A DNA stretch of 64,000 nt from [Archangium] primigenium. GTDB lineage: Bacteria > Myxococcota > Myxococcia > Myxococcales > Myxococcaceae. Positions within the stretch are counted from its first letter, which is position 1. Every line of letters starts with the position of its first letter. The DNA lies in assembly GCF_016904885.1 (NCBI RefSeq), contig NZ_JADWYI010000001.1, positions 7,177,224-7,241,223 on the forward strand. Direction: 5' to 3'. Both the position numbers and the translations under genes were made by a program. A model generated the notes under the pieces. That model was not told where the DNA came from, did not search any database, and saw only the letters and a program-made list of their open reading frames with translations. Shown here one piece after another: positions 1 to 64,000 of the stretch.

Positions 1-204
1 GGCCATCTGCCCGGCGGTGAAGGGCCGCGGACCGGAAGTCGCGGGCGGATTGACGATGAAGGACGGGCCACCGAACACCGAGAAATAGAGACCACGCTCG
101 ATTTCCTGGTAGTTGTCGGCGGGCCTGTCACCGGCGGCCTGCGCATGAGCCAGCGCGGGAACGGCCAGGGCGGCGCAAATGACGGCGGGGCGGAGGGCTT
201 TCAT
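1..204 (-). CDS. gltH: Partial gene (N-terminal 68 codons only; continues beyond window start) for a secreted outer-membrane beta-barrel-like protein; positional equivalent of GltH/AgmV
   Basis: Reverse-strand ATG at 204 gives MKALRPAVICAALAVPALAHAQAAGDRPADNYQEIERGLYFSVFGGPSF..., a Sec signal peptide with an AHA cleavage site followed by beta-strand-like alternation. It sits immediately downstream of gltG on the same strand, as in the M. xanthus agmU operon. Absent from the ORF track because it is truncated by the window edge. Confidence 0.5.
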   Translation of the reverse strand, partial: MKALRPAVICAALAVPALAHAQAAGDRPADNYQEIERGLYFSVFGGPSFIVNPPATSGPRPFTAGQMA

Positions 205-313
205 TCGGGGGCCGAAGTTAGCCCATGGGCCTCCAGACGCCAGCGCCAAAAGCAAGTGGGCGGCTCCGGATGAACGGAACCGCCCACCTGGATGTTTCCA
301 GCGCGAGGGAGGA

Positions 314-2242
314 CTACTCGCCCGCGGCCTTGAAGATGAACGGGTAGGTCACGGCCACCGAGCCGCCGCCCTTGGGCTTGGGGAACGACCAGGTGCGCAC
401 GCGGCCGGCCACGCACTGCTCCAGCTCCGAGTTGCCCGCCGTGGACTGGGCCACCGACGAGGTCACCACGTTGCCCTCACTGGCGATGGTGAAGCGGATG
501 GCCACCTTGCCGCCCAGCTTCGGGAAGCGGTTGAGCAGGCTCTCGTAGCAGAAGCGGATCTGCCCGCGGTTGCGCTGGATGACCTGGCGGATGAGCTCCT
601 TGTCGAGCGAGCCGCTCACCGTGGCCTCCTCGGACGCGATGCCCACTTCCACGCTCTGCTTGGTGCCGCCCAGGCTGCCCATGCCGCTGCCGTAGCCGCT
701 CACGCCACCCGCGCGGCCCTTGGTGCCCACGCTGCCGATGCCGACGACGTCACCACCGCCGCCACCACCGCCACCGCCCCGCAGGCCCATGCCCACCAGG
801 CCGTTGCTCACGCCGCCCGTCTTGGCGCCGAACATGTTGCCCATGGCGCCCTTGAGGTCACCGCCGATGCCACCGCCGGCGAACAGGCTCGCGGCGCCCC
901 CCTTGCCGCCGAAGATCTTGGCCGCCATGTTCTTCGCCTCGGCCTTCTTGTCCGCCTTGGTGGCGTTGGCGGGCGTGGGCTTGACGACTTCCTTCTTGGC
1001 CTGCTGGGTGTCTTCCTTCTTGGCCTTGGCCTTCTCCGCCTGCTTCTCGGCCTTCTGCTGGTTGAGCTTCTCGAGGAACTTGTTCTTCTGCGTGTCGGGC
1101 GGCTTGACGATGAGCTTGGCCAGGCGCGCGTTGTTGCCCGCCAGCTCGTCGGTGAACTGCTCGCCCGCCGCGGCCAGGTTGCTCGCGCTGATGACGAACA
1201 TGGACGCGAGGAAGAAGAGCACCAGGAAGATGTTGATGACGGAGAAGTCCACCGACTCGCCCATGGGGGCCAGGGCCTTCTTCGGCACGGACTCGAGGCA
1301 GGCCTCGAGCGTCACGCCGCCCAGGTCCACCGACAGCAGGTCCTCGTCCTTGAGCGTGAGCGCGTAGGCCTCGCCCTCGTGGCTGGCCTTGCCCGACTCG
1401 ATGATCTCCTTGAGGTCGTGCGTCTCGCCCTTGCGCACGAGCTCGCCCTTCATCTTCGCGCTGAAGAGCACCGTGAAGGACTGGCCGTCCGTGCGCACCA
1501 CCTCGAAGCGCTCTCCGCCCAGCTTGGAGTCGCCCATGATGAAGTCGACGCCCTTGGCGCTGCCCACGGAGAAGGTGCGCTTCTGGCCCGGGGCGAGGAA
1601 GAAGTCGCCCACGCGCTGGTCACCCCACAGGAAGTGCACGCCCAGGCCCGTCGGGCCGCTGCCCTTGCGCGGCACGCGGCGCACCCGGGGCCCGGCCGCC
1701 TCGACGGGCGCCTCCACCACGGCGGCCGGCTTGACGGCGGCCTTGGGGGCCACGACGGCGGCCACGGGCGCGGCGGCCACGGGCGCCGGCTGGATCACCA
1801 CCGGCGCGGGCGTGGCGGCCTTGGCCGGAGAGATGGCCGCCTGGGCGAGGCTCGCGGCCACCGCGGGCGCGGGCGTCGCGGCGGGCGACGGCGTGGGCGA
1901 GGTGCTCGCCGCGGCCACGGACAGGTTCGCCGCGGCGATGGCCGTGGTGTCCTCCAGGCGGATGACGGTGCCACCCACCTTGATCTCGTCGCCGAACGAC
2001 AGCTGTCCCTTGTTGACGCGCTTGCCGTTGACGTAGGTGCCCTCGACGCTGCCCATGTCGATGATGGACAGGCTGCCGTCGGAGGCCACCTCGATGACGG
2101 AGTGGATGCGGCTGACCTTGTCGTCCTCCAGGCACAGGTGCGCCGAGGCGAGACGGCCGATCTTGATGATGTCGCGCTCGAAGTCCTTGGAGGTGACGAG
2201 CGTGTCACCCTTGAAGACCTTGAGTGTCAAAGGCACGGGCAT
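314..2242 (-). CDS. gltG: Gliding motility protein GltG/PglI-like: N-terminal FHA domain, TM segment, long Pro/Ala/Gly-rich linker, C-terminal TonB-C-like domain
   Basis: 642 aa. FHA signature (IGRLASAHLCLEDDKVSRIHSVIE...GSVEGTYVNGKRV), a hydrophobic TM segment (INIFLVLFFLASMFVI), a Lys/Glu-rich then Gly-rich linker, and a C-terminal TonB-C-like fold (RIRFCYESLL...VAIRFTIASEGNV). Position between gltH and gltF matches the M. xanthus G1 cluster. Confidence 0.8.
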   Translation of the reverse strand: MPVPLTLKVFKGDTLVTSKDFERDIIKIGRLASAHLCLEDDKVSRIHSVIEVASDGSLSIIDMGSVEGTYVNGKRVNKGQLSFGDEIKVGGTVIRLEDTTAIAAANLSVAAASTSPTPSPAATPAPAVAASLAQAAISPAKAATPAPVVIQPAPVAAAPVAAVVAPKAAVKPAAVVEAPVEAAGPRVRRVPRKGSGPTGLGVHFLWGDQRVGDFFLAPGQKRTFSVGSAKGVDFIMGDSKLGGERFEVVRTDGQSFTVLFSAKMKGELVRKGETHDLKEIIESGKASHEGEAYALTLKDEDLLSVDLGGVTLEACLESVPKKALAPMGESVDFSVINIFLVLFFLASMFVISASNLAAAGEQFTDELAGNNARLAKLIVKPPDTQKNKFLEKLNQQKAEKQAEKAKAKKEDTQQAKKEVVKPTPANATKADKKAEAKNMAAKIFGGKGGAASLFAGGGIGGDLKGAMGNMFGAKTGGVSNGLVGMGLRGGGGGGGGGDVVGIGSVGTKGRAGGVSGYGSGMGSLGGTKQSVEVGIASEEATVSGSLDKELIRQVIQRNRGQIRFCYESLLNRFPKLGGKVAIRFTIASEGNVVTSSVAQSTAGNSELEQCVAGRVRTWSFPKPKGGGSVAVTYPFIFKAAGE

Positions 2243-2315
2243 TTCAGTTCCCCAAATTGGAAGATGACGGAGGCTTGGACAACGTGGACGGCGATGGGTT
2301 CCCGGCGAGTGGAAT

Positions 2316-2630
2316 TCAGAGCTCGCCCACGGACTGCATCACCTTGTCCTCGAAGTCCTCGCGGATGCGGATGAGGTTGGAGTGGTCGACCTTCTTGCGC
2401 GCCTCGACGTACTCGCCGTCCGGCTTGGTGAGGTCGCCCTCGATGGTGTCGTCCTCGAAGTCGATGGTCTGGGGACCACCCTTGGCGGCCTTGCCACCCC
2501 CGCCGGACGAGCCGCCCGACGTGCCCCCACCCTCCTGGGCCAGGGCCGGCATCACGGTCAACATTCCACACAACATCAGGAGCTTGCGCATCTGGATCTC
2601 CGGGCGGCCCGCCTCAGGGGCGGGCCGCAT
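2316..2630 (-). CDS. gltF: Small secreted protein (104 aa), GltF-like by position
   Basis: Signal peptide MRKLLMLCGMLTVMPALAQE, a Gly/Ser-rich segment, then an acidic C-terminus. Sits between gltG and the TPR lipoprotein exactly where gltF sits in M. xanthus. The frame was chosen over overlapping shadow ORFs because of the signal peptide. Confidence 0.6.
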   Translation of the reverse strand: MRPAPEAGRPEIQMRKLLMLCGMLTVMPALAQEGGGTSGGSSGGGGKAAKGGPQTIDFEDDTIEGDLTKPDGEYVEARKKVDHSNLIRIREDFEDKVMQSVGEL

Positions 2631-2690
2631 ACAGCATCAAGGTTCGCATCAATTCCCCCCTCGCCGCCACAGGCACCGCGCGAGCGACGA

Positions 2691-4112
2691 CTAGAAGATA
2701 TCGTCGGGCTCGTTCGGATCCGCCGCGGGCGGATTTGTCTTCTGCGGGGCATTCGCCGGGGCCGGCGTGGGAGCGGGAGCGGGCGTGGCCGCGGGCTTCA
2801 CGCCCGCCGCCGGCTGGGTGGGGGCCGGGGCATCGGTGCCCGCGGCGTTGGTGACCACCCCCTGCTTGGCCTCCTCGGCCTTCATGAGCTCCTGCTGCTG
2901 CTTCTGCAGCTCCTCGAGCTTCTTGGCCTGCTCCTCCTGGAGCACGGCGTCGCGCTGGGCCTGGAGCACGGACTCCGCCTCGCGCTGCAGGGCGAAGATC
3001 GGGTGCTCGGCGGACAGCGCCACCTCGCCACCGGAGAGCGCCACGTACTTGCGGTAGAGCTCCACGGCGCGCTCGGGCACGCCCTTGTTGCGGTGCAGCA
3101 GCACGGCGCGGTTGAAGTAGACGGCGGCCAGGTTCGGGTCGAGCTTCTCCGCCTCGTCGTACTCCTGCATGGCCTTGTCGTACTGGCCCTGGCCCTTGAG
3201 GGCCACGCCCAGGTCGAGGTGGGCCGCGGCGTTCTTGCTGTTGGCCTGGAGGATGCGGCGCAGGTGCTCCTCGGCGCCGGCGTAGTTCTCCACCTCCAGG
3301 GCGAGCTGGGCGAGCGCCACGTGCGAGGGCACGTAGTCGGCGCGCACCTCCACCGCGCGCTTGAACTCCAGGCGCGCGTCGTCCTTCTTGTCCTCCTGCA
3401 AGAGGATGAGGCCGATGGTGTGGTGCAGCTCGGGATCGTTCTGGTCGATCTTCAGCGCGCGCAGGGCCACGAGCTTGGCCATGGCCAGCTGACGGCGCTC
3501 CACGTAGCTGCGCATCATCACCTTGTAGGCGGTGACGGACTGGGGCTCGCGCATGAGCGCCGCGCGGGCGAACTCCATCGCCTTGTCGTGGTCGCCCGTC
3601 TGCCGGTAGATCTCCGCGAGCCGCGCGCGGCTGTTGGCGTCATCCGGGTAGAGCTTCAGGATGCCCTGGTAGAGCGACACGGCGCCGGCCACGTCGCCGG
3701 CGTTCTGCGCCATGACCGCCAGGTTTTCCGACGCCTGACGCAGGGACGGCTTGGTCTTGAGCGCCGCCTGGTAGTGGGCGATGGCCTCCGAGGCCTTGCC
3801 CTGCCGCTCGGCGAGCACGCCCAGGTTGTACTCGGCCTCGGCCAGACCCGCGTCCGCGCTCAGGGCGGCCTTGAACTTGCGCTCGAGCGACGGGTAGTCG
3901 ACGGCGCCCGCCTTCTTCTGGGCCTCGTACGCGCCCAGCGCGTCCTCGAAGAGGAGCTTGGCGCGGTTGGAGATGGACTGCGGCTCGTTGGACTTGAGCG
4001 ACTTGGTGGTGTCCTCGGGCTTGGTGGCGGCCTGGGTGCCGGCACAACCCGTGGTGAGCAGCGCCGCGCAGGCGGCCAGGAGGAGGGGGCGCATCATGGG
4101 GGAGCGATTCAT
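2691..4112 (-). CDS. gltE: TPR-repeat lipoprotein, GltE/AglT-like
   Basis: 473 aa. Lipoprotein signal (MMRPLLLAACAALLTTGCAG) and multiple TPR repeats. The start codon overlaps the gltD stop by 1 nt (4112). The C-terminus has a coiled-coil plus Pro/Ala-rich tail. Confidence 0.8.
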   Translation of the reverse strand: MNRSPMMRPLLLAACAALLTTGCAGTQAATKPEDTTKSLKSNEPQSISNRAKLLFEDALGAYEAQKKAGAVDYPSLERKFKAALSADAGLAEAEYNLGVLAERQGKASEAIAHYQAALKTKPSLRQASENLAVMAQNAGDVAGAVSLYQGILKLYPDDANSRARLAEIYRQTGDHDKAMEFARAALMREPQSVTAYKVMMRSYVERRQLAMAKLVALRALKIDQNDPELHHTIGLILLQEDKKDDARLEFKRAVEVRADYVPSHVALAQLALEVENYAGAEEHLRRILQANSKNAAAHLDLGVALKGQGQYDKAMQEYDEAEKLDPNLAAVYFNRAVLLHRNKGVPERAVELYRKYVALSGGEVALSAEHPIFALQREAESVLQAQRDAVLQEEQAKKLEELQKQQQELMKAEEAKQGVVTNAAGTDAPAPTQPAAGVKPAATPAPAPTPAPANAPQKTNPPAADPNEPDDIF

Positions 4113-7100
4113 TAGAGGAAGTCCTCGGGTTCCTGCTCGTCCGTGCCGGCCTTGGTCTTGGGCGTGCCCTCCTTGGTGGGCGCGGCCGGGCCGTTGATCT
4201 GGGTCGCCGTCTGCTGCTGCAGGCGCTTGGCGAGGTCAGACACGTCCTCGACCGCCTCCTGCTTCTGGTTCTGTTCCGTGGCGTTCGCCTCGACCACCGG
4301 CGGCGGCACGTCCTGGATGGCGGCGAGCATGTCCCCACCGATGGCCAGGTCGAGGCCCTTGGTGAGCGGCGCCTTCTCCTCCACCATGGTCGGGAACTGC
4401 TCGGGCCGGTAGGTGGTGCGCAGGAGCTTGAGGCTCTCCTTGAAGCAGTCGTTGTACACGCCGAGCTCGTGGCTCTTGGCCACTGCGGTGGCCAGCGTGT
4501 TGGCGGCCGTCTCCTTGATGGGCAGGGCCTGGTTGCCGAACTCCTCGCGCAGCGCGCCCTCCGTCTCCTCGTCGATGCCCGGGGGCATGGGGACGTTGAT
4601 CATCCGGTCGGCGAAGTTGTCGTAGATGAGGCCGATGCGGTGCAGGGCGCAGATGCCCGAGTCGGCGGCGCCGAGCGACACCGTCTGCACGTACTTCTTC
4701 TCCACGACCTCGCGCGAGGCGTTCTTCTCCGCGATGGAGGCCTTGAGCTTGTCGGGGCTGGCCGGCCGACCCCAGGACAGCTTGAGCCGGGAGTAGTGCT
4801 GGAAGTCCGGCTCCACGCTGCGGTACTGCGCGCGCGCCACCGGGGCCAGCGCCGACTTGTCCAGGCCCTGCTGCAGGCGCTTGGGCAGCTTCTCGTAGTA
4901 GTCGAGGATGCGGGCGTAGAGGCGGTTGGTGTCGCCCTGACGCTTCATCTTGTTCTCGTAGATGTCGACGATGCGGCCCTCGGCCATGAGCATCTTGCTC
5001 GGGCTGCGCATGTTCTGCCGCTCGTACTCCTCCAAGAGGTTGAGCGCCTTGGTGTAGTTGCCCGTGGCCACGTGCAGGTCCACGATGGACAGGGAGATGT
5101 CCTCGGCGTCCTTGGCCTTGGGCCAGAGCGTCAGGTAGCGCTCGCGCAGCGCCAGCGCCGCCTTGTAGTCGCCCAGGCCCTCGCGGTAGGTGGCCGCGTT
5201 GAACAGCGCCACCTGCGCCTTGGACTCCTCCCACTTCTGGGGAGCGCCCGGCTTGTCCGACACCACCGCGCCCTTGCCCTTCTTGGCCGCGGCGCGCGCC
5301 ACGGGGGCGCCGCTCTTGCTCGCCTCGTAGCCGCGCACGTACTGCTCGTACACGTCCCCGGACTCGCGGAAGTCACCGATGGCCTCGAGCGCCTCGGCGT
5401 TGTTGTAGATGCACTCGGGCACGAAGCGCGAGGTGGGGTAGCGCTCGATGATGCCCTGGCGCACCTGGATGGCCTTATCCAGCATCTTGGCCTTGTAGTA
5501 GTCCACCGACGCGTTGAAGAGCGCCACGTCGGCGATCTCCGTCTGCGGGAAGTCCGCCACGAAGGACAGGTAGGCATCGGCCGCCTTGGCGAACTGGTTC
5601 TTGGCCTCCAGCTGGCTCACGAGCTTGAACGCCGACTGCTCGATGACCTTGGAGAGCTCCTCGCGGAACTTGGGCGTGGCGAGCTTCTCCGTGTTGTAGA
5701 AGCGCCGGGCCCACTCGTTCACCTTCGACCAGTCCTCGAGCAGGTTGTACGAGTCGAGCACCAGGTTGGCGGCCACCTCGCCCGCGCGCTCGCCGGTCTC
5801 GAACTTGTAGTCGGGCGAGGTGAGCGCGATCTCGCTGAAGCGGCCCACCGCCTCGTCGAAGTGGTTGTGGCGGTAGTAGATGTTGGCCGCCTTGAAGGCG
5901 ATCTCCACCCGCTTGTCACCCTTGGGCACGTACTTGAGGTAGCGCTCGCACGCCTCCAGGAGGTCCTTCTTGCCCGGGGGGATGGTGCCCTTCTTGCGGA
6001 TGTCCTTGCTGACGTCGTCCTTGTAGAGGCCCTTGCTCTCGCCGTCCTTGACCATCTCGTCATAGGCGAGGATGGCGTTGTAGGCGGCGTTGTTGAGCCA
6101 CTTGCCGGGCTTGCCGGGCGTGGGGTTGCCCTGCTCGTCCTTGGCCTCCAGCAGCTTCACGTCCTGCAGGGTGACGAGGGTGTAGTTGGCCGCGGCCTTG
6201 TCGTACTTCTGCAGGTTGTCGTTGAGCAGTTCCGCCCAGAAGAAGCGCAGGTCGTACGCCTTGGGGCTGTCCGGGAAGAGCGTGAGGTAGTCCGAGTAGA
6301 TCATGTCGGCGTAGCCGAACGTGGCCTCCTCGCGCGTCTTCTTCGCCTCGTTGTGCCAGGTGACCGCGAGGTTGGACAGGGTGCGCTCGGCCAGATCCTT
6401 GGCCTCCGCGAGCGCCTTCTGATCCTTCTCCTCCTTGATCATCCCGGAGCCTTCGACCTCCTTCATGATCTTCACGAGCCGGCGCACCTGGGTGACGGTG
6501 CGGTCCTTGTTGCCCATGCGGAGCACGATGTCGACGATGCGGCCCTGGAAGCCCGGCGCCTCGGGCGACAGGGGCTTCTCCTTGATGAGGGCGTTGTAGG
6601 TGATGGCCGCCTCGCGGTCCTTGCCGTCCGCGTAGTAGAGGTTGGCCAGGCTCTTCATCATCGCGAAGCGGTCGTCCGGGTTGGTGGCGACCTTGGAGAA
6701 GTCCTCGCGCGCGAGCATCACGTCACCCTCGCGGGCATAGGCGCGCACGTAGTCCTGGCGCGCCTCGCGCACCAGCGAGTTGCCCTTCTTGTTCACCGGG
6801 GCGTTGGGATCCTTGGCCACGGCCTGCGAGCCCGCGAGCTCGCCGAAGAGCACCACCGCCTTCCACTTGTCCTTGGCGGACGTGTAGTCGGTGAGGTTGA
6901 AGTGGCACCAGGCCTGCTTGTAGAGCGCGAACGCGTACACCTGGCTGTCGGTGAACTCGGCGGCCTTCTTGTAGGACGCGAGCGCCTTCTCCAGCTCCGC
7001 GGGCCGGCCCTTGGAGTTGTTGAAGTAGTACTCGCCGAAGGCGAAGTGGGTGTCCGGGACGTACTTGGACTTGGGGTGCTTGTCGATGAGGCGCTTGAGG

Positions 7101-7693
7101 ACCACCAGCGCCTTGCGGTCCTGGCCGTCCTCCATGAGGCTGGTGCCCAGGAAGAAGAGGACCTCGTCCGAGCGCTCGAAGTCCGGGTAGTCCTTGACGA
7201 TCTTCGTGTACTGATCCTGCGCGAGCTTGCCGTACTGCTTGGAGCGCTGGAGCAGCTCCGCCTTGGCCGCCTTGGCGCGCGTCTGGCCCGCGGCGTCCCC
7301 GGCGTTCATCGCGACGATGAGATCGTCATCCTTCCGGTTGGCGTCGAAGAAGTAGTACTTCGACTCCTCCATGTAGAGCTCGCCCAGGCGGAAGAGCAGC
7401 GCGGGCTGCTCCCTGGGGTCCGCCGACAGGGAGATGATCTTCTTGAGCGACTCGATCTGCTCGCGGCGCTTGGAGGCCACCTGCCCTTCCACGCCCAGTC
7501 GGAACTGGTCGTATTGAAGCGCGGGCGCGTTGTCCTGCTTCTCCTTCTTGCGGCTGATGTCACCCGCCAGCGACTTGTCCACGATGGCCGTGGAGCTCTT
7601 CTTGACGAGCTTGGCGTCGCGCGGGGTTTTCTTTTCCTGGGCCTCGACCGAGGACGCCAGGAGCAGGAGACTGAGCAGAAGCTTACGGCGCAT
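4112..7693 (-). CDS. gltD: Large TPR-repeat periplasmic gliding motility protein, GltD/AgmU-like (1193 aa from the signal-peptide Met)
   Basis: The track ORF 4112..7978 has an improbable N-terminal extension. The internal Met at 7693 begins MRRKLLLSLLLLASSVEAQEKK (signal peptide). TPR repeats run throughout. Size matches the 1218-aa AgmU. It is the first gene of the minus-strand gltD-E-F-G-H series. Confidence 0.85.
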   Translation of the reverse strand: MRRKLLLSLLLLASSVEAQEKKTPRDAKLVKKSSTAIVDKSLAGDISRKKEKQDNAPALQYDQFRLGVEGQVASKRREQIESLKKIISLSADPREQPALLFRLGELYMEESKYYFFDANRKDDDLIVAMNAGDAAGQTRAKAAKAELLQRSKQYGKLAQDQYTKIVKDYPDFERSDEVLFFLGTSLMEDGQDRKALVVLKRLIDKHPKSKYVPDTHFAFGEYYFNNSKGRPAELEKALASYKKAAEFTDSQVYAFALYKQAWCHFNLTDYTSAKDKWKAVVLFGELAGSQAVAKDPNAPVNKKGNSLVREARQDYVRAYAREGDVMLAREDFSKVATNPDDRFAMMKSLANLYYADGKDREAAITYNALIKEKPLSPEAPGFQGRIVDIVLRMGNKDRTVTQVRRLVKIMKEVEGSGMIKEEKDQKALAEAKDLAERTLSNLAVTWHNEAKKTREEATFGYADMIYSDYLTLFPDSPKAYDLRFFWAELLNDNLQKYDKAAANYTLVTLQDVKLLEAKDEQGNPTPGKPGKWLNNAAYNAILAYDEMVKDGESKGLYKDDVSKDIRKKGTIPPGKKDLLEACERYLKYVPKGDKRVEIAFKAANIYYRHNHFDEAVGRFSEIALTSPDYKFETGERAGEVAANLVLDSYNLLEDWSKVNEWARRFYNTEKLATPKFREELSKVIEQSAFKLVSQLEAKNQFAKAADAYLSFVADFPQTEIADVALFNASVDYYKAKMLDKAIQVRQGIIERYPTSRFVPECIYNNAEALEAIGDFRESGDVYEQYVRGYEASKSGAPVARAAAKKGKGAVVSDKPGAPQKWEESKAQVALFNAATYREGLGDYKAALALRERYLTLWPKAKDAEDISLSIVDLHVATGNYTKALNLLEEYERQNMRSPSKMLMAEGRIVDIYENKMKRQGDTNRLYARILDYYEKLPKRLQQGLDKSALAPVARAQYRSVEPDFQHYSRLKLSWGRPASPDKLKASIAEKNASREVVEKKYVQTVSLGAADSGICALHRIGLIYDNFADRMINVPMPPGIDEETEGALREEFGNQALPIKETAANTLATAVAKSHELGVYNDCFKESLKLLRTTYRPEQFPTMVEEKAPLTKGLDLAIGGDMLAAIQDVPPPVVEANATEQNQKQEAVEDVSDLAKRLQQQTATQINGPAAPTKEGTPKTKAGTDEQEPEDFL

Positions 7694-7976
7694 GGATTTC
7701 CTCTGCGGGGGGGTTCCCGGAGGTCTGCCTTGCCTGCTTGGCAAGTGTCCGGGACTCTTCGGGAATTTCCGTCTACGAAGCCCGGCACTATGCGCGGTGC
7801 GCCAGAGCGGGTCAACAGCCCCCGAAGGGCACGACGGCTCGCCTGGTTCCCTTGGAGAAAGATTCCAGAAGCACTGTGCGGAACAGGACGTGGCCTTGCC
7901 ATGTCGGACCGCCCTGGTAAGGGGGAAGCAGGCCATCCGGCCGGCCGTCCGCCTCCCCAGGAAGAAGCACGACCCC

Positions 7977-8621
7977 ATGAGTCTGTTGCCCGAGAGCGCC
8001 AGCTTCGAAGAGCTGGTGCATGACTACTTCCTGGCCCTGCGCGGAAGCGGCCTGATGCTGTCCGCGCTGGACACGGAACTGGTGACGGCCTGGGCCGCGG
8101 CGGGGGTGCCCTTCGAAGTGGTGGCGCGGGGGATCAGCCGCTCGGCGGAGAAGGCGCTGTGGGACGCGCGGCCGGGCGAGCCCGTGCTGCGCAGCCTGCG
8201 CGCCTGCCGCCGACAGGTGGAGGCGGAGATCAAACGCTACCGCGAGCGCGCGGCCGGCGCGGGAGAAGGCGCCCGGCGCCCCGCCCGGCGCACCTTCGAG
8301 GAGCTGCGGCACGCGCAGTGGACGGCCGCCCTGGCCCAGCTCGCCGAGGCCGAGCCCGCGCTGGCGCCCCGCCTCCAGGGACTGCGTGCCCTGCTGGCGC
8401 GCGAGGTGCCCCAGGACTTCGAGCACATGCGGGCGCAGGAGACGCTGGTGAGCCTGGTGCTGCTGCGTGCCCTGCCCTTCCCGGAGCGGCGCGCCCTGTG
8501 GCGGACGGCGAGCGGAGCCGACTCGGACGCGGGGTTCATGTCCGCGCACGCGCGGCGGCTCTCGCGCCGCTTCCGGTTGCTCATGGCGGTGCGGCGGCGG
8601 TTGGGCCTCGGGGACACCTGA
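7977..8621 (+). CDS. Hypothetical protein (214 aa)
   Basis: An internal ATG at 7977 (MSLLPESASFEEL...) is chosen over the track start at 7530, which would run antisense through gltD. High GC3. Divergent from gltD. No recognisable motifs. Confidence 0.55.
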   Translation: MSLLPESASFEELVHDYFLALRGSGLMLSALDTELVTAWAAAGVPFEVVARGISRSAEKALWDARPGEPVLRSLRACRRQVEAEIKRYRERAAGAGEGARRPARRTFEELRHAQWTAALAQLAEAEPALAPRLQGLRALLAREVPQDFEHMRAQETLVSLVLLRALPFPERRALWRTASGADSDAGFMSAHARRLSRRFRLLMAVRRRLGLGDT

Positions 8622-8652
8622 GGGGGGCTGACGCGCGTCGGGCGGCTCTGCT

Positions 8653-9609
8653 ATGGCGCAGGGCATGGTCACCAAGGTGAGCGGCACGGTCTGTGGCGTA
8701 TGCGAAGGGCGGACCTACGTCATCGAGCGGCAGGGGGACCGGGCCCATGCGCGGGTGTGCACGTGCTCGGCGCTCTGCCCGCTGTGTGACGGGCGCGGCT
8801 ATGCCTACGAGGTGCGCGAGCAGGCCTTCAGCGCCCGGGTGGGGCCCAAGCGCTACGAGGTGCTGGTGCCGTGCGTGTGCCAGCACCGCGCCCGGCGCGT
8901 GGCGCGCTTCAACGAGATCGGCCTGCCCGGCGTCACCTCGCACGCGAGCTTCGAGAACTACCGCGCCGCCAACGAGGCCCAGGACCGCGCGCGCAACCTC
9001 GCCATGCACTTCGCCCACCACTACGACAAGGCGGGGCTCAACAAGGGCTTCATGCTCAGCGGCCCGGTGGGCACCGGCAAGACACACCTGCTGGCCGCCA
9101 CGCTCAAGCACCTGGTGCTCGAGGTGGGGCTCGAGGCGCGCTACGTGGAGATCTCCCTGCTCTACGCCACCATCCGGCGCGGATTCCAGGAGGGCAAGAG
9201 CGGCGGGGAGATCATCGGCCCCCTGTCGGACGTGACCGTGCTCGCCATCGACGAGATGGGCAAGGGGCGCGGCAGCCAGTTCGAGATGGAGACGCTCGAT
9301 GAGCTCATCGCCCGGCGCTACAACGCGGGGCGCACCACGCTCTTCGCGACCAACTACTCGCTGGAGCCCGAGCGCCGCGCCGCCCGCTCCGCGGCCCCCA
9401 CGGGCTACCGCTCCACCGAGGACTCCAAGAGCGCGGCGCGCGAGACGGAGCTTTTGCGCGAGCGCGTGGGCGAGCGCATCTACAGCCGCCTGTGCGAGAT
9501 GTGCGCCTTCGTGGAGATGCCCAAGGACACGCCCGACCGGCGCCGGCTCATCCAGGAGGCGGACATGCGCCCGGGGCCCGGCGGCGGCCCGCGTGGCATG
9601 GGGCGCTGA
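8653..9609 (+). CDS. DnaC/DnaI/IstB-like AAA+ ATPase with N-terminal Cys-rich zinc-ribbon region
   Basis: Walker A GPVGTGKTHL; Walker B VLAIDEMGKG; IstB/DnaC-like arrangement. N-terminal CxxC...CxC...CxxC...CxC cluster (CGVCEG..VCTCSALCPLCDG..VPCVC). Confidence 0.75.
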   Translation: MAQGMVTKVSGTVCGVCEGRTYVIERQGDRAHARVCTCSALCPLCDGRGYAYEVREQAFSARVGPKRYEVLVPCVCQHRARRVARFNEIGLPGVTSHASFENYRAANEAQDRARNLAMHFAHHYDKAGLNKGFMLSGPVGTGKTHLLAATLKHLVLEVGLEARYVEISLLYATIRRGFQEGKSGGEIIGPLSDVTVLAIDEMGKGRGSQFEMETLDELIARRYNAGRTTLFATNYSLEPERRAARSAAPTGYRSTEDSKSAARETELLRERVGERIYSRLCEMCAFVEMPKDTPDRRRLIQEADMRPGPGGGPRGMGR

Positions 9610-9668
9610 AACGGCGCGGGCCCCCGCCTCCCGTCGAGGGAAGCGAGGGCCCGATGCCCGTCACCGCC

Positions 9669-12191
9669 TCACGGGGTGATGGCGCGCAGGGTCGCGTTGC
9701 CCGAGTCCGCCACGTAGAGCGTGCCGTCCGGACCCACCGCGAGGCCGCCAGGCACCACCAGGTCCGCCACGTCTCCGCGGCCGTCCCGCGCGCCGAACAA
9801 GCCCGAGCCCGCGAGCGTCGTCACGTCGCCGTTGGGGGCGATGCGGCGCACGCGGTAGTTGCCCGGATCCGAGAAGGCCACCTGACCGTCCGGCATCACC
9901 GCGAGTCCCACGTACGGCAGCATGCGCGCCCCCTCGCCCTGGGCATCCGCGAAGCCTCCCGGCGGCGAGCCGGCCAGCACGCGCACCGTGCCGTCCTTGA
10001 GCGCCAGCACCCGCATCATGCCCGTCTCCACCACGTACACCGTGCCGTCCGGCCCCTCCGCCACGGCCGAGGGGCGGTACATCCACAGGTTGGACTGCAG
10101 CGTGGTCACGGGGTTGCCCGGCGCGGCGAGGTCGATGCGGCGGATGACGCCGTTGCCCAGATCCGCCACCAGCAGCTCGTTGCGCGGCGTGACGAAGAGG
10201 CCCGAGGGCTGGTTGAAGCGCGCCTGGGCGGCGTCCCCATCCATCATGCCCGCCTGCATCTCCGCCCCGGCGAAGATGGTCGTGGTGCCGTCCGGGGTGA
10301 CGCGGCGGATGCAGTAGTTGTCCGAGTCGGCGACGTAGACGTTGCCCTGCGCGTCCGCGGCGATCCCCAGCGGGCCGTTGAGCCGCGTCTGCGACAGCGT
10401 GGAGATGGTCCCGTCGGGATCCACGCGCTTGATCTTGTTGGCCAGCGCGTCCGCCACCGCCCAGCCACCGCCGGGCAGCACCGCCACCGCCACGGGCGCC
10501 GCCAGCAGGCCCTGGCCCGGCGCCCCGTCCTGGTCGCCGCGCTTGCCGGCCTGTCCGGCCACCGTGCGCACGTTCTGCGCGAAGGGGCCCCGCGCCTCGG
10601 GCAGCCGCGGCGGGTTCATGCGCACCAGGTCCTCGGGCACCGCACGGCCCAGTGCCCGGTAGAGCACGTTGGCCACGATGCGCGCGGCCCGATCATCCCC
10701 CGCCTCGGTGACGCCCAGCACGTGCACGAAGTCGATGCCGCCCGCGGAGAACACCCACGCGTTGCCCTTGCGGAACACCACCATCTGCCCGAAGCCGAAG
10801 GCCCCCTGCAGCGACAGCGCGGGCGACTCGGCCAGCACCTCCAGGCCCGCGGGCGACTTGCCGTTCTGCACCACCTGGTCCTGCTCGTAGCCGTTGGCGC
10901 GCCAGATGAGGTCGCCGTTCTTCAGGCCCGTGCCCTCGTAGGCCCAGTGCTCCGCCTTGGTGACGACCACCGGGTGGGCGAACTGGTGCCAGCGCGAGGA
11001 GAACATCACGCCCAACAGCTCGTTCTCCGGCCGGCCCGTGGGCAGGGAGCGGAACTTCGTCGTCAGCTCCTGGCTCTTGAGCCCCACCGGATCGCGCTTG
11101 TCGCCCTTGTAGCAGGTGACGACGCGGTCCTTGCGGCCATCCGCGGCGGGCTCCAGACGCACCTGCCAGTAGGCCTGGTTGGCCCCGAGGTTGATGATGG
11201 AGCGGCCCTCGGCCTGGGCCTTGTCCGCGCGGTCGCGCAGGGTGCCCGTCCAGTACTCGTCGTGGCCCGACATCACCAGCACCTTGGCGTGCTCGAGCGC
11301 CGCGCCGCTGCGGTCCAGCTCCTCGTTGGTCACGTACGTCACGTCCAGGCCCTGGGCCTCCATCCACATGATGAGCCCATGCTCGTCGTCCATCAGGTGG
11401 CCCGCGCCGAAGTTGCGGTAGTAGGGCCGATCGAACGAGGCCTGGAAGGCGCGGCCCGTGCCGGTGATGCCCGGCTTGTCGTCATAGAGGCTCGTGCCGC
11501 CCCAGGCGTTGTACGCCTGCCAGTTGAGCGTGGGGATGAGCACCGTCACGTCCGAGGCGGGGAACGGATCCCTCACGAAGAAGGGCACGTAGCGCTGGAA
11601 GTTGTCCTCGCGCACGAGCTTCACCACGTACACGCCGGGCACCCACTTGTCGTCCGTGGCGATCTCCAGCGTGGGCTTCCACGTGCAGCTCACCAGGCCC
11701 GTGGGGCGCTGGGGCAGACACGGCGTCTGGGGCACGGCCTGCACCGGGCCGGCCCGCATCACCTCGCGGCCTCCCATGCCGCCGTAGTAGCCCAGGCGGT
11801 AGACCTCGTAGGAGAACTTGCGCGGCCCGTCCTTCACCGACACCGCGACGGGCACCCGCTCCCCGGGCGACACCGTGGCCACGAGCGCGTAGCCCTCGAT
11901 CTCGTTGTTGTTGGCGCCCTTGGTCACCTTCCACGCCCGCGAGCCCGGCTTCGCGTTCTCCTTGCGGATGAGCTCGGCGTCGTGCGGCGGCTTGTCGGGA
12001 TCGGTCTCGCCCGGCCCGGGCAGCGGAGGCGGTCCGTCCGGACGCCCCGGAACCCCCGCATCCGGGGTCTGCAGCGGTGCGTCCTGAACCGGCTCATTGC
12101 GAGAGGCGGCGTTCTCCTTGCAGCCTCCCGCCAGACCCATGAGCACGCCCAGGGCCACCGACATCCCGAAGTTGTTCCGACCGTGTCCCAT
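9669..12191 (-). CDS. Lipoprotein with N-terminal N,N-dimethylformamidase-large-subunit-like (GATase-like) domain and C-terminal NHL beta-propeller repeats
   Basis: A start at 12191 (MGHGRNNFGMSVALGVLMGLAGGCKENAA) gives a lipobox. The C-terminal half has >=6 NHL-type repeats (YVADSDNYCIRRV, LLVADLGNGVIRRI, YVVETG..., LYVADSGNATLRAI). Confidence 0.75.
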   Translation of the reverse strand: MGHGRNNFGMSVALGVLMGLAGGCKENAASRNEPVQDAPLQTPDAGVPGRPDGPPPLPGPGETDPDKPPHDAELIRKENAKPGSRAWKVTKGANNNEIEGYALVATVSPGERVPVAVSVKDGPRKFSYEVYRLGYYGGMGGREVMRAGPVQAVPQTPCLPQRPTGLVSCTWKPTLEIATDDKWVPGVYVVKLVREDNFQRYVPFFVRDPFPASDVTVLIPTLNWQAYNAWGGTSLYDDKPGITGTGRAFQASFDRPYYRNFGAGHLMDDEHGLIMWMEAQGLDVTYVTNEELDRSGAALEHAKVLVMSGHDEYWTGTLRDRADKAQAEGRSIINLGANQAYWQVRLEPAADGRKDRVVTCYKGDKRDPVGLKSQELTTKFRSLPTGRPENELLGVMFSSRWHQFAHPVVVTKAEHWAYEGTGLKNGDLIWRANGYEQDQVVQNGKSPAGLEVLAESPALSLQGAFGFGQMVVFRKGNAWVFSAGGIDFVHVLGVTEAGDDRAARIVANVLYRALGRAVPEDLVRMNPPRLPEARGPFAQNVRTVAGQAGKRGDQDGAPGQGLLAAPVAVAVLPGGGWAVADALANKIKRVDPDGTISTLSQTRLNGPLGIAADAQGNVYVADSDNYCIRRVTPDGTTTIFAGAEMQAGMMDGDAAQARFNQPSGLFVTPRNELLVADLGNGVIRRIDLAAPGNPVTTLQSNLWMYRPSAVAEGPDGTVYVVETGMMRVLALKDGTVRVLAGSPPGGFADAQGEGARMLPYVGLAVMPDGQVAFSDPGNYRVRRIAPNGDVTTLAGSGLFGARDGRGDVADLVVPGGLAVGPDGTLYVADSGNATLRAITP

Positions 12192-12293
12192 GCCTGTCTC
12201 CCGTTCCCCTTGGGGCTCCCACGGTAAGCACGACCCCCCACCAGGGAAGTGTCGTGCCCCGGATTGAGTAGGCACGTGGACACATCGGGGCGA

Positions 12294-13490
12294 TCACGTT
12301 CCGAGGAAGTCCCGGTGCAACCCGGACGTGAGGGACTTCAAGTGTTGCTTGTCCACCAGCAGCGTGAGCTGCAAGGGCGAGGTGTGCACCGCGTGCACCC
12401 GGGCGCCCAGGGACTCGGCCACGCCCAGCGCCCGGCGCAGGTGGCTCCAGTCCGCGTTGAGGCCGGCCCCCACCGCCGTCACCGCCCCCACGTCCCCACA
12501 CCACGTCACCGCCTGGCCGAAGCGCTCGCCCAATTCACGCTGGAGCGCCTCCGGGCCGTGCACGTCCTGCGAGGGCAGCGCGATGAAGGCCCGCCCCTCG
12601 CGGCCGAGCAGCCCGTCGAACGCCAGGGCGCGGCCCCGCGCGCCGCGCGCGTCGAGGAACTCGAGCAGCGCGGCCATGCGTCCGGACTCCAGGGCCACCG
12701 CGAGCACCACCATCTCCGCCTCGGCCGTCACGCCCCGCACGCGCGGGTCCGTGGGCGAGCCCCGCCCGTGCACCGCCGTGCCGCTGCCCGGGGCGTGCGC
12801 CGTGCGCGCCTGGATGACGATGCCCTTGGCCTTGGCGAACTCCACCGCCTGGGCGTTGAGCACCTTGGCGCCCGCGCCCGCGAGCTCCTGCATCTCGTCG
12901 TACGAGAGCGACTCCAGCTTGCGCGCCTCGGGCACCACCCGCGGGTCCGCGCTGAAGATGCCATCCACGTCCGAGTAGATCTCACACGACTCGGCCCCCA
13001 GCGCCGCCGCCAGCGCCACCGCCGTGGTGTCCGAGCCTCCCCGGCCGAGCGTCGTCACCTCGCGCTTGGAGGACACGCCCTGGTAGCCGGCGACGATCAC
13101 CACCTGGCCGCGCCCGAGCTCCTCCTCGATGCGGTGGGGCCGCACCTCCACGATGCGCGCCTGGGCGTGGGTGTCCGTGGTGATGATGCCACTCTGACTG
13201 CCCGTGAAGCTGATGGCCCCCACGCCCATCTCCTGCAGCGCCATGGACAAGAGCGCCATGGAGATGCGCTCGCCACAGGTGAGCAGCATGTCCAGCTCGC
13301 GCCGCGGCGGGTCCGCCGACACCTTCTTGGCCAGCGCCAGGAGCTCGTCCGTGGTGTCCCCCATGGCCGAGACCACCACCACCACCTGGTAGCCCTGGTC
13401 CCGCGTCGCCTTCACCCGGCCGGCCACCCGGCGGATCTTCTCCACGTCCGCGACCGAGGAGCCGCCGTATTTCTGCACCACGATTGGCAT
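12294..13490 (-). CDS. lysC: Aspartate kinase
   Basis: 398 aa. [14 protein letters not shown]-terminus, amino-acid kinase fold and C-terminal ACT-like regulatory region. Classic aspartokinase. Confidence 0.9.
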
Positions 13491-13627
13491 GAACCACCCT
13501 CTGCTTTGTTCCTAGGACCCCGCGATGGTCGCGGGTAACCTGCTGGTGTGTCTGGCAAGACACACCGGAAGCCCCCCATGCACAAGGCCCGCCATCTCCA
13601 CCCTCCCCCGCCCCTCCGGAGCGCCCC

Positions 13628-14362
13628 ATGCGACCGATGATCGAGGTGCGCCAGCTCACCAAGCGCTACCGGGAGCGCATCGCCGTGGAGCACCTGGACT
13701 TCTCCGTGGCCGAGGGAGAAATCCTCGGATTCCTCGGACCCAACGGCGCGGGCAAGTCCACCACCATGCGCATCCTCACCGGGGTGATGCCGCCGTCCGA
13801 GGGCACGGCGCGGGTGGCGGGCTTCGATGTCTTCGAGCAGCCCCTGGAGGTCAAGCGCCGCATCGGCTACCTGCCGGAGACGCCGCCCCTGTACCCGGAG
13901 ATGACGGTGGTGGGCTACCTGCGCTTCGTGGCGCGGCTCAAGCAATTGCCCGGCAAGGGGCTGGGCGCCGAGGTGGAGCGGGTGGCGGGCCTCACGGGCG
14001 TGTCCGACGTCCTGGGCCGGGTCATCCAGAACCTGTCCAAGGGCTACCAGCAGCGCGTGGGCATCGCCCAGGCCCTGCTCGGCGCGCCGCCGGTGCTCAT
14101 CCTCGACGAGCCCACCGAGGGGTTGGATCCCACGCAGCGCGCCGACATGCGCGCCCTCATCAAGGGGCTCGCGGGCAAGCACACCGTCATCCTCTCCACC
14201 CACCTGCTGCCCGAGGTGACGATGACGTGCGAGAAGGTGCTCATCCTCCACCAGGGGCGCGTGGTGGCCCATGACACGCCGGCGCGGCTCGTGCGCGCGC
14301 ATGGTGGCAAGGCGGAGAACGTGTCCCTGGAGCAGATCTTCATCAAGCTGACGGCGGCCTGA
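13628..14362 (+). CDS. ABC transporter ATP-binding protein (ABC-2/GldA-like)
   Basis: Walker A GPNGAGKST, signature LSKGYQQR, Walker B ILDEPTEGLD. 244 aa. Confidence 0.9.
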   Translation: MRPMIEVRQLTKRYRERIAVEHLDFSVAEGEILGFLGPNGAGKSTTMRILTGVMPPSEGTARVAGFDVFEQPLEVKRRIGYLPETPPLYPEMTVVGYLRFVARLKQLPGKGLGAEVERVAGLTGVSDVLGRVIQNLSKGYQQRVGIAQALLGAPPVLILDEPTEGLDPTQRADMRALIKGLAGKHTVILSTHLLPEVTMTCEKVLILHQGRVVAHDTPARLVRAHGGKAENVSLEQIFIKLTAA

Positions 14363-14394
14363 GCGCCGCGTCCCTTCCCTTCCGGAGGCCCCCC

Positions 14395-15186
14395 ATGCGC
14401 ACCGCCCTGGCGATCGCCCGCAAGGAGCTGTCCATCTACTTCACCACGCCCTGGGCCTATGCCGTCTTCACGGCGATGCAGGCCCTGGCGGCGTTCTTCT
14501 TCATGAGCGGCCTGGCCGACTTCCAGCGCGCCCAGGTCCAGGCGCGCCAGACGAGCTGGCAGCAGGTGCCCCCCATGTTCCGCAACCTCACCGACGGGGT
14601 GATGGTGCCGTTCTGGAACAGCGCGCTGATGATCACCCTCTTCGTGGTGCCCTTCCTGTCCATGCGGCTGTTCGCCGAGGAGCGGCGCAACAAGACGTTC
14701 GAGCTGCTCATGGCCTCGCCCATCCGGCCCGTGGAGATCGTCCTCGGCAAGTACCTGGGCGGCCTGGGCATCACCACCGCCACGCTCGGGCTCACGCTGC
14801 TCTTCCCCCTGACGCTCGCGTGGCTGGGCACGGGGGAGTCCGGGGCGCTGGAGTGGGGCACGGTGCTGCTCGGCTATGCCGGCCTGCTCTTGTGGGGCGC
14901 CACCTGCATGGCCGTCGGGCTGTTCATCTCCGCGCTCACCCAGAGCCAGATGGTGGCCGCCCTGGTCACCTTCGCCGTGCTCCTGCCGTGGATGATGCTG
15001 CGCGGGCTCGCCCAGAGCACCGAGGAGCCCCTGCGCTCCGTGCTCGGCTACCTGTCCTTCTCCACGCAGTTGTCCGGGATGCTCGGCGGCGTGCTGGACC
15101 TGCAGACGCCCGTGTTCTTCCTGTCCGTCATCGTCTTCTCCTTGCTGCTCTGCCACCGCGCGGTGGAGTCCCGGCGGTGGGCATGA
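14395..15186 (+). CDS. ABC-2 family permease (GldF-like)
   Basis: 263 aa with 6 predicted TM helices, directly after the ATPase. Confidence 0.85.
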   Translation: MRTALAIARKELSIYFTTPWAYAVFTAMQALAAFFFMSGLADFQRAQVQARQTSWQQVPPMFRNLTDGVMVPFWNSALMITLFVVPFLSMRLFAEERRNKTFELLMASPIRPVEIVLGKYLGGLGITTATLGLTLLFPLTLAWLGTGESGALEWGTVLLGYAGLLLWGATCMAVGLFISALTQSQMVAALVTFAVLLPWMMLRGLAQSTEEPLRSVLGYLSFSTQLSGMLGGVLDLQTPVFFLSVIVFSLLLCHRAVESRRWA

Positions 15187-16766
15187 ACGCGGCCAACCTG
15201 GGGCGGATCCTCGGCGTCTTCGGGCTGGTGCTGCTGCTCTCCAGTCCCTTCACCTTCTTCTTCACCTCGGGCTCGCCCACCGTGGCCGGCATCAAGGCGG
15301 GCGTGGGCGCGGTGCTCGTGGCGGTGTCCTTCGCCACGAACTACCGGCGCCTGGGCCAGTTCGCCTCGCGCCGCTCGAGCTTCTTCTTCATCCAGTCCAC
15401 GCTCCTGGTGCTCGCGGTGCTGGGCATCCTGGTGGCGCTCAACTACCTGGCCCACCAGAAGAACCGGCGCTGGGATCTCACCGAGCGCCAGGTCTTCACC
15501 CTGTCGGCCCTGACGCGCGGCACGCTCGCCCAGCTCACCGAGCCCGTCCAGGTGCTCGCCTTCATCCCGCCGGAGCACACCGCCTACGAGGCCCTGCGCA
15601 CCACCTTCGAGCGCTACCACGCCGAGGCGCCCGACAAATTCGACTACGCGTTCCGGGATCCCCGGCGCTATCCGGACCTGGCGGCGAAGTACGAGCTGAG
15701 CGACGGCCAGATGCAGGTGGTGCTCACGCGGGGAGAGGGCGAGCAGCAGTCCCACACCCGGCTCAACGTCGTGAGCGAGCAGGAGCTCACCAGCGCCATC
15801 CTGCGGCTGGGCGCCAGCCGCGAGCAGCACGTGTACTTCACCGTGGGCCATGGCGAGTGGTCGCTGGATCAGACGGTTCCGCGCCCCGGCCAGGCCGGGC
15901 GGACGGTGAGCCTGGCGCGGATGAAGCAGCAGCTCACGCTGGAGGGCTACTCCACGCGGGCGCTGAACCTCGGGGGCGGCACGCGCGTGCCCGCCAACAG
16001 CGCGCTGGTGGTCATCGCCGGGCCCAAGGCCCCCTTCGGCGCGCCCGAGGTGGACTCGCTGGCCGCCTACCTGAACGAAGGGGGTCGGCTGCTCTACTTC
16101 GCCGAGGCCTATGGCGACCCGGGTCCGGAGCTGGCGGCGCTGCTGGCGCGCTACGGCGTGCGGGTGGAGCCGGGCGTCATCGCCGACGGCCAGTTCAACG
16201 GCGGCAACCCCTACGTCGTGGTGTCGCTCTTCTTCGGAGACCACGAGATCGCCCGGCCCCTGCGCCAGCGTCAGCTCAACATCCAACTGCCCACGGCGCG
16301 AGGGCTCGCCACGAACACCGAGGGCGAGGCGGCGGACGTGAAGCCCGTGCCCGTGGTGCTCACCTCGCCCTTTGGCTGGGTGGAGACGAACCCCGACGAC
16401 AAGCCCTACCCCGACGCGAGCGAGCGCCGGGGCAACATCCCCCTGGTCATCGCCAGCACCCGCGACGTCTCCATGAATCCGCGCCGGAGCGACGACCAGG
16501 CCCGGGTGGTCGTGGTGGGTGACTCCGAGGTGCTGTTCGACTCCAACTGGGGCCACGAGGGCAACCGCAACCTGGTGATGAACGTCTTTGGATGGCTCAC
16601 CCACCAGGACAACAAGATCAGCATCCGGCCCCCGGATCGGGCCTATTCCACCATTCCCCTGGACGCGGAGTTGATCGCCCGCCTCCGCTTCATCTCGGCC
16701 GACGTGCTACCCCTCTCGCTGCTGTGCGTGGGGCTGGCCATCTGGCTCACGAGGCGCAACCAGTGA
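15183..16766 (+). CDS. GldG-like ABC-transporter-associated protein (ABC-type uncharacterised transport system auxiliary component)
   Basis: The internal ATG at 15183 overlaps the permease stop (ATGA). The track ORF beginning at 14820 reads through the permease in another frame. N- and C-terminal TM segments flank a large periplasmic domain. Confidence 0.8.
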   Translation: MNAANLGRILGVFGLVLLLSSPFTFFFTSGSPTVAGIKAGVGAVLVAVSFATNYRRLGQFASRRSSFFFIQSTLLVLAVLGILVALNYLAHQKNRRWDLTERQVFTLSALTRGTLAQLTEPVQVLAFIPPEHTAYEALRTTFERYHAEAPDKFDYAFRDPRRYPDLAAKYELSDGQMQVVLTRGEGEQQSHTRLNVVSEQELTSAILRLGASREQHVYFTVGHGEWSLDQTVPRPGQAGRTVSLARMKQQLTLEGYSTRALNLGGGTRVPANSALVVIAGPKAPFGAPEVDSLAAYLNEGGRLLYFAEAYGDPGPELAALLARYGVRVEPGVIADGQFNGGNPYVVVSLFFGDHEIARPLRQRQLNIQLPTARGLATNTEGEAADVKPVPVVLTSPFGWVETNPDDKPYPDASERRGNIPLVIASTRDVSMNPRRSDDQARVVVVGDSEVLFDSNWGHEGNRNLVMNVFGWLTHQDNKISIRPPDRAYSTIPLDAELIARLRFISADVLPLSLLCVGLAIWLTRRNQ

Positions 16767-18232
16767 ACGCCACCCAGAAGAATGTCGTCACCCTGCTGGC
16801 CACCGTGGCGGTGGCCGTCGCCCTGGGCTTCTACGCCTTCGTCGGGGACAAGACCCCCACCGCGCCGCCGCCGCCCCCGCCCGAGGAGCCCCCCGCGCTG
16901 CTCGGCCGCCAGGACGCGGGCACCGTCGCCGCCGAGGCCCCTCCACCCCTCGTCATGGCCATCGCCCTGGACACCCCTCGGGGCAAGCTGGCGCTGGAGC
17001 GGCAGGAGGAGGGCTGGCGCATCACCGAGCCCATTTCGTCCGCGGCGGACCAGCCGCTGGTGGAGACCCTGGCGCGCGAGCTGAGCGTGACGAAGTTCAA
17101 GAGCATCCTGGAGACGGCCCCCACCGAGGAGGACCTGGTGCGCTACGGCCTCCAGCCGCCCGTGGCCACCGCCCGCATCCGGCTCCGGGAGGGCGAGGCC
17201 TCGGGCCCGACCACGCTCACGCTTCAGTTGGGCAAGGACAACACCTTCGATGGCTCCATCTACGTGCGGCGCGAGGGCGACCCGCGCGTGTACCAGGCTC
17301 ACGGCGCGCTGCGCCTGGCGCTCTTCAAGGGCCTGGACGAGTGGCGCGACCGCCTGATCTTCCCGGTGGAGGAGCGCGCCCTGCTGCGCGTCGAGATCAA
17401 GGTTCGCGACAACCGCTACACCCTGGAGCGGCACGCCTCCGACCAGCCCTGGGAGCTGACGCGGCCGGTGACGATGCCCGCGGACACGGAGCGGGTGCGC
17501 GAGCTGGTGTCGGACCTCCGCGCGCGCCAGGCGCTCGGCTTCCCGGACGCGGCGCTGGAGACGCGCGTGCGCGAGGCCTTGAAGAAGCCCCTGGCGGAGC
17601 TGGCCTTCGTGCCCACCCTGGGCGCGCCCATGCGCGCGCGCGTCGCCAGCCTCGTCGTGGACGGGGGTCCCCGGGTGTACGCGCTGTGGGAAGGCCACGG
17701 GGAGCCCATGCTCGCCCAGGTGGACTCGTCCCTGTTCAACGTCATCGACCTGAAGCCCGCGGACCTCAAGACCCGGCAGGTGCTCTCCCTGCCCTCCGGT
17801 AGCATCGACCGCATCGTCATCCAGCCCGAGGGCGATGTGCCGCCCGTGCTCCTGCAGCTGGCCGCGGACGCGGGGCAGTGGGAGGTGGTGTCACCCCTGC
17901 CCGGTCGCGCCAAGCAGTTCGCCGTGGTGTCCCTGTTGGGCGCGCTGCGCAAGCTCGAGGCGCAGCGCGTGGCGGAGGCCCACCCCAAGAACCTGGCGCG
18001 CTACGGCCTCACCCCGAAGTCCGTCAGCGTGACGCTGCTGGACCCCGGGGGCCAGCAGCTCGCCCGCCTGTGGGTTGGCGCCCCCGTCACCGGCATGCCC
18101 CAGCGGCTCTGGGCCCAGGGCACCTCGGGCGACATTCTGGAGGTGGACAAGGCGAGCATCGACGCCCTGCCCCTGTCCCTCGAGGCCCTGATGGCCCAGA
18201 CGTCCCAGGGCGCCGCGCCTGGGGGCGGCTAG
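16763..18232 (+). CDS. DUF4340-like protein commonly encoded after gldG-type genes
   Basis: The GTG at 16763 overlaps the GldG-like stop (GTGA); the track ORF begins at an upstream GTG at 16592. It begins VNATQKNVVTLLATVAVAVALGFYAF (TM anchor), followed by a Pro-rich linker and a periplasmic domain. Fourth gene of the operon. Confidence 0.7.
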   Translation: MNATQKNVVTLLATVAVAVALGFYAFVGDKTPTAPPPPPPEEPPALLGRQDAGTVAAEAPPPLVMAIALDTPRGKLALERQEEGWRITEPISSAADQPLVETLARELSVTKFKSILETAPTEEDLVRYGLQPPVATARIRLREGEASGPTTLTLQLGKDNTFDGSIYVRREGDPRVYQAHGALRLALFKGLDEWRDRLIFPVEERALLRVEIKVRDNRYTLERHASDQPWELTRPVTMPADTERVRELVSDLRARQALGFPDAALETRVREALKKPLAELAFVPTLGAPMRARVASLVVDGGPRVYALWEGHGEPMLAQVDSSLFNVIDLKPADLKTRQVLSLPSGSIDRIVIQPEGDVPPVLLQLAADAGQWEVVSPLPGRAKQFAVVSLLGALRKLEAQRVAEAHPKNLARYGLTPKSVSVTLLDPGGQQLARLWVGAPVTGMPQRLWAQGTSGDILEVDKASIDALPLSLEALMAQTSQGAAPGGG

Positions 18233-19092
18233 GGCTCGTTGCCGAACGGATCGCCGAGCCCGCAGCCCCGGCCCGGCGCCTCGCCCATGCCGCGCTGCTT
18301 CTCGTCCCAGGAGCGGCCGTCGCGGTAGCCCCAGTGGTTGATGTCCACGATGTAGTTGACCTTGGAGATGAGCGTGCCGCGGCACAGGCGCTCGTCCCAG
18401 TTGCCTTCCTTGAGCGTGTCGAGCGTGCGCGACATGAGCTCCGTCATGAGCCAGGTGGGCACGAGGTCACGCTCGCACGGGTAGGCGAAGCGGAACATCA
18501 TCAGGTGGCTGAGCAGCACTTCCCAGTACCGGTCGAAGCGGCGCAGGAGCCGCGCCCAGTCCATGCCGTGCCCCATCTTGAGGATGAGGTGGTTGATGTC
18601 CGCGCCGTCATAGCGCTCGCGCTCGGTGACGAAGGCCTTGGACCAGATGGTCTCCTCGGCCGGGGACACCAGGCACTCGTGGCCGAACACCGGGGCGCGC
18701 CGCGCGTGCTCGAACCACTCGTCATCCACCGTGGCCACGCCGTTGCCCGAGGAGAAGATGAAGTCCACGAAGTAGTCGCCCCGCCAGGCCTTGTAGAGCC
18801 ACGCCTCGTCGGTGCGCTCGGTGCGCCAGCCGTCCTTCTCCAGCACCCGGAGCGCGTGCTGGGCGTCGTGCTTGCGGGGGAACAGGTCCAGGTCCTTCGT
18901 GTCCCGGTAGATGCCCGTATAGGTGGAGTACGCGTAGGCGCCTCCGACCAGGAAGGGGACGCCGGCGTCGAGCAGCACCTCGATGGCACGGCCCCGCGTG
19001 TTGAGTTCCTCGGGGTGACGCTGTCGCTCGGCCAGCGAGGCGTCGATGCCCATCTCCCCCGGATGATTGGAGTCTCGCTTTTCCGTTTCCAT
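18229..19092 (-). CDS. Nucleotidyltransferase-fold protein (minimal NTase family; function unknown)
   Basis: NTase-fold signature VGGAYAYSTYTGIYRDTKDLDLF (GG...DxD). 287 aa. Convergent with the ABC operon. Confidence 0.6.
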   Translation of the reverse strand: METEKRDSNHPGEMGIDASLAERQRHPEELNTRGRAIEVLLDAGVPFLVGGAYAYSTYTGIYRDTKDLDLFPRKHDAQHALRVLEKDGWRTERTDEAWLYKAWRGDYFVDFIFSSGNGVATVDDEWFEHARRAPVFGHECLVSPAEETIWSKAFVTERERYDGADINHLILKMGHGMDWARLLRRFDRYWEVLLSHLMMFRFAYPCERDLVPTWLMTELMSRTLDTLKEGNWDERLCRGTLISKVNYIVDINHWGYRDGRSWDEKQRGMGEAPGRGCGLGDPFGNEP

Positions 19093-19304
19093 GGAGGGAA
19101 GGTAGGAACGGGACTTATAGGTGCCTCAAAAGCGGTCCAATCCGCCTGGAGGGCAGCCAACCGTCCTGGCCAAGACCCTGGAACTCCTGGGGTTTTGCTT
19201 TTCGTGAGGGGGCGCTTTCTGTTTTCGCGCCCAGCGGTGTCCCTCCAGATGGAAGGGCTCACGGCGGCCATGAGGCCGCGGGGCCCCTCGCGAGGGGATG
19301 ACAC

Positions 19305-20285
19305 ATGACGACGCACACGAAGCTGTTGATGGCCGCGCTGGTGCTCACGGGCTGTGGCCGCATGGACGCGGCGACCGAGTTCCGCTCCGCCCTGCCCACT
19401 CGGGAGCAGGTGGAGGTGGGTGAGCCCCAGCAGAAGGGTCAGGCGCTCCGGGCGGACGAGGCCGTCCAGGGGCTCGAGCGCGACAAGACGAGTGAGCTGT
19501 ACCAGCTCACGCGCACCACCACGGCGTTCGTCAACGGCAACACCGTGGCCATCCTGGCGCTCATCGGCCGGGTGACGGAGCACACCCCCACGAGCCTCAC
19601 CGACGACACCGCGGTGTGGGGCCCCTACACCGAGGCGCTGGCGCGCAACGCCTGGCGGCTCACGGTGAAGAAGACGGGCGAGAACACCTACGCCTACGTG
19701 CTCGCGGGCAAGAACAAGCAGGCGGCGGACTCGGCCTTCGCCGACGTGCTCACCGGCACGCACACCCCCGTGCTGGACGAGGCCGGTGAGGTGACCAAGG
19801 GCTTTGGCCAGGGCGAGCTGGTGGTCGACTCGGACCGCCTGAAGAACCTGGGCGAGAGCGAGTCCGGAGAGGGCGCCCTGAGCGTGCAGTACGCGCGCCC
19901 GGACAGCACCAGCGCCGTCACCGTGAACGCGCAGTTCCGCCTGGGCCAGGGCAACAAGAGCCGCGAGGCCGACTACCGCTACCGCGCCGTGCCCGGCCAG
20001 GGGGGCGAGTTCGACTTCAAGATGCAGCGCGACCTGTACAAGCCGGCGGGCTCGTCCCAGCTGCTGGAGGACATCACCATCAAGAGCCGCTGGCAGGAGA
20101 CGGGCGCTGGCCGCTCGGACGTCAAGCTGTCGGGCGGGGACCTGGCGGCCGAGGCCACCCTCAACGAGTGCTGGAACACGGGCTTCAACAGCGCCTACCT
20201 GTTCTTCAGCCTCGAGGCCCAGCCGCGCTACGGCGTCGAGGCCACCGACTGCGTCTTCACGCCCGCCGTCTATTCGGCGTTGTAA
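19305..20285 (+). CDS. Hypothetical lipoprotein (paralogue of 23216..24178)
   Basis: Lipoprotein signal MTTHTKLLMAALVLTGCG. It shares conserved blocks with the downstream lipoprotein (TPTxxxDDTAVWGPY...; C-terminal ECWNTGF...TDCVF versus ECWDTRF...SACPDV). Confidence 0.7.
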   Translation: MTTHTKLLMAALVLTGCGRMDAATEFRSALPTREQVEVGEPQQKGQALRADEAVQGLERDKTSELYQLTRTTTAFVNGNTVAILALIGRVTEHTPTSLTDDTAVWGPYTEALARNAWRLTVKKTGENTYAYVLAGKNKQAADSAFADVLTGTHTPVLDEAGEVTKGFGQGELVVDSDRLKNLGESESGEGALSVQYARPDSTSAVTVNAQFRLGQGNKSREADYRYRAVPGQGGEFDFKMQRDLYKPAGSSQLLEDITIKSRWQETGAGRSDVKLSGGDLAAEATLNECWNTGFNSAYLFFSLEAQPRYGVEATDCVFTPAVYSAL

Positions 20286-20319
20286 GCTCTCCGCTCCCTC
20301 CGGGAGAGAAGAGGAGTGC

Positions 20320-20859
20320 GTGGCAGGCTCGACCCCATCCGCCCTGAAGGTCATCGCTGGCGGCCAGAAGGACCGGCGCGTCTTCCTGCGCGAGCTGTAC
20401 ACGGCGTACGGCGGCGGCGTGTACGGCCGCTGCCGCTACCTGCTCAAGGACGCCACGAAGGCCGAGGACGCGATGCAGGAGGTGTTCGCGCGCGTCCTGC
20501 AGCAGTCGGACCTGCCGCGCCAGGAGGGCACCACCCTGGCGTGGTTGATGAAGATCACCACCCACCACTGCCTCAACCTCTTGCGCGCCGAGCGGGCCCC
20601 CTGGCGGCGCTGGTTCGAGCGCGACGCGCGGGCCCGGCCCGAGGGCGCCGGGGGTGAGCAGGAGATGGAGACCCGGGAACTGGTGCGCTCGCTGCTCTCG
20701 CGCGTGGACCTGGAGACCCAGGCGGCGGTGGTGCACTACTGGGTGGATGACATGACGCTGGAAGAGGTGGCCGCGCTGGTGGGCCGCTCGGTCCCCACGG
20801 TGCGCAAGCGCCTGGAGGGCTTCGCCGCCCTGACGAACGAGGAGCTGAGGGTCTCATGA
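20320..20859 (+). CDS. ECF-family RNA polymerase sigma factor
   Basis: GTG start preceded by GGAGAGAAGAGGAG. Region 2 (DAMQEVFARVLQQ) and region 4 HTH (MTLEEVAALVGRSVPTVRKRL). Confidence 0.85.
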   Translation: MAGSTPSALKVIAGGQKDRRVFLRELYTAYGGGVYGRCRYLLKDATKAEDAMQEVFARVLQQSDLPRQEGTTLAWLMKITTHHCLNLLRAERAPWRRWFERDARARPEGAGGEQEMETRELVRSLLSRVDLETQAAVVHYWVDDMTLEEVAALVGRSVPTVRKRLEGFAALTNEELRVS

Positions 20860-21608
20860 GCGCGCATCAGACGGAATGGACGTTGAGGCGACTGCGCGCC
20901 GGGGAGTTCTCCGGCACGGAGGCGCGGCAGATCCAGGCCCACCTGACGACCTGCTCCCCGTGCGCGCAGGTGCTCCAGCGACTGGAAGAGGAACAGACGC
21001 GCTTCGAGGCGCAGGTGCCCTTCGAGCGCTTCGAGGCGGGGGTGCTCGGCGCCCAGCGCGACCCGCGCCACACGCCCGCGCAGCCGCGCGTCAACGGCTT
21101 CCTCGTGGCGGTGGCGGCCACGGTGCTGCTCGCGGTGGTCGTGCGGCCCCTGCTCGAGCCCGAGGGCGGCAACCGGCTCAAGGGCGGCGGGGCCTCGGCG
21201 GACTTGCGCATCGGGGGCGGCGGGCCCCAGCGCTCGGTGCCGCCCGGGGAGCTGGAGCCGCTGCTGCCCGGCGAGCGCGCGCGCCTGGGGTACGTGGCCG
21301 GGCCCCACCAGTACGTGCTGGCGGTGTCGGTGGATGACACGGGCGAGGTCTCCACCTTGTACGCCGAGGAGGAGCGGAGCCTGCCGGTGAAGCCCGGCAC
21401 GGAGCGGCACTGGTTGCCCGAGAGCCTGGAGTTCACCGGCAAGGGACAGGAGCGGGTGATGGTGCTGCTGAGCGACCGCCCCCTGAGGGTGGAGGCCGTG
21501 CGAGAAGCGGCGCGCACCGCCTGGGAGCGCGCGGGCGGCAAGGTGTCCGACATGACGCCGCTCGGCCTGGAAGGCGAGGAGATCCACTGGCTGCTGCGCA
21601 AGCCATGA
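20856..21608 (+). CDS. Anti-sigma factor (zinc-finger ZAS-type N-terminus, single TM, extracytoplasmic domain)
   Basis: Overlaps the sigma stop (ATGA). HLTTCSPCAQ motif (HxxxCxxC). TM helix GFLVAVAATVLLAVVV. Confidence 0.8.
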   Translation: MSAHQTEWTLRRLRAGEFSGTEARQIQAHLTTCSPCAQVLQRLEEEQTRFEAQVPFERFEAGVLGAQRDPRHTPAQPRVNGFLVAVAATVLLAVVVRPLLEPEGGNRLKGGGASADLRIGGGGPQRSVPPGELEPLLPGERARLGYVAGPHQYVLAVSVDDTGEVSTLYAEEERSLPVKPGTERHWLPESLEFTGKGQERVMVLLSDRPLRVEAVREAARTAWERAGGKVSDMTPLGLEGEEIHWLLRKP

Positions 21609-23203
21609 GCCGCGGGGGTTGGGCCGGGTGGTGCCTGGCGCTGTGGCTGGCGTGCGGGAGCGCCCAGGCCGCGCCCCTGCGCCGCTTCGCCCTGGTGGCG
21701 GGCAATGACGAGGGGGGCGCGGACACCCGCCCCTTGCGCTTCGCGACCGAGGACGCGCGCAAGCTGCACGCGCTGCTCGTGCGGCTCGGCGGCGTGGCGC
21801 TCGGGGACGCGCGGCTGCTGCTGGACGCCGGGCCGGAGGACTTCCTGCGCGCGCTCGCCCAGTTGGAGCGGGAGTCGGCCGCGGCGCGGGCCCGGGGCGA
21901 GCGCACCGAGCTGCTCGTCTACTACTCGGGGCACGCGAAGGACGACACGCTGCGCATGGGCACCCAGACGCTGGGGCTCGACACGCTCAAGCACCGGCTG
22001 GCGGCCGCGCCCGCGGACGTGCGCATCGCCATCCTGGATGCGTGCCGCTCCGGCCGCATCACGCGCGCCAAGGGCGCCCGCCGGGCCCCGGCCTTCAGCA
22101 TCGACGCGGGCGCGGGACGCGAGGCGCGGGGGCTGGTGCTGCTCACCTCCAGCGCGGCGGACGAGGACTCGCAGGAGTCGGATCTGCTCGGGGGCAGCTA
22201 CTTCACCCACCACCTGCTCAGCGGGCTCATGGGGGACGCGGATCGCTCGGGCGACGGGCAGGTGACGCTCTTCGAGGCCTACTCCCATGCCTACGCGCGC
22301 ACGGTGGCGGACACGGCGGACAGCGGCGCCGGGCCCCAGCACCCCACGTTCAGCTACGACCTGTCCGGCAACGGCGACGTGGTGCTCACGGACCTGCGGG
22401 GCCGCGACGAGGGGCTGCTCGTCCCGGCGTCCGCGCCTCCGGGCCCCTACTACTTCGTGAATGGCGCGGGGCTGGTGGTGGCCGAGGTGGACAAGGCCGC
22501 GGGTACCGAGCGCCGCCTCGCGCTGGCCCCGGGCGCCTACGCGGTGAAGCGGCGGCTGTCGGATCGGCTGCGGGTGGGCCAGATCGAGGTGCGGCGCGGG
22601 GACACCACCGTGCTCGACGAGTCCCGGCTGCGCGACGCGCCCTTCTCGGACGATCCCGTCAAGGGCGTGCCGCCCCTGCCCCGGCCCCGGCGCACCTACT
22701 GGACGCTCGGCGTCAACGCCGGCTACCACTCCGTCTTCGACGCCCCCGCGCGCGAGAACCTCTTCCTGGCCACGCCCCTCGTCGGACTGGAAGGCGGCCT
22801 GTTCCACTACTTCCGCGAGGACTGGCGCTGGGACCTGGACGTGTCCATGGGCACGCGCCGGGCCACGCTGAACCTGCCCACCCTCTCGGGACCGGCCTAT
22901 CGCTACACCCTGCTGACCGCGGGCACCTCGCTCGTGGCCGAGTGGCCTCGGGGGCGGTGGAGCCCGTTTCTGGGCGCGCGCCTGGCCTACCTCGTCGTGA
23001 ACCGGACCTTCGACGACCCGGACCTGCCCACGCAGTACTACGCGGTGTTCACCCCGGGCGTGGTGGCGGGCGCGCGCTGGCGGCTCACGGACCACGTCGA
23101 GCTGACCGCTCGCGCCCGCGGCCATTACCTCCTCTACACCGTCGACGCGCGTCGCTCCCTGGGCTACTGGGAGCTGGGCGCGCTCGTGACCTACCGACTC
23201 TGA
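21605..23203 (+). CDS. Secreted caspase-family (peptidase C14) protein with C-terminal beta-barrel-like domain
   Basis: Overlaps the anti-sigma stop (ATGA). Signal peptide MSRGGWAGWCLALWLACGSAQA. Catalytic His (YYSGHAKDD) and Cys (ILDACRSG) of the caspase His-Cys dyad. The C-terminal ~230 aa show alternating hydrophobic beta-strand patterns. Confidence 0.8.
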   Translation: MSRGGWAGWCLALWLACGSAQAAPLRRFALVAGNDEGGADTRPLRFATEDARKLHALLVRLGGVALGDARLLLDAGPEDFLRALAQLERESAAARARGERTELLVYYSGHAKDDTLRMGTQTLGLDTLKHRLAAAPADVRIAILDACRSGRITRAKGARRAPAFSIDAGAGREARGLVLLTSSAADEDSQESDLLGGSYFTHHLLSGLMGDADRSGDGQVTLFEAYSHAYARTVADTADSGAGPQHPTFSYDLSGNGDVVLTDLRGRDEGLLVPASAPPGPYYFVNGAGLVVAEVDKAAGTERRLALAPGAYAVKRRLSDRLRVGQIEVRRGDTTVLDESRLRDAPFSDDPVKGVPPLPRPRRTYWTLGVNAGYHSVFDAPARENLFLATPLVGLEGGLFHYFREDWRWDLDVSMGTRRATLNLPTLSGPAYRYTLLTAGTSLVAEWPRGRWSPFLGARLAYLVVNRTFDDPDLPTQYYAVFTPGVVAGARWRLTDHVELTARARGHYLLYTVDARRSLGYWELGALVTYRL

Positions 23204-23215
23204 CGGGAGCGCGTG

Positions 23216-24178
23216 ATGCGAACCTGCGCACTGGGACTGCTGGGCCTGCTCGCCACCGCGTGTGGCGGCAACTTCTCCAACGACGACCTCGAGTTCCTCA
23301 ACGCCCTGCCCGCGCGCACGCAGCTCATGTCCAAGCTGCCCCGGCGCCAGGCCACGGGGCAGGCCCTGACCGCGCGCCCCCTCGCGGACAAGCCCATCGC
23401 CGTGGGAGACCCCTCGGGCCTCTACGCGCAGACCCATGAGGCCTCGGAGCGGTTCAACGCGGCGCTCGAGGGGTTGCTCACGAGGCTCGAGCGCATCCGC
23501 GCCCAGACGCCCACGACGCGCGAGCCGGACCTGCGCATCTGGGGGCCGGTGGAGGACCGGGAGCACACCGGCCACCAGGTGCGCTTCGTCATGACACGGC
23601 GGGAGGGCTTCTTCACGTACCAGCTCCAGTACAAGCCCCGGGGCCAGGGCGAGGAGGGCTGGTGGTCCTTCGTGGAGGGCACCTTCGAGGCGCAGGGCGG
23701 GCTGCGCGAGGGCACGGGCACGGTGAGCCTCCAGGTCGCCCTGGCGCGCGCCCATGGCTTCGACCTGGGCGGCCTCGCGAGCTACCGGCGGCTGGACGTG
23801 GCCTACCAGACGCGCGAGCCGCCCCTGCGGGTGCAGATGGACTTCGTGCCGACGGGCCTGGGGCGCGCGGCCCTGCGCTACACCTACCGCGAGGCGCGCG
23901 AGGGCTTCGGGGAGATGACCTTCCTGCTCGAGGACACCGCCGTGCTGCCGGGCAACCAGCGCGCGGACCTGTCCGTCCTCAGCCGGTGGACGCAGGCCGG
24001 TGACGGGGTGGCGCGCGCCGTGGCCACGGGCGGTGACATCCCCCCGGCGCTCGACGTCACCCAGGTGGAGTGCTGGGACACCCGCTTCGGCATCACCTAC
24101 TTCCAGCGCGGCTGGGAGGCGGACAGCGAGGTGGGCCACCCCAGCGCCTGTCCGGACGTGTCCCTGCTCGCGCGCTGA
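23216..24178 (+). CDS. Hypothetical lipoprotein (paralogue of 19305..20285)
   Basis: ATG at 23216 (the track starts at GTG 23213). Lipobox LLATACGG. Conserved blocks are shared with the upstream lipoprotein. Confidence 0.7.
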   Translation: MRTCALGLLGLLATACGGNFSNDDLEFLNALPARTQLMSKLPRRQATGQALTARPLADKPIAVGDPSGLYAQTHEASERFNAALEGLLTRLERIRAQTPTTREPDLRIWGPVEDREHTGHQVRFVMTRREGFFTYQLQYKPRGQGEEGWWSFVEGTFEAQGGLREGTGTVSLQVALARAHGFDLGGLASYRRLDVAYQTREPPLRVQMDFVPTGLGRAALRYTYREAREGFGEMTFLLEDTAVLPGNQRADLSVLSRWTQAGDGVARAVATGGDIPPALDVTQVECWDTRFGITYFQRGWEADSEVGHPSACPDVSLLAR

Positions 24179-24188
24179 GCCCGTGCGC

Positions 24189-25595
24189 TCACATGTCCTC
24201 GAGCTCCTTGTTCTTCGTCTCGCGCACGAAGAAGATCACGAAGAAGAGCGAGGCCACCGCGGCCGCGGTGTACAGCCCGTAGGCGAGCCCCAGGCTCACC
24301 GTGCGCAGGCTCGGGAAGGTCGCCGAGACGACGAAGTTGGCCACCCACTGCGCGCAGCCGGCGAGCGACAGGGCCCGGGCGCGGATGCGGTTGTTGAACA
24401 TCTCCCCGAGCAGCACCCACACCACCGGCCCCCACGACAGGCCGAAGCAGAAGACGTAGACGTTGGCGGCCACCAGGGCGATCACGTTCGAGTGGCCTTG
24501 CAGCAGGGGCGTGCCCGAGGCATCCACCGGGGCCGTGCCGAACACGAACGCCAGCGTGCCGAGCGTGAGCGCCATGCCCACCGAGCCCACGATGAGCAGG
24601 GGCTTGCGCCCGAAGCGGTCCACGGTGGCGATGGCGATGAAGGTGGTGACGATGTTGGTGACGCTGGTGATGACGGTGATGGCCAGCGAGTCCTTCTCCG
24701 AGAAGCCCACCGCCTGCCAGAGGATGCTCGAGTAGTAGAAGATGACGTTGATGCCCACGAACTGCTGGAACACCGACAGCGCGATGCCCGCCCACACGAT
24801 GGGCAGCAGGCCCAGGCGCCCGCGCAGGTCCGCGAACCGGCTGCGCTCCTCGGTGGAGATCGTGCGGCGGATCTCCCCCATCTTCGCCTCCGCGCCCCGG
24901 CCGATGATGGTGCGCAGCACGGACAGCGCCTTGTCGTCGCGCCGCTTGGCCACGAGGTAGCGCGGCGACTCGGGAATCATGAGCGCCCCCACGCCGTAGA
25001 GCACGGCGATGGGCAGCTCGGACAGGAGCATCCAGCGCCAGGCGGACAGGCCGAGCCAGTAGGGGTTCTCCGCGGAGCCGGCCGAGGTGGCGATGAAGTA
25101 GTCCACGAGCAGCGCGGAGAAGATGCCCGTCACGATCGCCAGTTGCTGCAGGGAGCCGAGCCGCCCCCGGAGGTGCGCTGGCGCGATCTCCGCGATGTAC
25201 GCCGGCGCGATGACGCTGGCGATGCCCACCGCGATGCCGCCCACCAGTCGCCACAGGCTCAGGTCCACGAGCCCGAAGGCCAGGCCCGAGCCCACGGTGC
25301 TCACGGCGAAGAGCACCGAGGCCACCACCATCACCCGGATGCGGCCCAGCCGGTCGGCGAGCTGTCCTCCGACGAACGCGCCCACCGCCGAGCCGAGCAG
25401 CGCCGAGGACACCGCCAGGCCGATGGCGGTGTCGCCCGCCTGGAACACCGCGGCCAGGGCCCCCACCGTGCCGTTGATGACGGAGGTGTCGAAACCGAAC
25501 AGGAAGCCGCCCAGGGCCGCCACCGAGGAGATGAGAACGACCTTGGGGACCGAGCCTTCCTCGGCCACCGCCGCGCCTGCGCGCACCCGCTCCAT
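24189..25595 (-). CDS. MFS sugar porter family transporter
   Basis: 468 aa with 12 TM segments. Sugar-porter motifs (GRLGRIRVM..., PESPRYL, RFGRKPLLIVG, VRETKNKELEDM end). Confidence 0.9.
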   Translation of the reverse strand: MERVRAGAAVAEEGSVPKVVLISSVAALGGFLFGFDTSVINGTVGALAAVFQAGDTAIGLAVSSALLGSAVGAFVGGQLADRLGRIRVMVVASVLFAVSTVGSGLAFGLVDLSLWRLVGGIAVGIASVIAPAYIAEIAPAHLRGRLGSLQQLAIVTGIFSALLVDYFIATSAGSAENPYWLGLSAWRWMLLSELPIAVLYGVGALMIPESPRYLVAKRRDDKALSVLRTIIGRGAEAKMGEIRRTISTEERSRFADLRGRLGLLPIVWAGIALSVFQQFVGINVIFYYSSILWQAVGFSEKDSLAITVITSVTNIVTTFIAIATVDRFGRKPLLIVGSVGMALTLGTLAFVFGTAPVDASGTPLLQGHSNVIALVAANVYVFCFGLSWGPVVWVLLGEMFNNRIRARALSLAGCAQWVANFVVSATFPSLRTVSLGLAYGLYTAAAVASLFFVIFFVRETKNKELEDM

Positions 25596-25700
25596 CCACG
25601 CCTCCCGGTCAACGGGCCCACTCGCGGATCCAACATCCGCACGCCGGGCGCCGCGTCATCCCCCCTTCGCGCCGGGATGTTCGCCGCTGAAACCTCGCGC

Positions 25701-27062
25701 TCAGGCCGAGCCCATCACCGCCACCCGCGAGGACAGGAGCTCCTCGGGGATGGGCAGGGTGATGCGCAGGCGGGCCCCGCCCTCGGGCCGGTTGCTCGCC
25801 GTGAGGGCCCCGCCGAACTGCTCCACCAGCTCGCGCGACAGGTTGAGCCCCAGCCCGGTGCCCCGCTCCGGCCCCTTGGTGGTGAAGAAGGCCTCGAAGA
25901 GCCGGGGCAGGACGTGGGGGGCGAAGCCCGGGCCGTTGTCCTCCACGAGCAGCACCACGTTGGCGCCCTCGATCCGGCCCGTCACCCAGATCTCCCCCGC
26001 CTGCCCGCCCCGCGACTCCAGCACGTCCGCCGCGTTGACGAGCAGGTTGAGCACCACCTGCACCAGCCGCTGCCGCACCGCCACCACGTGCGGCAGATCC
26101 ACGGGCACGTCCGTGCGCAAGAGCGCCACGTGCCGCAGCTTGAGCGACGCGAGCTTCATGGCGTCGGCCACCACGTCCGCCAGGGCACACTCGGCCGTCT
26201 CGTTCGTGTCCATCCGGGAGAAGCCCTTGAGGTCCGCGACGATCTGCTGGATGTGCTGCACGCCCACGCGCGTCTCGGAGAGAACCTCGGCCAGGGCCTC
26301 GCGGTCCAGGGAGGCGGCGGCCAGGAGCTCCTCGCGCACGAAGTCCACGTTGGAGCCCACGTAGGCCAGGGGGTTGCTCACCTCGTGTGCCACCCCCGAC
26401 GCCAGTCGGCCCACGATGGCCAGCTTCTCCGACTGCGCGCGCCGGTGCTCGCTCTGGGCCAGGGCCTCCAGCGTCTCGCGCCGCGCGCGCTCGAGCCGCA
26501 TCTGCTGCTCGGCCTGGTGCACGTAGAGCGCCTGACGGCAGAGCACGTCCGCCAGCACCCCCACCCCCAGCATGAGCATCAACCAAGTGCTCGCCTCGGG
26601 CAGGGGCCGGTGCCACAGCAGCACGAGCACGCCGGTGCCCAGCAGCCCCATGGCGCTGCTGATGAAGGTGGCGCGGCGGTTCTGCCCGAACAACAGGGCG
26701 ATGCTCATCGGCATGATGGGCAGCAGGATGACGAAGGGGCTGTCCAGCCCGCCCATCTCGTGCACCAGGCCCACGATGCACATGCTGCTGAGCACGAGCG
26801 ACACGTACTGCGTCCCGCGCCCCAGCGGCGTGGAGGGCCGCGCGTGCACCTCGCGCATGACCAGCAGGCAGCCCAGCACCGTCGCCCGGTAGAGCAGCGC
26901 CCGGCCGTTGATCCGGCCCAGGTAGAGCAGATCCACCACCACCGAGCCGAGCAGCAGCGCGGTGAGCGCCAGCATGGACTGGTTGTTCCAGAAGAAATGG
27001 GACCGATGGGCTCCGGGCACGGGGGGGTGTTTTCCAGAAGGACGGAGCGGGGAGTTGATCAT
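25701..27062 (-). CDS. Membrane-bound sensor histidine kinase (multi-TM N-terminus, HisKA + HATPase_c); no adjacent response regulator
   Basis: H-box SGVAHEVSNPLAYV; N box; G1 DNGPGF; G2 GTGLGL. 5-6 N-terminal TM helices. The start may be an internal Met. Confidence 0.8.
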   Translation of the reverse strand: MINSPLRPSGKHPPVPGAHRSHFFWNNQSMLALTALLLGSVVVDLLYLGRINGRALLYRATVLGCLLVMREVHARPSTPLGRGTQYVSLVLSSMCIVGLVHEMGGLDSPFVILLPIMPMSIALLFGQNRRATFISSAMGLLGTGVLVLLWHRPLPEASTWLMLMLGVGVLADVLCRQALYVHQAEQQMRLERARRETLEALAQSEHRRAQSEKLAIVGRLASGVAHEVSNPLAYVGSNVDFVREELLAAASLDREALAEVLSETRVGVQHIQQIVADLKGFSRMDTNETAECALADVVADAMKLASLKLRHVALLRTDVPVDLPHVVAVRQRLVQVVLNLLVNAADVLESRGGQAGEIWVTGRIEGANVVLLVEDNGPGFAPHVLPRLFEAFFTTKGPERGTGLGLNLSRELVEQFGGALTASNRPEGGARLRITLPIPEELLSSRVAVMGSA

Positions 27063-27240
27063 GCGGTCGGGGATCAGCCGTTTCTGGGAAGTCCTTGGAA
27101 TAAGGGGAAGAGTAGCACACGGAGGGCAAGCGCCGGGTCTCCCGCTTGACCTGGGAGGACGTCCTTCCTTGACTCAACACAGGGGTCTCTTTACGTTGGG
27201 TTCCTTTCCCCGCGTTCTTCCGCGATAGGATTTCTGAACC

Positions 27241-27483
27241 ATGGCTCGCGTCACAGTCGAAGACTGCCTCCCCCTGGTCGACAACCGCTTCGCGCTCGTG
27301 CTGCTGGCGGCCAAGCGCGCCCGTCAGCTCATGGCCGGCGCCCGCCCCATCATCGACATCTCCAAGAACAAGCCGCCGGTGCTCTCGCTGCGCGAGGTGG
27401 CCACGGGCCGCGTGAAGTTCGACCGGGACGTGCGCGAGGCGCTCACCGGCAAGTACGCCGCCAAGGATCCCAAGGAGTTCTGA
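27241..27483 (+). CDS. rpoZ: DNA-directed RNA polymerase subunit omega
   Basis: [10 protein letters not shown]...[16 protein letters not shown] signature. 80 aa. Confidence 0.9.
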
Positions 27484-27532
27484 GTCGCGCGCCGGGCGGG
27501 TCGCGGGCCGGCCCCCCGGGCGGCCCGTGCCG

Positions 27533-28015
27533 TCACTCGCCCGGCTCTTCCGCCTTCACGTCGGAGCCCAGCACGTCCCCGCCGCCCGTGCGCAACAGCA
27601 TCCGGGCCGCGCGCGCGGCGATGGCCTTCTCGCCCTTGTAGCCCAGCAGCCCCGAGGCCCGCACGAGCGGCACCCACCGGGCCTCGTCCACCTCGACGCG
27701 CTGGCCCTCGTGCTGGATGTCCCCCAGCACGCCGGAGAGGTAGCGGAAGAGGAAGAAGTGCACGCGCTTGAAGATGCGCTGGCCCCGGAACTGGTAGACG
27801 TAGCGGATCTCCCCCAGCGGTGCCACGAGCGTGGCGCGCAGCCCCGTCTCCTCCCACACCTCGCGCGTGGCGGTCTGATCCGGTGACTCGCCGGGATCCA
27901 CGTGCCCCTTGGGCAAGGCCCACAAGGAGCGGCCGTGGGGGCGGATGACGGCCACCTCCAGCTCACCTCCTTGTTCTCGGACGACGATTCCTCCAGCGGA
28001 GGCCTCTCGGGGCAT
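27533..28015 (-). CDS. NUDIX hydrolase
   Basis: Nudix box GHVDPGESPDQTATREVWEETG. ATG at 28015 (MPREASAGG...); the alternative GTG at 28039 is the track start. Confidence 0.8.
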   Translation of the reverse strand: MPREASAGGIVVREQGGELEVAVIRPHGRSLWALPKGHVDPGESPDQTATREVWEETGLRATLVAPLGEIRYVYQFRGQRIFKRVHFFLFRYLSGVLGDIQHEGQRVEVDEARWVPLVRASGLLGYKGEKAIAARAARMLLRTGGGDVLGSDVKAEEPGE

Positions 28016-28048
28016 GCGCCCACCGTAACCGATGCGCACGCCGCGCGG

Positions 28049-28690
28049 TCAGGAGACTTGAGCGAAGTGGCGCAGCTTGGCTTCCGCGCCCAATCGGTAG
28101 GCGTAACGCAGCTCCGACAAGAGCCGCTCCAGCCGCCGTCCCGCGATGTGCCCCATCAGCCGCGAGCAGAAATTGCGCGACAGCCGGTTGGCCTCCTGGT
28201 AGCGCCACCGCTCGGCCTCCGTCAGCCGGGCCCGGTAGGACACGCGCTCGAAGAGCCGGCCGAACAACTCCCGCGCCCAGCCCTCCACCCCCGTCCCCCA
28301 GCGCTGCAGCAGACAGAGGGCGAACTTGTCCACCTCCGCCTGCGCCTCCAGCTCCAGCAGGGAGACGGTGCGCTCATGCAGGGCCGTCTGCACCATGTAG
28401 ACGAAGTGCGAGACCCCCTCGGCGAGCTGACAGAAGCCATTCAGTTCGCCCTCCAGGAGGCTGTGGAGGGGGGCGTCTTCGTAGGGCCGCAGGCGCGAGA
28501 GCAGCGCGGGCGCCAGGTACAGGGCGAGCTCCACCTCGCCGTCGCCCTCGCGCACGAGCAGCTCCTCGTCGACCGTGCCCGAGGCGCCCAAGAGCCGTGC
28601 CGCGTCGGGGTCCACCAGGAACCCCTCGGCGCGCGCCTCGCAGGTGAAACCGTAGATGGCCTCCAGGTGGGCCTGAACGCGGGCGATCAT
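28049..28690 (-). CDS. Hypothetical protein (213 aa)
   Basis: Internal Met at 28690 (MIARVQAHLEAIYGF...). The track N-terminal extension is Arg/Trp-rich and implausible. High GC3. Confidence 0.55.
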   Translation of the reverse strand: MIARVQAHLEAIYGFTCEARAEGFLVDPDAARLLGASGTVDEELLVREGDGEVELALYLAPALLSRLRPYEDAPLHSLLEGELNGFCQLAEGVSHFVYMVQTALHERTVSLLELEAQAEVDKFALCLLQRWGTGVEGWARELFGRLFERVSYRARLTEAERWRYQEANRLSRNFCSRLMGHIAGRRLERLLSELRYAYRLGAEAKLRHFAQVS

Positions 28691-28706
28691 GGGTCGCGCC
28701 CCCGGC

Positions 28707-29300
28707 TCAGTTCGCCCACCCCTTGACCGGCACCAGCCCCGCGTCCACCAGGATGCGCTGCAGCGTGTCATCGCCCGTGCGGGTCCAGCGCTCGTACACC
28801 TTGAGCGCGCCCGCGGGGCCGTTGCGCACCAGGCCCCGCGCGGCGATCTCCGCCAGCACCTCCACCAGGGCCCGGAAGCGCGCGCTCAGCTCCCGGTACA
28901 CGGAGGCCACGCCCGCGCCGGGCGCCAGCTCCGCGATCTGCCCGTACGCCGCCCCCCCCATCTGGATGTAGTAGTCCGGCCCCACGGGGCGCTCGCGCAG
29001 CGCGTCCGAGAAGAAGCCCGCCTGGTAGAGCGACACGTCCCCCAGGCGCCGCAGGGTGCGGATGCGCTCGTCGCGCTGCTGCTGGAGCGCCCGGTGGTAG
29101 AGCACCGCCAGCGGCTCCTGCTCGGCCCGCCCGTCATCCCCCTTGGAGAAGAGCTTGTCGGACGAGGCGAACTCCGCCAGCAGGTTCACCAGGTAGAACT
29201 CGGTCGTCTGCCCCACCGAGACCTGCCGCCGCCGGATCGTCTCCTCCAGGAGGCTCTTGAAGAACTCCTTCAACGAAGGGGACGTCACCAGTTGACTCAT
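28707..29300 (-). CDS. Hypothetical protein (197 aa)
   Basis: Internal Met at 29300 (MSQLVTSPSLKEFF...). Co-oriented with the downstream hypothetical gene with a 16-nt gap. Confidence 0.55.
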   Translation of the reverse strand: MSQLVTSPSLKEFFKSLLEETIRRRQVSVGQTTEFYLVNLLAEFASSDKLFSKGDDGRAEQEPLAVLYHRALQQQRDERIRTLRRLGDVSLYQAGFFSDALRERPVGPDYYIQMGGAAYGQIAELAPGAGVASVYRELSARFRALVEVLAEIAARGLVRNGPAGALKVYERWTRTGDDTLQRILVDAGLVPVKGWAN

Positions 29301-29599
29301 GGACGAAGTTCCTCCCAGTCCCCGTCGAGGAATCCGGCGCGGGGGACCCAAGGGCAAGGGTAAGCCTTTCCGGGGCCATGCCGCAAAGCGGCATCCAGTC
29401 ATTCCAAGGGCTTACGCTGGCACTCGGCCCCTTCGATTGCCAGAAAGCCCCCGGGCACGGAGGCGGCCGTCCTGGGGTGTGCATTCCTGGACAGAACCGA
29501 AATCCTGAATGGTGGCGAGGGGTTGCGTCATTTCGCGCCCCCGCTTCAGGCTCGCTTGACGGGTCGAAGTCCCTGGTTATTATCCCGCGCGCCTGGCGG

Positions 29600-29626
29600 T
29601 TGGCACTCATGCGGTGCGAGTGCTAA
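29600..29626 (+). promoter_or_regulatory. CIRCE (HrcA operator) inverted repeat upstream of groES
   Basis: TTGGCACTC-ATGCGGTGC-GAGTGCTAA matches the CIRCE consensus TTAGCACTC-N9-GAGTGCTAA with one mismatch. It lies 82 nt upstream of the groES start. Confidence 0.75.
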
Positions 29627-29707
29627 GCGCCCCCGGGGCCCCCAGCCCCACCCCACCCCGGGTGGCCGTGCCGAGCACGGGCCGCCCTGTCATCGAGGAG
29701 ACCGACC

Positions 29708-29998
29708 ATGAAGATTCGTCCCCTGCAGGATCGTCTGATCATCAAGCGCGTGGCCGAGGAGAACAAGACCAAGGGCGGTCTGTTCATCCCCGACACCGCC
29801 AAGGAGAAGCCGCTCGAGGGCACGGTCATCGCCGTGGGCAACGGCAAGATCCTGGAGAACGGCACGGTGCGCGCCATGGACATCAAGGCGGGCGACACCA
29901 TCCTGTTCAGCAAGTACGCCGGCACGGAGATCAAGCTGGACGGCGAGGATCACCTCATCCTGCGTGAGGAGGATGTGCTCGGCGTGATCGAGAAGTAG
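29708..29998 (+). CDS. groES: Co-chaperonin GroES
   Basis: 96 aa. [15 protein letters not shown]...GTVIAVGNG. Confidence 0.95.
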
Positions 29999-31714
<1,716 letters not shown>

Positions 31715-31750
31715 CCCGCGCCCCGGGCGCGGTCCGGCCCGGCCCCTCGG

Positions 31751-31790
31751 CCCCTGGTTCCCTCACGGGAGCCAGGGGCCGTTCGCTTTG
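31751..31790 (+). terminator. Candidate intrinsic terminator after groEL
   Basis: A 12-bp stem (CCCCTGGTTCCC / GGGAGCCAGGGG, one G.U) with a TCAC loop, then CCGTTCGCTTTG. A shorter GC hairpin lies at 31716..31732. Confidence 0.45.
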
Positions 31791-31879
31791 GGGGGACCGC
31801 CCCCAGGCCGCGTGGCGAACCCCCTCCCCCACCATTACCCTTGGGACAGAAGACCCTACCCAAGGCGGAGGAGGACCGC

Positions 31880-32137
31880 GTGAAACCCGTGAAGATTTAC
31901 ACCACCACCTACTGTGGCTACTGCGTCCGGGCCAAGGATCTGCTCAAGCGCAAGGGCGTGTCGTACCAGGAGATCGACGTGACGGGCGACGACACGGCCC
32001 GCGAGAAGCTGGTGGAGCTCAGTGGCGGCCAGCGCACCGTGCCGCAGATCTTCATCGGCGACACCCACGTGGGCGGCTACACGGACCTGGCCCGCCTGGA
32101 TCAGGAGAAGCGCCTGGAGCCCATGCTCCAGGGCTGA
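31880..32137 (+). CDS. grxC: Glutaredoxin (Grx3-like)
   Basis: GTG start at 31880 preceded by GGAGGAGGA. MKPVKIYTTTYCGYCVRAKDLL... (CxxC active site), 85 aa. The track ORF starts at an upstream TTG. Confidence 0.8.
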   Translation: MKPVKIYTTTYCGYCVRAKDLLKRKGVSYQEIDVTGDDTAREKLVELSGGQRTVPQIFIGDTHVGGYTDLARLDQEKRLEPMLQG

Positions 32138-32232
32138 GTGCCCGGAGAGCAGGCGGGCATCTCCGCCCGCCGGGCCCGTCGTCCGCCGCGTGCCCAACTT
32201 CTCCCCACGAGAAGTTCACACCAGGGAGGTGG

Positions 32233-32442
32233 ATGATGGCGAAGCAGAACCCACGGGCATCCGGTGCGCAGGACGAGCAGGACATCCTCCAGAAGAACGC
32301 GGGCCCCGAGGAGGGCCGGCGCCCCTCGCCCGGGCCCATGACGAACGCGCAGGTGAAGTCCGGCGGTAACGAGGACGACGATCTCGTGGACGAGCAGTCC
32401 AAGGAGTCCTTCCCGTCCAGCGATGCACCCGGCAACTACTAG
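32233..32442 (+). CDS. Small acidic, probably disordered protein (69 aa)
   Basis: ATGATG preceded by GGGAGG. GC3 ~87%, like core genes. Rich in D/E/Q/G/P/S. No TM helix or motif recognised. Confidence 0.5.
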   Translation: MMAKQNPRASGAQDEQDILQKNAGPEEGRRPSPGPMTNAQVKSGGNEDDDLVDEQSKESFPSSDAPGNY

Positions 32443-32548
32443 CGCGAGACAAAGGCTTGCTCCCTTGGGAGCGCCCCCGTAAACAGGGAACTCCGGGGAC
32501 GGGGGGGCGGAGTGGACCGCCCCCCTCCGGGCGGGAGGCTCCAAGCCG

Positions 32549-33928
<1,380 letters not shown>

Positions 33929-33965
33929 GGGCCCCGCTGTCCTTCCCCAACGGAGAGCCTCTCCC

Positions 33966-35180
33966 ATGATGAGCCGTATCGCCCTCACCTCCCTCGTCGC
34001 CGCCGCGGTCGCGGGCTGCGCCGGCCAGCAGCAAGCGAAGAATGGTACCCCCGCCGTCTCCAAGGAGGAGCGGCTGCGCATCACCAACCAGTCGCCCTTC
34101 GACGTGGCGGTGTGCAAGACGCAGGCGCCCGCCCTGTCCCAGCCCGCCAACCAGGGCATCCTCGTGGGCGGCCTGCTCGCCTCGCGCCCCCAGGTGATGG
34201 AGTGCCTGGTGGACCCGAAGAACCGGGGCCCGGCGGAGAACACGCGCCTGGTCGTGAAGACGACCGTGAACGATCAGGGCGGCTCGCACGCCATCTCCGG
34301 GGACAACCTCACCCCCGAGGGCATCGCCTGCGTGCAGAAGATCGTGGACGCGCGCGTGCCGCTCACCGCGCTGGCCAAGGGCGCCGCGCCGGTGGAGTCC
34401 GAGAGCACCTTCGTGCACGAGGTGGGCAACAGCCCCAGCGTGCGCTTCGGCCTCAACCCGGGCTCGGACTACTCGGGCAACGTGCGGCTCGCCCAGGACG
34501 AGTGGTGCGAGTGCTACGCGGGCTACGAGAACAAGGCCCCGCCCACCCTGCGCGCCAACCTGGACCTCAAGAAGGGCCAGGCCACCGCCGCCGACATCGC
34601 CTTCGATCCCGCCGGCACCCCCGAGGGCGACGCGCTCGCCACGTGCCTCAAGGGCAAGATGGCCGCGGTGCCCTCGACGCTCGAGGTGGACGAGCTGAAG
34701 TTCCCCTACCGCTTCGTGCACTTCAACTCGCACGCCACCGAGCCCGCCGCGGACCTGTCCCCCGAGCTGCGGCTGCTGCAGTTGGACCTGGTGCGCAACC
34801 AGCGCTCGGCCGACGCCGCCATCGCCTTCGGCAACCGCGCCAACGCCGCCGAGGCCTATGACGCCATCGTCGCCAAGTACCAGAGCACCAAGGACTGGAA
34901 GCTCATCGACGAGCTCAAGGCCAAGTGCAAGACGCTCGTGAACACCTCCCAGCAGTGGGTGGACTCCATCGAGTCCCAGCGCCAGGTGGATCAGACCACC
35001 GTGGACCTCGCCACCGAGCTCAAGGCCAAGGACGCGGCCTGGGGCGAGCTGGAGGCCAAGACGCGGGAGATCATCGCCGCCACCCAGCAGGACCTGGACA
35101 CCGCCAAGCAGCGCCTCGCCGCGGACCAGGGCGCCTGCCCGCGTGAGACCCAGGAAGCCGCGCCCAAGAAGAAGAAGTAG
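33966..35180 (+). CDS. Hypothetical lipoprotein with C-terminal coiled-coil and Lys-rich tail
   Basis: ATG at 33966 (MMSRIALTSLVAAAVAGCAG lipobox). 404 aa. Ends KKKK. Confidence 0.65.
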   Translation: MMSRIALTSLVAAAVAGCAGQQQAKNGTPAVSKEERLRITNQSPFDVAVCKTQAPALSQPANQGILVGGLLASRPQVMECLVDPKNRGPAENTRLVVKTTVNDQGGSHAISGDNLTPEGIACVQKIVDARVPLTALAKGAAPVESESTFVHEVGNSPSVRFGLNPGSDYSGNVRLAQDEWCECYAGYENKAPPTLRANLDLKKGQATAADIAFDPAGTPEGDALATCLKGKMAAVPSTLEVDELKFPYRFVHFNSHATEPAADLSPELRLLQLDLVRNQRSADAAIAFGNRANAAEAYDAIVAKYQSTKDWKLIDELKAKCKTLVNTSQQWVDSIESQRQVDQTTVDLATELKAKDAAWGELEAKTREIIAATQQDLDTAKQRLAADQGACPRETQEAAPKKKK

Positions 35181-35292
35181 TCGCCCGGCCCCCTGAAGCA
35201 CCGAAGGCGCGGCGCCCGAGTCTCCGGGCCCCGCGCCTTCTTCATGTCCGGGCCTGCGCGAGGGAGGGGAAAGCCCCCTCCCCCGGCCTGGC

Positions 35293-38200
35293 TCAAGCGA
35301 CGCTGGAGTTGTCGTTGGCCGCGGTGGCCTCGCGCAGCCGCACGCTCACCAGCTTGGAGATGCCGGGCTCCTCCATGGTCACGCCGTAGAGGGTGTCCGC
35401 CACTTCCATGGTGCGCTTGTTGTGGGTGATGAGGATGAACTGCGACTGCTTGCTCATCTCCTTCACCATGTCGTTGTAGCGGCCCACGTTGCCCTCATCC
35501 AGCGGGGCATCGACCTCGTCCAGGAGGCAGAAGGGCGTGGGTTTGATGAGGAAGATGGCGAAGATGAGCGCCACGGCGGTGAGCGCCTTCTCGCCGCCGG
35601 ACAGCAGGTTCATGCTCTGCAGCTTCTTGCCCGGCGGCTGGGCGACGATCTCCACGCCCGGCTCCCCGCCCGGCCCCTCCTGGGTGAGCACGAGGCTCGC
35701 CCGGCCTCCGCCGAACAGCCGCGGGAAGATGGCCTGGAACTTCTCGTTGACGACGTCGAACGTCTGCTTGAAGCGGTCCCGGCTCGACGCGTCGATGCGC
35801 CGGATGGCCTCGTGCAGCTTCTCGATGGAGTCGGTCAGGTCCTTCTTCTGCGCGAGCAGGAAGGCCGAGCGCTCGGTGAGGTCCGCGTGCTCGTCGATGG
35901 CGGTGAGGTTGATCTCCCCCATCTTCTCCACCTGGGCGCGCAGCTCCTTGAGCTCCTGCTCCGCCTCCTCGCTGAGCGAGGGCAGCAGGTGGTAGTGGTG
36001 CACCTCGTCGGCCAGCTCCAGGCCGTGGCGCTCGCGCACGCCGGACACCAGGTGCTCCAGCTCCAGGACGATCTCCCGCTCGCGCAGCGTCATCTGCGAC
36101 AGGCCCTGGGTGAGCGCATCCAGCGTGGTGCGCAGCTCGCGCAGGGCGTTCTCCTGCTCGCGCACCTCGCCCGAGGCGGTGGCGTGGCCCGAGCGCCGGC
36201 CCTCCAGGCCCTGGGCGGCGCCGAACAGCTCCTCGGCCTTCTGCGCGCGCGTGGCCTCGGTCTCGTCGATGCGGCGGTTGAACTCCGCCACGCGCGCGGC
36301 CCCGTCACGCACCGTGGACTCGAGCTTGCGCACCCGGCTGGCCATCTCCTCCTTCTGGGCGAGCAGGCTCTCGAGCTCCTTGCGCGCCGAGTCCCCGCGC
36401 TCGCCGCCCGCGGCCACCTTCACCTTGAGGCCCATGAGGTTGGACGAGGCCGTCTCCGCGCGCTGCTTGAGGGACTCCAGCTCCCCGAGCAGCTGCTTGA
36501 CGCGCTCCTCGCGCGCCTCGCGGTCCGCCTGGCCGTGGGCCACCTCGCCCCGGCTGTTCTCCTCCTCGTGGGCGAGCCCCTCGTACATGTGCACGAGCTG
36601 GGACTCGTCCGCGTCCAGCGACCGGAGCCGGTCGCGCACCCGCGCCAGGTCCTCGCTCGCCTTGTGCAGGTCCTTCTCCTGGTGGGCGAGGCTCAGCTCC
36701 TCGGCGTGCTGGTTCTTGGCCAGGCCCCGGAGCACGTCCTCGGTGTCCCCCATCTGCTTCTGCAGGGTGTAGTGCCGGGTGAGGATCTCGTTGTAGCGCT
36801 CCTCCACCCGGGCCACCTCGATGGCCAGCTCGGCGATCTCCCGCTTCTTCTGCAGGGCGCCCACGGCCACGCCCTCGCGCTCGCCGCCGGTGATGGTGCC
36901 GTCCGGGCGGAACACCTCGCCCTCCAGCGTGACGAGCGTCCACGCGGCGCCCTCGGACTCGGCGCAGGCGCGCGCCGTGGCCAGGTCCTCCACGACGACC
37001 ACGTCGCCGAGCAGCAGCCGCATCACGGGGCGCAGGGCCTCCTCGCACGTCACCTCGTCCAGGGCGCGCGCGAGCATGCCCGGGCGTGACAGGTCCGGCT
37101 GGACCTCGCCTGGGACGCGCTCGGGGGTGGGCACGGGCAGGAAGCTGCCCCGGCCCTCGGCCGCGTCCTTGAGGTACTCCACGAGCTCCACGCCCTTGGC
37201 GCGGCTCTCCACCACCACGTGCTGCAGGCGCTCGCCGAGCACCGCCTCCACCGCGCGCTCGTAGCGCGGCGTGGTGGACAGCACGTCCGCCACGAGGCCG
37301 AAGATGCCCTGGGTGCGCGCCTCCTCGCCCGCGCGCACCATCACCGCGCGCACGCCCCGGTCAAAGCCCTCGTAATCCTTCTGCAGGGACTCCAGCGACG
37401 CGAGCCGGCTGCGCTTGTCGCTCAGCTCCTCGCGCAGGCCGATGACCTGGACCTCGTTCTCGGTGAAGGCCTGGCGCGTGGTGCGCAGGGCCTCTTCCTC
37501 CTGACCCCGGCGCTCGGCGATCTCCAGGGACAGGTGGCGGCTGCCCTCCAGGCGGCGGGCGACGCTCTGGCGCGCCTCCTCGAGCTGGCCCTCCTGGGCG
37601 CGCAGGGTCTCCACCTCGGCGCGGGCGCGGGCGCGCCGGGCCTCCAGGTCCGTCTTCTGGCGCGCGAGGTTGACGAGGTTGCTCTCGTGGTTGGCCAGGC
37701 GGCTGGCCACGGTGACGAGCGCGGCGCGCTCCTGCTCGAGTCGCAGGGACACCTCGCCCTGGAGCTGGCCCGCGCGGCGCAGCTCCTCCTGGGCCACCTT
37801 CATGGCGACCTCGTCCTCCTTCCACGAGCCGGCGATGGTGCTCAGCTCCACCTCGCGCGAGGCCATGGTCTCGGCCACCTCGGCCTGGCGGGCCTTGAGC
37901 GCGGCGAGCTCCACCTCGGACTGCCCCACCCGCGCGCTCGTCTCCTCCAGGTCCTTGCGCCAGTAGGCCAGGTCCTGCTCGGAGCGCTGCACGGCGCTCT
38001 CCAGGGTGTGCACGTCGGCGGAGAGCTTCTGCAGCGTCTGGGCCCCGGTCTCCAGGTCCGCGCGGCGCTGGGCGATGGCCTCCTCCAGGGCGCGCATCCG
38101 GTCCAGGCCCTCGCGCTCCTCGCCGCTCACGCTGCCCAGGCGCTCCTGCAGCTGCTTGGACTCGGCGTGCAGGCCCAGGTAGCGGTGCGAGGCCGAGTGC

Positions 38201-38892
38201 AGCTCGATCTCGCGCATGCGCCCCTTGAGCTTCTTGTACTTCTCGGCCTTCTTGGCCTGGCGCGACAGGCTCTCCAGGCGGCGCTCCAGCTCGCCCGTCA
38301 CGTCCGTGACGCGCAGGAGGTTGGCCTGGGTGGCCTCCAGCTTGCGCTCGGCGGCCTTGCGGCGCGACTTGTACTTGGTGACGCCCGCGGCCTCCTCGAT
38401 GAGGTGGCGCCGGTCCTCGGGCTTGCTGGACACGATGAGGCCCACGCGGCCCTGCTCGATGATGGAGTAGGCCTTGGTGCCCACGCCCGTGCCGAGGAAC
38501 AGCTCGGTGATGTCGAGCAGACGGCACGTCGTCTTGTTGATGAGGTACTCGGACTCGCCGTTGCGGAAGAGCCGGCGGGTGACCGTCACCTCGGGGATGC
38601 CGCCCAGGTGCGCGGGCATCGTGTCCGTGTCGTCCACGTGGAAGGTGAGCGACACCTCGGCCATGGACAAGGGCGGCTTGGACTCCGAGCCGTTGAAGAT
38701 GACGTCCTCCATGCCGCGGCCGCGCAGGTTCTTGGCGCTCTGCTCGCCCATCACCCAGCGGATGGAGTCCACCACGTTCGACTTGCCACAGCCGTTGGGG
38801 CCGACGATGCCCGTGACGCCCTCATCGAAGGTGAAGACGCTGCGATCCATGAACGACTTGAATCCGGTGATGTCCAGGCGCTTGATTCGCAT
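35293..38892 (-). CDS. smc: Chromosome segregation protein SMC
   Basis: Start at the Met at 38892 (MRIKRLDITGFKSF). Walker A GPNGCGKSN; long coiled coils with a central hinge; C-terminal LSGGEKALTAVALIFAIF...LLDEVDAPLD. Confidence 0.9.
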   Translation of the reverse strand: MRIKRLDITGFKSFMDRSVFTFDEGVTGIVGPNGCGKSNVVDSIRWVMGEQSAKNLRGRGMEDVIFNGSESKPPLSMAEVSLTFHVDDTDTMPAHLGGIPEVTVTRRLFRNGESEYLINKTTCRLLDITELFLGTGVGTKAYSIIEQGRVGLIVSSKPEDRRHLIEEAAGVTKYKSRRKAAERKLEATQANLLRVTDVTGELERRLESLSRQAKKAEKYKKLKGRMREIELHSASHRYLGLHAESKQLQERLGSVSGEEREGLDRMRALEEAIAQRRADLETGAQTLQKLSADVHTLESAVQRSEQDLAYWRKDLEETSARVGQSEVELAALKARQAEVAETMASREVELSTIAGSWKEDEVAMKVAQEELRRAGQLQGEVSLRLEQERAALVTVASRLANHESNLVNLARQKTDLEARRARARAEVETLRAQEGQLEEARQSVARRLEGSRHLSLEIAERRGQEEEALRTTRQAFTENEVQVIGLREELSDKRSRLASLESLQKDYEGFDRGVRAVMVRAGEEARTQGIFGLVADVLSTTPRYERAVEAVLGERLQHVVVESRAKGVELVEYLKDAAEGRGSFLPVPTPERVPGEVQPDLSRPGMLARALDEVTCEEALRPVMRLLLGDVVVVEDLATARACAESEGAAWTLVTLEGEVFRPDGTITGGEREGVAVGALQKKREIAELAIEVARVEERYNEILTRHYTLQKQMGDTEDVLRGLAKNQHAEELSLAHQEKDLHKASEDLARVRDRLRSLDADESQLVHMYEGLAHEEENSRGEVAHGQADREAREERVKQLLGELESLKQRAETASSNLMGLKVKVAAGGERGDSARKELESLLAQKEEMASRVRKLESTVRDGAARVAEFNRRIDETEATRAQKAEELFGAAQGLEGRRSGHATASGEVREQENALRELRTTLDALTQGLSQMTLREREIVLELEHLVSGVRERHGLELADEVHHYHLLPSLSEEAEQELKELRAQVEKMGEINLTAIDEHADLTERSAFLLAQKKDLTDSIEKLHEAIRRIDASSRDRFKQTFDVVNEKFQAIFPRLFGGGRASLVLTQEGPGGEPGVEIVAQPPGKKLQSMNLLSGGEKALTAVALIFAIFLIKPTPFCLLDEVDAPLDEGNVGRYNDMVKEMSKQSQFILITHNKRTMEVADTLYGVTMEEPGISKLVSVRLREATAANDNSSVA

Positions 38893-39176
38893 GGGTTCGA
38901 CGGGCTCCCGAGAAGGTCGAGCGGCGGAGTACGAAAGTGGCTCCGAGGCCGAAAAATCGGCTCCGGAGCGATTGGTCACGAGTAGCACGCTCGATTTCGA
39001 GCGATCAAGCACGACCCCCCGACAACCCTGGCGGGCAGGCAAGAAATCGTCCGCCAGCAGTGGGCCCTACCGGCGTGATGCGAGCTGTAGCAGAGGGGTC
39101 TGACATGCGGGCCGGGTCCCCCCGAGGCGTCGGGCCTGCGAGGGGGGACACGCGCGCCCGGAGGGCGGCCAGGGAC

Positions 39177-40517
39177 TCAGGCGTCCGAGGCGGCGGCCAC
39201 GGGCGGCTTGGGGCCGGCCTGGGGCTCCACGGTCACGCGCACGACGCGCGGCCCCTCGACCTCCTCCACCTGGATGCGCCACATGTCCAGCTTGAGCAGG
39301 TCGCCCTTCTCGGGGATGCGACCGAGCCTGGCCATGATGTAGCCGGCGATGGTGGTCACCTCGACGTCCTCGTCGTCGATCTCGAACGAGACGTCCAGGC
39401 GGTCCTCCAGGTCATCGAGCTGGGCGGTGCCGGGCAGCTCGAAGCGGCCACCGGGCAGCGAGCGCACCTCGTCCACGCGCCGACCCAGCTCCGCCACGTC
39501 GCCGACGATCTCCGCCACCACGTCCGCGATGGTGACCAGGCCCGAGGTGCCGCCGTGCTCGTCCACCACGAGCGCCGTCTGGCGCCGCCGACGGCGGAAC
39601 TCGTTGAGCAGCTGCTCGAGCGTCACGTGCTCGGGGACGTAGAGCACGGGCCGCTGCACCTGGGAGAGGCTGCGCAATTCGCCGCGCGAGAGCAGGAAGA
39701 AGAGGTCCTTGACGTTCACCACCCCCTCCACCTCGTCCATGTTGCCGCGGCACACCGGCAGCCACGTGTGGCCGGCGGCGCGCGCGTCCGCCACGCACTT
39801 GTCCAGGGGCTCCTCCATGTCGAGGAACTTCACCTGATTGCGCGGCACCATGACCTGGCGCGCCGACTTCTGGGCCATCTCCAGCGAGCGCTCGAGCAGC
39901 TCGGCGCGCGCGGTGGTGATGGCGCCCGCCTGGGCCGAGGAGTGCAGGATGACGCGCAGCTCGTCCTCGTTGTGCGCGTCCTGGGACTCGTGCGCCGTGT
40001 GCATGCCGAAGGCCTTGAGCACCCAGCCGGCCAGCGCGTTGAGCACCCAGATGGCCGGGTAGAACAGGATGTAGAACAGGCGCATGGGCAGCGCCACGGC
40101 GAGCGTGGTGGCCTCGGCGCGCTGGATGGCGAGGCTCTTGGGGGCGAGCTCCCCCAGCACGATGTGCAGGAAGGTGATGATGGCGAAGGCGATGGCCACC
40201 GACACCGTGTGCGCCACCGCGGGCCCCGCGGCCTCGGGCACCACGCGCGCGAGCACGGGCTCCAGCAGGTGCGCGAACGCCGGCTCGCCCAGCCAGCCGA
40301 GCCCCAGCGACGCCAAGGTGATGCCGAACTGGGTGGCGGACAGGTACGCGTCCAGCTTGTCCACCATCTTCTGGGCGTTGCCGGCGCCAGGCCGACCGTC
40401 GTCCACCATCGCTTGCAGGCGCGTGGGACGGATCTTCACGATGGCGAACTCGGTCGCCACGAAGAAGCCATTGGCCAGGACCAGCAGGAGCGCCAGTCCG
40501 AGAAAAACCCATTCCAT
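39177..40517 (-). CDS. CNNM/HlyC/CorC-family transporter (DUF21 TM domain + CBS pair + CorC_HlyC)
   Basis: 446 aa. N-terminal 4-TM DUF21, tandem CBS domains, C-terminal transporter-associated domain. Confidence 0.85.
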   Translation of the reverse strand: MEWVFLGLALLLVLANGFFVATEFAIVKIRPTRLQAMVDDGRPGAGNAQKMVDKLDAYLSATQFGITLASLGLGWLGEPAFAHLLEPVLARVVPEAAGPAVAHTVSVAIAFAIITFLHIVLGELAPKSLAIQRAEATTLAVALPMRLFYILFYPAIWVLNALAGWVLKAFGMHTAHESQDAHNEDELRVILHSSAQAGAITTARAELLERSLEMAQKSARQVMVPRNQVKFLDMEEPLDKCVADARAAGHTWLPVCRGNMDEVEGVVNVKDLFFLLSRGELRSLSQVQRPVLYVPEHVTLEQLLNEFRRRRRQTALVVDEHGGTSGLVTIADVVAEIVGDVAELGRRVDEVRSLPGGRFELPGTAQLDDLEDRLDVSFEIDDEDVEVTTIAGYIMARLGRIPEKGDLLKLDMWRIQVEEVEGPRVVRVTVEPQAGPKPPVAAASDA

Positions 40518-40533
40518 AGGGGGGCTCAGGGGC

Positions 40534-41349
40534 TCAGAAGAGCGCCTCGAACCCGGGGTCGCTCTTCAACGAGTCGAACATCGTATCCGTGGCGAGCCAG
40601 CCCTGGACCTTCTGTCGGTCCGCCGTCACGGCCTTCTGCAGGAAGGTCAACGCATCGGCCCGGCGGCCCCACAAGGCATAGAGGGCGGCCAGGTTGTAGT
40701 TGAGCAGCAGATCCTCGGCGTTGATCGCCCGGGCCTTCTCGTACGAGCGCTCGGCCTCGGCGTAGAAGCCCTTCTGGGCGTAGCAGATGCCCAGGTCCAG
40801 ATGGGCCTCGAAGTTGTCCGCCTCCAGCCGCACCACTTCCTTGAGCTGGGTGATGGCCGAGCGGTAGTCGCCCTCGTCCATCAGCAGCGCGGCGAGCTCG
40901 TGCCGGGGGAAGGCGTCCTGGGGCTGCAGCTCAATGGCCGTCTGCAGCTCGCGCATGGCCTCCTCGAGCCGACCCTGGTCCGCGTACGTGAGGCCCAGGT
41001 TCAGGTGGGCGTCCGGGTACTCCGGATCCAGCTCGATGGCCTCGCGGTACTCGGTCACCGCCATCTCGGGCGCGTGCGTGGAGAGGAAACAGGCGAGGTT
41101 GTAGTGCGCCGTGGGGCTGTCCGGCTCCAGGCGGAGCGCGGTGAGGTACTCGCCCAGTGCCTCACGGAAGAGCTTCTTCTCCGCGTAGACGGTGGCGAGG
41201 TTGTCGTGGGCGTGCGCGGAGTCGGGATCGAGCTCGATCGCCTTCTTGAACTCCTTGATGGCCTCGTCGAGCCACCCGCGATCGGCCAACTCGATGCCAC
41301 GCGAGTTGTGCTCGTCGGAGAGAGCGATGTTGTCCTTTTCCCGGGCCAT
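40534..41349 (-). CDS. TPR-repeat protein (271 aa)
   Basis: Internal Met at 41349 (MAREKDNIALSDEH...). About 7 TPR repeats (AIELDPDSAHAHDNLATVY..., ALRLEPDSPTAHYNLAC...). Confidence 0.75.
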   Translation of the reverse strand: MAREKDNIALSDEHNSRGIELADRGWLDEAIKEFKKAIELDPDSAHAHDNLATVYAEKKLFREALGEYLTALRLEPDSPTAHYNLACFLSTHAPEMAVTEYREAIELDPEYPDAHLNLGLTYADQGRLEEAMRELQTAIELQPQDAFPRHELAALLMDEGDYRSAITQLKEVVRLEADNFEAHLDLGICYAQKGFYAEAERSYEKARAINAEDLLLNYNLAALYALWGRRADALTFLQKAVTADRQKVQGWLATDTMFDSLKSDPGFEALF

Positions 41350-41530
41350 TGAACGCGATGTCACTGTATGCGCCGCCTGTTTCAGGGCGCAAGAAAGGGC
41401 CATCCCACCCGGCGAGCGCCCGGTGGGTTCCATCCAGGGGTTGCTAACGGGTCCGCACCCGGAGGGCCAGCGGGAACAGCGCGGCTGCTGGGAACAACGG
41501 GGGCTGCTCGCCTCCTCCCCCTCCAAGCGG

Positions 41531-41635
41531 AGGAGGAGGCGTGGGACTTCCTACTTGCGACGCTCGCGCGCCCGACGCCGCTTGAGGGCGGCCTTCTTCG
41601 AACCAGCGCGGTTGGACAGCTTCTTCTTGCTGCGG
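41531..41635 (-). CDS. Candidate unannotated small highly basic protein (34 aa, or 39 aa from the ATG at 41650)
   Basis: [34 protein letters not shown] has 14 of 34 residues K/R. GC3 ~85%, consistent with coding. Below the 60-aa cutoff of the ORF track. Weak SD. Confidence 0.3.
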
Positions 41636-41821
41636 TTTCCCTTCTGAGCAGGCATCTTCTGGTACTCCATTGAGGCGGAAGTGGGCCGCACTGGCGGCAG
41701 CGAACCGCCCTTTTTTCACGCTCCCCCCCCGGAAGTCCACGGAATTTCTCGACCCCGTCCGGCCTTGCCAGGGGCCGGACAACGGGGCAGAACGCCCAGC
41801 CCTACCCCCGAGCCCTCACCG

Positions 41822-42913
41822 ATGATCGATAAACTTGAAGACGTGGAGCGCCGGTTCGAGCGCCTGACCGCCGATCTGGCCAACCCGGACGTCATCGCCG
41901 ACTCGGCGAAGCTGCTCAAGGTGTCCAAGGAGCGCGCGGGCCTGGAGAAGCTGGTGGAGACCTTCCGCGCCTACCGCAAGGTGCTCGACGACCTCAAGGA
42001 GGTCGAGGCCTGGCTGTCCAGCCCGGACCCGGACGAGAAGGCCTACGCGCGCGAGGCCCTGCCGGGGCTCAAGACGCAGCGCGACGAGCAGGAGCAGGCC
42101 CTCAAGCTGCTGCTCCTGCCCAAGGATCCCAACGACGAGAAGAACGTCATCCTGGAGATCCGCGCGGGCGCGGGCGGCGACGAGGCCGGCCTGTTCGCCG
42201 AGGAAGTCATGCAGATGTACCTGCGCTACGCGGACCGCAAGGGCTGGAAGGCGGACATCCTGGACATGAGCCCCGGGGGCGCCGGGGGCATCAAGGACGT
42301 GAGCATCACCCTCTCGGGCGACGGCATCTACAGCGCCATGAAGTACGAGTCCGGCGTGCACCGGGTGCAGCGCGTGCCGGCCACCGAGGCCCAGGGCCGC
42401 ATCCACACCTCCACCATCACCGTGTCGGTGATGCCCGAGGCCGAGGACGTGGACATCAAGCTCAACCCGGCGGACATCGAGATGCAGGTGATGCGCTCGA
42501 CGGGCTCGGGCGGCCAGAGCGTGAACACCACGGACTCCGCGGTGCGCCTCATCCACAAGCCCTCGGGCATCGTGGTCAAGTGCCAGCAGGAGAAGAGCCA
42601 GGGGAAGAACCGCGCCATGGCCGAGCGCATGCTGCGCGCCAAGCTCTACGAGATCGAGCAGGAGCGCATCCGCAACGAGCGCGACTCCATGCGCCGCGGC
42701 CAGGTGGGCACGGGCGACCGCTCGGAGAAGATCCGCACCTACAACTTCCCCCAGGATCGGCTCACGGATCACCGCATCGGCCTCACGGTGCACAACCTGC
42801 CGGGCATCATGTCCGGCGGCGTCGAGGACGTCATGACGGCCTGCCGGACGTACTACCAGGCCGAGGCCCTCAAGCAGCAGACGGGTGAAGGCAAGGGCTC
42901 GCTCGGCGCATGA
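41822..42913 (+). CDS. prfA: Peptide chain release factor 1
   Basis: ATG at 41822 ([13 protein letters not shown]). PAT tripeptide (VPATEAQGR) specific to RF1. GGQ motif ([18 protein letters not shown]). Confidence 0.95.
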
Positions 42914-43791
42914 GCGAGGAGATCTGGACCATCCGCCGGGTCCTCACCTGGACGACCCAGCACTTCGAGAAAAAGGGCGTGGACGCGCCGCGGCTCACCA
43001 CCGAGATGCTGCTCGCCCACGTGCTCAAGGTGAGCCGGGTGCGGCTGTACGTGGACCTGGACCGGCCGCTGGAGAAGGAGGAGCTCGCCGCCTTTCGCGC
43101 CCTCATCGCCCGGCGCACCGCGGGCGAGCCCACCCAGTACATCACCGGCATGCGCGAGTTCTACAACCGCCCCTTCAAGGTGGACGCGCGGGTGCTCATC
43201 CCCCGCCCGGAGACGGAGCTGCTCGTGGAGGCCGCCCTGCACGCCCTGCCCAAGGACGCGCCCGGCGCCGCCCTGGACGTGTGCACGGGCTCGGGCTGCA
43301 TCGCCATCAGCCTCGCGGCCGAGCGGCCCCAGGCCACGGTGACGGCCACGGACCTGTCCCCGGACGCCTGCGCGATGGCGCGCGAGAACGCCCAGGCGCT
43401 GGGCGTGGCCGAGCGGGTGCGCATCCTCGAGGGCAGCCTCTATACCCCCCTGCCCCCGGACGCCCTCTTCCAGGTCGTGGTGTCCAACCCCCCGTACATC
43501 GCCACGGGGGAGATTCCCGGCCTGTCCGCCGAGGTGCGGCGCGAGCCGCGCATGGCCCTGGACGGCGGCCCGGATGGCCTCGGGCTGCTGCGCCAGGTCA
43601 TCACCGGGGCCCGGCGGGTGCTCGCCCCTGGCGGGCTGCTTGCATTGGAGATTGGTGAGACACAGGGCGCGGCCGTCCAGGCCCTGCTCCAGGCCGCGGG
43701 CTACGAGAACGCGCGGGTGGAGAAGGACTTGGAGCGGCGCGAGCGCCTCGCTTTCGGGACACAGCCCGTGGCCGCGCGGCCACAGGGGTGA
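42910..43791 (+). CDS. prmC: Release factor glutamine N5-methyltransferase PrmC/HemK
   Basis: Overlaps the prfA stop (ATGA). NPPY motif (VVSNPPYIA). SAM-binding [12 protein letters not shown]. Confidence 0.9.
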
Positions 43792-43801
43792 GACAGGACA
43801 G

Positions 43802-45067
43802 ATGGACAAGATCATCGTGAAGGGTGGCCCCCGGCTGGAGGGCGAGGTGGCCGTGTCGGGCGCGAAGAACGCCGCGCTCCCCATCCTCGCCTCGGCGCTG
43901 CTGGCGGATGGCAAGAGCGTCTACCGCAACGTGCCGGACCTGGCCGACGTGAAGACCATGCTCAAGGTGCTCGGCACCATGGGCTGCGGCACGGCGCGGC
44001 TGACCGGCGAGCAGGCGGACGTGTGCGAGGTGGAGGTCCACGGGCCCATCCACCCCGAGGCGCCCTACGACCTGGTCAAGACGATGCGCGCCTCGGTGCT
44101 GGTGCTCGGGCCCCTGGTGGCCCGCTTCGGCCGGGCGCGCGTGTCCATGCCGGGCGGCTGCGCCATCGGCGCGCGGCCCATCGACCAGCACCTCAAGGGG
44201 CTCAAGGCCCTGGGGGCCGACATCCACCTGACCGAGGGCTACGTGGAGGCCACGGCCAAGCGGCTCACCGGCGGCACCGTCAACTTCGACGTCATCACCG
44301 TGACGGGCACGGAGAACGTGATGATGGCCGCGGCCCTGGCGCGCGGCCGCAGCGTGCTGGAGAACTGCGCGCGCGAGCCCGAGGTGGAGGAGCTCGCCCG
44401 GGTGCTCAACAAGATGGGCGCGCGCATCGAGGGCGCGGGCACCTCCGTCATCACCATCGAGGGCGTGGAGGCGCTCAAGCCCGTGGAGCACGCCATCCTG
44501 CCGGACCGCATCGAGGCGGGTACGCTCATGGTCGCCGCCGCCATCACCGGCGGTGACGTGCTCGTCACGCACGTGGTCCCCGAGCACCTGGAGGCCGTCA
44601 TCCTCAAGCTGCGCGAGACCGGCTGCACGGTCTCCCCCGAGGCCCGGAGCATCCGGGTGAAGGCCCCCCGGGTCCTCCACTCGGTGGACGTCAAGACGAC
44701 CGAGCACCCGGGCTTCCCCACGGACATGCAGGCGCAGCTCATGGCCCTGATGACCGTGGCCGAGGGCACCGCGGTCATCTCCGAGCGCATCTTCGAGAAC
44801 CGCTTCATGCACGTGCCGGAGCTGCACCGCATGGGGGCGGACATCACCATCGAGGGGCACACCGCGGTGGTCAAGGGCGTGCGCACCCTGTCCGGCGCGC
44901 CCGTCATGGCCACCGACCTGCGCGCCAGCGCCTCGCTCGTGCTCGCGGGCCTGCGCGCCGAGGGCAAGAGCGAGGTCCAGCGCATCTACCACCTGGATCG
45001 CGGCTACGAGCGCCTGGAGCAGAAGCTGCGGGGCCTGGGGGCCGACATCCAGCGCGTCAAGGCCTGA
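43802..45067 (+). CDS. murA: UDP-N-acetylglucosamine 1-carboxyvinyltransferase
   Basis: ATG at 43802 ([29 protein letters not shown]). Active-site Cys in [13 protein letters not shown]. 421 aa. Confidence 0.95.
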
Positions 45068-45222
45068 GCCTCCCCGGGGGGTGGGGGGTTGCTCGCTTGA
45101 ACACAATGCAGCGGCTGGGTTGCATCTGAAAAATCTTGCGACCTATCATTCCCTGGACGTCCGGCGGGCACGCCGCCCTCCGGCCGTCACCCCACGGGAG
45201 CTCGCCTCCCCCCAACAGGAGA

Positions 45223-45627
45223 ATGAAAACCCCCATGAATTGCCCCGGCTGCAGCGTCGAGATGACCGATCTCGAAGGGGACCACGGCGAAAATTTCCGA
45301 GAATGTGGTGATTGCGGCGGACTCTGGATTGACGTCGCGGACCTCAACCGGATTCTCCTCCACAACAACCTCACCGGAATCGAGGGACAGGGAGGCAAGG
45401 TCGACGCGGACGCGCTCACCGGCCACTGCCCCGACTGCCAGGTGGATCTCATCCGCGTCGATGGTGGCGATCGTCAGCACAAGCTGAGCTACGACACCTG
45501 CGAGTCGTGCGGAGGCATCTTCCTGGAACACGAATTCGCCGACGCGACGGACGCCAAGAAGGCCGAGCAGCAGATCATCCACTTCTTCCGTCACTTCAGC
45601 GGCAAGAAGAAATCCGCCGCCGGCTGA
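45223..45627 (+). CDS. Zinc-ribbon (TFIIB-type zf) domain protein
   Basis: ATG at 45223 preceded by AGGAG. CPGCS...CGDCGG and CPDCQ...CESCGG zinc-ribbon pairs. 134 aa. Confidence 0.7.
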   Translation: MKTPMNCPGCSVEMTDLEGDHGENFRECGDCGGLWIDVADLNRILLHNNLTGIEGQGGKVDADALTGHCPDCQVDLIRVDGGDRQHKLSYDTCESCGGIFLEHEFADATDAKKAEQQIIHFFRHFSGKKKSAAG

Positions 45628-45796
45628 GCCGCCCCGACAGACGCCCCGGTCCTCCTGCCCAGGCGGGGACCGGCACCGCGCTCCGTCCCCGCTCGCCCAC
45701 CCTTCCGGGATGAAAGCGTCCGGTCGCTTGTTGGCGAACCTTGACACCCGGGGGCCAGGGGATTGAGTAGGCACCCCAATGCCACGAGGGAACGCG

Positions 45797-47695
45797 ATGC
45801 GACGTCTGGGTGGGGTATGGCTGTGCCTGCTGTTGTCGGGCTGCCCGAAGGGTTGCTCGGACGAGCAGGAGCCGGTGACCCCCGATGCGGGGCCCGTGGT
45901 CACCGGACCCGAGCAGCTCAGCGAGAAGGAGCCCAACGAGCGGCCCGAACAGGCCCTCACCCTCGCCAACGACGCGACGGTGAGCGCCAGCCTCGGCGCG
46001 GATCCCTCCAAGCCGGACGAGGACTGGTACCGCCTGGCCCCGGCCAGCCCCCGCGTGGCGGACGTGAGCGTCTCCGGCATTCCCGGCGGGGACGTGCTGC
46101 TCGAGGTGTACGACGCCCCCGGCGTGCGCAGCGCCAGCCTCAACAGCGCCGGCGTGGGCAAGCCCGAGCGCTTCCCCAACCTCTACGTCGAGCGCGAGCG
46201 CTGGGTGCGCGTGGCCTCGGCGCGCAAGGGCACCGGCGGCGCCTACACGCTCGAGGTGCGCTACCACTCACCCGAGGACGGCGTGGAGCGCGAGCCCAAT
46301 GACCGGGCCGTGGACGCCACCCCCCTGCAGCTCGGGCAGACCGTGGCGGGCTTCATCGGCCACGCGGGCGACGAGGACTGGTACCGGCTGGAGCTGCCCG
46401 AGGTCGCCGCCGCGCCCTCCCCCGCCCCGCCGGACACTGCGCCGCCCCCGCCCGCCCCCGAGCCGACACCCGCCGGGCCCGACTCCGGCGCGGCCGCCGA
46501 GAGCCCTCCGCCCTCCGAGCCCGGCACGACCGAGCCCTCCCCCGAGTCGCCCGTCGTGGACAACACCGCGCCTCTGGACGTGCCCATCCCCGTGCCCGCG
46601 CGCACGCCCGTCCCCGCGCCCGCCGCCGTGCCCGCGGAGCCCGCCATGGTGGCGCTGAAGATCGACCTGACGGGCATTGAAGGCGTGCGCCCCGAGCTGT
46701 CCGTGCTCACCGCCGCCGAGGCGCCCCTGTTCACCACCAAGGGCAACGAGGGCGAGCCCCTGTCGCTGCGCAACGTCGGGGTCCGGGCGAGCGATCGGGT
46801 GGTGTACCTCGTCGTCAAGAGCGGCTGGTCCGGCACCGGCAAGGACGCCCGGCGCGGCTTCAACCCGGAGAAGGCCTACACGCTCACGGTGACGCAGGAG
46901 GAGGCCGGCGCCAACGCGGAACTCGAGCCCAACGATGAGCTCTACAAGGCCACGCCCCTGCCGCTCGCGGGCTACAAGGAAGGCTTCCTGTCGCCCAAGG
47001 GGGACGTGGACAACTTCGTCCTCAAGACGACCGAGCCGGTGCTCGCCCGGGTGGAGCTGTCCGGCGTGGAGCGCATGGACCTGGAGCTGTCCGTCATCCA
47101 GCCGCCCGAGGGCGAGAACCAGAAGGAGGTCGTGCTCCAGCGGGCCAACGACGGCGCCATCAAGGAGCCCGAGCGCCTCAACAACGTGGCCTGTGGGGGC
47201 GCGTGCTACTTCCGCGTGCAGGGCGCGGCGCGCAAGGTGGACGGCAAGTGGGTGCGCGACTACGAGAACGCCGAGCAGCCCTACCGCCTCACCATCACCA
47301 CCGTGCCGGATGACGGCAGCCAGGAGCGCGAGCCCAACAACACCCCGGAGCGCGCCACGGAGCTGACCCTGGGCCGGGCGGTGCGCGGCACCGTCTACCC
47401 GCTCAAGGACGTGGACTACTACCGGCTGGACCTGTCCGAGCAGCCCGTGCGCACGCCGCTCAAGGCCACGCTGCTGGGCATCCTCAAGGTGGACGTGGGC
47501 CTGTACCTGCACCGCCTGGGTGAGGACGGCAAGCTGTCGCTCGTGCAGACGGCGGACCGCGCCAAGGGCGACCAGCCCGAGGTCATCCGCTACAGCGCCG
47601 AGCCCGCCGTCTACATCCTGGAGGTCCGGGACGCGAAGAACCGCGAGGCCAACTTCCAGGACTCCTACCAGCTCACCGTCGAGGAGGGAGACTAG
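45797..47695 (+). CDS. Lipoprotein with four pre-peptidase C-terminal (PPC)-type domains and Pro/Ala-rich linker; no protease domain
   Basis: Lipobox LLLSGCPKGC. Four repeats begin EPNE/EPND/EPNN...A(T)xL and end DxDWYRL/DVDNFVL/DVDYYRL, which is the PPC domain signature. Confidence 0.8.
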   Translation: MRRLGGVWLCLLLSGCPKGCSDEQEPVTPDAGPVVTGPEQLSEKEPNERPEQALTLANDATVSASLGADPSKPDEDWYRLAPASPRVADVSVSGIPGGDVLLEVYDAPGVRSASLNSAGVGKPERFPNLYVERERWVRVASARKGTGGAYTLEVRYHSPEDGVEREPNDRAVDATPLQLGQTVAGFIGHAGDEDWYRLELPEVAAAPSPAPPDTAPPPPAPEPTPAGPDSGAAAESPPPSEPGTTEPSPESPVVDNTAPLDVPIPVPARTPVPAPAAVPAEPAMVALKIDLTGIEGVRPELSVLTAAEAPLFTTKGNEGEPLSLRNVGVRASDRVVYLVVKSGWSGTGKDARRGFNPEKAYTLTVTQEEAGANAELEPNDELYKATPLPLAGYKEGFLSPKGDVDNFVLKTTEPVLARVELSGVERMDLELSVIQPPEGENQKEVVLQRANDGAIKEPERLNNVACGGACYFRVQGAARKVDGKWVRDYENAEQPYRLTITTVPDDGSQEREPNNTPERATELTLGRAVRGTVYPLKDVDYYRLDLSEQPVRTPLKATLLGILKVDVGLYLHRLGEDGKLSLVQTADRAKGDQPEVIRYSAEPAVYILEVRDAKNREANFQDSYQLTVEEGD

Positions 47696-47721
47696 CCACG
47701 GGGGGTCGAGCGATTTGCTCG

Positions 47722-47750
47722 TTGACAAGCACGGGCGGGCCCCCTACTTT
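47722..47750 (+). promoter_or_regulatory. Candidate sigma-70-type promoter for tRNA-Gly
   Basis: TTGACA (47722-27), a 17-nt spacer, then TACTTT (47745-50), about 16 nt upstream of the tRNA 5' end. Confidence 0.35.
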
Positions 47751-47766
47751 CCGCCCTGCTTGCCAC

Positions 47767-47839
47767 GCGGTGGTAGCTCAGTTGGTAGAGCACGAGCTTC
47801 CCAAGCTCGGGGTCGAGGGTTCGAATCCCTTCCGCCGCT
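47767..47839 (+). tRNA. tRNA-Gly (anticodon CCC)
   Basis: Cloverleaf folded by hand. Acceptor GCGGTGG/CCGCCGC, D-arm GCTC-AGTTGGTA-GAGC, anticodon stem CGAGC/GCTCG with loop TTCCCAA, T-arm GAGGG-TTCGAAT-CCCTT, discriminator T. No encoded CCA. Confidence 0.85.
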
Positions 47840-47897
47840 CTGAAGGGCCTGGAATCGCTGGGGAAATCCCCGGTGACTCCAGGCCCTTCTTCTTTGC
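47796..47897 (+). repeat. Direct repeat copy 1: 3' half of tRNA-Gly (from anticodon stem) plus downstream hairpin
   Basis: GCTTCCCAAGCTCGGGGTCGAGGGTTCGAATCCCTTCCGCCGCTCTGAA + GGGCCTGGAATCGCTGGGGAAATCCCCGGTGACTCCAGGCCCTTCTTCTTTGCC. Near-identical to the copy at 48837..48943. Confidence 0.8.
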
Positions 47898-47898
47898 C
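47843..47898 (+). terminator. Hairpin plus T-rich tract after tRNA-Gly
   Basis: AAGGGCCTGGA ... TCCAGGCCCTT (11-bp stem) followed by CTTCTTTGCC. Confidence 0.45.
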
Positions 47899-47951
47899 AA
47901 CCCGGGCGAGTGGCGTCTCCAAGGACGCGGACGGGATGCCGTTGGGGCAGG

Positions 47952-48281
47952 CTACCGTGCTCCGATAAGCCACACGATGTCGCCCAGGTCGGGGCGGCGC
48001 CCAAGTCCCCTCCACTCCGCATCCATCCGCGCGAGCTGTTCCTCCGCTGTTCCCGCCCAGGGAGCAAATGCGCCCCCTGGCAGAAGATGGACAGCCCGGA
48101 GCGTCCCACTGGCCAGCAAGGGACGCAAGGCGCTCAGCGTTTCCTGGCGCACCTCATCCTCCGTTGCGCCAAGCCGCCATTCGCGGATGTCCGCGGCCAG
48201 CCACCACAGGCCCAGGTCGCTGGTCATCGCGTCTCTGGCCCACCCTCGCTGCATGTCCTCCACCGTCCGCTGGTCGCTCAT
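47952..48281 (-). CDS. Small cytoplasmic hypothetical protein (109 aa), immunity-protein-like by context
   Basis: The start overlaps the upstream gene's stop (ATGA at 48278-81). Trp-rich (LGLWWLAADIREW...GDIVWLIGAR). GC3 lower than core genes. No known family recognised. Confidence 0.45.
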   Translation of the reverse strand: MSDQRTVEDMQRGWARDAMTSDLGLWWLAADIREWRLGATEDEVRQETLSALRPLLASGTLRAVHLLPGGAFAPWAGTAEEQLARMDAEWRGLGRRPDLGDIVWLIGAR

Positions 48282-48796
48282 GGAAGGAACTTGATCTCTC
48301 GAATGCCGAGCCCTTGAACGGTGACGTCAAGGGTCGGTGGGCCTGATGTCGACGAGGGACGCAAGCCCACCGTGCCTCCATTCGGAAGGCGTACCAGCTG
48401 GCCCGGGTAGGATGTACCGGTGACGCGCGTCCCACCGCCTGAGAGTTGCTCGAACAACTTCTCCGCCTCGCGGAGACCTCCCTTGATGACTCTGATCTTG
48501 GGACTGGAGCCTTCGGAACCGATGAGCCGTCCTCCGGGTCGCAGCAAGTCCTCAATGCCCCGGACCGAAACCGGAGCAGTTGGCTGTGCCGCCTGGCCTT
48601 GCTGCGCATGAGGCGGTGTGGGCGAGGGCTTGGCCTTCGCAGCGGCCTGCTCAATCTCCGCTGCCTTCCCTGGGTCGGCCACGCGCAGGGCCTCGCAGGC
48701 CGTTGGTGAGCCCTGCTTACACCCGCATATCGCAGTGCCATCCGTTGGTGAGCAGGGCGCATGTGCCAGCAAGAGGACCAGGAGGAAAGGGAGCAC
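48278..48796 (-). CDS. Secreted/lipoprotein-like hypothetical protein (172 aa from GTG), toxin-like by context
   Basis: The track ORF 48278..48937 begins by translating the antisense of the tRNA repeat. A plausible GTG start at 48796 gives VLPFLLVLLLAHAPCSPTDGTAICGCK (signal peptide with Cys). C-terminal ~100 aa globular region. GC3 ~69%, versus ~88% in core genes. Confidence 0.4.
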   Translation of the reverse strand: MLPFLLVLLLAHAPCSPTDGTAICGCKQGSPTACEALRVADPGKAAEIEQAAAKAKPSPTPPHAQQGQAAQPTAPVSVRGIEDLLRPGGRLIGSEGSSPKIRVIKGGLREAEKLFEQLSGGGTRVTGTSYPGQLVRLPNGGTVGLRPSSTSGPPTLDVTVQGLGIREIKFLP

Positions 48797-48836
48797 GGGC
48801 CTCAACCTACTCGGGGTTCGACTTGCGAGTACGCGC

Positions 48837-48943
48837 GCTTCCCAAGCTCGGGGTCGAGGGTTCGAATCCCTTCCGCCGCTCTGAACGAAGGGCCTGGAAT
48901 CTCTGGGGAACTCCCCCGGTGACTCCAGGCCCTTCATCTTTTC
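48837..48943 (+). repeat. Direct repeat copy 2: displaced partial tRNA-Gly 3' half plus hairpin (att-like scar)
   Basis: The 49-bp tRNA-derived segment is identical. The downstream part has a 3-bp insertion (CGA) and a few substitutions. It is not a functional tRNA because the 5' half is absent. Confidence 0.8.
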
Positions 48944-48961
48944 CGGCTGGAGCCGCCCCCG

Positions 48962-50323
48962 TCAGGGCTTCGCGAGCACCGCCGCTTCCAGCCGGGCCAG
49001 CGAGCGCTTGAGCTCGGACATCTCCGTCTTGAGCGCGTCCACCTCCGCGCTCTTGGCCTTCAGCTCCTCCGTGCGGCGCGCCAGGGCCTGGATGGCCACC
49101 ATGTTCACCCCGTCGATGTCGAGCAGGCCGATGCTGCGCTCGTCGGGCCCCAGGCCGAACGCCGCGCGGAAGTCCTGGGCCACCGGCCCCACGTGCCGCA
49201 CCCCCCGCTGCTCCGACTTGTACTGCCAGCTGCGCACGGGCAGCGCGAGCACCCGGGCCAGCACCTGCTCCCCGTCCACGCTCCGGAAGTCCTCCTTGCT
49301 GTCCCGGTCGGACGTGCAGGAGAAGACGCCCGAGCCCGCGGGCAGATCACACCCGGTGCTCAGCGTGGCGCTGGTGCGCAACCGCACTCCACCCGCCGCG
49401 CGCACCATGAACTGGTTGGCCGCGGTGTTCGTCACCGTGCTGGTGGTCGACTGATCTCCCCAGATGAACGCGCCCGAGTGGCCGCCCGAGTCCGCCCGAT
49501 GTCCCAGCGCGAACGAGTAGTTCGCGTTCGCCGAGACGCGATACCCCAAGGCCACCGAGCCCTGTCCACTGGCCACATTGGTGTACCCCAGCGCCACCGA
49601 CGTGAAGCCGCTCGCCACGTTCGAGGCGCCCACGCTCAACGACGCCGTGCCGGAGGCCTTGCTGACCGAGCCCAGGCAGACCGCCACCGTCCCCTCCGCC
49701 TCGCACTGGTCCCCGTAGGCGAACGAGCCCAAAGCGCTGGCCTTCGTCAGGTTGCCACCCGCCCAGGACAAAAAGCCGATGTTGGCCTCGTCCCACTGCG
49801 TCTCGGTGTAGCCCGCGCGGAAGCTCGCCTTGGAGGGGTACCACATGAGCCGGTAGCCCTTGCCCGTCACGGGCAGCGTGCCGTTGCCCAGCTCGCCGGC
49901 CGCCACCAGTCCGCCCGCCGAGTCCACCGAGAACAGCGGAAAGCCCGCCCAGGCGGGCTTGTCCGTGGTGTTGCGCACGCTCAGCAGCGGCACCGGCTCC
50001 TGGGCACTCGCCGTCGCGTCGAGCACCACGTCCGTGTTCGCCGTCAACCGGCCCTGCACCTGCCCCGTCCCCCGCACCGCGAACGATGCGTCCTGAGGCG
50101 TCGTCCCCTTCTGGAGCGCCTGGGCCAACCGGGCATCGTTGCCCTCCACGGACGTGCCCGGACCGTCCCCGTAGACGACCCGCACCGCCTCGCCATCGAG
50201 CGAGAGCCCGGTGCCCACCTGCACGCCGCTCGGGGGCGGGGTGGCGGGGTCACACCCGCACAGACCCACGATCGCGACACCACTCCAGGCCACCACGGCT
50301 CCTCGAATCGACATGCCCTTCAC
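48962..50323 (-). CDS. Tail-fibre-like lipoprotein with YadA-head-like repeats and C-terminal peptidase S74 (endosialidase intramolecular chaperone) domain
   Basis: Lipobox VGLCGCD. Repeats SVALGYTNVASGQGSVALGY...SFALGH. C-terminal CTSDRDSKEDFRSVDGEQVLARVLALPVRSWQYK...GLLDIDGVNMVAIQAL + coiled coil matches the S74 chaperone domain. Confidence 0.75.
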   Translation of the reverse strand: MKGMSIRGAVVAWSGVAIVGLCGCDPATPPPSGVQVGTGLSLDGEAVRVVYGDGPGTSVEGNDARLAQALQKGTTPQDASFAVRGTGQVQGRLTANTDVVLDATASAQEPVPLLSVRNTTDKPAWAGFPLFSVDSAGGLVAAGELGNGTLPVTGKGYRLMWYPSKASFRAGYTETQWDEANIGFLSWAGGNLTKASALGSFAYGDQCEAEGTVAVCLGSVSKASGTASLSVGASNVASGFTSVALGYTNVASGQGSVALGYRVSANANYSFALGHRADSGGHSGAFIWGDQSTTSTVTNTAANQFMVRAAGGVRLRTSATLSTGCDLPAGSGVFSCTSDRDSKEDFRSVDGEQVLARVLALPVRSWQYKSEQRGVRHVGPVAQDFRAAFGLGPDERSIGLLDIDGVNMVAIQALARRTEELKAKSAEVDALKTEMSELKRSLARLEAAVLAKP

Positions 50324-50377
50324 TCCCTGTCAAAAGAGAGGGCCACCCTGGCAAAGGACTCGCGAGGAGTAAATCCG

Positions 50378-51274
50378 ATGAGCCAGAACCCCCCTCTGAC
50401 GCGGGCCCTGCTGTCCCTGGAGGGGCTGTCCGTGGGCGACGCCTTCGGCGAGCGCTTCCTCCAGGCCCCGGCCCTCGCCGAGGAGGACGTGGCCCGGCGC
50501 CAGTTGCCCGCCGCGCCGTGGGCCTACACCGACGACACGGAGATGGCCCTCGCGCTCGTCCAGGTGCTGGAGGAGCACGGACACATCGAGCCCGAGCGGC
50601 TGGCGCGGCTCTTCGGCGCCCGCTACCGCGCCCACCCGCGCCGGGGCTATGGCGCCACCGCGCACGACATCCTCCAGAAAATCCACCTGGGCATGCCCTG
50701 GCGGGACGTCTCCTCCGAGGTGTTCGGCGGCACCGGCTCCATGGGCAACGGCGCCGCCATGCGCGCCGCCCCGCTCGGCGCCTGGTTCGCCGATGACTTC
50801 GAGCGCTGCGTGAGCGAGGCCCGGCTGTCCGCCGAGGTGACGCACTTCCACCCCGAGGGACAGGCGGGCGCCATCGCCGTCGCCGTGGCGGCCGCCTGGG
50901 CCCACCGCTGGCGGGAGGCGCGCATGCCCGCCCCGGAACTCTTCGACGTGGTGCTCGCGTACACCCCGCCCGGGGAGACACGCGCGGGCCTGGAGAAGGC
51001 CCGCCAGTGGCCCCTGGAGGCCACCCCCACCTCCGCGGCGCGCGCCCTGGGCAGCGGCCAGCGCGTGCTCGCCCAGGACACGGTGCCCTTCTGTGTCTGG
51101 AGCGCGGCCCGCCACCTCGGGGAATACCCCGAGGCCCTCTGGAGCACCGTGGCGGGCAAGGGCGACCGGGACACCACCTGCGCCATCGTGGGCGGGCTCG
51201 TCGCGCTGAGCGCGGGCCGCGAGTCCATTCCCCCCGCATGGCTCACCGCTCGCGAGCCCCTCCCCCGCCGATAG
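50378..51274 (+). CDS. ADP-ribosylglycohydrolase family protein (ARH/DraG-like)
   Basis: ATG at 50378 preceded by GAGGAG. 298 aa. ARH-type motifs (SLEGLSVGDAFG, YTDDTEMALAL, GSMGNGAAMRAAPLG, DTVPFCVWSAARH, GDRDTTCAIVGGLV). The track ORF 49193..51274 is an antisense-extended version. Confidence 0.8.
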   Translation: MSQNPPLTRALLSLEGLSVGDAFGERFLQAPALAEEDVARRQLPAAPWAYTDDTEMALALVQVLEEHGHIEPERLARLFGARYRAHPRRGYGATAHDILQKIHLGMPWRDVSSEVFGGTGSMGNGAAMRAAPLGAWFADDFERCVSEARLSAEVTHFHPEGQAGAIAVAVAAAWAHRWREARMPAPELFDVVLAYTPPGETRAGLEKARQWPLEATPTSAARALGSGQRVLAQDTVPFCVWSAARHLGEYPEALWSTVAGKGDRDTTCAIVGGLVALSAGRESIPPAWLTAREPLPRR

Positions 51275-51293
51275 GCACGGCGCGAGCGCGGGC

Positions 51294-54200
51294 TCAGAAA
51301 CGCACGCACGCCTTGGCGTTGATGGAGGCCTCGGACTTCGCGCCGAGATCGATGGGTTCGATCGAGACCTGGCCATCGAAGAAGGACACGAAGGCGGGCC
51401 CAAACCCCACGCCCCCCTCTCCCTTGAAGGAGGGACCACACGGCCCCAGCGAGACCTCGGCGCTCACCTTCATCTTCGACCCCAGCGCCGCGTTGGTGAT
51501 CTCCGCCTTGACCGAGACCCCAGGATCGGCCAAGCCCCCGAACGGCTTGAACTCGAAACCCAAGCCCGCCCCGAAGCCCACCTGGCCGCAGGCGGAGAAC
51601 CCCTGGCCGGGAACCCAGGCCAGCTCGAACCCCCCACCCACTCCGTCGTACCCGGAGAACCCGATGGAGATGAAACCCGTCGGATCGACGCGGTTGACCG
51701 GGTCGCCCATCGCGTATTGATACAGGTTGAGCTGCCCCCCCGCGAAGCGCAGGGGATCTCGCGCCGTCCAGCGGCCCGCCTCCGCGTCGTAATCGCGGAC
51801 CCCGAAACGGGTGAGCCCACTGTGGCTGTCATAGAGGCCGCCCGCGAAGCCGAAGGGCTGGAAGCCTGGATTGGAATCGGACAGCACCTCGCCAAAAGGG
51901 CCATACTCCAGGGACTGCTCGACAACACCCGTGGAGGCATTGACGACCAGACGGATGCTGCCCAGCTGGTCGGTGAGGAGGCGGTAGGTGACACCATCCT
52001 TGAGCATGTAGTCGGGGACATGGCGCTGGCTGGCGTAGACGAAGCGGGAGACGACGGCGCCCGCGCCATCCAGCTCGGCCACCACACGCACGGGCCCGTC
52101 ATAGAGAAAGCCCTGGACCAAGGTGCCGCCGAGACGCTTGCCCACCCTGCGACTGGAGGCGTCCAGCACATAGTCCACTTGGGTGCCGTCGGGCAGCTGC
52201 ACGTGGGTGAGCGCCCCCAGGGCATCGTAGACGTACTGGGTGGGGGCGGCCTCGGACGAGCGCGAGCGCTGTTGCAAGTCGCCGTTGAGGCCAAAGGCGT
52301 AGGTGGCGGCCCCCTGCGTCTGGAGTCGCTCCTGGGCGTCATAGGTGGCGGTGAGGGTAGCGCCCCCCTGGGTGAGCGAGGTGCGGTTGCCATTGAGGTC
52401 GTAGCCGTAGGCGGAATAGGGCGCTCCGTCCAACGTCACGGCGTGGAGACGCCCGGCCAGGTCATAGGCGTACCCCCACACGCGGGTCACGCCTGACGTG
52501 GCTTCCGTCTTGGAGGTGATCCGCCCGGCGACGTCCCGGTCCAGGATGAGGCTGTAGAGGGGGGTGCTTCCCCAGACAGCGGACAGCGCTCGCACCTCGC
52601 CATGGGCATTGTACTGCTGCTCGGTCCTCACCTGGTCCAGGGTGGTCGTGGACAGCAACCCGGTGTCTTGCCCGCGCCCCAGGGAGAGCGCGCCCGCGGA
52701 GATGAGCAGGCCATCCAAATCATACGCATAGGCGAAGGACTGCCCCTGCACCTCGAGCGCCTGGAGGGAGAAGTCGGGGGTATAGGTGTAGCTCACGCCG
52801 CCCTGGACCTCGCCACTCCACGCCACGCTCTTCACCAAGGGCCCGTCATAGGCATACGCCAGGCTAGGACCCGCGCTGTCCGTGAGGGCCGCGAGATGGC
52901 CCTGGGCGTCATACACAAAATCCACCGTGGTCCGGGGCGTGGTGAGCGCGTCCACCCGGCCCGCGCCGTCCCTGGCCAGTTGCACGGAAGCACCGTCTGG
53001 CAGGGAGATGGACGTGAGGGCCCCGTCCCCGTTGTAGGCATACCGCGTGGGAGACAGGGGCGCGGAGGAGAGCGGAGGCGGGGTGTCGCTGTCCACGGTG
53101 TCGGCCGGGGTGTAGCGGAAGTCATGGGCGGAGCGCCCGGGGGGAACCATCCGGGTGAGATTGCCGTGGGCATCGGACGCGAGCCCCACGGTGCGGCCTC
53201 CTGGGAGCCGCTCGGCGGTGAGGCGACCCGCCCCGTTGTAGCTGAAGTCCGTGGTGCGCCCGAGGACGTCCTCCACCGTCGCCAGGTAGCCCGCGGCGTC
53301 GTAAGTATAGGTTTCCGTGCGCTCGCCTTGCGTCACCTTCCAGGGACGTCCCTCGGCGTCATAGCTGTACTCCAGGGGCAGCACGCCCACGACCTCCTGC
53401 CGGACCAGTCTTCCCCGCGCATCCAAGACGGAGGTGGCTAGGCGCCCACTGGGGCTCCGGGTCCTGAGGGTGCGGCTCGCGACCGCGTACGTGGCCGTCT
53501 GCGTGCGTCCATTCTGGCTGCGCGTGTCCACCACGGTCTCGAGCCCCTTCGTGACATCCCCCTGGACGTAGGTGGCCACATTGCCGTGGGTGGAGCTGGA
53601 GGTGAGGCCCCCCGGCAGCGTCACCTGAACGGAGGAGCGCAGGGGCACCTGCATCCCGAAGCGTGCGTCCGGGCCCAGCACTTCCGTGGTGCGGGTGCCA
53701 TCCGGCGCCAGGGTGGTCGTGGTGCTTCCGTCCGCCGTCCGCAGGCTCGATGTGACCGTGCCATCCGGCGCCGTGGTGGTGCGCTGCTGCCCTCCTCCCG
53801 CCAGTTCCCGCACCTGGTAGCGGGTGGTGGTCCCCAAGGCGGTGGAGACGGCGACCGAGTAGCCATCCTCGGCATCCGTTCGCGACAGGTGCTTGTAGCC
53901 CCCCGTGGGCTGGGTGTCCCGCGCCAGCCTTCCCCGAGCGTCATAGGTGTACTGGTGCAAGCCGCCTCGGGCATCCCGCATCGAGGTGAGCAGCCCATGG
54001 GTGGAGTGCTCGAGTTCCACGCGCTCTCCCGCCGGGTTCGTCAGGGAGGAGAGGTAGCCCTGGACATCCCATGTCAGGCGGGTGCGCTGGCCATGAGGGG
54101 CGATGATCGCCAGGGGCTTGCCCGAGGTGTCCCGCTCGATCCGGGTGACCAGTCCGTCTCCATCCGTCACCGAGGTGAGCCGACCGTCCGTGCTGTAGTC

Positions 54201-57200
54201 GAACTGGTAGTGGAGCGCCCCCGTCAGTGCATTCACGGTGCGAAGGTGCCGGCCCCCAGACCCGAAGACGTACACCTCACCGCCGGCCTCGGAGAGGATG
54301 GAGATGCCGCCGACAGAAGAGGCGCTCAATGGCGCGGGGCGCACGGCGCGAACACGGTGGTTGTTCCTATCCGCGATGTACAGAGTGCCGTCTGGCCCGA
54401 CGGCGATGCGGGATGTGCCATTGAAACGAGCCAGGGTGGCTGGCCCTCCATCACCGCCAAAACCGCCCGTGCCCGGTGTCCCCGAGCCCGCCACGGTGGT
54501 GATGAGGCCTTCCGGGTCCACGCGCCGAATGCGTTGGTTGAAGTCATCCGCGATATACAGACTGCCGTCCGGGCCCACGGCGACATCCTGCGGGTACAGG
54601 AAACGAGCCAGGGTGGCCGGCCCCCCATCGCCGTCAAAACCGCCCGTACCCGGTGTCCCCGAGCCCGCCACGGTGGTCACGGTGCCCTCCGGGCCCACAC
54701 GCCGAATGCGTTGGTTGCCCGTATCCGCGATGTACACGCTCCCGTCCGGGCCCACGGCGACCCCCCTTGGGTAATTGAAACGCGCCAGGGCGGCCGGTCC
54801 GCCATCGCCGCCAAAGCCCGACGTCCCCGTGCCCGCCACGGTGGAAATACGGCCCTTCGGGTCCACGCGCCGGATGCGCTGGTTGAAGACATCCGCGATG
54901 TACAGACTGCCGTCGGGTGCCACGGCGACACTCTCCGGAGAGCTGAAGTAGGCCTGGGTGGCCGGCCCCCCATCGCCGCCAAAGGTGCCATGACCCGGTA
55001 TCCCCGAGCCCGCCACGGTGATCATGGTGCCATTCGGGCGCACGCGCCGGATGCGTTGATTTTTCCTATCCGCGATATACAGGCTGCCGTCCGGGCCCAC
55101 GGCGACAGCGGATGGGCTGTCGAGGTACATCGAGTTGCCAAGCTCCCCCTCGTTGCCGTTCAGTCCCGGCAAGCCGACAATACCCGCCACGGTTTTGATG
55201 CTGCCGTCTGGACTCACCCGCCGGACGCGGTGGGAATAGAGTTCCACGAGATAGAAGGCCCCATCTGGCCCGACGGCGACCCCCACGGGTTGGCCCACAT
55301 GGGTCTGCGTTGCTGACAATGAGTCGAGTGAATAGGCGAGGACGCCCGTACCCGCCACGGTGAAGATGTTGCCCGCGGTGAGCGACCCTGAGCTTGTCTC
55401 CCCATGGCCGAAAAGGATCCGGCCGCCGTGGGGATCCCACTGGTGGTGCACGGACAGTCGCCAGCCCCCCAGGTCTTCAGGCGACTCGCTCCATCCACCC
55501 ACCCGAGAGCGCCACGACTGCCAGGAGGTCATCTCCCTCCGCTCTCGGTTGGAAGTGACGGGCTCCGAACCCAGTTGCGCGAAGGAATCGGGGAACTCGG
55601 CGGGCTTCAAATAGACGAGCGGGTAGCGATAACCCGTCCTGCCCGTAACGACCGCCTCACCTTGCACCTTTCGGCCGTAGGCATCCTTCCCATCCCATGT
55701 GAACGAGAGCGTCTGGTGAGGCGCGGCGGGCAGCTCGTAAGTGAAGGCTCTGCCCGCGACATTCACCTCGACGACGATTCCCTCGAGCGAGGGCGGCACC
55801 GAGGCACCACTGACAGGAATGCGCAGGGTGTTCTTGTCTTGCCCCCGCACCCGGTCACTCCGGTAGTGCAGGCGCGAGGACGTCCCCGTGAGCGGCAGTG
55901 ACTCGCCCAATGCCTGGTTCTGACAATCAATGACGCTGCCCTTCTGGCAATCCGGCTTGTTCTCGGGACCCGCCTGGGGCGGCGCGTTCGTCGGAGGCCG
56001 CGCCCCCGGGGGAGGCCCATAGGGCCAGTTGTAATCCCACGGAGTGAAGTGGCTCACGGGGACGCGCCACAGGCTCTTGCCCACCGGGTAGAGGCTGGCC
56101 AACTGCCGCTGCTCGGCCTCGGAGATGCCCAGCGTGGCCAGCACCGCGGCGCTGTCCGGCACGCCGTCTCCCGTGACATCCAGTTGCGCCACACCCTCGA
56201 GGACGCCGTGCACCTGGAGGATGCGGCCGTTGGTCGAGGGCAGCCAGACCCCTCGCCGCCGATCGTAATAGCCCGAGGGCACGGTGCCGCCCACGGGGAA
56301 GCCCAGGAAGTTGTCCACGTAGGAGGCCACGGGCTGGGTGAAGCGCACCTCCTGGCTGTCCAGCGCCAGGGCCTCGTCCAGGGACAGCTCCACCGCGTAG
56401 GTGTACCCGCTGGTGGGAGGCAGATGCGCCGGCATGGAGGCGGGCCCCTCCTCGCCCACCGTGTACTCGGTGGCGCGCACCGTGGCCGAATAGAGGGGCA
56501 CCTCGTCCCCATTGGCCAGGACGGCCAGGGCCTGGGTGCCCGGGGCGAAGAGGAGCGTGGCCTGCCGGGTGCCATCCGCGTCCGTGACCGGGCTGCCTCG
56601 CGCCACCTGGTGGGTGGTGCTCGTGCCGCTGAAGTCCACGGGCGTGCCCTGGGGGTCCAACGGGACGAGCACCACGTCCGGCAGCCAGGCGAAATCTCCC
56701 CAAGGGACGTGGAGCTGGCGCTGAGACGGCAGCAGTCCCTCGGCCTCGTACCTCACGGTGAGGAGGCCTCCGCCATTCACGGCCAGGTCGAAGAGGCCAT
56801 CCTCCCGTGTGAGGGTGTGGCCATACTCCGGATGGTCGAGCACGGAGACGCGCACCTCCTCCAGCGGGTAGCCCTGACGTGAGCGCACCTTGCCGCGCAG
56901 CACCGCCAAGCGATGGGGCACCAGGGTGCCGGGGGCCACGCCCACCTGGATGGGGTCCTCTCCCGAGTAGAGGAAGGACACGGCGTCCACGAAGGGCGTC
57001 ACCGCGAACGGGGACAGCGCGGGCGCGCGCTCCTCGGGGGCGGGCGGAAGGTCGAAGGGCGGCACGTCCACATGCAGGGCGGCGACGGACTCCTGGACCA
57101 GCGAGCCGTAGGCATTTCCCTGGCCATCCCGCCAGGACAGCGCCACCTGGGTCCGCTGGGCCTGCCCCTCGAGCGCCCGCAGGCGCGCGGCGTACGCCGA

Positions 57201-57905
57201 GACGGTTTCACCCCGCTGCCTCACGGGAAGTGGAGGCGGCGTCCAGGTCACCGCCTTGTTCCAGGTGGCGCCCGGCGCCATCGCGTCCAAGGCCACCTCC
57301 ACCCGCGTGGCGTCGGACAACACCACCTGGAGACTTCCCGAGGCGGTCCCCGCCAACCCCCCGTTGGTGACCGTCACGGTATAGGTGATCGCCTCTCCCG
57401 GCAGTGCCACCACGGGGCCTTCCAGGCGCAGGGAGAGACGCGGCAGTACCACGCGACCGTCCGAGGACAACGAGAGGGGCTTGGCCTGAACTCCCGGGGT
57501 CTCGGCGAAATGAACCTCCCCTCGCGATACGAGCGGCTGCCGCTCCAGGTCCTCCAGACGTTGGTGGTAGGAGGCGAGCGACTCGGATTCCCCCCGCGGC
57601 GCCGCGACCGGCGCCGCCAGGTGGAAGGTCACGGTGCGCTCTTCCCCCACCGCCAGGGCACCCACCCGCTCCTCGGCGGAAGGCGGCTGCGTTCCCTGGA
57701 AAGCCTCCCCCACTCGCACGTCGTCCACCGGTACGGAGGACGTGTTGGTCAGTCGTACCAGGACATCGAACCCCTGCCCCGGCAGCACCTCCAAGGGTTG
57801 TGTCTGTGTGGCCACGAGCGAGGCCGGTACCGGGGCGGCGCTGTCACATGCCCCCATCCCCAGCAGCATCCACAGCGCCACCACACGAATGGTCAACGAA
57901 GACAT
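51294..57905 (-). CDS. Teneurin-like RHS/YD-repeat protein: signal peptide, DUF11/CARDB-like repeats, 5 NHL repeats, YD-repeat shell, RHS core, 125-aa Gly-rich C-terminal domain of unknown function
   Basis: Met at 57905 (MSSLTIRVVALWMLLGMGAC). NHL units (LYIADRKNQRIRRV, LYIADVFNQRIRRV, VYIADTGNQRIRRV, LYIADDFNQRIRRV, LYIADRNNHRVRAV). Many YD motifs (YTYDARGRL, YSYDAEGRP, YAYDLAGRL...). RHS core terminus RDPLRFAGGQLNLYQYAMGDPVNRVDPTGF. Then a novel C-terminal domain. Confidence 0.85.
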   Translation of the reverse strand: MSSLTIRVVALWMLLGMGACDSAAPVPASLVATQTQPLEVLPGQGFDVLVRLTNTSSVPVDDVRVGEAFQGTQPPSAEERVGALAVGEERTVTFHLAAPVAAPRGESESLASYHQRLEDLERQPLVSRGEVHFAETPGVQAKPLSLSSDGRVVLPRLSLRLEGPVVALPGEAITYTVTVTNGGLAGTASGSLQVVLSDATRVEVALDAMAPGATWNKAVTWTPPPLPVRQRGETVSAYAARLRALEGQAQRTQVALSWRDGQGNAYGSLVQESVAALHVDVPPFDLPPAPEERAPALSPFAVTPFVDAVSFLYSGEDPIQVGVAPGTLVPHRLAVLRGKVRSRQGYPLEEVRVSVLDHPEYGHTLTREDGLFDLAVNGGGLLTVRYEAEGLLPSQRQLHVPWGDFAWLPDVVLVPLDPQGTPVDFSGTSTTHQVARGSPVTDADGTRQATLLFAPGTQALAVLANGDEVPLYSATVRATEYTVGEEGPASMPAHLPPTSGYTYAVELSLDEALALDSQEVRFTQPVASYVDNFLGFPVGGTVPSGYYDRRRGVWLPSTNGRILQVHGVLEGVAQLDVTGDGVPDSAAVLATLGISEAEQRQLASLYPVGKSLWRVPVSHFTPWDYNWPYGPPPGARPPTNAPPQAGPENKPDCQKGSVIDCQNQALGESLPLTGTSSRLHYRSDRVRGQDKNTLRIPVSGASVPPSLEGIVVEVNVAGRAFTYELPAAPHQTLSFTWDGKDAYGRKVQGEAVVTGRTGYRYPLVYLKPAEFPDSFAQLGSEPVTSNRERREMTSWQSWRSRVGGWSESPEDLGGWRLSVHHQWDPHGGRILFGHGETSSGSLTAGNIFTVAGTGVLAYSLDSLSATQTHVGQPVGVAVGPDGAFYLVELYSHRVRRVSPDGSIKTVAGIVGLPGLNGNEGELGNSMYLDSPSAVAVGPDGSLYIADRKNQRIRRVRPNGTMITVAGSGIPGHGTFGGDGGPATQAYFSSPESVAVAPDGSLYIADVFNQRIRRVDPKGRISTVAGTGTSGFGGDGGPAALARFNYPRGVAVGPDGSVYIADTGNQRIRRVGPEGTVTTVAGSGTPGTGGFDGDGGPATLARFLYPQDVAVGPDGSLYIADDFNQRIRRVDPEGLITTVAGSGTPGTGGFGGDGGPATLARFNGTSRIAVGPDGTLYIADRNNHRVRAVRPAPLSASSVGGISILSEAGGEVYVFGSGGRHLRTVNALTGALHYQFDYSTDGRLTSVTDGDGLVTRIERDTSGKPLAIIAPHGQRTRLTWDVQGYLSSLTNPAGERVELEHSTHGLLTSMRDARGGLHQYTYDARGRLARDTQPTGGYKHLSRTDAEDGYSVAVSTALGTTTRYQVRELAGGGQQRTTTAPDGTVTSSLRTADGSTTTTLAPDGTRTTEVLGPDARFGMQVPLRSSVQVTLPGGLTSSSTHGNVATYVQGDVTKGLETVVDTRSQNGRTQTATYAVASRTLRTRSPSGRLATSVLDARGRLVRQEVVGVLPLEYSYDAEGRPWKVTQGERTETYTYDAAGYLATVEDVLGRTTDFSYNGAGRLTAERLPGGRTVGLASDAHGNLTRMVPPGRSAHDFRYTPADTVDSDTPPPLSSAPLSPTRYAYNGDGALTSISLPDGASVQLARDGAGRVDALTTPRTTVDFVYDAQGHLAALTDSAGPSLAYAYDGPLVKSVAWSGEVQGGVSYTYTPDFSLQALEVQGQSFAYAYDLDGLLISAGALSLGRGQDTGLLSTTTLDQVRTEQQYNAHGEVRALSAVWGSTPLYSLILDRDVAGRITSKTEATSGVTRVWGYAYDLAGRLHAVTLDGAPYSAYGYDLNGNRTSLTQGGATLTATYDAQERLQTQGAATYAFGLNGDLQQRSRSSEAAPTQYVYDALGALTHVQLPDGTQVDYVLDASSRRVGKRLGGTLVQGFLYDGPVRVVAELDGAGAVVSRFVYASQRHVPDYMLKDGVTYRLLTDQLGSIRLVVNASTGVVEQSLEYGPFGEVLSDSNPGFQPFGFAGGLYDSHSGLTRFGVRDYDAEAGRWTARDPLRFAGGQLNLYQYAMGDPVNRVDPTGFISIGFSGYDGVGGGFELAWVPGQGFSACGQVGFGAGLGFEFKPFGGLADPGVSVKAEITNAALGSKMKVSAEVSLGPCGPSFKGEGGVGFGPAFVSFFDGQVSIEPIDLGAKSEASINAKACVRF

Positions 57906-57992
57906 GTGCGCCCCCCAGGCGCACGAGCCTACCGTCGACGGTGACCCCACCGACGGCCTCGTTCGACAGACGTTGGGCCGGAAACAAGGGAA

Positions 57993-59219
57993 TCAGGTGC
58001 CCGGCGCGCGGTACTGGAGCTGCAACGGTGAGCCCCGCGTGTTGTAGGGGTGGTCGGCGCCCACGGCGGACATCCACCCGCACGCGCCCCGGTTCCACAG
58101 GTCCACCACCTGGTTGTTCGCGCTGTAGGTCGCCTCACCGGAGGCGGCGTAACCCGCCGCGGCGAACTGGTTGGGCGCCATGACGAAGGCCGTGCCCCTC
58201 AGGTCGACGTTGCCCAGGCCCGTGTTGCCGAAGTCGCAGTTCATGGCCGAGCCGTAGGTCATGGAGGTGACGGGGTCGCCGTGCGAGAGCACTCCCGTGG
58301 ACGTGGCGAAGGTCTGGTCCGCGGTGTTCACCCGCAGTGTCGCGGGATCGATGCGGACCTTGGTGTAGACGGTCCGCACGTTCGTGTCCCCCGGGCGGTC
58401 GGACCGTGCGGTGTACTGGGAGAAGTTGCTCGACGCGCCCGTGGAGGGCAGCGGCAGGTAGTCCGTGGGGCCACCGGACATGTTGTGGCAGTAGGCCGTC
58501 CAGGGCTGGGCGGCATTGCCCTTCACGTACAGCGTATACGTCCCGTCCTGCGCGGGAGGATGCGTGAGCTTGTACTCCAGGCAGCTCGCCGGAGTCACAT
58601 CCAGCCACGACCCCTGGGTCACGTCCACGAAGTGCATGAGCCTCAAGCTGCCACTGGGGCTGGTCAGCCAGTACGGCTTGCCCGCCGGATCGAACAGGTC
58701 CTTGAACGCGCCGTTGCCCTGCAGGACGAAGAACTGTCCCGGCCCCGGGACGCTCATGTCCTGGGAGAGGACGACCTGGACACTGATGTTGGGATACTCG
58801 TTGTCGTTGTTGTACCCCCGCGCGAACCACGACCACCTGCGGCCGTCATAGTCATAATCCCGCTGCTCCCCATGCTCGCCCCAGGCCGCCACCCGCGTCG
58901 GGAAGACCGTGGGATTCACACCGTAATGACTGACATCCCCGATAAGGCAGCTGTACTTGCCATTGGACGGAAACGAGCCGTAGCGGCAATTGCGGCCTCC
59001 CTGGCTCGTGGTCGTATAGATGGAGGTGACCGCGAGCTTGCCGTCCTGCATGAAGAGCTCGGACTTCGAGCGGAACCCCGCGTTGTCGAACGTCAGGATG
59101 ACCGCCAGCTTCCCATTGGGCCAGTACCACGCCATCCGGGCATCCGCTCGCGCGGAGGCACTGAGCAGACACGTCAGGGAGACTGCCGCGAGGGATGCGA
59201 GCGATGCCAAGCGCTTCAT
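57993..59219 (-). CDS. Secreted protein with Cys-containing C-terminal domain weakly reminiscent of GON/fibrinogen-like domains
   Basis: Signal peptide MKRLASLASLAAVSLTCLLSASARA. 408 aa. Conserved Cys/Trp/Tyr pattern (TYTLYVKGNAAQPWTAYCHNM...MNCDFGNTGLGNVDL...WNRGACGWM). Co-oriented 42 nt upstream of the RHS gene. Confidence 0.6.
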   Translation of the reverse strand: MKRLASLASLAAVSLTCLLSASARADARMAWYWPNGKLAVILTFDNAGFRSKSELFMQDGKLAVTSIYTTTSQGGRNCRYGSFPSNGKYSCLIGDVSHYGVNPTVFPTRVAAWGEHGEQRDYDYDGRRWSWFARGYNNDNEYPNISVQVVLSQDMSVPGPGQFFVLQGNGAFKDLFDPAGKPYWLTSPSGSLRLMHFVDVTQGSWLDVTPASCLEYKLTHPPAQDGTYTLYVKGNAAQPWTAYCHNMSGGPTDYLPLPSTGASSNFSQYTARSDRPGDTNVRTVYTKVRIDPATLRVNTADQTFATSTGVLSHGDPVTSMTYGSAMNCDFGNTGLGNVDLRGTAFVMAPNQFAAAGYAASGEATYSANNQVVDLWNRGACGWMSAVGADHPYNTRGSPLQLQYRAPGT

Positions 59220-59362
59220 GGGACGACCCTTTCCTGTTCGGGGGAGACGACGTCGCGGCGGTACCTTCCCACCCCGGGCGTGTGCCCGGAGGAGAAAATT
59301 CCGTCACCTCCAGAATAGTCAGGAAAGCGCGCAGCGGACAATGGCGTGCGCGGCGCCGGCGG

Positions 59363-60511
59363 TCACAGCAGGCCGGTGCCGTACGCGTAGCTCCGGGTGG
59401 GCCCCTCGCCCTCGGTGGACAGACGCCGCACGCTCAGGTTCATCGAGGGCACGTGCGAGCCGGGCGACGAGGAGAACGTCACCTGGAGCGTGTCCCCCCG
59501 CTTCACGGGAAGCGCGTCGATGGGAAACCACGTCTGGTGCCAGTGCGTGTGGATGGAGAACGGGGACGTGTCGAGCACCTCCCCGGGCGCCAGTTCCAGC
59601 TCGAAGTGGCCCGCCAGACCGTGCACCACCGCGTCCCGGTCCATGCGGAACTCCACGCTCGACTCGAAGTAGAAGGACCCCACCGACTCCTTCGTGCAGT
59701 CGATGTGCCGCAGGAGCACGGGCTCCGTCAGGTAGCTCTCGCGCCGGACCCGGTCGATCCGCATCTTCAGGTTGCCCAGCTCCTGCGCCTTCACCTGGCT
59801 GTAGTCAAAGCCCCCGATGGGCTGCTCCCAGAAGCCCGGACCCTCGTACTGGTAGAGCGCCGAGTCCTCGATGGGCGCCAGGAAGAGCCTGCCCGCCGAG
59901 GGAATGGTCCGGCCGCCGGGCTTGAGCACCCGGTCGCGCACCGCCGAGAACGCCGGGTACATGTTCTCCACGATGAGGAAGTGGCCAATCCACTCCGAGA
60001 CGATGACGTCCGCCTGGATGTCCGCGGAGAAGTCCGCCGCGTCCCCGTGGAACAGCTCGATCCGGTCCGCCAGGCCATTGGCCTCGATGAGCGAGCGCGC
60101 CGTGTGGACGATCGCGGAGCGCTCGATGGCGAAGACGCGCTCGGCGCCACTGGCCGCGGCCGCCATGGCGAGCAGCCCCGTGCCCGTGCCGACGTCCACC
60201 ACCGTGTCCCCGGGCTGGACCACCTTGCGGATGGCGCGCAGGAACGCGTCGTTGCGCGCCCGGTCGCGCAGCATGTTGCGCTGGCTGCCCAGGGTCGCGA
60301 AGTCCAGGAACAGCACCGAGGCCTGTTCGGACACCTCCTGCGAGGCCGACAGAATCCCCGACTCGCGGATGGCCGCGAAGCGCTCGCGCAGCACGGCCTC
60401 GGGCAGTCCGGAGCTCTGGGCCACCGAGCGGATCAACTCCTCGGGCTCCATGGGTGAGGCGAGCGCCAAGAGCAGGGGGATGACGTCTTCCCGGAGCTGG
60501 TAGAAGGGCAC
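59363..60511 (-). CDS. Protein arginine N-methyltransferase (PRMT)-family class I SAM-dependent methyltransferase
   Basis: Motif I VVDVGTGTGLL; post-I FAIERS; double-E loop SEWIGHFLIVENM; THW loop THWHQTWF; N-terminal MLRDRARNDAFLRAI like the PRMT pre-motif. 382 aa. Confidence 0.8.
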   Translation of the reverse strand: MPFYQLREDVIPLLLALASPMEPEELIRSVAQSSGLPEAVLRERFAAIRESGILSASQEVSEQASVLFLDFATLGSQRNMLRDRARNDAFLRAIRKVVQPGDTVVDVGTGTGLLAMAAAASGAERVFAIERSAIVHTARSLIEANGLADRIELFHGDAADFSADIQADVIVSEWIGHFLIVENMYPAFSAVRDRVLKPGGRTIPSAGRLFLAPIEDSALYQYEGPGFWEQPIGGFDYSQVKAQELGNLKMRIDRVRRESYLTEPVLLRHIDCTKESVGSFYFESSVEFRMDRDAVVHGLAGHFELELAPGEVLDTSPFSIHTHWHQTWFPIDALPVKRGDTLQVTFSSSPGSHVPSMNLSVRRLSTEGEGPTRSYAYGTGLL

Positions 60512-60578
60512 GGAGGGGTCTCCTGGTGGGGGTTGCGACGAACCCTACCAGCCGCCCCCGCCACGTCGCGAGACCCCG

Positions 60579-62390
60579 TCAGGGACGAGCGACGAGCTCC
60601 CGGTGCTGGTTGAAGAACCGCTCGAACAGCACGGTCAGTCGCTTGCGGATTTCTTCTCGGGGATGCTGCTCCCATTGGGCGAGGCAGCTCAGCAGCTCGC
60701 GCACCCACCCGGGGTTTTGCATGCGGGCGAACCGGGCCTCGAAGTAGAGCGCGAGGACCAGGGACTCGTTCTTCTCCTGCCCGTCCAGACGGACACCCGG
60801 TTGGGGATAGTCCTCGTGAGGGTCCAGTCCCGTCGGCAGTCCGGCGATCTCGATGACCACGCGCTTGAGCGCCCCCGGCTCGGCGTCGCGCAGCGGGAGC
60901 GTGCCGAGCCGACACGCATGGAAGAGCCAGATGAGGTAGCGCCGCAGCCGGCGCTCGGACAGCATCCGCATGGGACGCTCGGGCTCGAAGACCCGAAAAC
61001 TCTCCAGCACGTTCCAGGCGATGTCTTCCATGTCCTGGGTCCGCGTCCGGCCCCGCGCCCTTCCCGGCCGATGGTCTGTTCGCCAGGCGAGCGCCGCCTC
61101 GACGGCGAGCGCATCCGCGTCGAAGTCCAGCGCCTCGAGCACGAACCCTGTCCGGCCGCTGCCCTGGTAGTCATAGGAGGTGGCGCCCTGCTGGGCGACA
61201 TGGAACGCCTCGTGGACGAGCAACAACCGGACGCACTCCTCCCAGTCCTCGGGCGAGCGCAAGCGCTCCTGCAACTGCCGGTATCCCAGCAACAGGTTGA
61301 CGTGGAACGTCCAGCTGCCGTTGAGGTGCCGGAAGAGCGGGGCATTCTGGCGCGCGGGAACCGTGTCGATGTCGCTCTGGAGCAGGGACGTCTGCTCCAG
61401 CTTCTGGCGCAGGGACTTCTGTTTGGGACGCTTGAGCCAATCACACAGCTGCGCGTGGATGGTACGCACCCGCTTGAGCAGCTCTCCGGCCTCGGCGAAC
61501 TGCTCGGACGAGGGCGAGCCCGGTGTCGACGCGACCCGCCGCGGCGGATGGATGCGGCGGACGGCGAGGTACTTGCGCTGCTCGGGGTTGAAGTGGTGGA
61601 GCACCACGGGATGCTGCGTGTTCGTGTTGATGACCGAGCCCAGCGCGGCGGCCAGGCTGGCGGGTCCATCCATGGCGAGCAGCACGGACTCCACGCCCTC
61701 CAGGTGCTTGTGCAGGGTGTCCATCACGGAGCGGAACTGCTCGGCGGCCTCGGACGCATCCTGGAGGCTCTGGACGGCCTGGGGGCTCGGGCCTCCCCGC
61801 GCGGGCCGCAGGACCACGGTGGCGAGCAGCTCCGAGGGATGGCGGGCCTGGAACTCGGCGAGCGCCACATCCCGGATGGACTGGGTCACCTCGACGATGA
61901 GGGCCACCTTGCCCCGGCCTCCCTGACGTGACGTGGGCAGCCCCTCCAGCGCGAAGAACGGCGTCTGCGCGGAGGACAGCGAGCGGTCATAGCCCAGCAG
62001 CCAGGTGCCATCCGTGATCCGCTGTTGATACACGTACAGCGGCCGGCGCGGCAGGCAGGACGCCAGGTGCAGCATCAGCATCAGGGGGGCGCACCCGAAG
62101 AGGTGGATGTCCAGATCCACCCCCAGCTCCCGCTCCTTCCTCGACAAGGCCTCGGCGAAGCGCTCGTTCTCGTCGAAGGCCGCGGACCAGTCCTGCTCGG
62201 GCCGCGTCCGGATGCGCGTGTGGGGCTCGAACGGATGCAGCACGACCGCCACGACATCCCGGTCACCTTCCACGCCTCGCTGCTTCAGGGCGTCGCGCGC
62301 GGCGTCCTCCGTGATGGGCCTGTCGTGCTCGTAGCGCAGGATGAGGGCTCGGGTCCTCACGTTGATGGGAATGTCGATGTCCATGGGCAT
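60579..62390 (-). CDS. Hypothetical protein: N-terminal tandem Rossmann-like (SAVED/CARF-like) repeats fused to C-terminal DUF4157-type HExxH (zincin-like) domain
   Basis: Start at the Met at 62390 (MPMDIDIPI...); the track start at 62522 would overlap the kinase gene. Two repeats centred on IHLFGCAPLMLMLHLASCL...PLYVYQQ and VLLAMDGPASLAAALGSVIN...PVVLHHF. The C-terminal LLLVHEAFHVAQQG matches the DUF4157 HExxHxxQQ signature. Confidence 0.7.
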   Translation of the reverse strand: MPMDIDIPINVRTRALILRYEHDRPITEDAARDALKQRGVEGDRDVVAVVLHPFEPHTRIRTRPEQDWSAAFDENERFAEALSRKERELGVDLDIHLFGCAPLMLMLHLASCLPRRPLYVYQQRITDGTWLLGYDRSLSSAQTPFFALEGLPTSRQGGRGKVALIVEVTQSIRDVALAEFQARHPSELLATVVLRPARGGPSPQAVQSLQDASEAAEQFRSVMDTLHKHLEGVESVLLAMDGPASLAAALGSVINTNTQHPVVLHHFNPEQRKYLAVRRIHPPRRVASTPGSPSSEQFAEAGELLKRVRTIHAQLCDWLKRPKQKSLRQKLEQTSLLQSDIDTVPARQNAPLFRHLNGSWTFHVNLLLGYRQLQERLRSPEDWEECVRLLLVHEAFHVAQQGATSYDYQGSGRTGFVLEALDFDADALAVEAALAWRTDHRPGRARGRTRTQDMEDIAWNVLESFRVFEPERPMRMLSERRLRRYLIWLFHACRLGTLPLRDAEPGALKRVVIEIAGLPTGLDPHEDYPQPGVRLDGQEKNESLVLALYFEARFARMQNPGWVRELLSCLAQWEQHPREEIRKRLTVLFERFFNQHRELVARP

Positions 62391-62463
62391 CCGGTGGTGT
62401 TTTCCGCCTCCACACGGGAAGACGGAATCGCCGGGCGAATCCATCGCGGGCCGTGCGCTTTTT

Positions 62464-63309
62464 TCAGGTTCCGGGGGTGAGCAGCCCGAGCACTTCCGCC
62501 AGGGCGGGCCGGTCCTCGGCATCCTTCGCCAGCATCCGCGCCATCATCGTCCGTACGGCGTCGGACGCACGACCCTCGAGCAGCGCCAGGGGCGGTTCGC
62601 CTCGGACGTGAAGGATCATCAATCCCTGCTGACCGCTCGACTGGAAAGGCAGTTGGCCCGTCAGCAGCTGAAACCACAGGACGCCCAGGGAGTAGACGTC
62701 CGCCGACGGTCCCACCGTCTTCGCATCGAACCACTGCTCCGGGGGCCGGTAGTCCGCGGTGCCGAGCATCGTGCCACCCGCCGTGGAGATGGGCAGCCCC
62801 TCGGGTCCCGCCGAAGGGAGCCGCTTGGCGAGTCCAAGGTCCGCGAGCCGCACGCTCCAATCACCCGGCACCCGGCGAGCCACGAGCACGTTCTCGGGCT
62901 TCAAGTCCCGATGGATGATCCCCTTCGCATGGAGCAGGGAGAGCACCTCGGCCAGCTGCCCGACGACCTGGACACTCTCCAGGCAAGACAGCCGGCCTCC
63001 CACGCGGGCGAGCGCGCGGGCGAGGTCCTCCGGATGCCACTCCAACACCATGTAGGGTGGGCCCTCGGGGAGCTCCCCCGAGGAGAGACCCTTCACCAGA
63101 TGCGGATGCGCGAGCCCCTGGAGCATCCGGGCCTCGTTGAGGAAGCGCGCCATGACCTCGGGGTCGATGCACCACGTCGGGTGCAGGACCTTGATGGCCA
63201 CGGAGGCGCCATCGGACGCCCTGCGTCCTTCGTAGACGGTGCCGGTCAGCCCCTCCGCGACGAAGCGCAGCAGGCGGTACTCCCCGACCTGTGTTCCCTT
63301 CGACAGCAT
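62464..63309 (-). CDS. Hanks-type Ser/Thr protein kinase (kinase domain only, 281 aa)
   Basis: Met at 63309 (MLSKGTQVGEYRLLRFVAEGLTGTVYEG). VAIK Lys; catalytic loop IIHRDLKPENVLV; ADLGLAK; activation segment ...GTADYRPPE. Confidence 0.85.
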   Translation of the reverse strand: MLSKGTQVGEYRLLRFVAEGLTGTVYEGRRASDGASVAIKVLHPTWCIDPEVMARFLNEARMLQGLAHPHLVKGLSSGELPEGPPYMVLEWHPEDLARALARVGGRLSCLESVQVVGQLAEVLSLLHAKGIIHRDLKPENVLVARRVPGDWSVRLADLGLAKRLPSAGPEGLPISTAGGTMLGTADYRPPEQWFDAKTVGPSADVYSLGVLWFQLLTGQLPFQSSGQQGLMILHVRGEPPLALLEGRASDAVRTMMARMLAKDAEDRPALAEVLGLLTPGT

Positions 63310-63320
63310 TCCAAGTGCCT

Positions 63321-64000
63321 CTACTTCGAGCCGGTGGGCTTGAGCATGTACAGCGCCTGGATGCAAGACAGCAGGCTCCGCAATTCCTCGGCGCACTGGG
63401 GATGGTCCGCCACGAAAGCCTCCACGTCCACCTGCTCACCCTGCTGCTGTTTGCGCATGTAGAGGAGCAGGGCCGCATCCGCGGCGTTCTGGATGATGGC
63501 GTCCTGGCTGATTCCCGGCGACTGCTTCTCGGGGTTGCCAGACCTGCGATCCCGGATGGCGCGCACAGCTCGCTGGCGGAGGGAGCTCACCGCATCCTGA
63601 CTCTTGCCCATGTGTTGCGCGATCTCCGCATCGGACAGATCGTCCAGATAATAGAGAAAGACGACCTTCCGTTGCTCCTTGGGCAGGCCGTAGACATACC
63701 CCAGCAGTTGTCGACACTCCTCCTGCTGGGATGCGAACTGACTCGGGCTTCGCTGGACGGCGGCCAGTTGATGGGAATCGAGTTCCTCCAGGGACTCCGT
63801 GGCATCCTCGCTTCGCTTCTGGCTGTGGGCCTCGCGCGAGATATCCATGAGGCGTCTCCGCTGAATCTTCTTGAGCCAGGCGAACCACGACTCCTCGGTC
63901 TCTCCGTCGAAGGAGGGGAAGCGCTGGAAGGCACGCAGCGCTGTTTCCTGAACGAGATCCGATTTGCGGGTACCAGCCGGAGGGGACCGTCCCATCTGGT
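63321..64000 (-). CDS. ECF-type sigma factor with C-terminal extension (partial; N-terminus beyond window end)
   Basis: Region 2 DLVQETALRAFQRFPSFDG...WFAWLKKIQRRR and region 4 LSDAEIAQHMGKSQDAVSSLRQRA, followed by a ~75-aa extension. The conserved region 1.2/2.1 lead-in is missing, so the true start lies past 64000. Confidence 0.75.
   Translation of the reverse strand, partial: QMGRSPPAGTRKSDLVQETALRAFQRFPSFDGETEESWFAWLKKIQRRRLMDISREAHSQKRSEDATESLEELDSHQLAAVQRSPSQFASQQEECRQLLGYVYGLPKEQRKVVFLYYLDDLSDAEIAQHMGKSQDAVSSLRQRAVRAIRDRRSGNPEKQSPGISQDAIIQNAADAALLLYMRKQQQGEQVDVEAFVADHPQCAEELRSLLSCIQALYMLKPTGSK

Follow-up and report, generated by a model that had tools for sequence, protein, structure and literature searches.

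What is a caspase homologue doing in one operon with an ECF sigma factor and an anti-sigma factor, and could the anti-sigma factor be its substrate? To our knowledge, few substrates have been defined for bacterial caspase homologues, which are discussed mostly in the context of programmed cell death. The locus that raises this question lies in the window analyzed here, a 64-kb stretch of Archangium primigenium DNA, where three open reading frames on the + strand encode the sigma factor (20320-20859, 179 aa), the anti-sigma factor (20856-21608, 250 aa), and the caspase homologue (21605-23203, 532 aa). The ATGA overlaps that the initial annotation reported at both junctions can be read directly, at 20856-20859 for the sigma and anti-sigma genes and at 21605-21608 for the anti-sigma and caspase genes. 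That annotation took these three genes for the entire operon; the anatomy of the trio and its co-occurrence stand, but the transcription unit has five genes, with lipoprotein genes flanking the trio and a conserved promoter of its own. The locus is probably a self-activating operon involved in envelope signalling, with the order promoter, lipoA, ECF sigma, anti-sigma, outer-membrane caspase, and lipoB; the sigma, anti-sigma, and caspase genes form its conserved core.

The two flanking genes, both on the + strand, encode paralogous lipoproteins, LipoA of 326 aa with the lipobox LTGC (19305..20285) and LipoB of 320 aa, counted from the ATG at 23216 (23216..24178), which are 27% identical (E=6e-15). 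In LipoB, the lipobox residue Cys16 is invariant and so are Cys 286 and 312. LipoA was assigned to no family in Pfam and NCBIfam searches, nor was LipoB in the Pfam search. The lipoA gene precedes the sigma gene in 70 of the 73 loci with room for it, being absent in L013, L016, and L018, whereas lipoB is the last gene of the operon and faces a convergent neighbour. Both proteins are lineage-specific accessories and may serve as modulators or sensors. Scans of 18900-24400 with Rfam and for terminators returned nothing relevant.

Among the Myxococcota loci with enough sequence, the caspase gene is accompanied by the anti-sigma gene in 78 of 78, by the sigma gene in 76 of 76, and by lipoB in 76 of 76, all collinear, so that the co-occurrence on which the initial proposal hinged is borne out wherever the contig allows. 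The anti-sigma count consists of 77 loci scored by script and L054, in which this gene lies about 1 kb upstream, outside the scoring window. The 4-nt overlap between the sigma and anti-sigma genes is retained in 71 of 78 loci, and the anti-sigma and caspase genes overlap (-4 or -1) in 39 of 80. The module duplicates as a unit, as shown by the second copy in Cystobacter fuscus (L016), each of whose four proteins pairs with its counterpart in Archangium minus (L018). The same module is found in M. xanthus, and across genera, the locus is syntenic among housekeeping genes (DUF4340, rpoZ, groES/EL), without a variable-island setting. Legacy names used for the Stigmatella orthologues of these two proteins, caspase and anti-sigma factor, are 'ActD' and 'ActD, putative'; actA and actB are not among the neighbours at the locus.

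The trio is also found far outside the clade that includes A. primigenium. A caspase profile search recovered 2,735 clusters (50% identity) at E<=1e-30, many of which share only caspase residues ~10-350 and differ in their C-termini. In all seven distant relatives with upstream sequence, an ECF sigma gene is followed by a gene for a protein of 234-274 aa and then by the caspase gene, without lipoproteins, and the caspases of these seven have C-termini of other kinds. The middle protein of six distant trios retains the TM segment and an R-x-[KR]-G motif, and has lost the zinc motif.

Upstream of lipoA, on the + strand, a position weight matrix (PWM) locates the bipartite motif CGCTTTCTGTTTT-N-GCGGTGTCCCT (19213..19245), which is likely to be the ECF-type promoter of the operon. 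The family consensus is CcTTTTCTGTTT-N9-GCyGTGTCCAT, in which GTGTC resembles a -10 element. The canonical ECF pattern [GT]GAAC-N14-19-CGT[ACT] matched only 1 of the 73 upstream regions (L056), and therefore, de novo dyad counting was used instead. The PWM, built from 64 loci and applied at a threshold of 14, has exactly one match in the 64-kb window (score 32.4), with no second site, and a single match in each related locus, always on the + strand and 50-125 nt 5' of the first gene; where lipoA is missing (three loci), the motif lies directly upstream of the sigma gene, so that its position follows whichever gene comes first. Only one extra site was found in about 1 Mb of related loci (L079, inside the end of the caspase gene), and a scan of 18900-24400 for sigma-70-type promoters found none. 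When metagenome contigs were scanned for the exact pattern, the matches listed were mostly chance occurrences in low-GC contigs; among those listed with a GC content of at least 0.66, the matches in six of nine contigs were to the operon's own promoter, with truncation or short length leaving three that could not be judged. The operon may be autoregulated, whereby the sigma factor would transcribe it from the conserved promoter.

The sigma factor itself, translated from a GTG start 5 nt after the ribosome-binding site AGGAG, is a member of the ECF (group IV) sigma-70 factors by its small size and by the presence of the sigma2 and sigma4 regions only. It matches Pfam Sigma70_r2 (E=1.7e-11) and NCBIfam TIGR02937 (sigma70-ECF, 56.5 vs a cut-off of 42.9), with Sigma70_r4_2 at 24.7 bits, slightly below the cut-off of 25.7; the closest solved relatives are SigE, SigK, R. 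sphaeroides RpoE, and SigW. The main text of the ECF classification paper (PMC7826278) contains no mention of caspase, peptidase, or DUF4384.

The anti-sigma factor has the anatomy initially ascribed to it, with a conserved HxxxCxxC motif, one hydrophobic helix, and then, a periplasmic domain. In the cytoplasmic zinc-type domain (about 20856-21065), C33 and C36 of the motif H29-x3-C33-x2-C36 are invariant, and H29 is at least 90% conserved, as is H4, the candidate fourth zinc ligand located 25 residues before H29, the same spacing as between H6 and H31 of ChrR. This arrangement conforms to the ZAS class I pattern (H-x3-C-x2-C with an upstream fourth ligand); the score against Pfam zf-HC2 is 21.2, slightly below the cut-off of 22.2, and there are weak profile matches to ChrR, DdvA, and RsiW (E 0.1-0.6). 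It is through this domain that the protein would hold the sigma factor in the cytoplasm. The TM helix, at about residues 81-97 (about 21096-21146), is followed by the juxtamembrane motif R107-L-K109-G (21174-21188) and by a DUF4384-like domain with a C-terminal K-P (about 21198-21485). Weak matches to DUF4384 (PF14326) were obtained for 22 of 25 orthologues (best E=1.3e-5), the protein from the window reaching only E=0.22 (12.1 bits, against a gathering score of 27), and some orthologues have a precomputed PF14326 match or the NCBI name 'DUF4384 domain-containing protein'. Neither CHAT nor TPR was matched in these 250 aa, which sets the protein apart from the DdvA-type fusion. Fusions of DUF4384 to orthocaspases and other proteases recur, and some Csx30 proteins, RpoE-binding substrates of the caspase-like Csx29, have it as their C-terminal domain; it is also found on Ser/Thr kinases and so is not caspase-specific.

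The product of the third gene had been described as a secreted caspase with the catalytic His and Cys, and its signal peptide (21605-21670, cleavage after AQA22 read by eye) and invariant dyad uphold that description, but rather than being free, it is predicted to be tethered to the outer membrane via a C-terminal 8-stranded barrel. The caspase domain (21677-22363) matches Pfam Peptidase_C14 (PF00656) at 39.6 bits vs a cut-off of 21.4 and belongs to C14, with the caspase/hemoglobinase fold and the His-Cys dyad in SGH and DxCxSG contexts. H110 (21932-21934) and C147 (22043-22045) are invariant in 78 database homologues and in 83 locus-derived orthologues, as the initial proposal required; the acidic D145 and the metacaspase-like motifs DSCxSG and SSxxDEDSQESD are invariant as well, and in a profile alignment, YSGH and DSCxSG fall on the corresponding motifs of C. 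glabrata metacaspase-1. Foldseek matches this part of the protein to the metacaspases 7qp0 and 9n3e, MALT1 (4i1p), and caspase-6. From the established metacaspase pocket residues, we predict Arg/Lys specificity at P1. The inter-subunit linker contains R154-x-K156-G157 (22064-22075).

Beyond the protease domain, the AlphaFold2 model (mean pLDDT 80, above 90 in the barrel) comprises a beta-sandwich (22382-22639), a disordered tether with the invariant DDPVK353-G354 (22640-22696), and a barrel of eight antiparallel strands (residues 365-531, 22697-23200), as in OmpA and OmpX. Foldseek aligns the barrel with OmpA, NspA, Ail, and OmpX (TMt 0.64-0.76), and Pfam OMP_b-brl is matched only at E=0.025. 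The caspase in the window ends in ...TYRL, without the C-terminal aromatic residue of the beta-signal, so that the case for outer-membrane insertion is made by the fold, not by the signal; in distant relatives, the last residue is F in four of the five sequences inspected, P0386 being the exception. An even-stranded OmpA-type barrel has its N-terminus in the periplasm. The model, accordingly read, suggests that the caspase domain faces the periplasm: given a Sec signal peptide and a C-terminal barrel anchor, this domain and the beta-sandwich would hang into the periplasm on a flexible tether.

How, then, might the protease and the anti-sigma factor be connected? From their composition, the five proteins would be expected to contain 0.07 occurrences of R-x-K-G-[GA]; they contain exactly two, and the sites are the inter-subunit linker of the caspase, where K156-G157 is invariant in 83 sequences, and the juxtamembrane linker of the anti-sigma factor, where K109 is conserved in 81 of 81 sequences and followed by G in 79 of 81. 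The common motif, the wider conservation of the trio, and the DUF4384-like domain together raise the likelihood that the caspase and the anti-sigma factor are functionally linked. The reading that we favour, with a confidence that falls a little short of an even chance, is that the periplasm-facing caspase is the site-1 protease for the anti-sigma factor and so releases the autoregulated sigma factor. Under this scenario, an envelope-derived signal would activate the caspase, probably by self-processing at the inter-subunit R-x-K|G linker; the caspase would then cut the anti-sigma factor at the matching juxtamembrane R-x-K109|G; the remaining stub would become the substrate of an RseP-type intramembrane protease; and the freed sigma factor would transcribe the operon from the conserved promoter. 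The anti-sigma factor would accordingly be a genetically linked candidate substrate, in which the bond predicted to be cut by the caspase follows K109. A broader and more doubtful proposition is that the trio is a widespread, unrecognised trans-envelope signalling device, in which an outer-membrane-tethered caspase is the dedicated site-1 protease of its own anti-sigma factor and the R-x-K|G of its substrate mimics its own maturation linker. In that case, the trio might sense envelope conditions, such as outer-membrane protein assembly or the distance between the inner and outer membranes, since its flexibly tethered protease would itself depend on BAM to enter the outer membrane.

Several considerations weigh against the site-1 model. 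The common motif was noticed post hoc, and sites of the R/K-G kind are short. In known ECF systems, the site-1 protease is usually encoded away from the sigma gene, and with self-activation of the operon, co-induction of such a protease would entail strong positive feedback. Furthermore, the outer-membrane tether and the short inner-membrane linker must together span the periplasm, which is feasible only in rough terms unless the caspase is freed at K353-G354. The occurrence of DUF4384 on kinases and the poor match of the window's own anti-sigma factor to this family also count against the model, and neither the window nor its flanks yielded a further promoter copy. Finally, the fully conserved zinc motif of the clade that includes A. 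primigenium allows a redox input that involves no protease.

The outer-membrane anchor, the obligatory linkage to the sigma and anti-sigma genes, and co-transcription from the operon promoter fit equally well with a different arrangement, in which the caspase is a FecA-like sensor and transducer as well as a target of the sigma factor, a signal is relayed through contact between this outer-membrane protein and the DUF4384 domain, the anti-sigma factor is cut at site 1 by a different protease (Prc, DegS, or CtpA type), and the substrates of the caspase are other envelope proteins. We consider this arrangement rather unlikely: it leaves the R-x-K-G match between the two linkers unexplained, an invariant catalytic dyad would be odd in a mere transducer, and neither FecR nor TonB-box features were found in the five proteins, with no matches to FecR, Plug, or TonB_dep_Rec in Pfam and NCBIfam, so that the operon falls outside FecIRA. 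In the FecA-FecR-FecI system, too, trans-envelope signalling relies on co-encoded partners, namely, a beta-barrel protein in the outer membrane, an anti-sigma factor in the inner membrane, and an ECF sigma factor, but the operon described here has an 8-strand barrel with a periplasmic protease and no signalling N-terminal extension.

The zinc site lends itself to another, unlikely interpretation, namely, that the sigma and anti-sigma factors sense some other cue, for example, thiol oxidation at this site, and that the protease is purely an output that, together with the two lipoproteins, remodels or degrades proteins of the periplasm or outer membrane under stress, in development, or in predation. 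Effector genes are often part of ECF operons, the four zinc ligands (H4, H29, C33, and C36) are conserved in the clade that includes A. primigenium, and the sole promoter copy found would drive the operon's own genes. However, the distant trios without HxxxCxxC still retain the trio and the juxtamembrane motif, and therefore, redox sensing cannot be the conserved input; moreover, a simple effector does not usually show strict one-to-one linkage or duplication of the module as a unit. An anti-phage or conflict module, akin to the island controlled by DdvS/DdvA or to caspase-based abortive infection, is highly improbable, since the weak matches to the NCBIfam 'caspase, EACC1-associated type' model (63 bits vs a cut-off of 140) and to a generic PADLOC caspase model (E=0.0023), as well as the defence links of the closest precedents, are countered by the absence of PADLOC system matches for the other four proteins, the syntenic housekeeping surroundings, the periplasmic, membrane-anchored caspase, and the lack of nuclease, NTPase, or CRISPR neighbours.

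Should the caspase indeed act as the site-1 protease of a trans-envelope device, the bacterial C14 caspase homologues would gain a first defined physiological substrate and a signalling role distinct from death, and the function of DUF4384 would be defined in at least one context. The cassette is present in culturable, genetically tractable myxobacteria.

Prokaryotic orthocaspases and metacaspase-like C14 proteins, such as Microcystis MaOC1, have the same C14 fold and His-Cys dyad as the caspase, the same DxCxSG context, and an acidic motif of the p10 type, from which a preference for cutting after Arg/Lys may be expected, and DUF4384 recurs as a partner domain; the literature surveyed describes cytoplasmic or inner-membrane orthocaspases, with neither an outer-membrane barrel anchor nor obligatory linkage to an ECF pair. 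The RseA (DegS, RseP)/sigma-E pathway resembles the proposed mechanism in that the anti-sigma factor crosses the membrane once, site-1 cleavage takes place on the periplasmic side close to the membrane and is followed by a site-2 protease, and the outer membrane provides the input; it differs in that site-1 cleavage is performed by an inner-membrane serine protease, which is activated by the C-termini of outer-membrane proteins and not encoded with the sigma factor, whereas the candidate here is a cysteine protease that is itself an outer-membrane protein.

The initial annotation saw in this operon an undescribed signalling logic, a claim that does not survive comparison with M. xanthus DdvA-DdvS (PMC11506125) and the craspase system Csx29-Csx30-RpoE (bioRxiv 10.1101/2022.08.17.504292). 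In DdvA-DdvS, from the same phylum, an ECF sigma factor is likewise bound by a zinc-type anti-sigma domain with one TM helix, a periplasmic caspase-fold His-Cys protease domain, there a caspase-like CHAT domain, lies opposite a flexible juxtamembrane linker, and self-cleavage has been proposed to precede RseP (PMC11506125), the caspase-like site-1 cut being a proposal in both systems. The differences are that CHAT is fused to the anti-sigma factor and would act on itself in a dimer, in contrast to the separate, outer-membrane-anchored, metacaspase-like C14 protein; that the periplasmic part of DdvA is a TPR-CHAT region of ~900 aa, compared to a DUF4384-like one of ~140 aa; and that no defence island is present at the Archangium primigenium locus. 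In the craspase of type III-E CRISPR systems, the substrate cleaved by Csx29 (TPR-CHAT) is Csx30, a protein that, together with Csx31, binds the ECF sigma factor RpoE (bioRxiv 10.1101/2022.08.17.504292). As in the proposed model, the target of the caspase-like protease is a sigma-binding protein, the cut falls in a flexible linker that separates the N-terminal sigma-binding domain from the C-terminal one, and one group of Csx30 C-terminal domains is DUF4384; craspase, however, is cytoplasmic, triggered by RNA via Cas7-11, built on CHAT rather than C14, and devoid of such membrane topology or an outer-membrane anchor. If the site-1 model is valid, the operon would be the third, mechanistically distinct case of caspase-type control of an ECF sigma factor, after DdvA and craspase, which would suggest that the pairing of these protease and sigma families is a recurrent one in evolution.

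On the forward strand of the window (G+C ~70%) lie genes for an ECF sigma factor (20320-20859, 179 aa), an anti-sigma factor (20856-21608, 250 aa) and a caspase-family protein (21605-23203, 532 aa). The initial annotation had placed these three open reading frames exactly and had joined them by overlaps that do read ATGA at both junctions; its identities are borne out by family searches, with Sigma70_r2 (E=1.7e-11) and TIGR02937 (56.5 bits, cut-off 42.9) for the sigma factor and Peptidase_C14 (39.6 bits, cut-off 21.4) for the caspase. It missed an outer-membrane barrel, a promoter motif, and the lipoprotein genes that flank the trio on the same strand, lipoA upstream (19305-20285) and lipoB downstream (23216-24178), the products of which are paralogues (27% identity, E=6e-15), with no Pfam or NCBIfam family assigned to either. 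Upstream (16592-19092), the operon borders on a DUF4340 gene and an NTP_transf_5 nucleotidyltransferase gene, the latter divergent, in a synteny common to Stigmatella and M. xanthus. Downstream (24189-27062) are genes for a membrane protein of 468 aa, which is convergent, and a protein of 453 aa; by eye, these two look like a sugar transporter and a histidine kinase.

Co-occurrence across genomes had been proposed as a check, and the trio does co-occur. With each GTDB species represented by one genome, a scan recovered 241 places encoding a relative, and the 80 taken for analysis are all from Myxococcota, spanning Myxococcia and Polyangia. Where the contig leaves room beside the caspase gene, its neighbours include the anti-sigma factor at 78/78 loci, the sigma factor and lipoB at 76/76 each, and lipoA at 70/73 (missing in L013, L016 and L018); the genes are collinear in all loci, and the 4-nt sigma/anti-sigma overlap is kept at 71 of 78. 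In one MAG (L054, 5020-6001), the anti-sigma gene lies ~1 kb upstream of the caspase gene instead of overlapping it. Two-copy genomes carry a duplication of the whole module, and whichever protein is compared (sigma, anti-sigma, caspase or lipoB), copy L016 of Cystobacter fuscus pairs with L018 of Archangium minus. Myxococcus xanthus CP017170 (L085, 4996-9975) retains the module with the caspase gene split by an IS66-family element, leaving a 198-aa Peptidase_C14 fragment; TnpB_IS66 and DDE_Tnp_IS66 genes come next, and lipoB lies farther downstream. Judging by its sequence, this strain is a natural caspase knock-out.

De novo dyad counting recovered TTTCT-N16-GTGT in 57 of 73 upstream regions. 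The refined consensus is CcTTTTCTGTTT-N9-GCyGTGTCCAT, and the PWM has a single match in the full 64-kb window, on the forward strand at 19213-19245, 60 nt before lipoA. Related loci have one match each, always on the coding strand, and in the three without lipoA the match lies directly upstream of the sigma gene. The geometry of this bipartite motif and its GTC-containing -10 element fit ECF promoters, and the promoter is probably used by the operon's own sigma factor, which would make the operon autoregulated; scans of the operon for sigma-70-type promoters, internal terminators and Rfam elements found none. One Myxococcales MAG (L079, ~7454) has a second good copy (score 30) within the caspase gene, at its 3' end and ahead of lipoB. 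In most loci of Myxococcaceae and Archangiaceae, the stretch from the motif to the lipoA start holds a GC-rich hairpin (GGCCCGC-loop-GCGGGCC is one form; the window has GCGGCC-ATGA-GGCCGC within 19246-19304), in which pairing is kept while the sequence varies and which no T-run follows.

The AlphaFold2 model of the caspase, built from 78 homologues (mean pLDDT 80), begins with a signal peptide, after which come the caspase domain (residues 25-253) and a beta-sandwich (260-345); a disordered tether (346-364) then leads to an 8-stranded barrel (365-531, pLDDT mostly >90), at which Pfam hints as well (363-509, E=0.025). In Foldseek searches against the PDB, the barrel matches OmpA, NspA, Ail and OmpX (TMt 0.64-0.76), and the N-terminal half matches metacaspases, MALT1 and caspase-6. 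Because the N-terminal extension of an 8-stranded barrel with OmpA-type topology is periplasmic, we infer from the model that the caspase domain lies on the periplasmic side. The catalytic H110 and C147 are invariant among 83 orthologues, as are D145 and the segment LTSSxxDEDSQESD. In a profile alignment, YSGH and DSCxSG align with Candida glabrata metacaspase-1, and, given the established pocket chemistry of metacaspases, cleavage would be expected after Lys or Arg.

The anti-sigma factor has a zf-HC2-like N-terminus scoring just below the Pfam cut-off, with H4, H29, C33 and C36 in a spacing that we take to be ChrR-like, and one TM helix. Of 25 orthologues, 22 have a periplasmic domain that weakly matches DUF4384, with a best E of 1.3e-5, against only E=0.22 for the window protein. 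Published surveys find DUF4384 fused to orthocaspases, to a trypsin plus pseudo-caspase family and to Ser/Thr kinases, and it makes up the C-terminal domain in one Csx30 group. The name "ACP synthase", borne by many NCBI and UniRef entries of this anti-sigma family (P0122, P0125, P0127 and others), looks like a propagated misannotation. In Stigmatella aurantiaca (L001, 5225-7587), both orthologues carry an ActD name in UniProt (P0198, P0070): "ActD, putative" for the anti-sigma factor and "ActD" for the caspase. ActD of M. xanthus belongs to the act operon, which times C-signal production; that both Stigmatella orthologues bear its name hints that it combines caspase and DUF4384 domains. There are no actA or actB neighbours at the Stigmatella locus.

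The two proteins share a motif, R-x-K-G-[GA], which occurs exactly twice in the five operon proteins, against 0.07 occurrences expected from composition. One copy lies in the disordered inter-subunit linker of the caspase (pLDDT 30-38), where caspase-family enzymes classically process themselves, and its R154, K156 and G157 do not vary across 83 sequences; the other lies in the anti-sigma factor, ~10 residues outside the TM helix, with K109 kept in 81/81 orthologues, the following G in 79/81 and R107 in 72/81. Given this match to a self-processing site, the anti-sigma copy, although spotted post hoc, is a candidate cleavage site. DDPVK353-G354, in the tether ahead of the barrel, is also invariant. 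The initial annotation offered caspase-driven proteolysis of the anti-sigma factor or a sigma-controlled protease, and this interpretation is partly supported. Our best-supported model, tentative as it is, casts the caspase as the site-1 protease: tethered to the outer membrane and facing the periplasm, it would cut the anti-sigma linker, an RseP-type protease would act next, and the freed sigma factor would go to its own promoter. That the caspase is instead a FecA-like transducer, with no cleavage by it, seems unlikely.

A caspase profile search of 1.84 billion representatives yielded 2,735 clusters at E<=1e-30, the named members being Myxococcota or "Deltaproteobacteria" MAGs. Many relatives, of 500-830 aa, match only residues ~10-350 and have differing beta-rich C-termini; four of five distant relatives inspected end in Phe. 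P0388 and P0405 carry long arrays of ~20-residue G-x-Q-[VA]-x-G-x-x-N repeats in the C-terminal half, with no Pfam family, ahead of a terminal barrel-like segment ending in F; these may form a beta-helical spacer that separates the caspase from the membrane anchor. All seven distant relatives with upstream sequence keep the order ECF sigma, 234-274 aa protein, caspase, in unrelated flanks without lipoproteins. In each of the six middle proteins inspected, R-x-[KR]-G comes after a TM helix, and a conserved Lys stands at the C-terminus, in most cases within K-x-P; all six also show a DUF4384-like pattern, which Pfam detects in four of them, and none has HxxxCxxC. Since gene order persists without the zinc motif or lipoproteins, the trio is, by this comparison, the conserved unit, and the zinc site and lipoproteins are additions in particular lineages. 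The loss of the zinc motif from the distant trios weakens the explanation in which the caspase is pure output and a redox input enters via the anti-sigma zinc site, which we consider improbable. A defence module is very improbable, given the conserved housekeeping synteny and the absence of PADLOC system matches (four operon proteins unmatched, the caspase with only a weak generic match).

The claim of an undescribed signalling logic was too strong. In M. xanthus, the anti-sigma factor DdvA has a periplasmic caspase-like CHAT domain with proposed self-cleavage ahead of RseP (PMC11506125), and in craspase, the target of Csx29 cleavage is Csx30, a protein that binds the ECF sigma factor RpoE (bioRxiv 10.1101/2022.08.17.504292). 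No description of the present cassette was found in the literature searched, a search that did not extend to ECF classification supplements. In contrast to both precedents, the protease here is a separate C14 protein with a predicted outer-membrane anchor, the anti-sigma sensor domain is DUF4384-like and the caspase family is large.

Follow-up and report, generated by a model that had tools for sequence, protein, structure and literature searches.

A toxin-immunity islet between two tRNA-Gly(CCC) 3' halves in Archangium primigenium is probably the decayed remnant of a small Mx9-like element

We found that about 1 kb of DNA in a 64-kb stretch of the Archangium primigenium genome (hereafter the window) lies between two direct repeats, one in the tRNA-Gly(CCC) gene and one downstream of it, and that it holds a putative toxin-immunity pair with scraps of an excisionase gene (xis) on either side (Table 1). 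The explanation that fits best, to which we give a probability of about 0.8, is that a small element related to phage Mx9 inserted at tRNA-Gly(CCC) by site-specific recombination and then decayed to a toxin-immunity islet. What is left is probably an immobile remnant of an Mx9-like mini-element that no longer has its integrase.

Table 1. Features of the tRNA-Gly(CCC) islet, in positions of the window
Feature	Position	Strand	Basis or remarks
tRNA-Gly(CCC)	47767..47840	+	ARAGORN; Rfam RF00005, 69.9 bits
Repeat copy 1, attL side: anticodon stem/loop, tRNA 3' end, terminator hairpin	47796..47898	+	Sequence comparison
Hairpin 1, inverted repeat	47842..47889	+	Folding: -43.5 kcal/mol, z -8.8
Excisionase (HTH_17) 3' end remnant, ~45 bp, abutting hairpin 1	47901..47948	-	Alignment with xis
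Putative immunity protein, 109 aa	47952..48281	-	ORF
Secreted or lipoprotein-like protein, 172 aa, GTG start, polymorphic-toxin C-terminal domain	48278..48796	-	ORF, homologues
Residual xis 3' end (~20-35 bp) and a few P arm bases	48803..48836	-	Alignment with the xis 3' end of L081
Repeat copy 2, attR side: tRNA 3' half, trailer, terminator hairpin	48837..48944	+	Sequence comparison
Native flank tail, last ~14 nt	48945..48960	+	TTTTCCGGCTGGAG vs TTTTTCCGACTCGAG in empty sites; synteny with relatives stops here

The tRNA-Gly(CCC) gene, on which ARAGORN and Rfam agree, is functional and adjoins the same 638-aa gene in 31/31 related loci scanned. The original prediction had named this tRNA and had its 3' segment and hairpin recur 1,041 bp downstream with an identical 49-bp tRNA-derived part, all of which was borne out: the longest identical run between the copies is 49 bp (47796-47844 = 48837-48885), and a 48-nt tRNA 3' probe had exactly two exact matches in the 64 kb (47797-47844 and 48838-48885), with none expected from shuffled sequence. 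Beyond that run the copies stay alike through a strong hairpin, giving about 105 bp of repeat in all. For this remaining part a few substitutions and a single 3-bp indel had been claimed; the substitutions stand, at four, while the indel proved to be two insertions in copy 2, of 4 bp and 1 bp, and the start-to-start spacing of the copies shifts accordingly from 1041 to 1045 to 1046. None of the six difference events falls within the 49-bp tRNA block (P about 0.02 for an even spread), as would be expected of copies from different lineages that have kept the tRNA sequence but not the trailer. Copy 2 has no tRNA fold and drew no call from ARAGORN, and the 48-nt probe found no third copy in the window, the 15 kb beyond copy 2 included; the sequence for finding further copies is GCTTCCCAAGCTCGGGGTCGAGGGTTCGAATCCCTTCCGCCGC. 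Hairpin 1 likely terminates transcription from both directions, that of the tRNA and that of the convergent immunity gene, and the corresponding hairpin of copy 2 folds at -39.9 kcal/mol (z = -6.7). A simple terminator and promoter scan found nothing and is uninformative here, because the hairpins have internal mismatches and interrupted T-runs.

Comparison with empty tRNA-Gly sites, which had been proposed as a check, turned up three single-copy loci, in Melittangium boletus (L090) and in two metagenome contigs (L091 and L092). These are the nearest relatives, with a flanking gene 85-86% identical, and each has one copy of the repeat segment followed by conserved genes that the window lacks. 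A further relative, P0023, is 95% identical and is represented by a 2-kb contig that has no downstream flank. The two copies in the window relate to the empty sites in different ways. Copy 2 matches them at 65/76 positions with 0 gaps and is colinear with them through the 4-bp trailer, the run of five C and the tail of about 14 nt past the hairpin, whereas copy 1 needs 5 gap columns, is without the 4-bp trailer and the fifth C, and has a divergent tail. This difference in colinearity is the polarity expected of integration. Within the hairpin proper there are two positions at which copy 1, not copy 2, agrees with the empty sites, so the polarity argument is drawn from the indels and the tail. 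From this alignment, copy 2 appears to be the displaced original tRNA 3' half of the chromosome with its trailer and native terminator hairpin, and the trailer and hairpin of copy 1 appear to be the imported version. The tRNA gene is chromosomal in its 5' part and probably derives from the element (attL) in the remainder, beginning with the anticodon loop.

Between the copies are 938 bp, made up of two overlapping minus-strand genes and the xis 3' remnants. The start of the downstream gene overlaps the stop of the upstream one by 4 nt (ATGA). The 109-aa protein had no match in Pfam, NCBIfam or PDB, and its homologues (77-90% identical) are encoded directly after the toxin gene in every homologous locus (L079-L086). 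The 172-aa protein has homologues at 79-92%. Its C-terminal domain of ~90 aa is common to proteins with unrelated N-termini, one of which carries an RHS-type DPxGxF...DP motif, and the 27 invariant columns of an alignment of these proteins all fall in the last ~90 residues. The domain is predicted to fold with pLDDT >90, and residues 8-77 are predicted to be disordered. Searches returned no structural or family neighbour for the domain. These features make the two proteins a candidate polymorphic toxin-immunity pair with putative toxin and immunity activities. The pair resembles SitA/SitI, the outer-membrane-exchange toxin-immunity loci of myxobacteria (PMC5562445, PMC8546572), in being a myxobacterial two-gene operon with what is putatively a polymorphic C-terminal toxin domain. 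SitA proteins carry a ~375-aa N-terminal escort domain after a lipoprotein signal (PMC8546572), whereas the window protein is 172 aa in total, has a non-canonical lipobox-like motif (L-A-H-A-P-C) and has no family match for its toxin domain; SitA membership was rejected on size and architecture, there being no escort domain.

The DNA on either side of the cassette bears traces of the lost element. The left remnant is 85% identical to the xis 3' end at 8841-8888 of locus L084 and also matches L086 and L081; in intact relatives the integrase and other element genes occupy this place. No intact xis gene is present in the window, which holds the remnants alone. The att core shares a 7-bp sequence, GGAAGCG, with the xis 3' end, and this microhomology could mark a candidate deletion junction at 48823-48836. 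An arm motif, TGCAGCAAGGATGCAGCAA, lies ~118 nt from the core in five occupied tRNA-Gly loci and in both tRNA-Arg loci; the window lacks it on either side of the islet. The original prediction had also found no integrase in the window and had offered a decayed remnant as one option. Our searches concur on the first point, as there was no PF00589 match and tblastn with the family's integrases gave only a translation artefact over copy 2, and the xis remnants on both sides and the missing arm motif favour the second. Deletion has taken int, other genes of the element, the arm and all of xis except its remnants out of the islet.

Intact relatives of the element show what is missing. In L081, a metagenome contig, the order is tRNA-Arg(CCG), hairpin, int (PF00589), orf196, immunity gene, toxin gene, xis (TIGR01764, 47.5 bits) and a 61-bp tRNA-Arg fragment, with the tRNA-fragment repeats 3,246 bp apart and the cassette 89% identical in nucleotides to that of the window; the int reading frame is split there (orf90 + 361 aa) and the contig coverage is 3.7x. 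In L061 (Myxococcus vastator) the orthologous tRNA-Gly(CCC) is followed by a 491-aa integrase reading into the tRNA, by xis and, 8.1 kb away, by attR; its repeat starts at the same GC|TTCCCAA position as that of the window, a start also common to L067, and continues through the hairpin. The attR of L061 and copy 2 of the window further share an attR-type CGCGC variant of the 5' anticodon-stem arm. The only int-containing element with the window cassette sits at tRNA-Arg (L081), not tRNA-Gly, and the tRNA-Gly elements that we found carry other cargo. As integrase, xis and arm site are all missing from the window, the recombinase responsible for its insertion is deduced from these relatives, and since it keeps the core repeats alone, its Mx9-like membership is drawn from the shared att boundaries and the xis remnants. 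Other loci look like intermediates: int fragments remain beside the cassette in L079, L067 is a 4.1-kb islet without int, and at tRNA-Met in L084 three islets stand in tandem, the second of them holding the cassette. In several elements the cassette is flanked by xis-derived repeats. Taken as a series, the comparison loci suggest a course of decay in which loss of int, xis and arm sites leaves 'locked-in' toxin-immunity islets. An attL/attR interpretation of the repeat, as first proposed, is thus supported by four independent lines, namely the empty sites, the polarity of the copies, and the elements in L081 and L061.

Copy 2 might instead serve both as the right end of the islet and as the left (attL-type) end of an older, larger island that extends past 64 kb and ends in a third tRNA fragment. 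Islet arrays split by tRNA fragments are known in the family (L084), and conflict genes (for an RHS toxin, an S74 fibre-like protein and SAVED) abound in the stretch that follows copy 2. At least 15 kb of it is absent from that place in 78/78 related loci and in the three empty-site relatives, and no A. primigenium orthologue was found of the native downstream gene, which encodes 230 aa and belongs to a native flank that also has radical SAM, DUF952 and M13 peptidase genes; however, downstream flanks vary between genera anyway, which makes missing synteny weak evidence. Against a second island, the window has no int, xis or arm motif after copy 2 and no third copy within 15 kb, and in trailer, hairpin and 14-nt tail alike copy 2 agrees with empty chromosomal sites, not with element-borne hairpins. 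Its sequence resembles native DNA of the attB side more than an attL left by a second element of the family, and we regard a tandem island as unlikely. A SAVED-kinase-ECF sigma trio at 60.5-64 kb has a counterpart of similar make-up next to tRNA-Arg in M. boletus, and orthology of the two would have hinted at a rearrangement between copies of the element; the trios share no nucleotide similarity, and orthology was dropped.

The islet, which has no recombination functions of its own, might also have arrived already decayed, if a segment running from tRNA to attR came from a related strain by homologous recombination across the conserved upstream genes and the tRNA region, an exchange that the xis-derived repeats around the cassette in several elements would favour. 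We consider such an import improbable, as the origin of the repeat would still need an integration event somewhere, the flank on copy 2 is of the native type and no donor allele was found. Although unequal crossing-over could give direct repeats ~1 kb apart, an in-place tandem duplication of the tRNA 3' half around native genes was rejected as having next to no probability: versions of the cassette with 77-89% nucleotide identity are found in unrelated genomic surroundings and within an integrase element, the sites of relatives are empty, the two copies relate differently to the empty site, and the differences between them spare the non-functional tRNA part of copy 2.

The element family has counterparts among the integration systems of myxobacterial phages. 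The phage integrase nearest to that of the family is Mx9 Int (35.6% identity, E 1e-42), which reportedly uses an attP inside the int gene and an attB in a tRNA-Gly gene. In the element family, too, int harbours attP, which occupies its 3' part on the opposite strand, and the same tRNA-Gly(CCC) anticodon stem-loop core is involved: positions 1-42 of the window tRNA recur without a mismatch as a 42-bp stretch of the Mx9 int gene, which indicates that the same core is used, and the Mx9 attP shares the core GCTTCCCAAGCTC, with 13 bp common to copy 2 of the window. The two differ in that Mx9 carries the 5' 42 bp of the tRNA, whereas the element family carries the 3' half and the terminator hairpin, so that they supply opposite sides of the rebuilt tRNA. 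Mx9 is moreover a 53-kb phage, in contrast to elements of 3-8 kb in which no phage genes were seen, and the window has no integrase. In viral contigs, no related integrases were found with single-protein patterns. The attP of Mx8 is said to lie within intP, with the IntP C-terminus altered by integration. The int frame similarly passes through attP into the tRNA in L061 and L081, and its C-terminus would therefore change on integration; Mx8 differs in its target, which is tRNA-Asp, and gave no close sequence match in the phage search.

The islet is also comparable to the CIMEs of Streptococcus thermophilus (ICESt1/ICESt3), which are att-flanked remnants of integrative elements without recombination genes. 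Like them it is att-flanked on both sides, has neither int nor xis, derives from a larger integrative element and occupies a tRNA-type hotspot with accretion (cf. L084). It differs in that its parent was not conjugative, as far as visible, and in that neither side has an arm-type motif, which makes mobilization in trans doubtful.

We infer the following order of events from these comparisons. A small Mx9-like tyrosine-integrase element carrying a polymorphic toxin-immunity pair as cargo would have entered tRNA-Gly(CCC) of the A. primigenium lineage at the anticodon-loop core GCTTCCCAAGCTC. The attP of this family, at the int 3' end, brings its own tRNA 3' half and terminator hairpin, so integration would rebuild a working tRNA; the element-borne half would be copy 1 (attL), and the original half with its native terminator would have been pushed to the far end of the insert as copy 2 (attR). 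Later deletions would have removed int, the other element genes, nearly all of xis and the arm-type sites, with the toxin-immunity operon left over between the two core repeats. Most likely the islet is fixed, capable of excision neither by itself nor in trans. Its persistence is probably owed to the immunity gene, which would guard against neighbours with the same toxin, and to the toxin, which may be useful in competition.

Taken alone, the islet is a textbook integration scar of practical use to annotators: 47.9-48.9 kb can be marked as horizontally acquired, the pseudo-tRNA fragment is explained, and an unannotated putative toxin-immunity pair is flagged, whose toxin domain has a confident predicted fold and is unclassified. 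The comparison also links kin-discrimination-type toxin cassettes of myxobacteria to very small tRNA-targeting elements related to phage Mx9. We propose tentatively, at somewhat less than even odds, that Myxococcota harbour undescribed Mx9-like elements of this very small size (~3-8 kb) that act as dedicated shuttles of toxin-immunity cassettes, with an attP made of a tRNA 3' half and terminator. They would target the anticodon loops of tRNA-Gly(CCC), tRNA-Arg(CCG) and tRNA-Met, form tandem arrays and swap cassettes via xis recombination. Should the element family be confirmed, further site-specific integration tools for myxobacteria could come from its integrases and ~130-bp att sites, next to those of Mx8 and Mx9, and if such elements do act as shuttles, the islet in the window would be a fixed end-product of this cassette traffic.

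The sole tRNA gene of the window is a tRNA-Gly(CCC), and a 48-nt probe taken from the 3′ portion of this gene gave two exact matches in 64 kb, at 47797-47844 and 48838-48885, where 0 are expected in shuffled sequence. Sequence reading and pairwise alignment both placed the identical run of the two copies at 49 bp (47796-47844 and 48837-48885), beginning 2 bases 5′ of the anticodon loop and stopping 4-5 nt beyond the tRNA. These matches bear out the original prediction that the tRNA 3′ segment and its hairpin recur 1,041 bp downstream with 49 bp identical. Past this run the proximal copy (copy 1) and the distal copy (copy 2) stay alike across a long hairpin (-43.5 kcal/mol, z -8.8, and -39.9 kcal/mol, z -6.7, for the two copies). 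They differ there by 4 substitutions, and copy 2 carries 4-bp and 1-bp insertions that move the spacing from 1041 to 1045 and then 1046, rather than the single 3-bp indel first described. None of the six difference events falls within the 49-bp tRNA block (P about 0.02 under an even spread), which fits copies from different lineages and speaks against an old duplication in place. Copy 2 by itself showed no tRNA-like fold and drew no ARAGORN tRNA call.

Genes upstream were syntenic as far as the tRNA in 78 related myxobacterial loci, with tRNA-Gly(CCC) at the same position in 31 of the 31 loci scanned for tRNAs; in the first 10 kb downstream, none of the 78 has any of the genes that lie right of the tRNA in the window. 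The 638-aa gene flanking the tRNA shows 100% identity to an A. primigenium protein, and a further two window proteins match entries of that species exactly. The check for an empty site among relatives found single-copy sites in the nearest ones retrieved: Melittangium boletus (L090) and the metagenome contigs L091 and L092, in which the flanking gene shows 85-86% identity. All three carry a single tRNA-Gly, then a hairpin, then a conserved gene set (a 223/230-aa protein, radical SAM, DUF952, M13 peptidase and others), of which the window contains none; a search for an A. primigenium orthologue of the native 230-aa neighbour found none. Copy 2 is colinear with these empty sites (65/76 matches, 0 gaps), sharing their 4-bp trailer GAAC and their five consecutive C in the loop; its tail reads TTTTCCGGCTGGAG against TTTTTCCGACTCGAG in the empty sites. 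Copy 1 matches them at 59/73 with 5 gap columns, lacks 4 bp and one C, and has a divergent tail. At two hairpin-internal positions it is copy 1 that agrees with the empty sites and copy 2 that does not, so the polarity argument depends on the indels and the tail. From these alignments we read copy 2 as the displaced chromosomal tRNA 3′ half with its native flank and copy 1 as element-borne, which is the polarity predicted for insertion at the anticodon loop.

Features of the tRNA-Gly(CCC) region (window coordinates)
Feature	Position	Strand	Description
tRNA-Gly(CCC)	47767-47840	+	ARAGORN; Rfam tRNA 69.9 bits
Copy 1	47796-47898		49-bp identical run and hairpin
109-aa protein	48281-47952	-	ORF; putative immunity
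172-aa protein	48796-48278	-	ORF, GTG start; putative toxin
Copy 2	48837-48944		49-bp identical run and hairpin
S74/YadA-head fibre-like protein, 453-aa	48962-50323	-	YadA-head repeats and C-terminal Peptidase_S74 (endosialidase chaperone) domain
RHS/YD-repeat protein, 2,218-aa	51294-57950	-	NHL-type repeats, variable C-terminus
SAVED-domain protein, Ser/Thr kinase, ECF sigma factor	60579-63995	-	In a row
ADP-ribosylglycohydrolase, GON-domain protein, PRMT-like methyltransferase	Right of copy 2		Lineage-specific block

Homology to the empty sites ends ~14 nt into the native-type tail after copy 2, and the genes to its right are lineage-specific for at least 15 kb. The 453-aa protein there resembles a phage tail fibre, and its stop codon falls 18 nt past copy 2. 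The 2,218-aa RHS/NHL protein is probably another polymorphic toxin, and the SAVED-kinase-ECF sigma genes possibly form a CBASS-like defence module. A second M. boletus locus (L079) carries SMODS x3, ThiF, SAVED, kinase and ECF sigma genes beside tRNA-Arg(CCG); the window genes showed no nucleotide similarity to that set.

The repeats are separated by 938 bp holding a pair of minus-strand ORFs that overlap by 4 nt at stop and start. Neither protein matched Pfam or NCBIfam. Homologues of the 172-aa protein have in common an invariant ~90-residue C-terminal domain (LLRPGGRLIG...STSGPPTIDV...GIREIKF), joined either to a short hydrophobic Cys-rich N-terminus, as in the window, or to very different regions, one with an RHS-type ‘DPRLGQF..DP’ junction. 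The GC content of the islet is 0.63-0.67, slightly lower than the 0.68-0.73 of its flanks (47600-48950).

This putative toxin-immunity cassette (47941/47950-48817) was found again in several other contexts at 77-89% nucleotide identity. On a metagenome contig (L081) it sits within a compact integrase element ordered, in tRNA orientation, as tRNA-Arg(CCG), hairpin, tyrosine integrase (PF00589), two small ORFs, immunity, toxin, xis (an excisionase-family HTH gene; PF12728; TIGR01764 47.5 bits) and tRNA-Arg fragment. The integrase frame passes through the hairpin into the tRNA, and the far end, 3,246 bp away from the first copy, is a ~61-bp tRNA-Arg 3′ fragment. This integrase (2253-3601) is split into ORFs of 90-aa and 361-aa with a 10-nt overlap, the result of a frameshift or else of misassembly (contig coverage 3.7x); its counterpart in Myxococcus vastator (L061) is a single ORF. 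L079 has the cassette next to tRNA-Arg(CCG), int being reduced to fragments. Another locus, L084 (3761-12337), has tRNA-Met followed by three further 3′-fragment copies at spacings of 3753, 2936 and 1808 bp, which makes a tandem array of small islets, the middle one holding the cassette and a xis gene. Each islet begins with a xis-like gene, and Pfam detected no integrase among the ORFs tested.

The M. vastator locus has the orthologous tRNA-Gly(CCC) and, next to it, an integrase of 491 aa that shares 49% identity with the L081 one and likewise reads into its tRNA; beyond lie cargo genes, a xis homologue and, 8.1 kb off, another tRNA fragment. The attL/attR repeat of this locus, about 130 bp long, extends from the anticodon stem to the terminator hairpin and takes in the tRNA 3′ end; identity begins at ‘GC|TTCCCAA’, as in the window, and its attR has CGCGC where the tRNA has CGAGC, exactly as in copy 2. 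The window repeat runs about 55 bp past the tRNA because the attP of this element family also copies the terminator. A 4.1-kb islet lacking int (L067) is structured like the M. vastator element. The motif TGCAGCAAGGATGCAGCAA, probably an arm-type site, occurs at five occupied tRNA-Gly loci and both tRNA-Arg loci, at a distance of ~118 nt from the core; L061 and L081 have a second copy on the side of xis. Just after the tRNA-Gly hairpin, a motif CTTGACTGAACG(N)CTTTCAG...CACCCTG is conserved in L002, L033, L030 and L022 (Cystobacter fuscus, Hyalangium, Corallococcus).

The phage integrase closest to those of the family is Mx9 Int (35.6% identity across 60% of query, E 1e-42). At 2000-2041 on its minus strand, Mx9 (AY247757.2) carries a perfect 42-bp copy of tRNA-Gly(CCC) positions 1-42, inside and opposite to the annotated int CDS (607-2253); this is an attP within int, and the record annotates no attP feature. 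The copy shares a 13-bp anticodon stem-loop core with copy 2, so Mx9 uses the same core as this element family, but it bears the tRNA 5′ half whereas the family bears the 3′ half.

As originally stated, no integrase remains in the 64-kb window, nor did we find a xis or arm motif there. The stretch from the first hairpin to the immunity stop (47901-47948) is 85% identical to xis 3′ ends in L084, L086 and L081, and 20-35 bp from the toxin start to copy 2 align with the L081 xis 3′ end preceding its toxin. Remnants of the xis 3′ end thus stand on either side of the cassette, an arrangement shared with L081 and L084. Direct repeats of the 3′ portion of xis lie at 361-393/1558-1590 and 629-654/1569-1594 in L081 and at 5703-5801/6814-6912/8775-8873 in L084; because they bracket the cassette in several elements, they suggest that it is gained or exchanged through recombination within xis. 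All other parts of the parent element have been deleted, and the loss of both arms very probably leaves the islet immobile. Together, the empty sites, copy polarity, related elements and xis remnants uphold the initial reading of an attL/attR-like integration scar, which we identify by comparison as the decayed, integrase-less toxin-immunity remnant of a small Mx9-like integrative element in tRNA-Gly(CCC). Its mild interest lies in the element family and the unclassified toxin domain rather than in the scar.

What the first reader, a model, noticed from the sequence alone, without database searches (positions are those of the whole stretch)
51294..57905. Teneurin-like NHL/YD/RHS protein with an uncharacterised Gly-rich C-terminal domain and no co-oriented immunity gene
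The 2,203-aa secreted protein combines DUF11-like repeats, five NHL repeats, a YD shell and an RHS core ending in GDPVNRVDPTGF. The bacterial teneurin-like architecture usually precedes a variable toxin tip. Here the tip (ISIGFSGYDGVGGGFELAWVPGQGFSACGQVGFGAGLGFEFKPFGG...ACVRF, ~125 aa) is glycine/aromatic-rich with no nuclease or deaminase motifs. No small gene follows on the same strand. It could be a non-enzymatic (membrane-active?) tip or a novel toxin whose immunity is encoded elsewhere.
Basis: partly seen in the sequence, partly recalled or inferred. Interest (0 to 1): 0.55.

Follow-up and report, generated by a model that had tools for sequence, protein, structure and literature searches.

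The report
Bacterial teneurin-like toxin, barrel-type tip
This myxobacterial gene encodes a bacterial teneurin-like shell protein whose glycine-rich tail belongs to a recently published "outer-membrane-protein-like" cargo class that is predicted to form a small beta-barrel, has no known function, and has no partner immunity gene next to it.

Summary
A 2,203-aa lipoprotein-type ORF (51294-57905, minus strand) has the full bacterial teneurin-like (TLP) architecture and a 125-aa Gly/aromatic tail with no Pfam or NCBIfam match. A convergent ADP-ribosylglycohydrolase gene lies 19 nt downstream.

The tail is not an orphan sequence. An exhaustive search found about 30 cluster representatives, nearly all at the C-terminus of TLPs from several phyla. 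Its HMM matches the Paenibacillus oryzisoli CTD that Raoelijaona et al. (Nat Commun 2026) label "OMP". AlphaFold2 gives an eight-stranded beta-meander or barrel (pLDDT 88). The resemblance to Vap proteins and outer-membrane barrels is only generic.

Residues aligned with the solved Bacillus TLP (PDB 9pt5) suggest cleavage after F2078 and in the FN-plug, with encapsulation of the tail.

Three Cystobacter orthologues keep the tail under purifying selection. Eleven loci carrying it share no downstream gene.

My best reading is a membrane-inserting beta-barrel cargo that needs no dedicated immunity protein. Toxicity is unproven, and published relatives were harmless when made in the E. coli cytoplasm.

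Verdict: a new member of a known, very recently described kind, of moderate interest.

The parts
51294..57905 (-). Teneurin-like protein (TLP) gene, 2,203 aa from ATG (alternative GTG start at 57950)
   Evidence: ORF list and translation. GC3 0.84. phmmer E=0 to PDB 9pt5_A/9ifo_A 'Teneurin-like protein' and about 1e-114 to teneurin-2/3/4.
57846..57905 (-). Predicted Sec/SPII lipoprotein signal, MSSLTIRVVALWMLLGMGA|C20
   Evidence: Read from the sequence. Orthologues have ...GVLAC and ...GMVAC at the same place. PMC13018210 reports SPII signals for Myxococcota TLPs. No predictor was run.
57006..57773 (-). N-terminal Ig-like (CARDB/DUF11-type) repeats, about residues 45-300
   Evidence: Pfam CARDB E 7e-6, DUF7507 E 2e-3, DUF11 E 0.35. 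This is the least conserved part between orthologues (54-62% identity).
56667..56915 (-). TTR-like domain (residues 331-413)
   Evidence: Pfam PF25020 TTR_TEN1-4, E 1e-23.
55572..55979 (-). FN-plug (residues about 643-778)
   Evidence: phmmer alignment to 9ifo_A/9pt5_A residues 709-846, E 3e-33. Pfam PF24329.
55923..55949 (-). FN-plug loop C653-Q-K-G656|S657-V-I-D-C661: predicted second autoproteolysis site and tether cysteine
   Evidence: C653 aligns with BiTLP C719, and G656|S657 with G723|S724. PMC13018210 gives the roles of those residues.
54336..55316 (-). NHL beta-propeller (residues about 864-1190)
   Evidence: Pfam TEN_NHL E 2e-43, NHL E 5e-38.
51906..54308 (-). YD/RHS-repeat shell (residues about 1200-2000)
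   Evidence: Pfam TEN_YD-shell E 3e-48, RHS_repeat E 2e-30; TIGR01643.
51672..51905 (-). RHS-repeat-associated core with aspartyl-protease residues R2045, D2050, D2074; predicted cleavage after F2078
   Evidence: TIGR03696 E 4e-20. Residue-by-residue alignment to BiTLP R2111/D2116/D2140/L2144.
51297..51671 (-). Gly/aromatic-rich C-terminal domain (residues 2079-2203), 'OMP-like' CTD class, with C2106, C2156, C2200 and a C-terminal Phe
50378..51274 (+). Convergent neighbour: ADP-ribosylglycohydrolase. Listed to show what occupies the 'immunity' position; not considered part of the system.
   Evidence: PF03747 E 1e-53. Only 24 bits to the Tri1 model against a cutoff of 490. No homologue in any other fetched locus.

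Best explanation
The gene encodes a surface-anchored bacterial teneurin-like protein (TLP). It has an N-terminal lipoprotein signal and Ig-like repeats, followed by the TTR, FN-plug, NHL and YD-shell superfold.

By analogy with the solved Bacillus inaquosorum TLP, I infer two self-cleavages: in the FN-plug loop (G656|S657) and after the RHS core (F2078|I2079). The 125-aa C-terminal domain would then stay enclosed in the YD shell. It is probably tethered by a disulfide between the FN-plug C653 and one of the three conserved tail cysteines.

The tail is a member of the 'OMP-like' CTD class. It is an amphipathic, glycine-rich, eight-stranded beta-meander that can close into a small barrel. One face carries variable hydrophobic residues. 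The other carries invariant Gly/Ser/Cys/charged residues. The chain ends in an aromatic residue.

I propose that, once released onto a neighbouring cell, it inserts into a membrane and perturbs it. It would act from outside or from the periplasm, either as a monomeric barrel or by contributing hairpins to an oligomeric pore. Because it is harmless while enclosed or in the cytoplasm, no dedicated immunity protein would be needed.

Shown here: architecture, family membership, conserved cleavage and tether residues, predicted fold, conservation pattern, and lack of a conserved partner gene.
Inferred: cleavage, encapsulation, the disulfide, membrane insertion and toxicity.
For: Architecture:
- Pfam and NCBIfam domains.
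- E=0 to PDB 9pt5/9ifo.

Cleavage and tether residues:
- R2045/D2050/D2074/F2078 align with BiTLP R2111/D2116/D2140/L2144.
- C653 and G656|S657 align with C719 and G723|S724.
- The mature protein has only five cysteines: two in that FN-plug loop and three in the tail.
- In BiTLP, C719 is disulfide-bonded to a CTD cysteine (PMC13018210).

Family:
- 31 hits in 1.8 billion representatives. All ten hits longer than 1,700 aa that carry the tail at their C-terminus are TLP-type proteins; the other two long hits are internal repeat matches.
- The tail HMM scores 103-129 bits on Paenibacillaceae CTDs in the paper's alignment, including P. oryzisoli, which the paper labels 'OMP'.

Fold:
- AlphaFold2 pLDDT 87.7, pTM 0.70, eight strands.

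Membrane-type pattern:
- In every strand one face has essentially no charged residues but is variable in identity.
- The other face holds the invariant Y8, G10, G12, G14, G24, S26, C28, G32, G34, G36, C78, K116 and C122.
- 26 of 30 members end in F or W.

Functional constraint: dN/dS 0.32-0.38 in the tail against 0.19-0.32 in the shell.

Module behaviour: L007 carries an orphan copy of the tail with a duplicated core remnant, behind a TLP that has a different tip.

Precedent: the unrelated BiTLP CTD permeabilises E. coli only when it is sent to the periplasm.

No partner gene: none shared among 11 loci.
Against: - No toxicity has been shown for this class. The P. oryzisoli and D. oleivorans 'OMP' CTDs grew like empty vector at the one post-induction time point (1 h) I could read in the source data, and the paper counts only three other CTDs as inhibitory. 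They were expressed from pBAD with an N-terminal tag.
- I could not read model coordinates, so the inside/outside assignment rests on sequence statistics alone.
- Eight-stranded barrels normally do not form wide pores.
- Producers include Gram-positive bacteria, and no delivery or release mechanism is known.
- A missing immunity gene fits a non-toxin equally well.
Confidence: 0.5

Rival explanations
1. The tail is a non-toxic cargo or structural module. It would be a conserved beta-domain stored in or lining the shell, serving adhesion, kin recognition, signalling or shell stability rather than killing. That would explain why no immunity gene exists.
For: - No conserved downstream gene in 11 loci.
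- Three Cystobacter orthologues keep the tail, with purifying selection like the rest of the protein.
- Published relatives were not toxic in E. coli.
- The family spans several phyla on the same scaffold.
- PMC13018210 itself leaves a cell-to-cell communication role open.
Against: - The protease and FN-plug cleavage residues typical of toxin-releasing RHS proteins are intact.
- The tail behaves as a displaceable module, shown by the orphan copy in L007.
- It is one of many alternative tips on closely related shells.
- The invariant glycine face paired with a charge-free variable hydrophobic face is unusual for a soluble structural domain.
Confidence: 0.27
2. The tail is a conventional polymorphic toxin, possibly enzymatic and using the invariant Cys/Glu. 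Its cognate immunity protein would be encoded elsewhere in the genome or be too small or divergent to recognise.
For: - C28, C78 and C122 are invariant or nearly so, and position 30 is Glu in 26 of 29 members.
- PMC13018210 reports a downstream gene for 'almost all' TLPs and lists one for P. oryzisoli and D. oleivorans.
- Tips are polymorphic in the wider family.
Against: - Position 30 is Gln in the window protein and in the L001 and L002 orthologues, so a catalytic Glu is unlikely.
- There is no His and no helix; the domain is all-beta and Gly-rich, with no match to any enzyme family.
- In the window only 19 nt separate the stop codon from a convergent gene.
- Downstream genes in other loci are unrelated housekeeping types: TetR, alpha/beta hydrolase, arylsulfotransferase, DUF4342.
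Confidence: 0.13
3. The convergent ADP-ribosylglycohydrolase is the functional partner, for example immunity left over from or acting against an ADP-ribosylating tip.
For: - It lies immediately adjacent, 19 nt away.
- ART-type CTDs exist in other TLPs.
- From general knowledge: glycohydrolases such as Tri1 can act as immunity proteins.
Against: - The orientation is convergent.
- The present tail is not ART-like.
- The protein scores 24 bits against the Tri1 model (cutoff 490) and 55 bits against DraG (cutoff 337).
- No homologue was found in any of the other loci then held, including nine that carry this tail.
Confidence: 0.03

Closest known systems
'OMP'-class C-terminal domains of bacterial teneurin-like proteins (Paenibacillus oryzisoli and other Paenibacillaceae TLPs; Raoelijaona et al., Nat Commun 2026;17:2753, PMC13018210)
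   Same: Same sequence family. The tail HMM scores 107.8 bits on the P. oryzisoli CTD, and BLASTP gives 33% identity over 140 columns to the window tail. Shared motifs are G.S.Y.G.GGG, G.S.C.E.G.G.G, the conserved Cys, and a K...K.C...[FW] end. The position after DPxGL, the TLP scaffold and the predicted barrel are also the same.
   Different: The producer here is a Gram-negative myxobacterium with a lipoprotein anchor rather than SLH domains. The tail is shorter (125 aa against about 140), lacks the extra Cys pair, and has Gln instead of the usual Glu at position 30. No downstream candidate immunity gene exists here.
Bacillus inaquosorum TLP (BiTLP; PDB 9pt5, 9ifo)
   Same: Same superfold (E=0). 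Same RHS protease triad and cleavage position, and the same FN-plug Cys and Gly|Ser site. Its CTD is also small, non-enzymatic and membrane-active.
   Different: The BiTLP CTD (92 aa, with a predicted hydrophobic helical segment) is not detectably related. The tail profile finds nothing in the PDB at E<=10, and the phmmer alignment stops 4 residues past the cleavage site.
T6SS Rhs effectors and ABC-toxin TcB/TcC cocoons
   Same: YD-repeat shell, RHS core aspartyl protease, an encapsulated and cleaved C-terminal cargo, and tip polymorphism. PDB hits include 8qjb, 8h8a, 7q97 and 8cp6.
   Different: There is no PAAR, VgrG or TcA partner in the window. Export is Sec/SPII-type. The scaffold adds TTR, FN-plug and NHL domains. 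There is no adjacent immunity gene.
Metazoan teneurins
   Same: TTR, FN-plug, NHL and YD-shell superfold (E about 1e-114 to teneurin-2/3/4).
   Different: [quoted passage not shown] Here the triad is intact and the tail is an unrelated beta-domain.
Small beta-barrels: Rhodococcus equi VapB/VapG; eight- to twelve-stranded outer-membrane barrels (KdgM, OmpX/OmpA type)
   Different: Sequence identity is 4-8%. There is no Pfam OMP or Vap match, and Foldseek is not significant. The resemblance is of fold type only, not membership.

Membership tests
Bacterial teneurin-like proteins (TLP) | FN-plug + NHL + YD-shell superfold | tested here: met
   Pfam PF24329, PF25021 and PF25023. phmmer E=0 to 9pt5_A/9ifo_A.
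Bacterial teneurin-like proteins (TLP) | RHS core PxxxxDPxG motif with the R/D/D aspartyl-protease triad | tested here: met
   PVNRVDPTGF. R2045, D2050 and D2074 align with BiTLP R2111, D2116 and D2140. Actual cleavage was not tested.
Bacterial teneurin-like proteins (TLP) | FN-plug loop Gly|Ser cleavage site and Cys that tethers the CTD | tested here: met
   C653 and G656|S657 align with C719 and G723|S724, with a one-residue deletion. The disulfide itself is not testable here.
Bacterial teneurin-like proteins (TLP) | Sec signal (SPII lipoprotein in Myxococcota) and N-terminal adhesion modules | tested here: inconclusive
   A lipobox-like LGMGA|C20 and a CARDB repeat are seen in the sequence. 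No signal-peptide predictor was available.
Bacterial teneurin-like proteins (TLP) | Small gene immediately downstream acting as cognate immunity | tested here: not met
   A convergent ADP-ribosylglycohydrolase lies 19 nt downstream. No shared downstream gene in 11 loci.
'OMP'-class TLP C-terminal domain | Sequence homology to the published OMP-class CTD (P. oryzisoli) | tested here: met
   HMM of 30 tails scores 107.8 bits. BLASTP gives 33% identity, E 6e-12. The record was assigned to P. oryzisoli from header order in Supplementary Data 3.
'OMP'-class TLP C-terminal domain | Confident predicted beta-barrel resembling outer-membrane proteins | tested here: met
Classical polymorphic toxin-immunity module (Rhs/CDI type) | Alternative C-terminal tips after a conserved junction; orphan tip modules | tested here: met
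   None of 102 tails on the nearest shell homologues is of this family. An orphan copy with a core remnant is present in L007.
Classical polymorphic toxin-immunity module (Rhs/CDI type) | Family-specific immunity gene adjacent to the toxin tip | tested here: not met
   All-against-all BLASTP and tblastx of downstream regions of 11 loci found only the same-species pair L002/L003, plus one weak tblastx match (L012-L007, E 5e-8, unrelated gene types) that I discounted.
Classical polymorphic toxin-immunity module (Rhs/CDI type) | Demonstrated toxicity of the tip | not testable with these tools
   In the literature, OMP-class CTDs grew like empty vector at the 1 h time point I could read, when expressed without an export signal.
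Integral outer-membrane beta-barrel proteins (BAM substrates) | C-terminal beta-signal: terminal aromatic residue with alternating hydrophobic residues | tested here: met
   The window tail ends ...I-N-A-K-A-C-V-R-F. 26 of 30 members end in F or W.
Integral outer-membrane beta-barrel proteins (BAM substrates) | Match to a known OMP sequence family or a significant structural match | tested here: not met
Integral outer-membrane beta-barrel proteins (BAM substrates) | Hydrophobic exterior and polar lumen; membrane insertion | tested here: inconclusive
   Column statistics fit: the hydrophobic face is variable and the Gly/polar face is invariant. Model coordinates could not be inspected, and insertion cannot be tested here.
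Rhodococcus equi Vap family | Sequence homology to the Vap core | tested here: not met

The most novel reading that the evidence does not exclude
The OMP-like tail is a 'Trojan' barrel. It would be a cargo carrying a genuine beta-signal that, once released at a Gram-negative neighbour, is inserted into that cell's outer membrane, either spontaneously or by the victim's own BAM machinery. There it would form a leak or mark the cell. This would be a toxin or signalling mode with no enzymatic activity that needs no immunity protein, because the producer only ever holds the tail caged and disulfide-tethered inside the YD shell. Its presence on the Paenibacillaceae TLPs, reported as closest to metazoan teneurins, would make it a candidate ancestral cargo of the teneurin scaffold.
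Probability: 0.12. Interest if true: 0.8.

Novelty: new member of a known kind. Interest (0 to 1): 0.38.

Why it matters
Bacterial TLPs were described structurally only in 2025-2026, as the ancestors of animal teneurins. Their OMP-like cargo class was named from structure prediction alone and showed no phenotype.

This locus adds a myxobacterial member and several class-level observations:
- Three conserved cysteines, matched by the only other cysteines of the mature protein, which sit in the FN-plug loop.
- A transmembrane-barrel-like conservation pattern with a terminal aromatic residue.
- Purifying selection across orthologues.
- An orphan copy of the tail in another lineage.
- No shared neighbouring gene in any of 11 loci.

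If the class is a membrane-inserting toxin that needs no immunity protein, the published picture of TLPs as toxin-immunity pairs would need modifying. It would also give a simple, testable effector. If the class is non-toxic, that would point to a non-killing role for some bacterial teneurins.

Tried and rejected
- Word-indexed protein search with the tail alone found nothing. This was a false negative, corrected by the exhaustive search. The same tool run with a profile returned only 6 hits.
- The afdb50 fold library was unavailable.
- Foldseek against the PDB gave no significant match.
- The tail profile against PDB sequences gave no hit at E<=10, so the BiTLP CTD is not a detectable relative.
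- An exact look-up of the window protein found no record, so the source organism was not identified. The closest relatives are Cystobacter.
- The metagenome scan failed with the broad alignment and returned one locus with a narrower one.
It was redone without them.
- ADP-ribosylglycohydrolase as immunity: rejected. It is convergent, absent from other loci, far below the Tri1 and DraG cutoffs, and the tail is not ART-like.
- Upstream GON/MORN-hit protein as a YwqK-like immunity: rejected. It has a signal peptide, the MORN hit is 19 bits against a cutoff of 29.6, NCBIfam sees only a fibrinogen-like motif, and it is absent from other loci.
- Catalytic Cys/Glu enzyme: disfavoured, because position 30 is Gln in this protein and its closest orthologues.
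- A second tail or orphan module in the window: none found.
- 'Ancestral default tip of all TLPs': rejected. None of 102 nearest shells carries it, and the C. fuscus DSM 2262 TLP in the published set has a different CTD.

Full report
**1. Observation**

The minus-strand ORF 51294..57950 is present. It gives 2,203 aa from the ATG at 57905. It has the codon-position GC bias of a real gene in this ~70% GC sequence (GC3 0.84).

Pfam and NCBIfam give these domains:
- A CARDB-type Ig repeat (DUF11 is only marginal).
- TTR_TEN1-4, residues 331-413.
- FN-plug_TEN1-4.
- TEN_NHL/NHL repeats, about 864-1190.
- RHS/YD repeats and TEN_YD-shell.
- The RHS-repeat-associated core, residues 2001-2077.

The core ends in GDPVNRVDPTGF (F2078). 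The last 125 residues (window 51297-51671) match nothing in Pfam or NCBIfam at E<=1.

The next gene is convergent (50378-51274, plus strand). It encodes an ADP-ribosylglycohydrolase (PF03747, E 1e-53) whose stop codon lies 19 nt from the TLP stop.

**2. What the scaffold is**

The protein matches 'Teneurin-like protein' structures 9pt5 and 9ifo at E=0, and metazoan teneurins at about 1e-114. These structures come from Raoelijaona et al., first a bioRxiv preprint and then Nat Commun 2026;17:2753 (PMC13018210).

That paper defines bacterial TLPs as accessory polymorphic toxins enriched in Myxococcota and Paenibacillaceae. It shows the following for the Bacillus inaquosorum protein (BiTLP):
- It cleaves itself after L2144, using the triad R2111/D2116/D2140.
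- It also cleaves itself at G723|S724 in the FN-plug.
- It keeps the CTD inside the shell, with CTD C2216 disulfide-bonded to FN-plug C719.

Residue-by-residue alignments place R2045, D2050, D2074 and F2078 of the window protein on the triad and the P1 residue. They place C653 and G656|S657 on the FN-plug sites.

The whole protein has six cysteines:
- C20 of the lipobox-like LGMGA|C.
- C653 and C661 in the FN-plug loop.
- C2106, C2156 and C2200 in the tail.

Cleavage, encapsulation and tethering are therefore well-founded inferences. They were not observed here.

**3. The tail is a family**

A word-indexed search missed it. The exhaustive phmmer search of 1.8 billion representatives found 31 proteins at E<=1e-3. 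In nearly all of them the match is the extreme C-terminus, directly after DPxG[LF]. The few exceptions are internal repeat or low-complexity matches (P0003, P0009, P0030).

All ten proteins longer than 1,700 aa that carry it at their C-terminus have the TLP architecture. They include an Acidobacteriota protein (HSR52646.1) and an SLH-anchored Gram-positive-type protein (P0017).

The 30-sequence alignment A3 shows:
- A near-invariant Y8-x-G10-x-G12-x-G14.
- G24-x-S26-x-C28-x-E30-x-G32-F-G34-x-G36.
- C78, K116 and C122.

26 of 30 members end in F or W. No member hits any Pfam family, and the profile finds nothing in the PDB.

**4. Link to the published 'OMP' class**

[quoted passage not shown] It states that Paenibacillaceae TLPs carry a predicted outer-membrane protein as their CTD.

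Its Supplementary Data 3 alignment contains Paenibacillaceae records with the same motifs. One example reads DPCGQ|FCVGASVYAVVGIGGKVCVTEEGVSACGDTGFGVGLGLEISPFED...IKAKLCSNLRW.

The record lying between the P. oryzisoli header and the next header scores 107.8 bits against my tail HMM. It aligns to the window tail at 33% identity over 140 columns. The window tail is therefore a member of that class.

The paper's source data let me read only the first hour after induction. At that point these two CTDs grew like empty vector, while the three toxic CTDs stalled. The paper itself counts only three CTDs as inhibitory. The constructs carried an N-terminal tag and no export signal is mentioned.

**5. 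Predicted structure**

AlphaFold2 on A3 gave mean pLDDT 87.7 and pTM 0.70. It predicts eight strands at residues 2-20, 24-42, 51-62, 65-76, 79-90, 93-96/102-104 and 112-124.

- Foldseek found nothing significant.
- The fold type is therefore a small antiparallel barrel or meander, not a specific known family.

Column statistics show that in every strand one face is hydrophobic, essentially free of charge, and variable in residue identity. The opposite face holds the invariant Gly/Ser/Cys and conserved Glu/Lys. That is the pattern of lipid-facing against lumen-facing residues in membrane barrels, and the reverse of a soluble barrel core. I could not read coordinates, so this remains an inference.

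**6. Evolution and context**

Three Cystobacter loci encode orthologues with the same tail:
- A MAG (L001).
- C. fuscus Cbf 10 (L002).
- C. fuscus NCWS (L003; its reading frame is interrupted upstream, so only the C-terminal half was compared).

| Comparison with the window protein | L001 | L002 | L003 |
|---|---|---|---|
| Tail identity | 63% | 44% | 43% |
| Rest-of-protein identity | 68% | 68% | not comparable |
| Tail dN/dS | 0.32 | 0.38 | not computed |
| Shell dN/dS | 0.32 | 0.19 | not computed |

The tail was therefore inherited with the gene and is under purifying selection.

At a wider scale tips are polymorphic:
- Among the 120 closest shell homologues, none of 102 tails of at least 60 aa belongs to this family.
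- The C. fuscus DSM 2262 TLP in the published set has a different CTD.
- In L007, a TLP with another tip is followed by an orphan copy of this tail. The orphan is preceded by a duplicated fragment of the RHS core, which is the classic trace of tip displacement.

**7. Immunity**

The paper reports a gene immediately downstream of almost all TLPs. For this tail class I found no consistent partner.

| Locus | What lies downstream of the tail |
|---|---|
| Window | Convergent ADP-ribosylglycohydrolase |
| L001 | Secreted 457-aa protein |
| L002 | No confident gene, then a convergent 142-aa ORF |
| L007 | Dockerin protein |
| L010 | TetR regulator |
| L011 | Convergent DUF4342 protein |
| L012 | Alpha/beta hydrolase |
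| L013 | 110-aa unknown protein, then a second TLP further on |
| L015 | Convergent arylsulfotransferase |
| L016 | 337-aa unknown protein |

All-against-all BLASTP of these products found nothing shared. tblastx of the 1.5 kb downstream of each tail found only the same-species pair L002/L003, plus one weak L012-L007 match (E 5e-8) between unrelated gene types, which I discounted.

The glycohydrolase has no homologue in any other fetched locus and is far below the Tri1 and DraG cutoffs. The upstream gene encodes a secreted GON/fibrinogen-like protein that is not conserved either.

**8. Interpretation**

Best explanation (confidence about 0.5 overall):
- The protein is a lipoprotein-anchored TLP that auto-cleaves and cages an OMP-like, glycine-rich beta-barrel cargo.
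- The cargo acts on membranes from outside or from the periplasm and needs no immunity protein.
- TLP and CTD-class membership is near certain.
- Cleavage and encapsulation are likely.
- Membrane activity is plausible but untested.

Rivals:
- A non-toxic cargo (about 0.27).
- A conventional or enzymatic toxin with immunity encoded elsewhere (about 0.13). This is weakened by Gln at the usually Glu position 30 in this lineage.
- The adjacent glycohydrolase as partner (about 0.03).

**9. Novelty**

The scaffold and this CTD class are already in the literature, so this is a new member of a known kind.

What is not in the paper, as far as I could read it:
- The cysteine bookkeeping.
- The conservation-face analysis.
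- The terminal aromatic statistic.
- The orphan module.
- The systematic lack of a shared neighbouring gene for this class.

Interest is moderate. The function of the class remains open and is directly testable.

Noticed in passing
window 47767-48944: A tRNA-Gly(CCC) gene lies at 47767-47840. Its 3' part plus about 100 nt downstream (47782-47898) is repeated at 48823-48944 with 90-94% identity, about 1,041-1,046 nt away. The repeats bracket a lower-GC stretch (about 0.66) with no confident gene. It looks like the att-site duplication of a small integrated or decayed element.
   Followed up: partly
window 60579-62522 (-): A 647-aa protein matches the PADLOC 'SAVED_peptidaseM48' CBASS-type effector (E 2.5e-160). 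It lies next to a PRMT-like methyltransferase (59363-60511) that has a weak mad2 hit. No cyclase (CD-NTase) gene was recognised beside it, so it may be an orphan SAVED effector.
   Followed up: no
window 50378-51274 (+): An ADP-ribosylglycohydrolase gene converges on the TLP gene with only 19 nt between the stop codons. It is distant from both the DraG and Tri1 models and has no homologue in any other fetched locus.
   Followed up: partly
window 48962-50323 (-): A 453-aa secreted protein combines YadA-head repeats with a C-terminal Peptidase_S74 (endosialidase intramolecular chaperone) domain. This is a phage-tailspike-like or trimeric-adhesin-like architecture in a myxobacterial chromosome.
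   Followed up: no
L007 9724-10480: A TLP with a different tip is followed by two copies of a roughly 80-nt segment encoding AGRWTARDPVLFGGGQGNLY (an RHS-core remnant). After these comes an orphan copy of the Gly-rich tail (P0035). This is evidence of tip displacement by recombination.
   Followed up: partly
proteins P0084, P0140 (also P0096, P0134, P0149), tails after DPxGL: Related RHS shells carry another Gly/aromatic-rich, beta-looking tail, for example WYIDINISGGYWGGASFGVLIGSEGLFPYFGGG... It does not match the tail HMM. It may be a second barrel-type cargo family.
   Followed up: no
L013 16092-18499 and L006: Some contigs carry two TLP genes close together: P0011 followed by a 3,096-aa TLP, and P0013 and P0033 on one 114-kb contig. 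The L006 genes look fragmented, which may be assembly frameshifts.
   Followed up: no
window 57993-59219 (-): A secreted 408-aa protein with a GON domain and a fibrinogen-like GGGWT motif ends 43-88 nt upstream of the TLP start and is possibly co-transcribed. No homologue was found in the TLP loci fetched by then.
   Followed up: partly

Follow-up and report, generated by a model that had tools for sequence, protein, structure and literature searches.

Does a myxobacterial gene encode a true relative of the protein arginine methyltransferases (PRMTs), what would such an enzyme methylate, and does it belong to the signalling genes beside which it stands? Textbook accounts usually treat PRMTs as an invention of the eukaryotes. 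The window analysed here, a stretch of 64,000 nucleotides from Archangium primigenium, carries on its reverse strand (59363..60511) a listed open reading frame of 382 amino acids, with a GTG start and a TGA stop at 59363-59365, which the initial annotation took for a bona fide PRMT homologue within a bacterial signalling operon. The NCBI entry for the identical protein, WP_204492567.1, bears a different name, that of '50S ribosomal protein L11 methyltransferase'.

The gene itself is intact and under purifying selection. A ribosome-binding site, AGGAG, is read from the sequence at 60520..60524 of the same strand, 8 nt 5' of the GTG codon, and the orthologues use the same start; the nucleotide homology with the L006 orthologue stops 23 nt upstream of it. 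The dN/dS ratio is 0.20 against the Cystobacter ferrugineus and L006 orthologues and 0.06 against that of strain L005, and values around 0.2 indicate a functional gene that is selectively maintained. Its GC3 is 0.96, equal to that of the surrounding native genes, the genes of the adjoining module lying at 0.82-0.88.

The encoded protein is a genuine member of the PRMT family with a complete type I PRMT core, and its resemblance to known PRMTs is far too strong to be fortuitous. A phmmer search of the PDB retrieves PRMT3 (4.6e-38), PRMT8 (8.5e-38) and Hmt1 (9e-37) and, further, PRMT6, CARM1, PRMT2 and PRMT7, the range for PRMT3, PRMT8, PRMT1, PRMT6, CARM1 and PRMT2 being 1e-38 to 1e-29; the match spans residues 63-352, that is, the entire catalytic core including the β-barrel. 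Among the Pfam profiles the best match, which spans residues 207-352, is PRMT_C (PF22528; 1.7e-16, 61 bits for a cutoff of 27). The AlphaFold2 model of the whole protein has a mean pLDDT of 93.6, its predicted barrel superposes on the PRMT structures, and its best 50 Foldseek matches are all eukaryotic PRMTs, with target-normalised TM scores of 0.8-0.9. No bacterial full-length PRMT was present among the matches to solved structures, either by phmmer against the PDB or among these best 50 of Foldseek. The family assignment made in the initial annotation is thus confirmed, and the profile searches did not place the protein in any other class I methyltransferase family.

The core is divided between two domains. 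Residues 61-205 (59897..60331, reverse strand) hold the N-terminal helices of the PRMT core and the Rossmann-fold SAM-binding domain, as aligned to the PRMT3 and PRMT8 cores and as matched by the Pfam PrmA and Methyltransf_25 profiles over residues 91-204, and residues 206-382 (59366..59896, reverse strand) hold the C-terminal β-barrel domain, PRMT_C, with 10 strands in the model. All the hallmarks that had been claimed are found, each on the reverse strand: motif I, VVDVGTGTG (residues 104-112, 60176..60202), whose glycines G108, G110 and G112 do not vary among 98 sequences; the post-I strand VFAIERS with its acidic residue E130 (60116..60136), which aligns to VIAVDQS of PRMT3 and VFGIECS of PRMT8; the double-E loop SEWIGHFLIVENM (residues 172-184, 59960..59998), which contains E173, E182 and M184 and aligns to SEWMGYFLLFESM of PRMT3; and the THW loop T322-H323-W324 (59540..59548), which aligns to THWKQT of PRMT3 and PRMT8. 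These motifs match rat PRMT3 (SEWMGYFLLFESM and THWKQT) and human PRMT8 residue for residue. Furthermore, none of the 21 sequences of alignment A1 departs from D83, R86, the three glycines of motif I, E173, E182 or W324; W324 is invariant also in alignment A3, and E173 and W324 are each present in at least 90% of 98 bacterial relatives. A predicted dimerisation arm containing FWEQPIGGFDY occupies approximately residues 215-246 (59774..59869, reverse strand), with helices at 217-223, 225-229 and 238-245 in the secondary structure of the model; it aligns to the '...FWDDVYGFNMS...' region of PRMT3 and PRMT8, and the FW...YGF motif is kept.

Around the cofactor site, M80 and M184 align to the Met positions of PRMT3 and PRMT8, and M80, D83 and R86 correspond to the helix-X residues M48, D51 and R54 of PRMT1. 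The PRMT1 residues that close over SAM are Y35, F36 and Y39 of the YFxxY motif together with M48 and R54 of helix X; this N-terminal motif reads LFLDF in the bacterial protein, the Phe being kept and both Tyr replaced. At the position of PRMT1 E129, an adenine contact, the Archangium protein has an Ala. The degenerate YFxxY and this Ala were both counted against the explanation that we prefer below.

Could the protein then have lost catalysis and serve as a scaffold or pseudo-enzyme, as does the PRMT1 'prozyme' of trypanosomes, or could it simply be PrmA, as NCBI annotates it? The L11 methyltransferase name of WP_204492567.1 and a Pfam PrmA match of 7.7e-13 point that way, but the catalytic and SAM-binding residues are all intact and the dN/dS is 0.2. 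As for PrmA, the NCBIfam equivalog TIGR00406 reaches 44 bits where its cutoff is 183 and aligns to no more than residues 92-190, and the true PrmA genes found in a genome scan match only residues ~91-206, without the β-barrel. We give almost no credence to this explanation in either form. Judged by its sequence, the name '50S ribosomal protein L11 methyltransferase' is a mis-annotation, and this wrong label will spread to related entries.

The mechanism that we propose follows the geometry of the conserved core. SAM would be bound by the Rossmann domain via motif I, E130 and R86, and the guanidinium of the arginine would be held and deprotonated by E173 and E182 of the double-E loop together with the THW-loop residues H323 and W324. 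The methyl group would then be passed to the terminal (omega) nitrogen of the arginine. The location of M80 and M184 at the positions of PRMT1 M48 and M155 suggests mono- and asymmetric dimethylation as the products. The enzyme would probably operate as a homodimer, its two subunits joined head to tail through the conserved arm.

In front of this core, residues 1-60 (60332..60511, reverse strand) form an acidic, winged-helix-like domain of three helices (8-16, 23-34 and 38-51). This domain of about 60 residues is common to one bacterial PRMT subfamily and is shared only with bacterial relatives. Its pI is 4.5 and that of the overall protein 5.2, an acidity that suits basic substrates and speaks against the binding of DNA. 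The domain would most probably serve to recruit a substrate or a partner, not DNA, and the likeliest targets of the enzyme would be the arginines of basic proteins or peptides. A reading of the sequence pattern by eye had given rise to the idea of a PqqD-like RiPP recognition element (RRE). PqqD is not matched by a sequence profile built from the domain, even with the threshold relaxed to E<=10. The β-strands with which RREs capture leader peptides are not predicted in it, and a fold search with the domain fails to tell RREs apart from common HTH regulators.

From where would a myxobacterium have obtained such a gene? Myxobacteria are predators that carry other eukaryote-like genes, and the protein is ~31% identical to PRMT3 and PRMT8 across the core, two points in favour of a recent horizontal transfer out of a eukaryote, such as prey or a soil protist. 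On the other hand, the closest non-orthologous relatives are bacterial (37-54% identity, 215-410 bits) and the best eukaryotic PRMT reaches only 134 bits, the GC3 of 0.96 is the same as that of the surrounding native genes, and the N-terminal domain is common to bacterial relatives only. In a neighbour-joining tree, a rough one with no support values and two eukaryotic sequences only, the window protein is not paired with PRMT3 or PRMT8 and falls apart from them, in the bacterial subfamily carrying the N-terminal domain. A recent eukaryotic source is extremely improbable in our estimation. Between transfer from eukaryotes and a bacterial lineage, the alternatives that a phylogeny was to weigh, the closer bacterial relatives, the host-like GC3 and the rough tree lean to the latter.

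The description of bacterial homologues as rare and uncharacterised holds in part. Full-length homologues are indeed sparse per genome, and our literature searches found no bacterial PRMT-family member shown to methylate proteins; on this subject they yielded only the review by Aravind and mentions of SznE. However, these homologues occur in at least ten phyla, the groups concerned including Verrucomicrobiota, Planctomycetota, Rhodobacterales, Myxococcota, Desulfobacterota, Acidobacteriota, Gemmatimonadota, CPR and others, and bacterial relatives of PRMTs are described in comparative genomics (PMC3417536, with reference to Aravind et al. 2011). Such relatives are already known, and the Archangium gene does not represent a new type of system. 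The eukaryotic PRMTs are themselves proposed to derive from a bacterial radiation (PMC3417536), a bacterial origin that goes against the textbook view.

The neighbourhood of the gene is as the initial annotation described it. Upstream of the PRMT gene, and all on the reverse strand, lie a SAVED-M48 gene, with SAVED and HExxH features (60579-62390), a Ser/Thr kinase gene (62464-63309) and an ECF sigma gene (63321 to the window end, where it is cut). The gap between the SAVED stop and the PRMT start is 67 nt, and a scan of 59100-60800 detected no promoter-like or terminator-like site, so that co-transcription of the PRMT with the SAVED gene is conceivable. It could be argued from this co-orientation and short gap that the PRMT is a working, co-transcribed part of an ECF sigma, Ser/Thr kinase and SAVED-M48 operon, in which it would methylate a component or a target of the pathway, having perhaps been recruited after the loss of SMODS; both the window and strain L005 retain the arrangement, the SMODS gene of other versions of the module is missing in the window, and the region resembles a defence or variable island.

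The comparison of loci speaks against such an operon. The adjacency of PRMT and module is found only in A. primigenium and in strain L005, whose PRMT is 99% identical, and the DNA of the two strains is ~95% identical, so that their shared arrangement represents one evolutionary event. In Cystobacter ferrugineus and on a metagenome contig, whose orthologues are 84-85% identical, the flanking DNA bears no relation to that of the window up to the very edges of the gene, blastn finding only 59363-60513 (L001) and 59363-60534 (L006) in common with the window, and the ECF/STK/SAVED module is absent beside the orthologues L001, L006 and L007. Conversely, each of the four other myxobacterial copies of the module (L088, L089, L092 and L093) lacks the PRMT, has different genes downstream and contains the SMODS cyclase that the window module is missing. 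The GC3 values of the PRMT gene (0.96) and of the module (0.82-0.88) differ as well, and the flank downstream of the PRMT gene is also variable, with an 8.1 kb indel relative to L005. Finally, a clustering of the ORFs lying within 5 kb at 31 loci, in which the overlapping-frame shadows of the PRMT gene were set aside and which was accompanied by the inspection of eight loci of relatives, revealed no recurrent neighbour family near the window's subfamily, and we therefore reject a conserved operon.

Membership in a signalling operon, as initially claimed, is not borne out, and a working role of the PRMT in the neighbouring pathway is improbable. The module, which is CBASS-like, is a decayed anti-phage signalling module, and the PRMT gene came to stand behind its ECF sigma, kinase and SAVED-M48 genes by chance, within a variable region, and not as part of a functional operon. 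In a more elaborate scheme, the module of A. primigenium would have captured the PRMT after the loss of SMODS, the ECF sigma and the Ser/Thr kinase would control a joint transcript of the PRMT and SAVED-M48 protease genes, and arginine methylation would thereby be wired into a stress or anti-phage response. This scheme is in our view highly improbable; the possible methylation targets would then be the SAVED-M48 protease, the target of this protease, or phage proteins.

Two other candidate associations were also discarded. An ADP-ribosyl(arginine)glycohydrolase is a convergent neighbour in L005, and is absent near the L001 and L006 orthologues. A PADLOC match to 'mad2' (5e-18) spans only the generic Rossmann core (residues 75-204); this match is no evidence for membership in the MADS defence system, and it counts equally against the operon.

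With its own ribosome-binding site, the codon usage of the host genome and no conserved neighbour, the PRMT gene would constitute a self-contained unit, whose substrate must then be encoded elsewhere. The nature of this substrate is where the main rival to protein or peptide methylation arises. Myxobacteria are prolific producers of secondary metabolites, and the protein could be a small-molecule guanidino-N-methyltransferase, acting on free L-arginine or on an NRP or RiPP intermediate in the manner of SznE/StzE, in which case the PRMT scaffold would serve metabolism and not the modification of proteins. Several relatives have neighbours that would suit this role: a 4'-phosphopantetheinyl transferase (L006), a TauD dioxygenase (L004), and an M20 peptidase with Opp peptide transporter genes (L090/L091). 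SznE/StzE makes N-omega-methyl-L-arginine in streptozotocin biosynthesis (PMC11705231), a homologue 31% identical marks the saskemycin cluster (PMC12637814), and bacterial PRMT relatives occur in antibiotic-like operons (PMC3417536). Against this role, biosynthetic genes are absent beside the PRMT gene in the window, in L005 and in C. ferrugineus, no neighbour recurs among the 31 loci, and the N-terminal domain has neither the predicted β-strands of an RRE nor a PqqD profile match at E<=10. We therefore regard the free-arginine or metabolite role as possible but rather unlikely.

The reading to which we incline, as somewhat probable, is that of a stand-alone PRMT-family enzyme, a dimeric SAM-dependent guanidino-N-methyltransferase that would act in trans on the arginines of proteins or peptides. 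The stricter claim that it is a true protein arginine methyltransferase of bacterial proteins is plausible, though we stop a little short of calling it probable.

The Archangium PRMT offers a good experimental entry into the subject: it is a clean, intact, selectively maintained single gene in a cultivable lineage (Archangium, Cystobacter and Melittangium). Does PRMT-type protein arginine methylation take place in bacteria, and was the ancestral substrate of these enzymes a protein, a peptide or free arginine? If the Archangium protein is a true protein arginine methyltransferase, it would be the first counterpart of eukaryotic PRMT signalling in bacteria that lends itself to biochemical study.

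Among the systems already known, PrmA shares with the Archangium protein the class I Rossmann methyltransferase core (Pfam PrmA, residues 91-204), but is devoid of the PRMT β-barrel, the double-E loop and the THW loop, all three of which the Archangium protein possesses. SznE/StzE is the sole kind of bacterial arginine guanidino-N-methyltransferase with biochemistry that our literature searches found (PMC11705231). It too is bacterial and SAM-dependent, and places a methyl group on the omega nitrogen of arginine, but it acts on free L-arginine and is encoded in a biosynthetic cluster next to SznF (PMC11705231). No such cluster accompanies the Archangium gene. The bacterial PRMT-like 'peptide methylases' of Aravind (PMC3417536) belong to the same broad bacterial radiation as the Archangium protein. 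These bacterial sister groups of PRMTs are placed in secondary-metabolite or antibiotic-like operons or fused to NRPS enzymes (PMC3417536), whereas the Archangium gene is stand-alone, with no conserved neighbour, and has an extra N-terminal domain.

The eukaryotic type I PRMTs (PRMT1, PRMT3, PRMT8 and Hmt1, and also PRMT6, CARM1 and PRMT2) have the whole catalytic core in common with the Archangium protein, at 28-31% identity over ~290 residues and TM scores of 0.8-0.9; like them, it keeps the Met positions linked to asymmetric dimethylation and is acidic overall. Unlike them, it is a bacterial protein with host-typical codon usage, its YFxxY motif is degenerate (LFLDF) and it has an Ala at the position of PRMT1 E129, and its setting offers no histones or RGG-type hnRNP proteins as substrates. 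The appendages differ too: PRMT3 carries a zinc finger, PRMT2 an SH3 domain, CARM1 a PH-like domain and PRMT8 a myristoylated tail, whereas the Archangium protein carries its acidic winged-helix-like domain.

[quoted passage not shown] The DNA comes from Archangium primigenium (Myxococcota), the species under which the members of the PRMT cluster and a protein identical to the neighbouring SAVED protein (see below) are on record. In a phmmer search of all PDB sequences, rat PRMT3 (4.6e-38), human PRMT8 (8.5e-38) and yeast Hmt1 (9e-37) came first, followed by PRMT1, PRMT6, CARM1, PRMT2 and PRMT7, the alignment spanning residues 63-352, that is, the entire catalytic core; the best Pfam match is PRMT_C, the PRMT-specific beta-barrel (1.7e-16). 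Motif I (VVDVGTGTG, residues 104-112), the post-I acidic residue (E130), the double-E loop (SEWIGHFLIVENM, residues 172-184) and THW (residues 322-324) all lie where they had first been read, and each falls in the same alignment columns as its counterpart in PRMT3 and PRMT8. A 21-sequence alignment shows no variation at D83, R86, any motif I glycine, E173, E182 or W324; across 98 bacterial relatives the first two residues and the glycines still do not vary, and E173 and W324 are present in at least 90%. The AlphaFold2 model, computed from a 98-sequence alignment, has a mean pLDDT of 93.6, and the top 50 Foldseek matches in the PDB are all eukaryotic PRMTs (target-normalised TM 0.8-0.9). A helical dimerisation arm is placed at about residues 215-246 by both the PRMT3/8 alignment and the predicted structure. 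No NCBIfam model scores above its cutoff. The PrmA (ribosomal protein L11 methyltransferase) identity is contradicted by the presence of the PRMT beta-barrel and by an equivalog score (44 bits) far below the model's cutoff (183); for the same two reasons, the NCBI name of the identical protein WP_204492567.1 (Archangium primigenium and Melittangium boletus), '50S ribosomal protein L11 methyltransferase', is to be regarded as a mis-annotation. The UniRef name of the Cystobacter ferrugineus orthologue is protein arginine N-methyltransferase.

The gene begins with a GTG codon preceded, 8 nt upstream, by an AGGAG site, and the start position is the same in the orthologues. Comparison with the 84-85% identical orthologues gives a dN/dS of 0.20, and comparison with strain L005, whose protein is 99% identical, gives 0.06. 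The GC3 of the gene, 0.96, is that of most window genes (0.94-0.97; window G+C about 69%), lower values being found for the SAVED (0.88), kinase (0.82), teneurin-like (0.84) and GON-domain (0.89) genes discussed below. The plus-strand ORFs antisense to the PRMT gene (59195-60457, 420 aa) and to the GON gene (58050-59318, 422 aa), and similar ones, are artefacts of high G+C, since they are absent among the ORFs with GC3 of at least 0.80 and Arg, Gly, Val and His abound in their translations; such ORFs are a possible trap for gene callers.

A recent import from eukaryotes is argued against by four observations taken together: full-length bacterial homologues occur in at least 10 phyla among the matches listed; bacterial relatives that are not orthologues reach 215-410 bits and the best eukaryotic PRMT 134 bits; a rough neighbour-joining tree, without support values and with two eukaryotic sequences taken from phmmer-printed alignments, groups the protein with the bacterial subfamily that shares its N-terminal domain and places PRMT3 and PRMT8 elsewhere within the bacterial spread; and the GC3 is host-like. 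These results agree with the proposal that eukaryotic PRMTs derive from a bacterial radiation (PMC3417536). In all, 358 database proteins match at E<=1e-10.

The N-terminal domain (residues 1-60, three helices in the predicted structure) is found in about 30 of the 120 bacterial homologues listed and, as far as our searches reach, was previously undescribed. Its sequence profiles gave weak HTH matches and no PqqD match. The domain is acidic (pI 4.5), which makes DNA binding unlikely; the binding of a partner or substrate would be more plausible.

The gene order described by the initial annotation is correct: an ECF sigma gene cut by the window end, a Ser/Thr kinase gene (62464-63309), the gene for a SAVED-plus-HExxH protein (60579-62390; PADLOC 'SAVED_peptidaseM48' effector, 2.5e-160) and, after a gap of 67 nt, the PRMT gene, all on the minus strand. 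The signalling operon deduced from it does not hold, for PRMT orthologues occur without the module and the module without a PRMT. In C. ferrugineus and a metagenome contig, nucleotide homology to the window is confined to the PRMT gene, whose neighbours there (GntR-aminotransferase, phosphopantetheinyl transferase and others) are unrelated to those of the window, as are those beside more distant subfamily members; clustering of all neighbouring ORFs in 31 loci revealed no recurrent partner. Conversely, SAVED-M48 orthologues, 50-62% identical, occur in Myxococcus, Corallococcus, Stigmatella, Hyalangium and Archangium, and at the four loci examined (L088, L089, L092, L093) they belong to a conserved module with a large kinase-STAND-TPR protein, an ECF sigma and a small kinase, a SMODS nucleotidyltransferase being annotated in three of them. 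None of the four has a PRMT gene 3' of the module; two have another SAVED protein there, one a type III-B Cmr cassette and one MoxR+VWA genes. The window's arrangement is shared with L005 only, and the two, about 95% identical in DNA, represent one evolutionary event. The unrelated neighbours, the modules lacking a PRMT and the instability of the other flank lead to the conclusion that the PRMT gene stands on its own within a variable region. In A. primigenium it may be co-transcribed with the SAVED gene.

On that other flank, 8.1 kb (51271-59347) are missing in L005, whose sequence passes from window position 59348 to 51270. The segment, of GC3 0.84-0.89, below the genome norm, holds two genes, one for a 2218-aa secreted protein of full teneurin-like architecture (CARDB, TTR, FN-plug, NHL, YD-shell/RHS) with a C-terminal extension and one (57993-59219) for a secreted protein of 408 aa that combines a GON domain with a fibrinogen-like GGGWT motif; the segment as a whole is probably a polymorphic-toxin cassette. 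Beyond it, an ADP-ribosylglycohydrolase domain (about 50417-51274, plus strand; Pfam 1.1e-52) lies inside the long ORF 49193-51274, in which translation probably begins well downstream of 49193. In L005 this gene and the PRMT gene are convergent neighbours; near the orthologues in C. ferrugineus and the metagenome contig it was not found. In the 453-aa product of the minus-strand ORF 48962-50323, YadA-head repeats are combined with a Peptidase_S74 intramolecular chaperone domain, the architecture of phage tail-spike/tail-fibre proteins and some surface fibres.

Compared with the four loci, the window's 60579-64000 (minus strand) is a decayed copy of a module that in full comprises a large Ser/Thr kinase-STAND(nSTAND1)-TPR protein, the ECF sigma, the small Ser/Thr kinase, SMODS and the SAVED-M48-like peptidase (motif HEAFH), and that resembles a CBASS sensor and effector pair tied to a sigma factor and kinases. 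SMODS is lost from this copy: tblastn detected none in the window, and only about 73 bp separate the kinase stop from the SAVED start, so that the SAVED effector looks orphaned. In Archangium violaceum (CP137851; L089), a type III-B CRISPR Cmr cassette (8818-15821: RAMP, Cas10/Cmr2, Cmr3, Cmr5, Cas6) lies directly 3' of the module on the same strand, two cyclic-oligonucleotide signalling systems thus adjoining.

Among distant relatives, a 31-33% identical subgroup (L023, L024, L026, L027, L031; Gemmatimonadales, Acidiferrales, Aggregatilineales, Solibacteraceae, Polyangiaceae) has, unlike the window's subfamily, recurrent neighbours (proteins of about 300, 640 and 110-130 aa), which suggests that this clade has a genuine operon. 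A relative of 402 aa, P0057, whose N-terminal domain is longer, is present in two assemblies (L090 8001-9209; L091 1986-3194); M20 peptidase and amidohydrolase genes lie at one flank and those of an Opp-type oligopeptide ABC transporter at the opposite one, which may point to a function connected with peptides or amino acids in this branch. Three loci in different phyla have in common a second class I methyltransferase (about 260 aa; L002 3713-4495; L012 2200-2979; L014 4007-4786), 1-4 kb from the PRMT-like gene.

The best-supported reading is that the protein would be a dimeric, SAM-dependent arginine guanidino-N-methyltransferase working in trans on substrates encoded elsewhere. It could instead act, in the manner of SznE/StzE of streptozotocin biosynthesis, on free arginine or a metabolite (PMC11705231, PMC12637814); we consider this, the main rival, rather improbable. 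We lean towards protein or peptide arginines as the substrates, because the PRMT architecture is complete, arm included, the surface is acidic and no biosynthetic genes lie near the PRMT gene.

The protein arginine methyltransferases are an already known family whose bacterial members were noted earlier in comparative genomics; the Archangium protein represents neither a new system nor an operon, and its value lies in being well suited to experiments on what bacterial PRMTs do. Methionines at the positions of PRMT1 M48 and M155 are linked to type I products, and their conservation as M80 and M184 suggests that the Archangium enzyme would form such products. From the eukaryotic type I enzymes it differs in two small respects: LFLDF in place of the YFxxY motif, and Ala at the position of PRMT1 E129.
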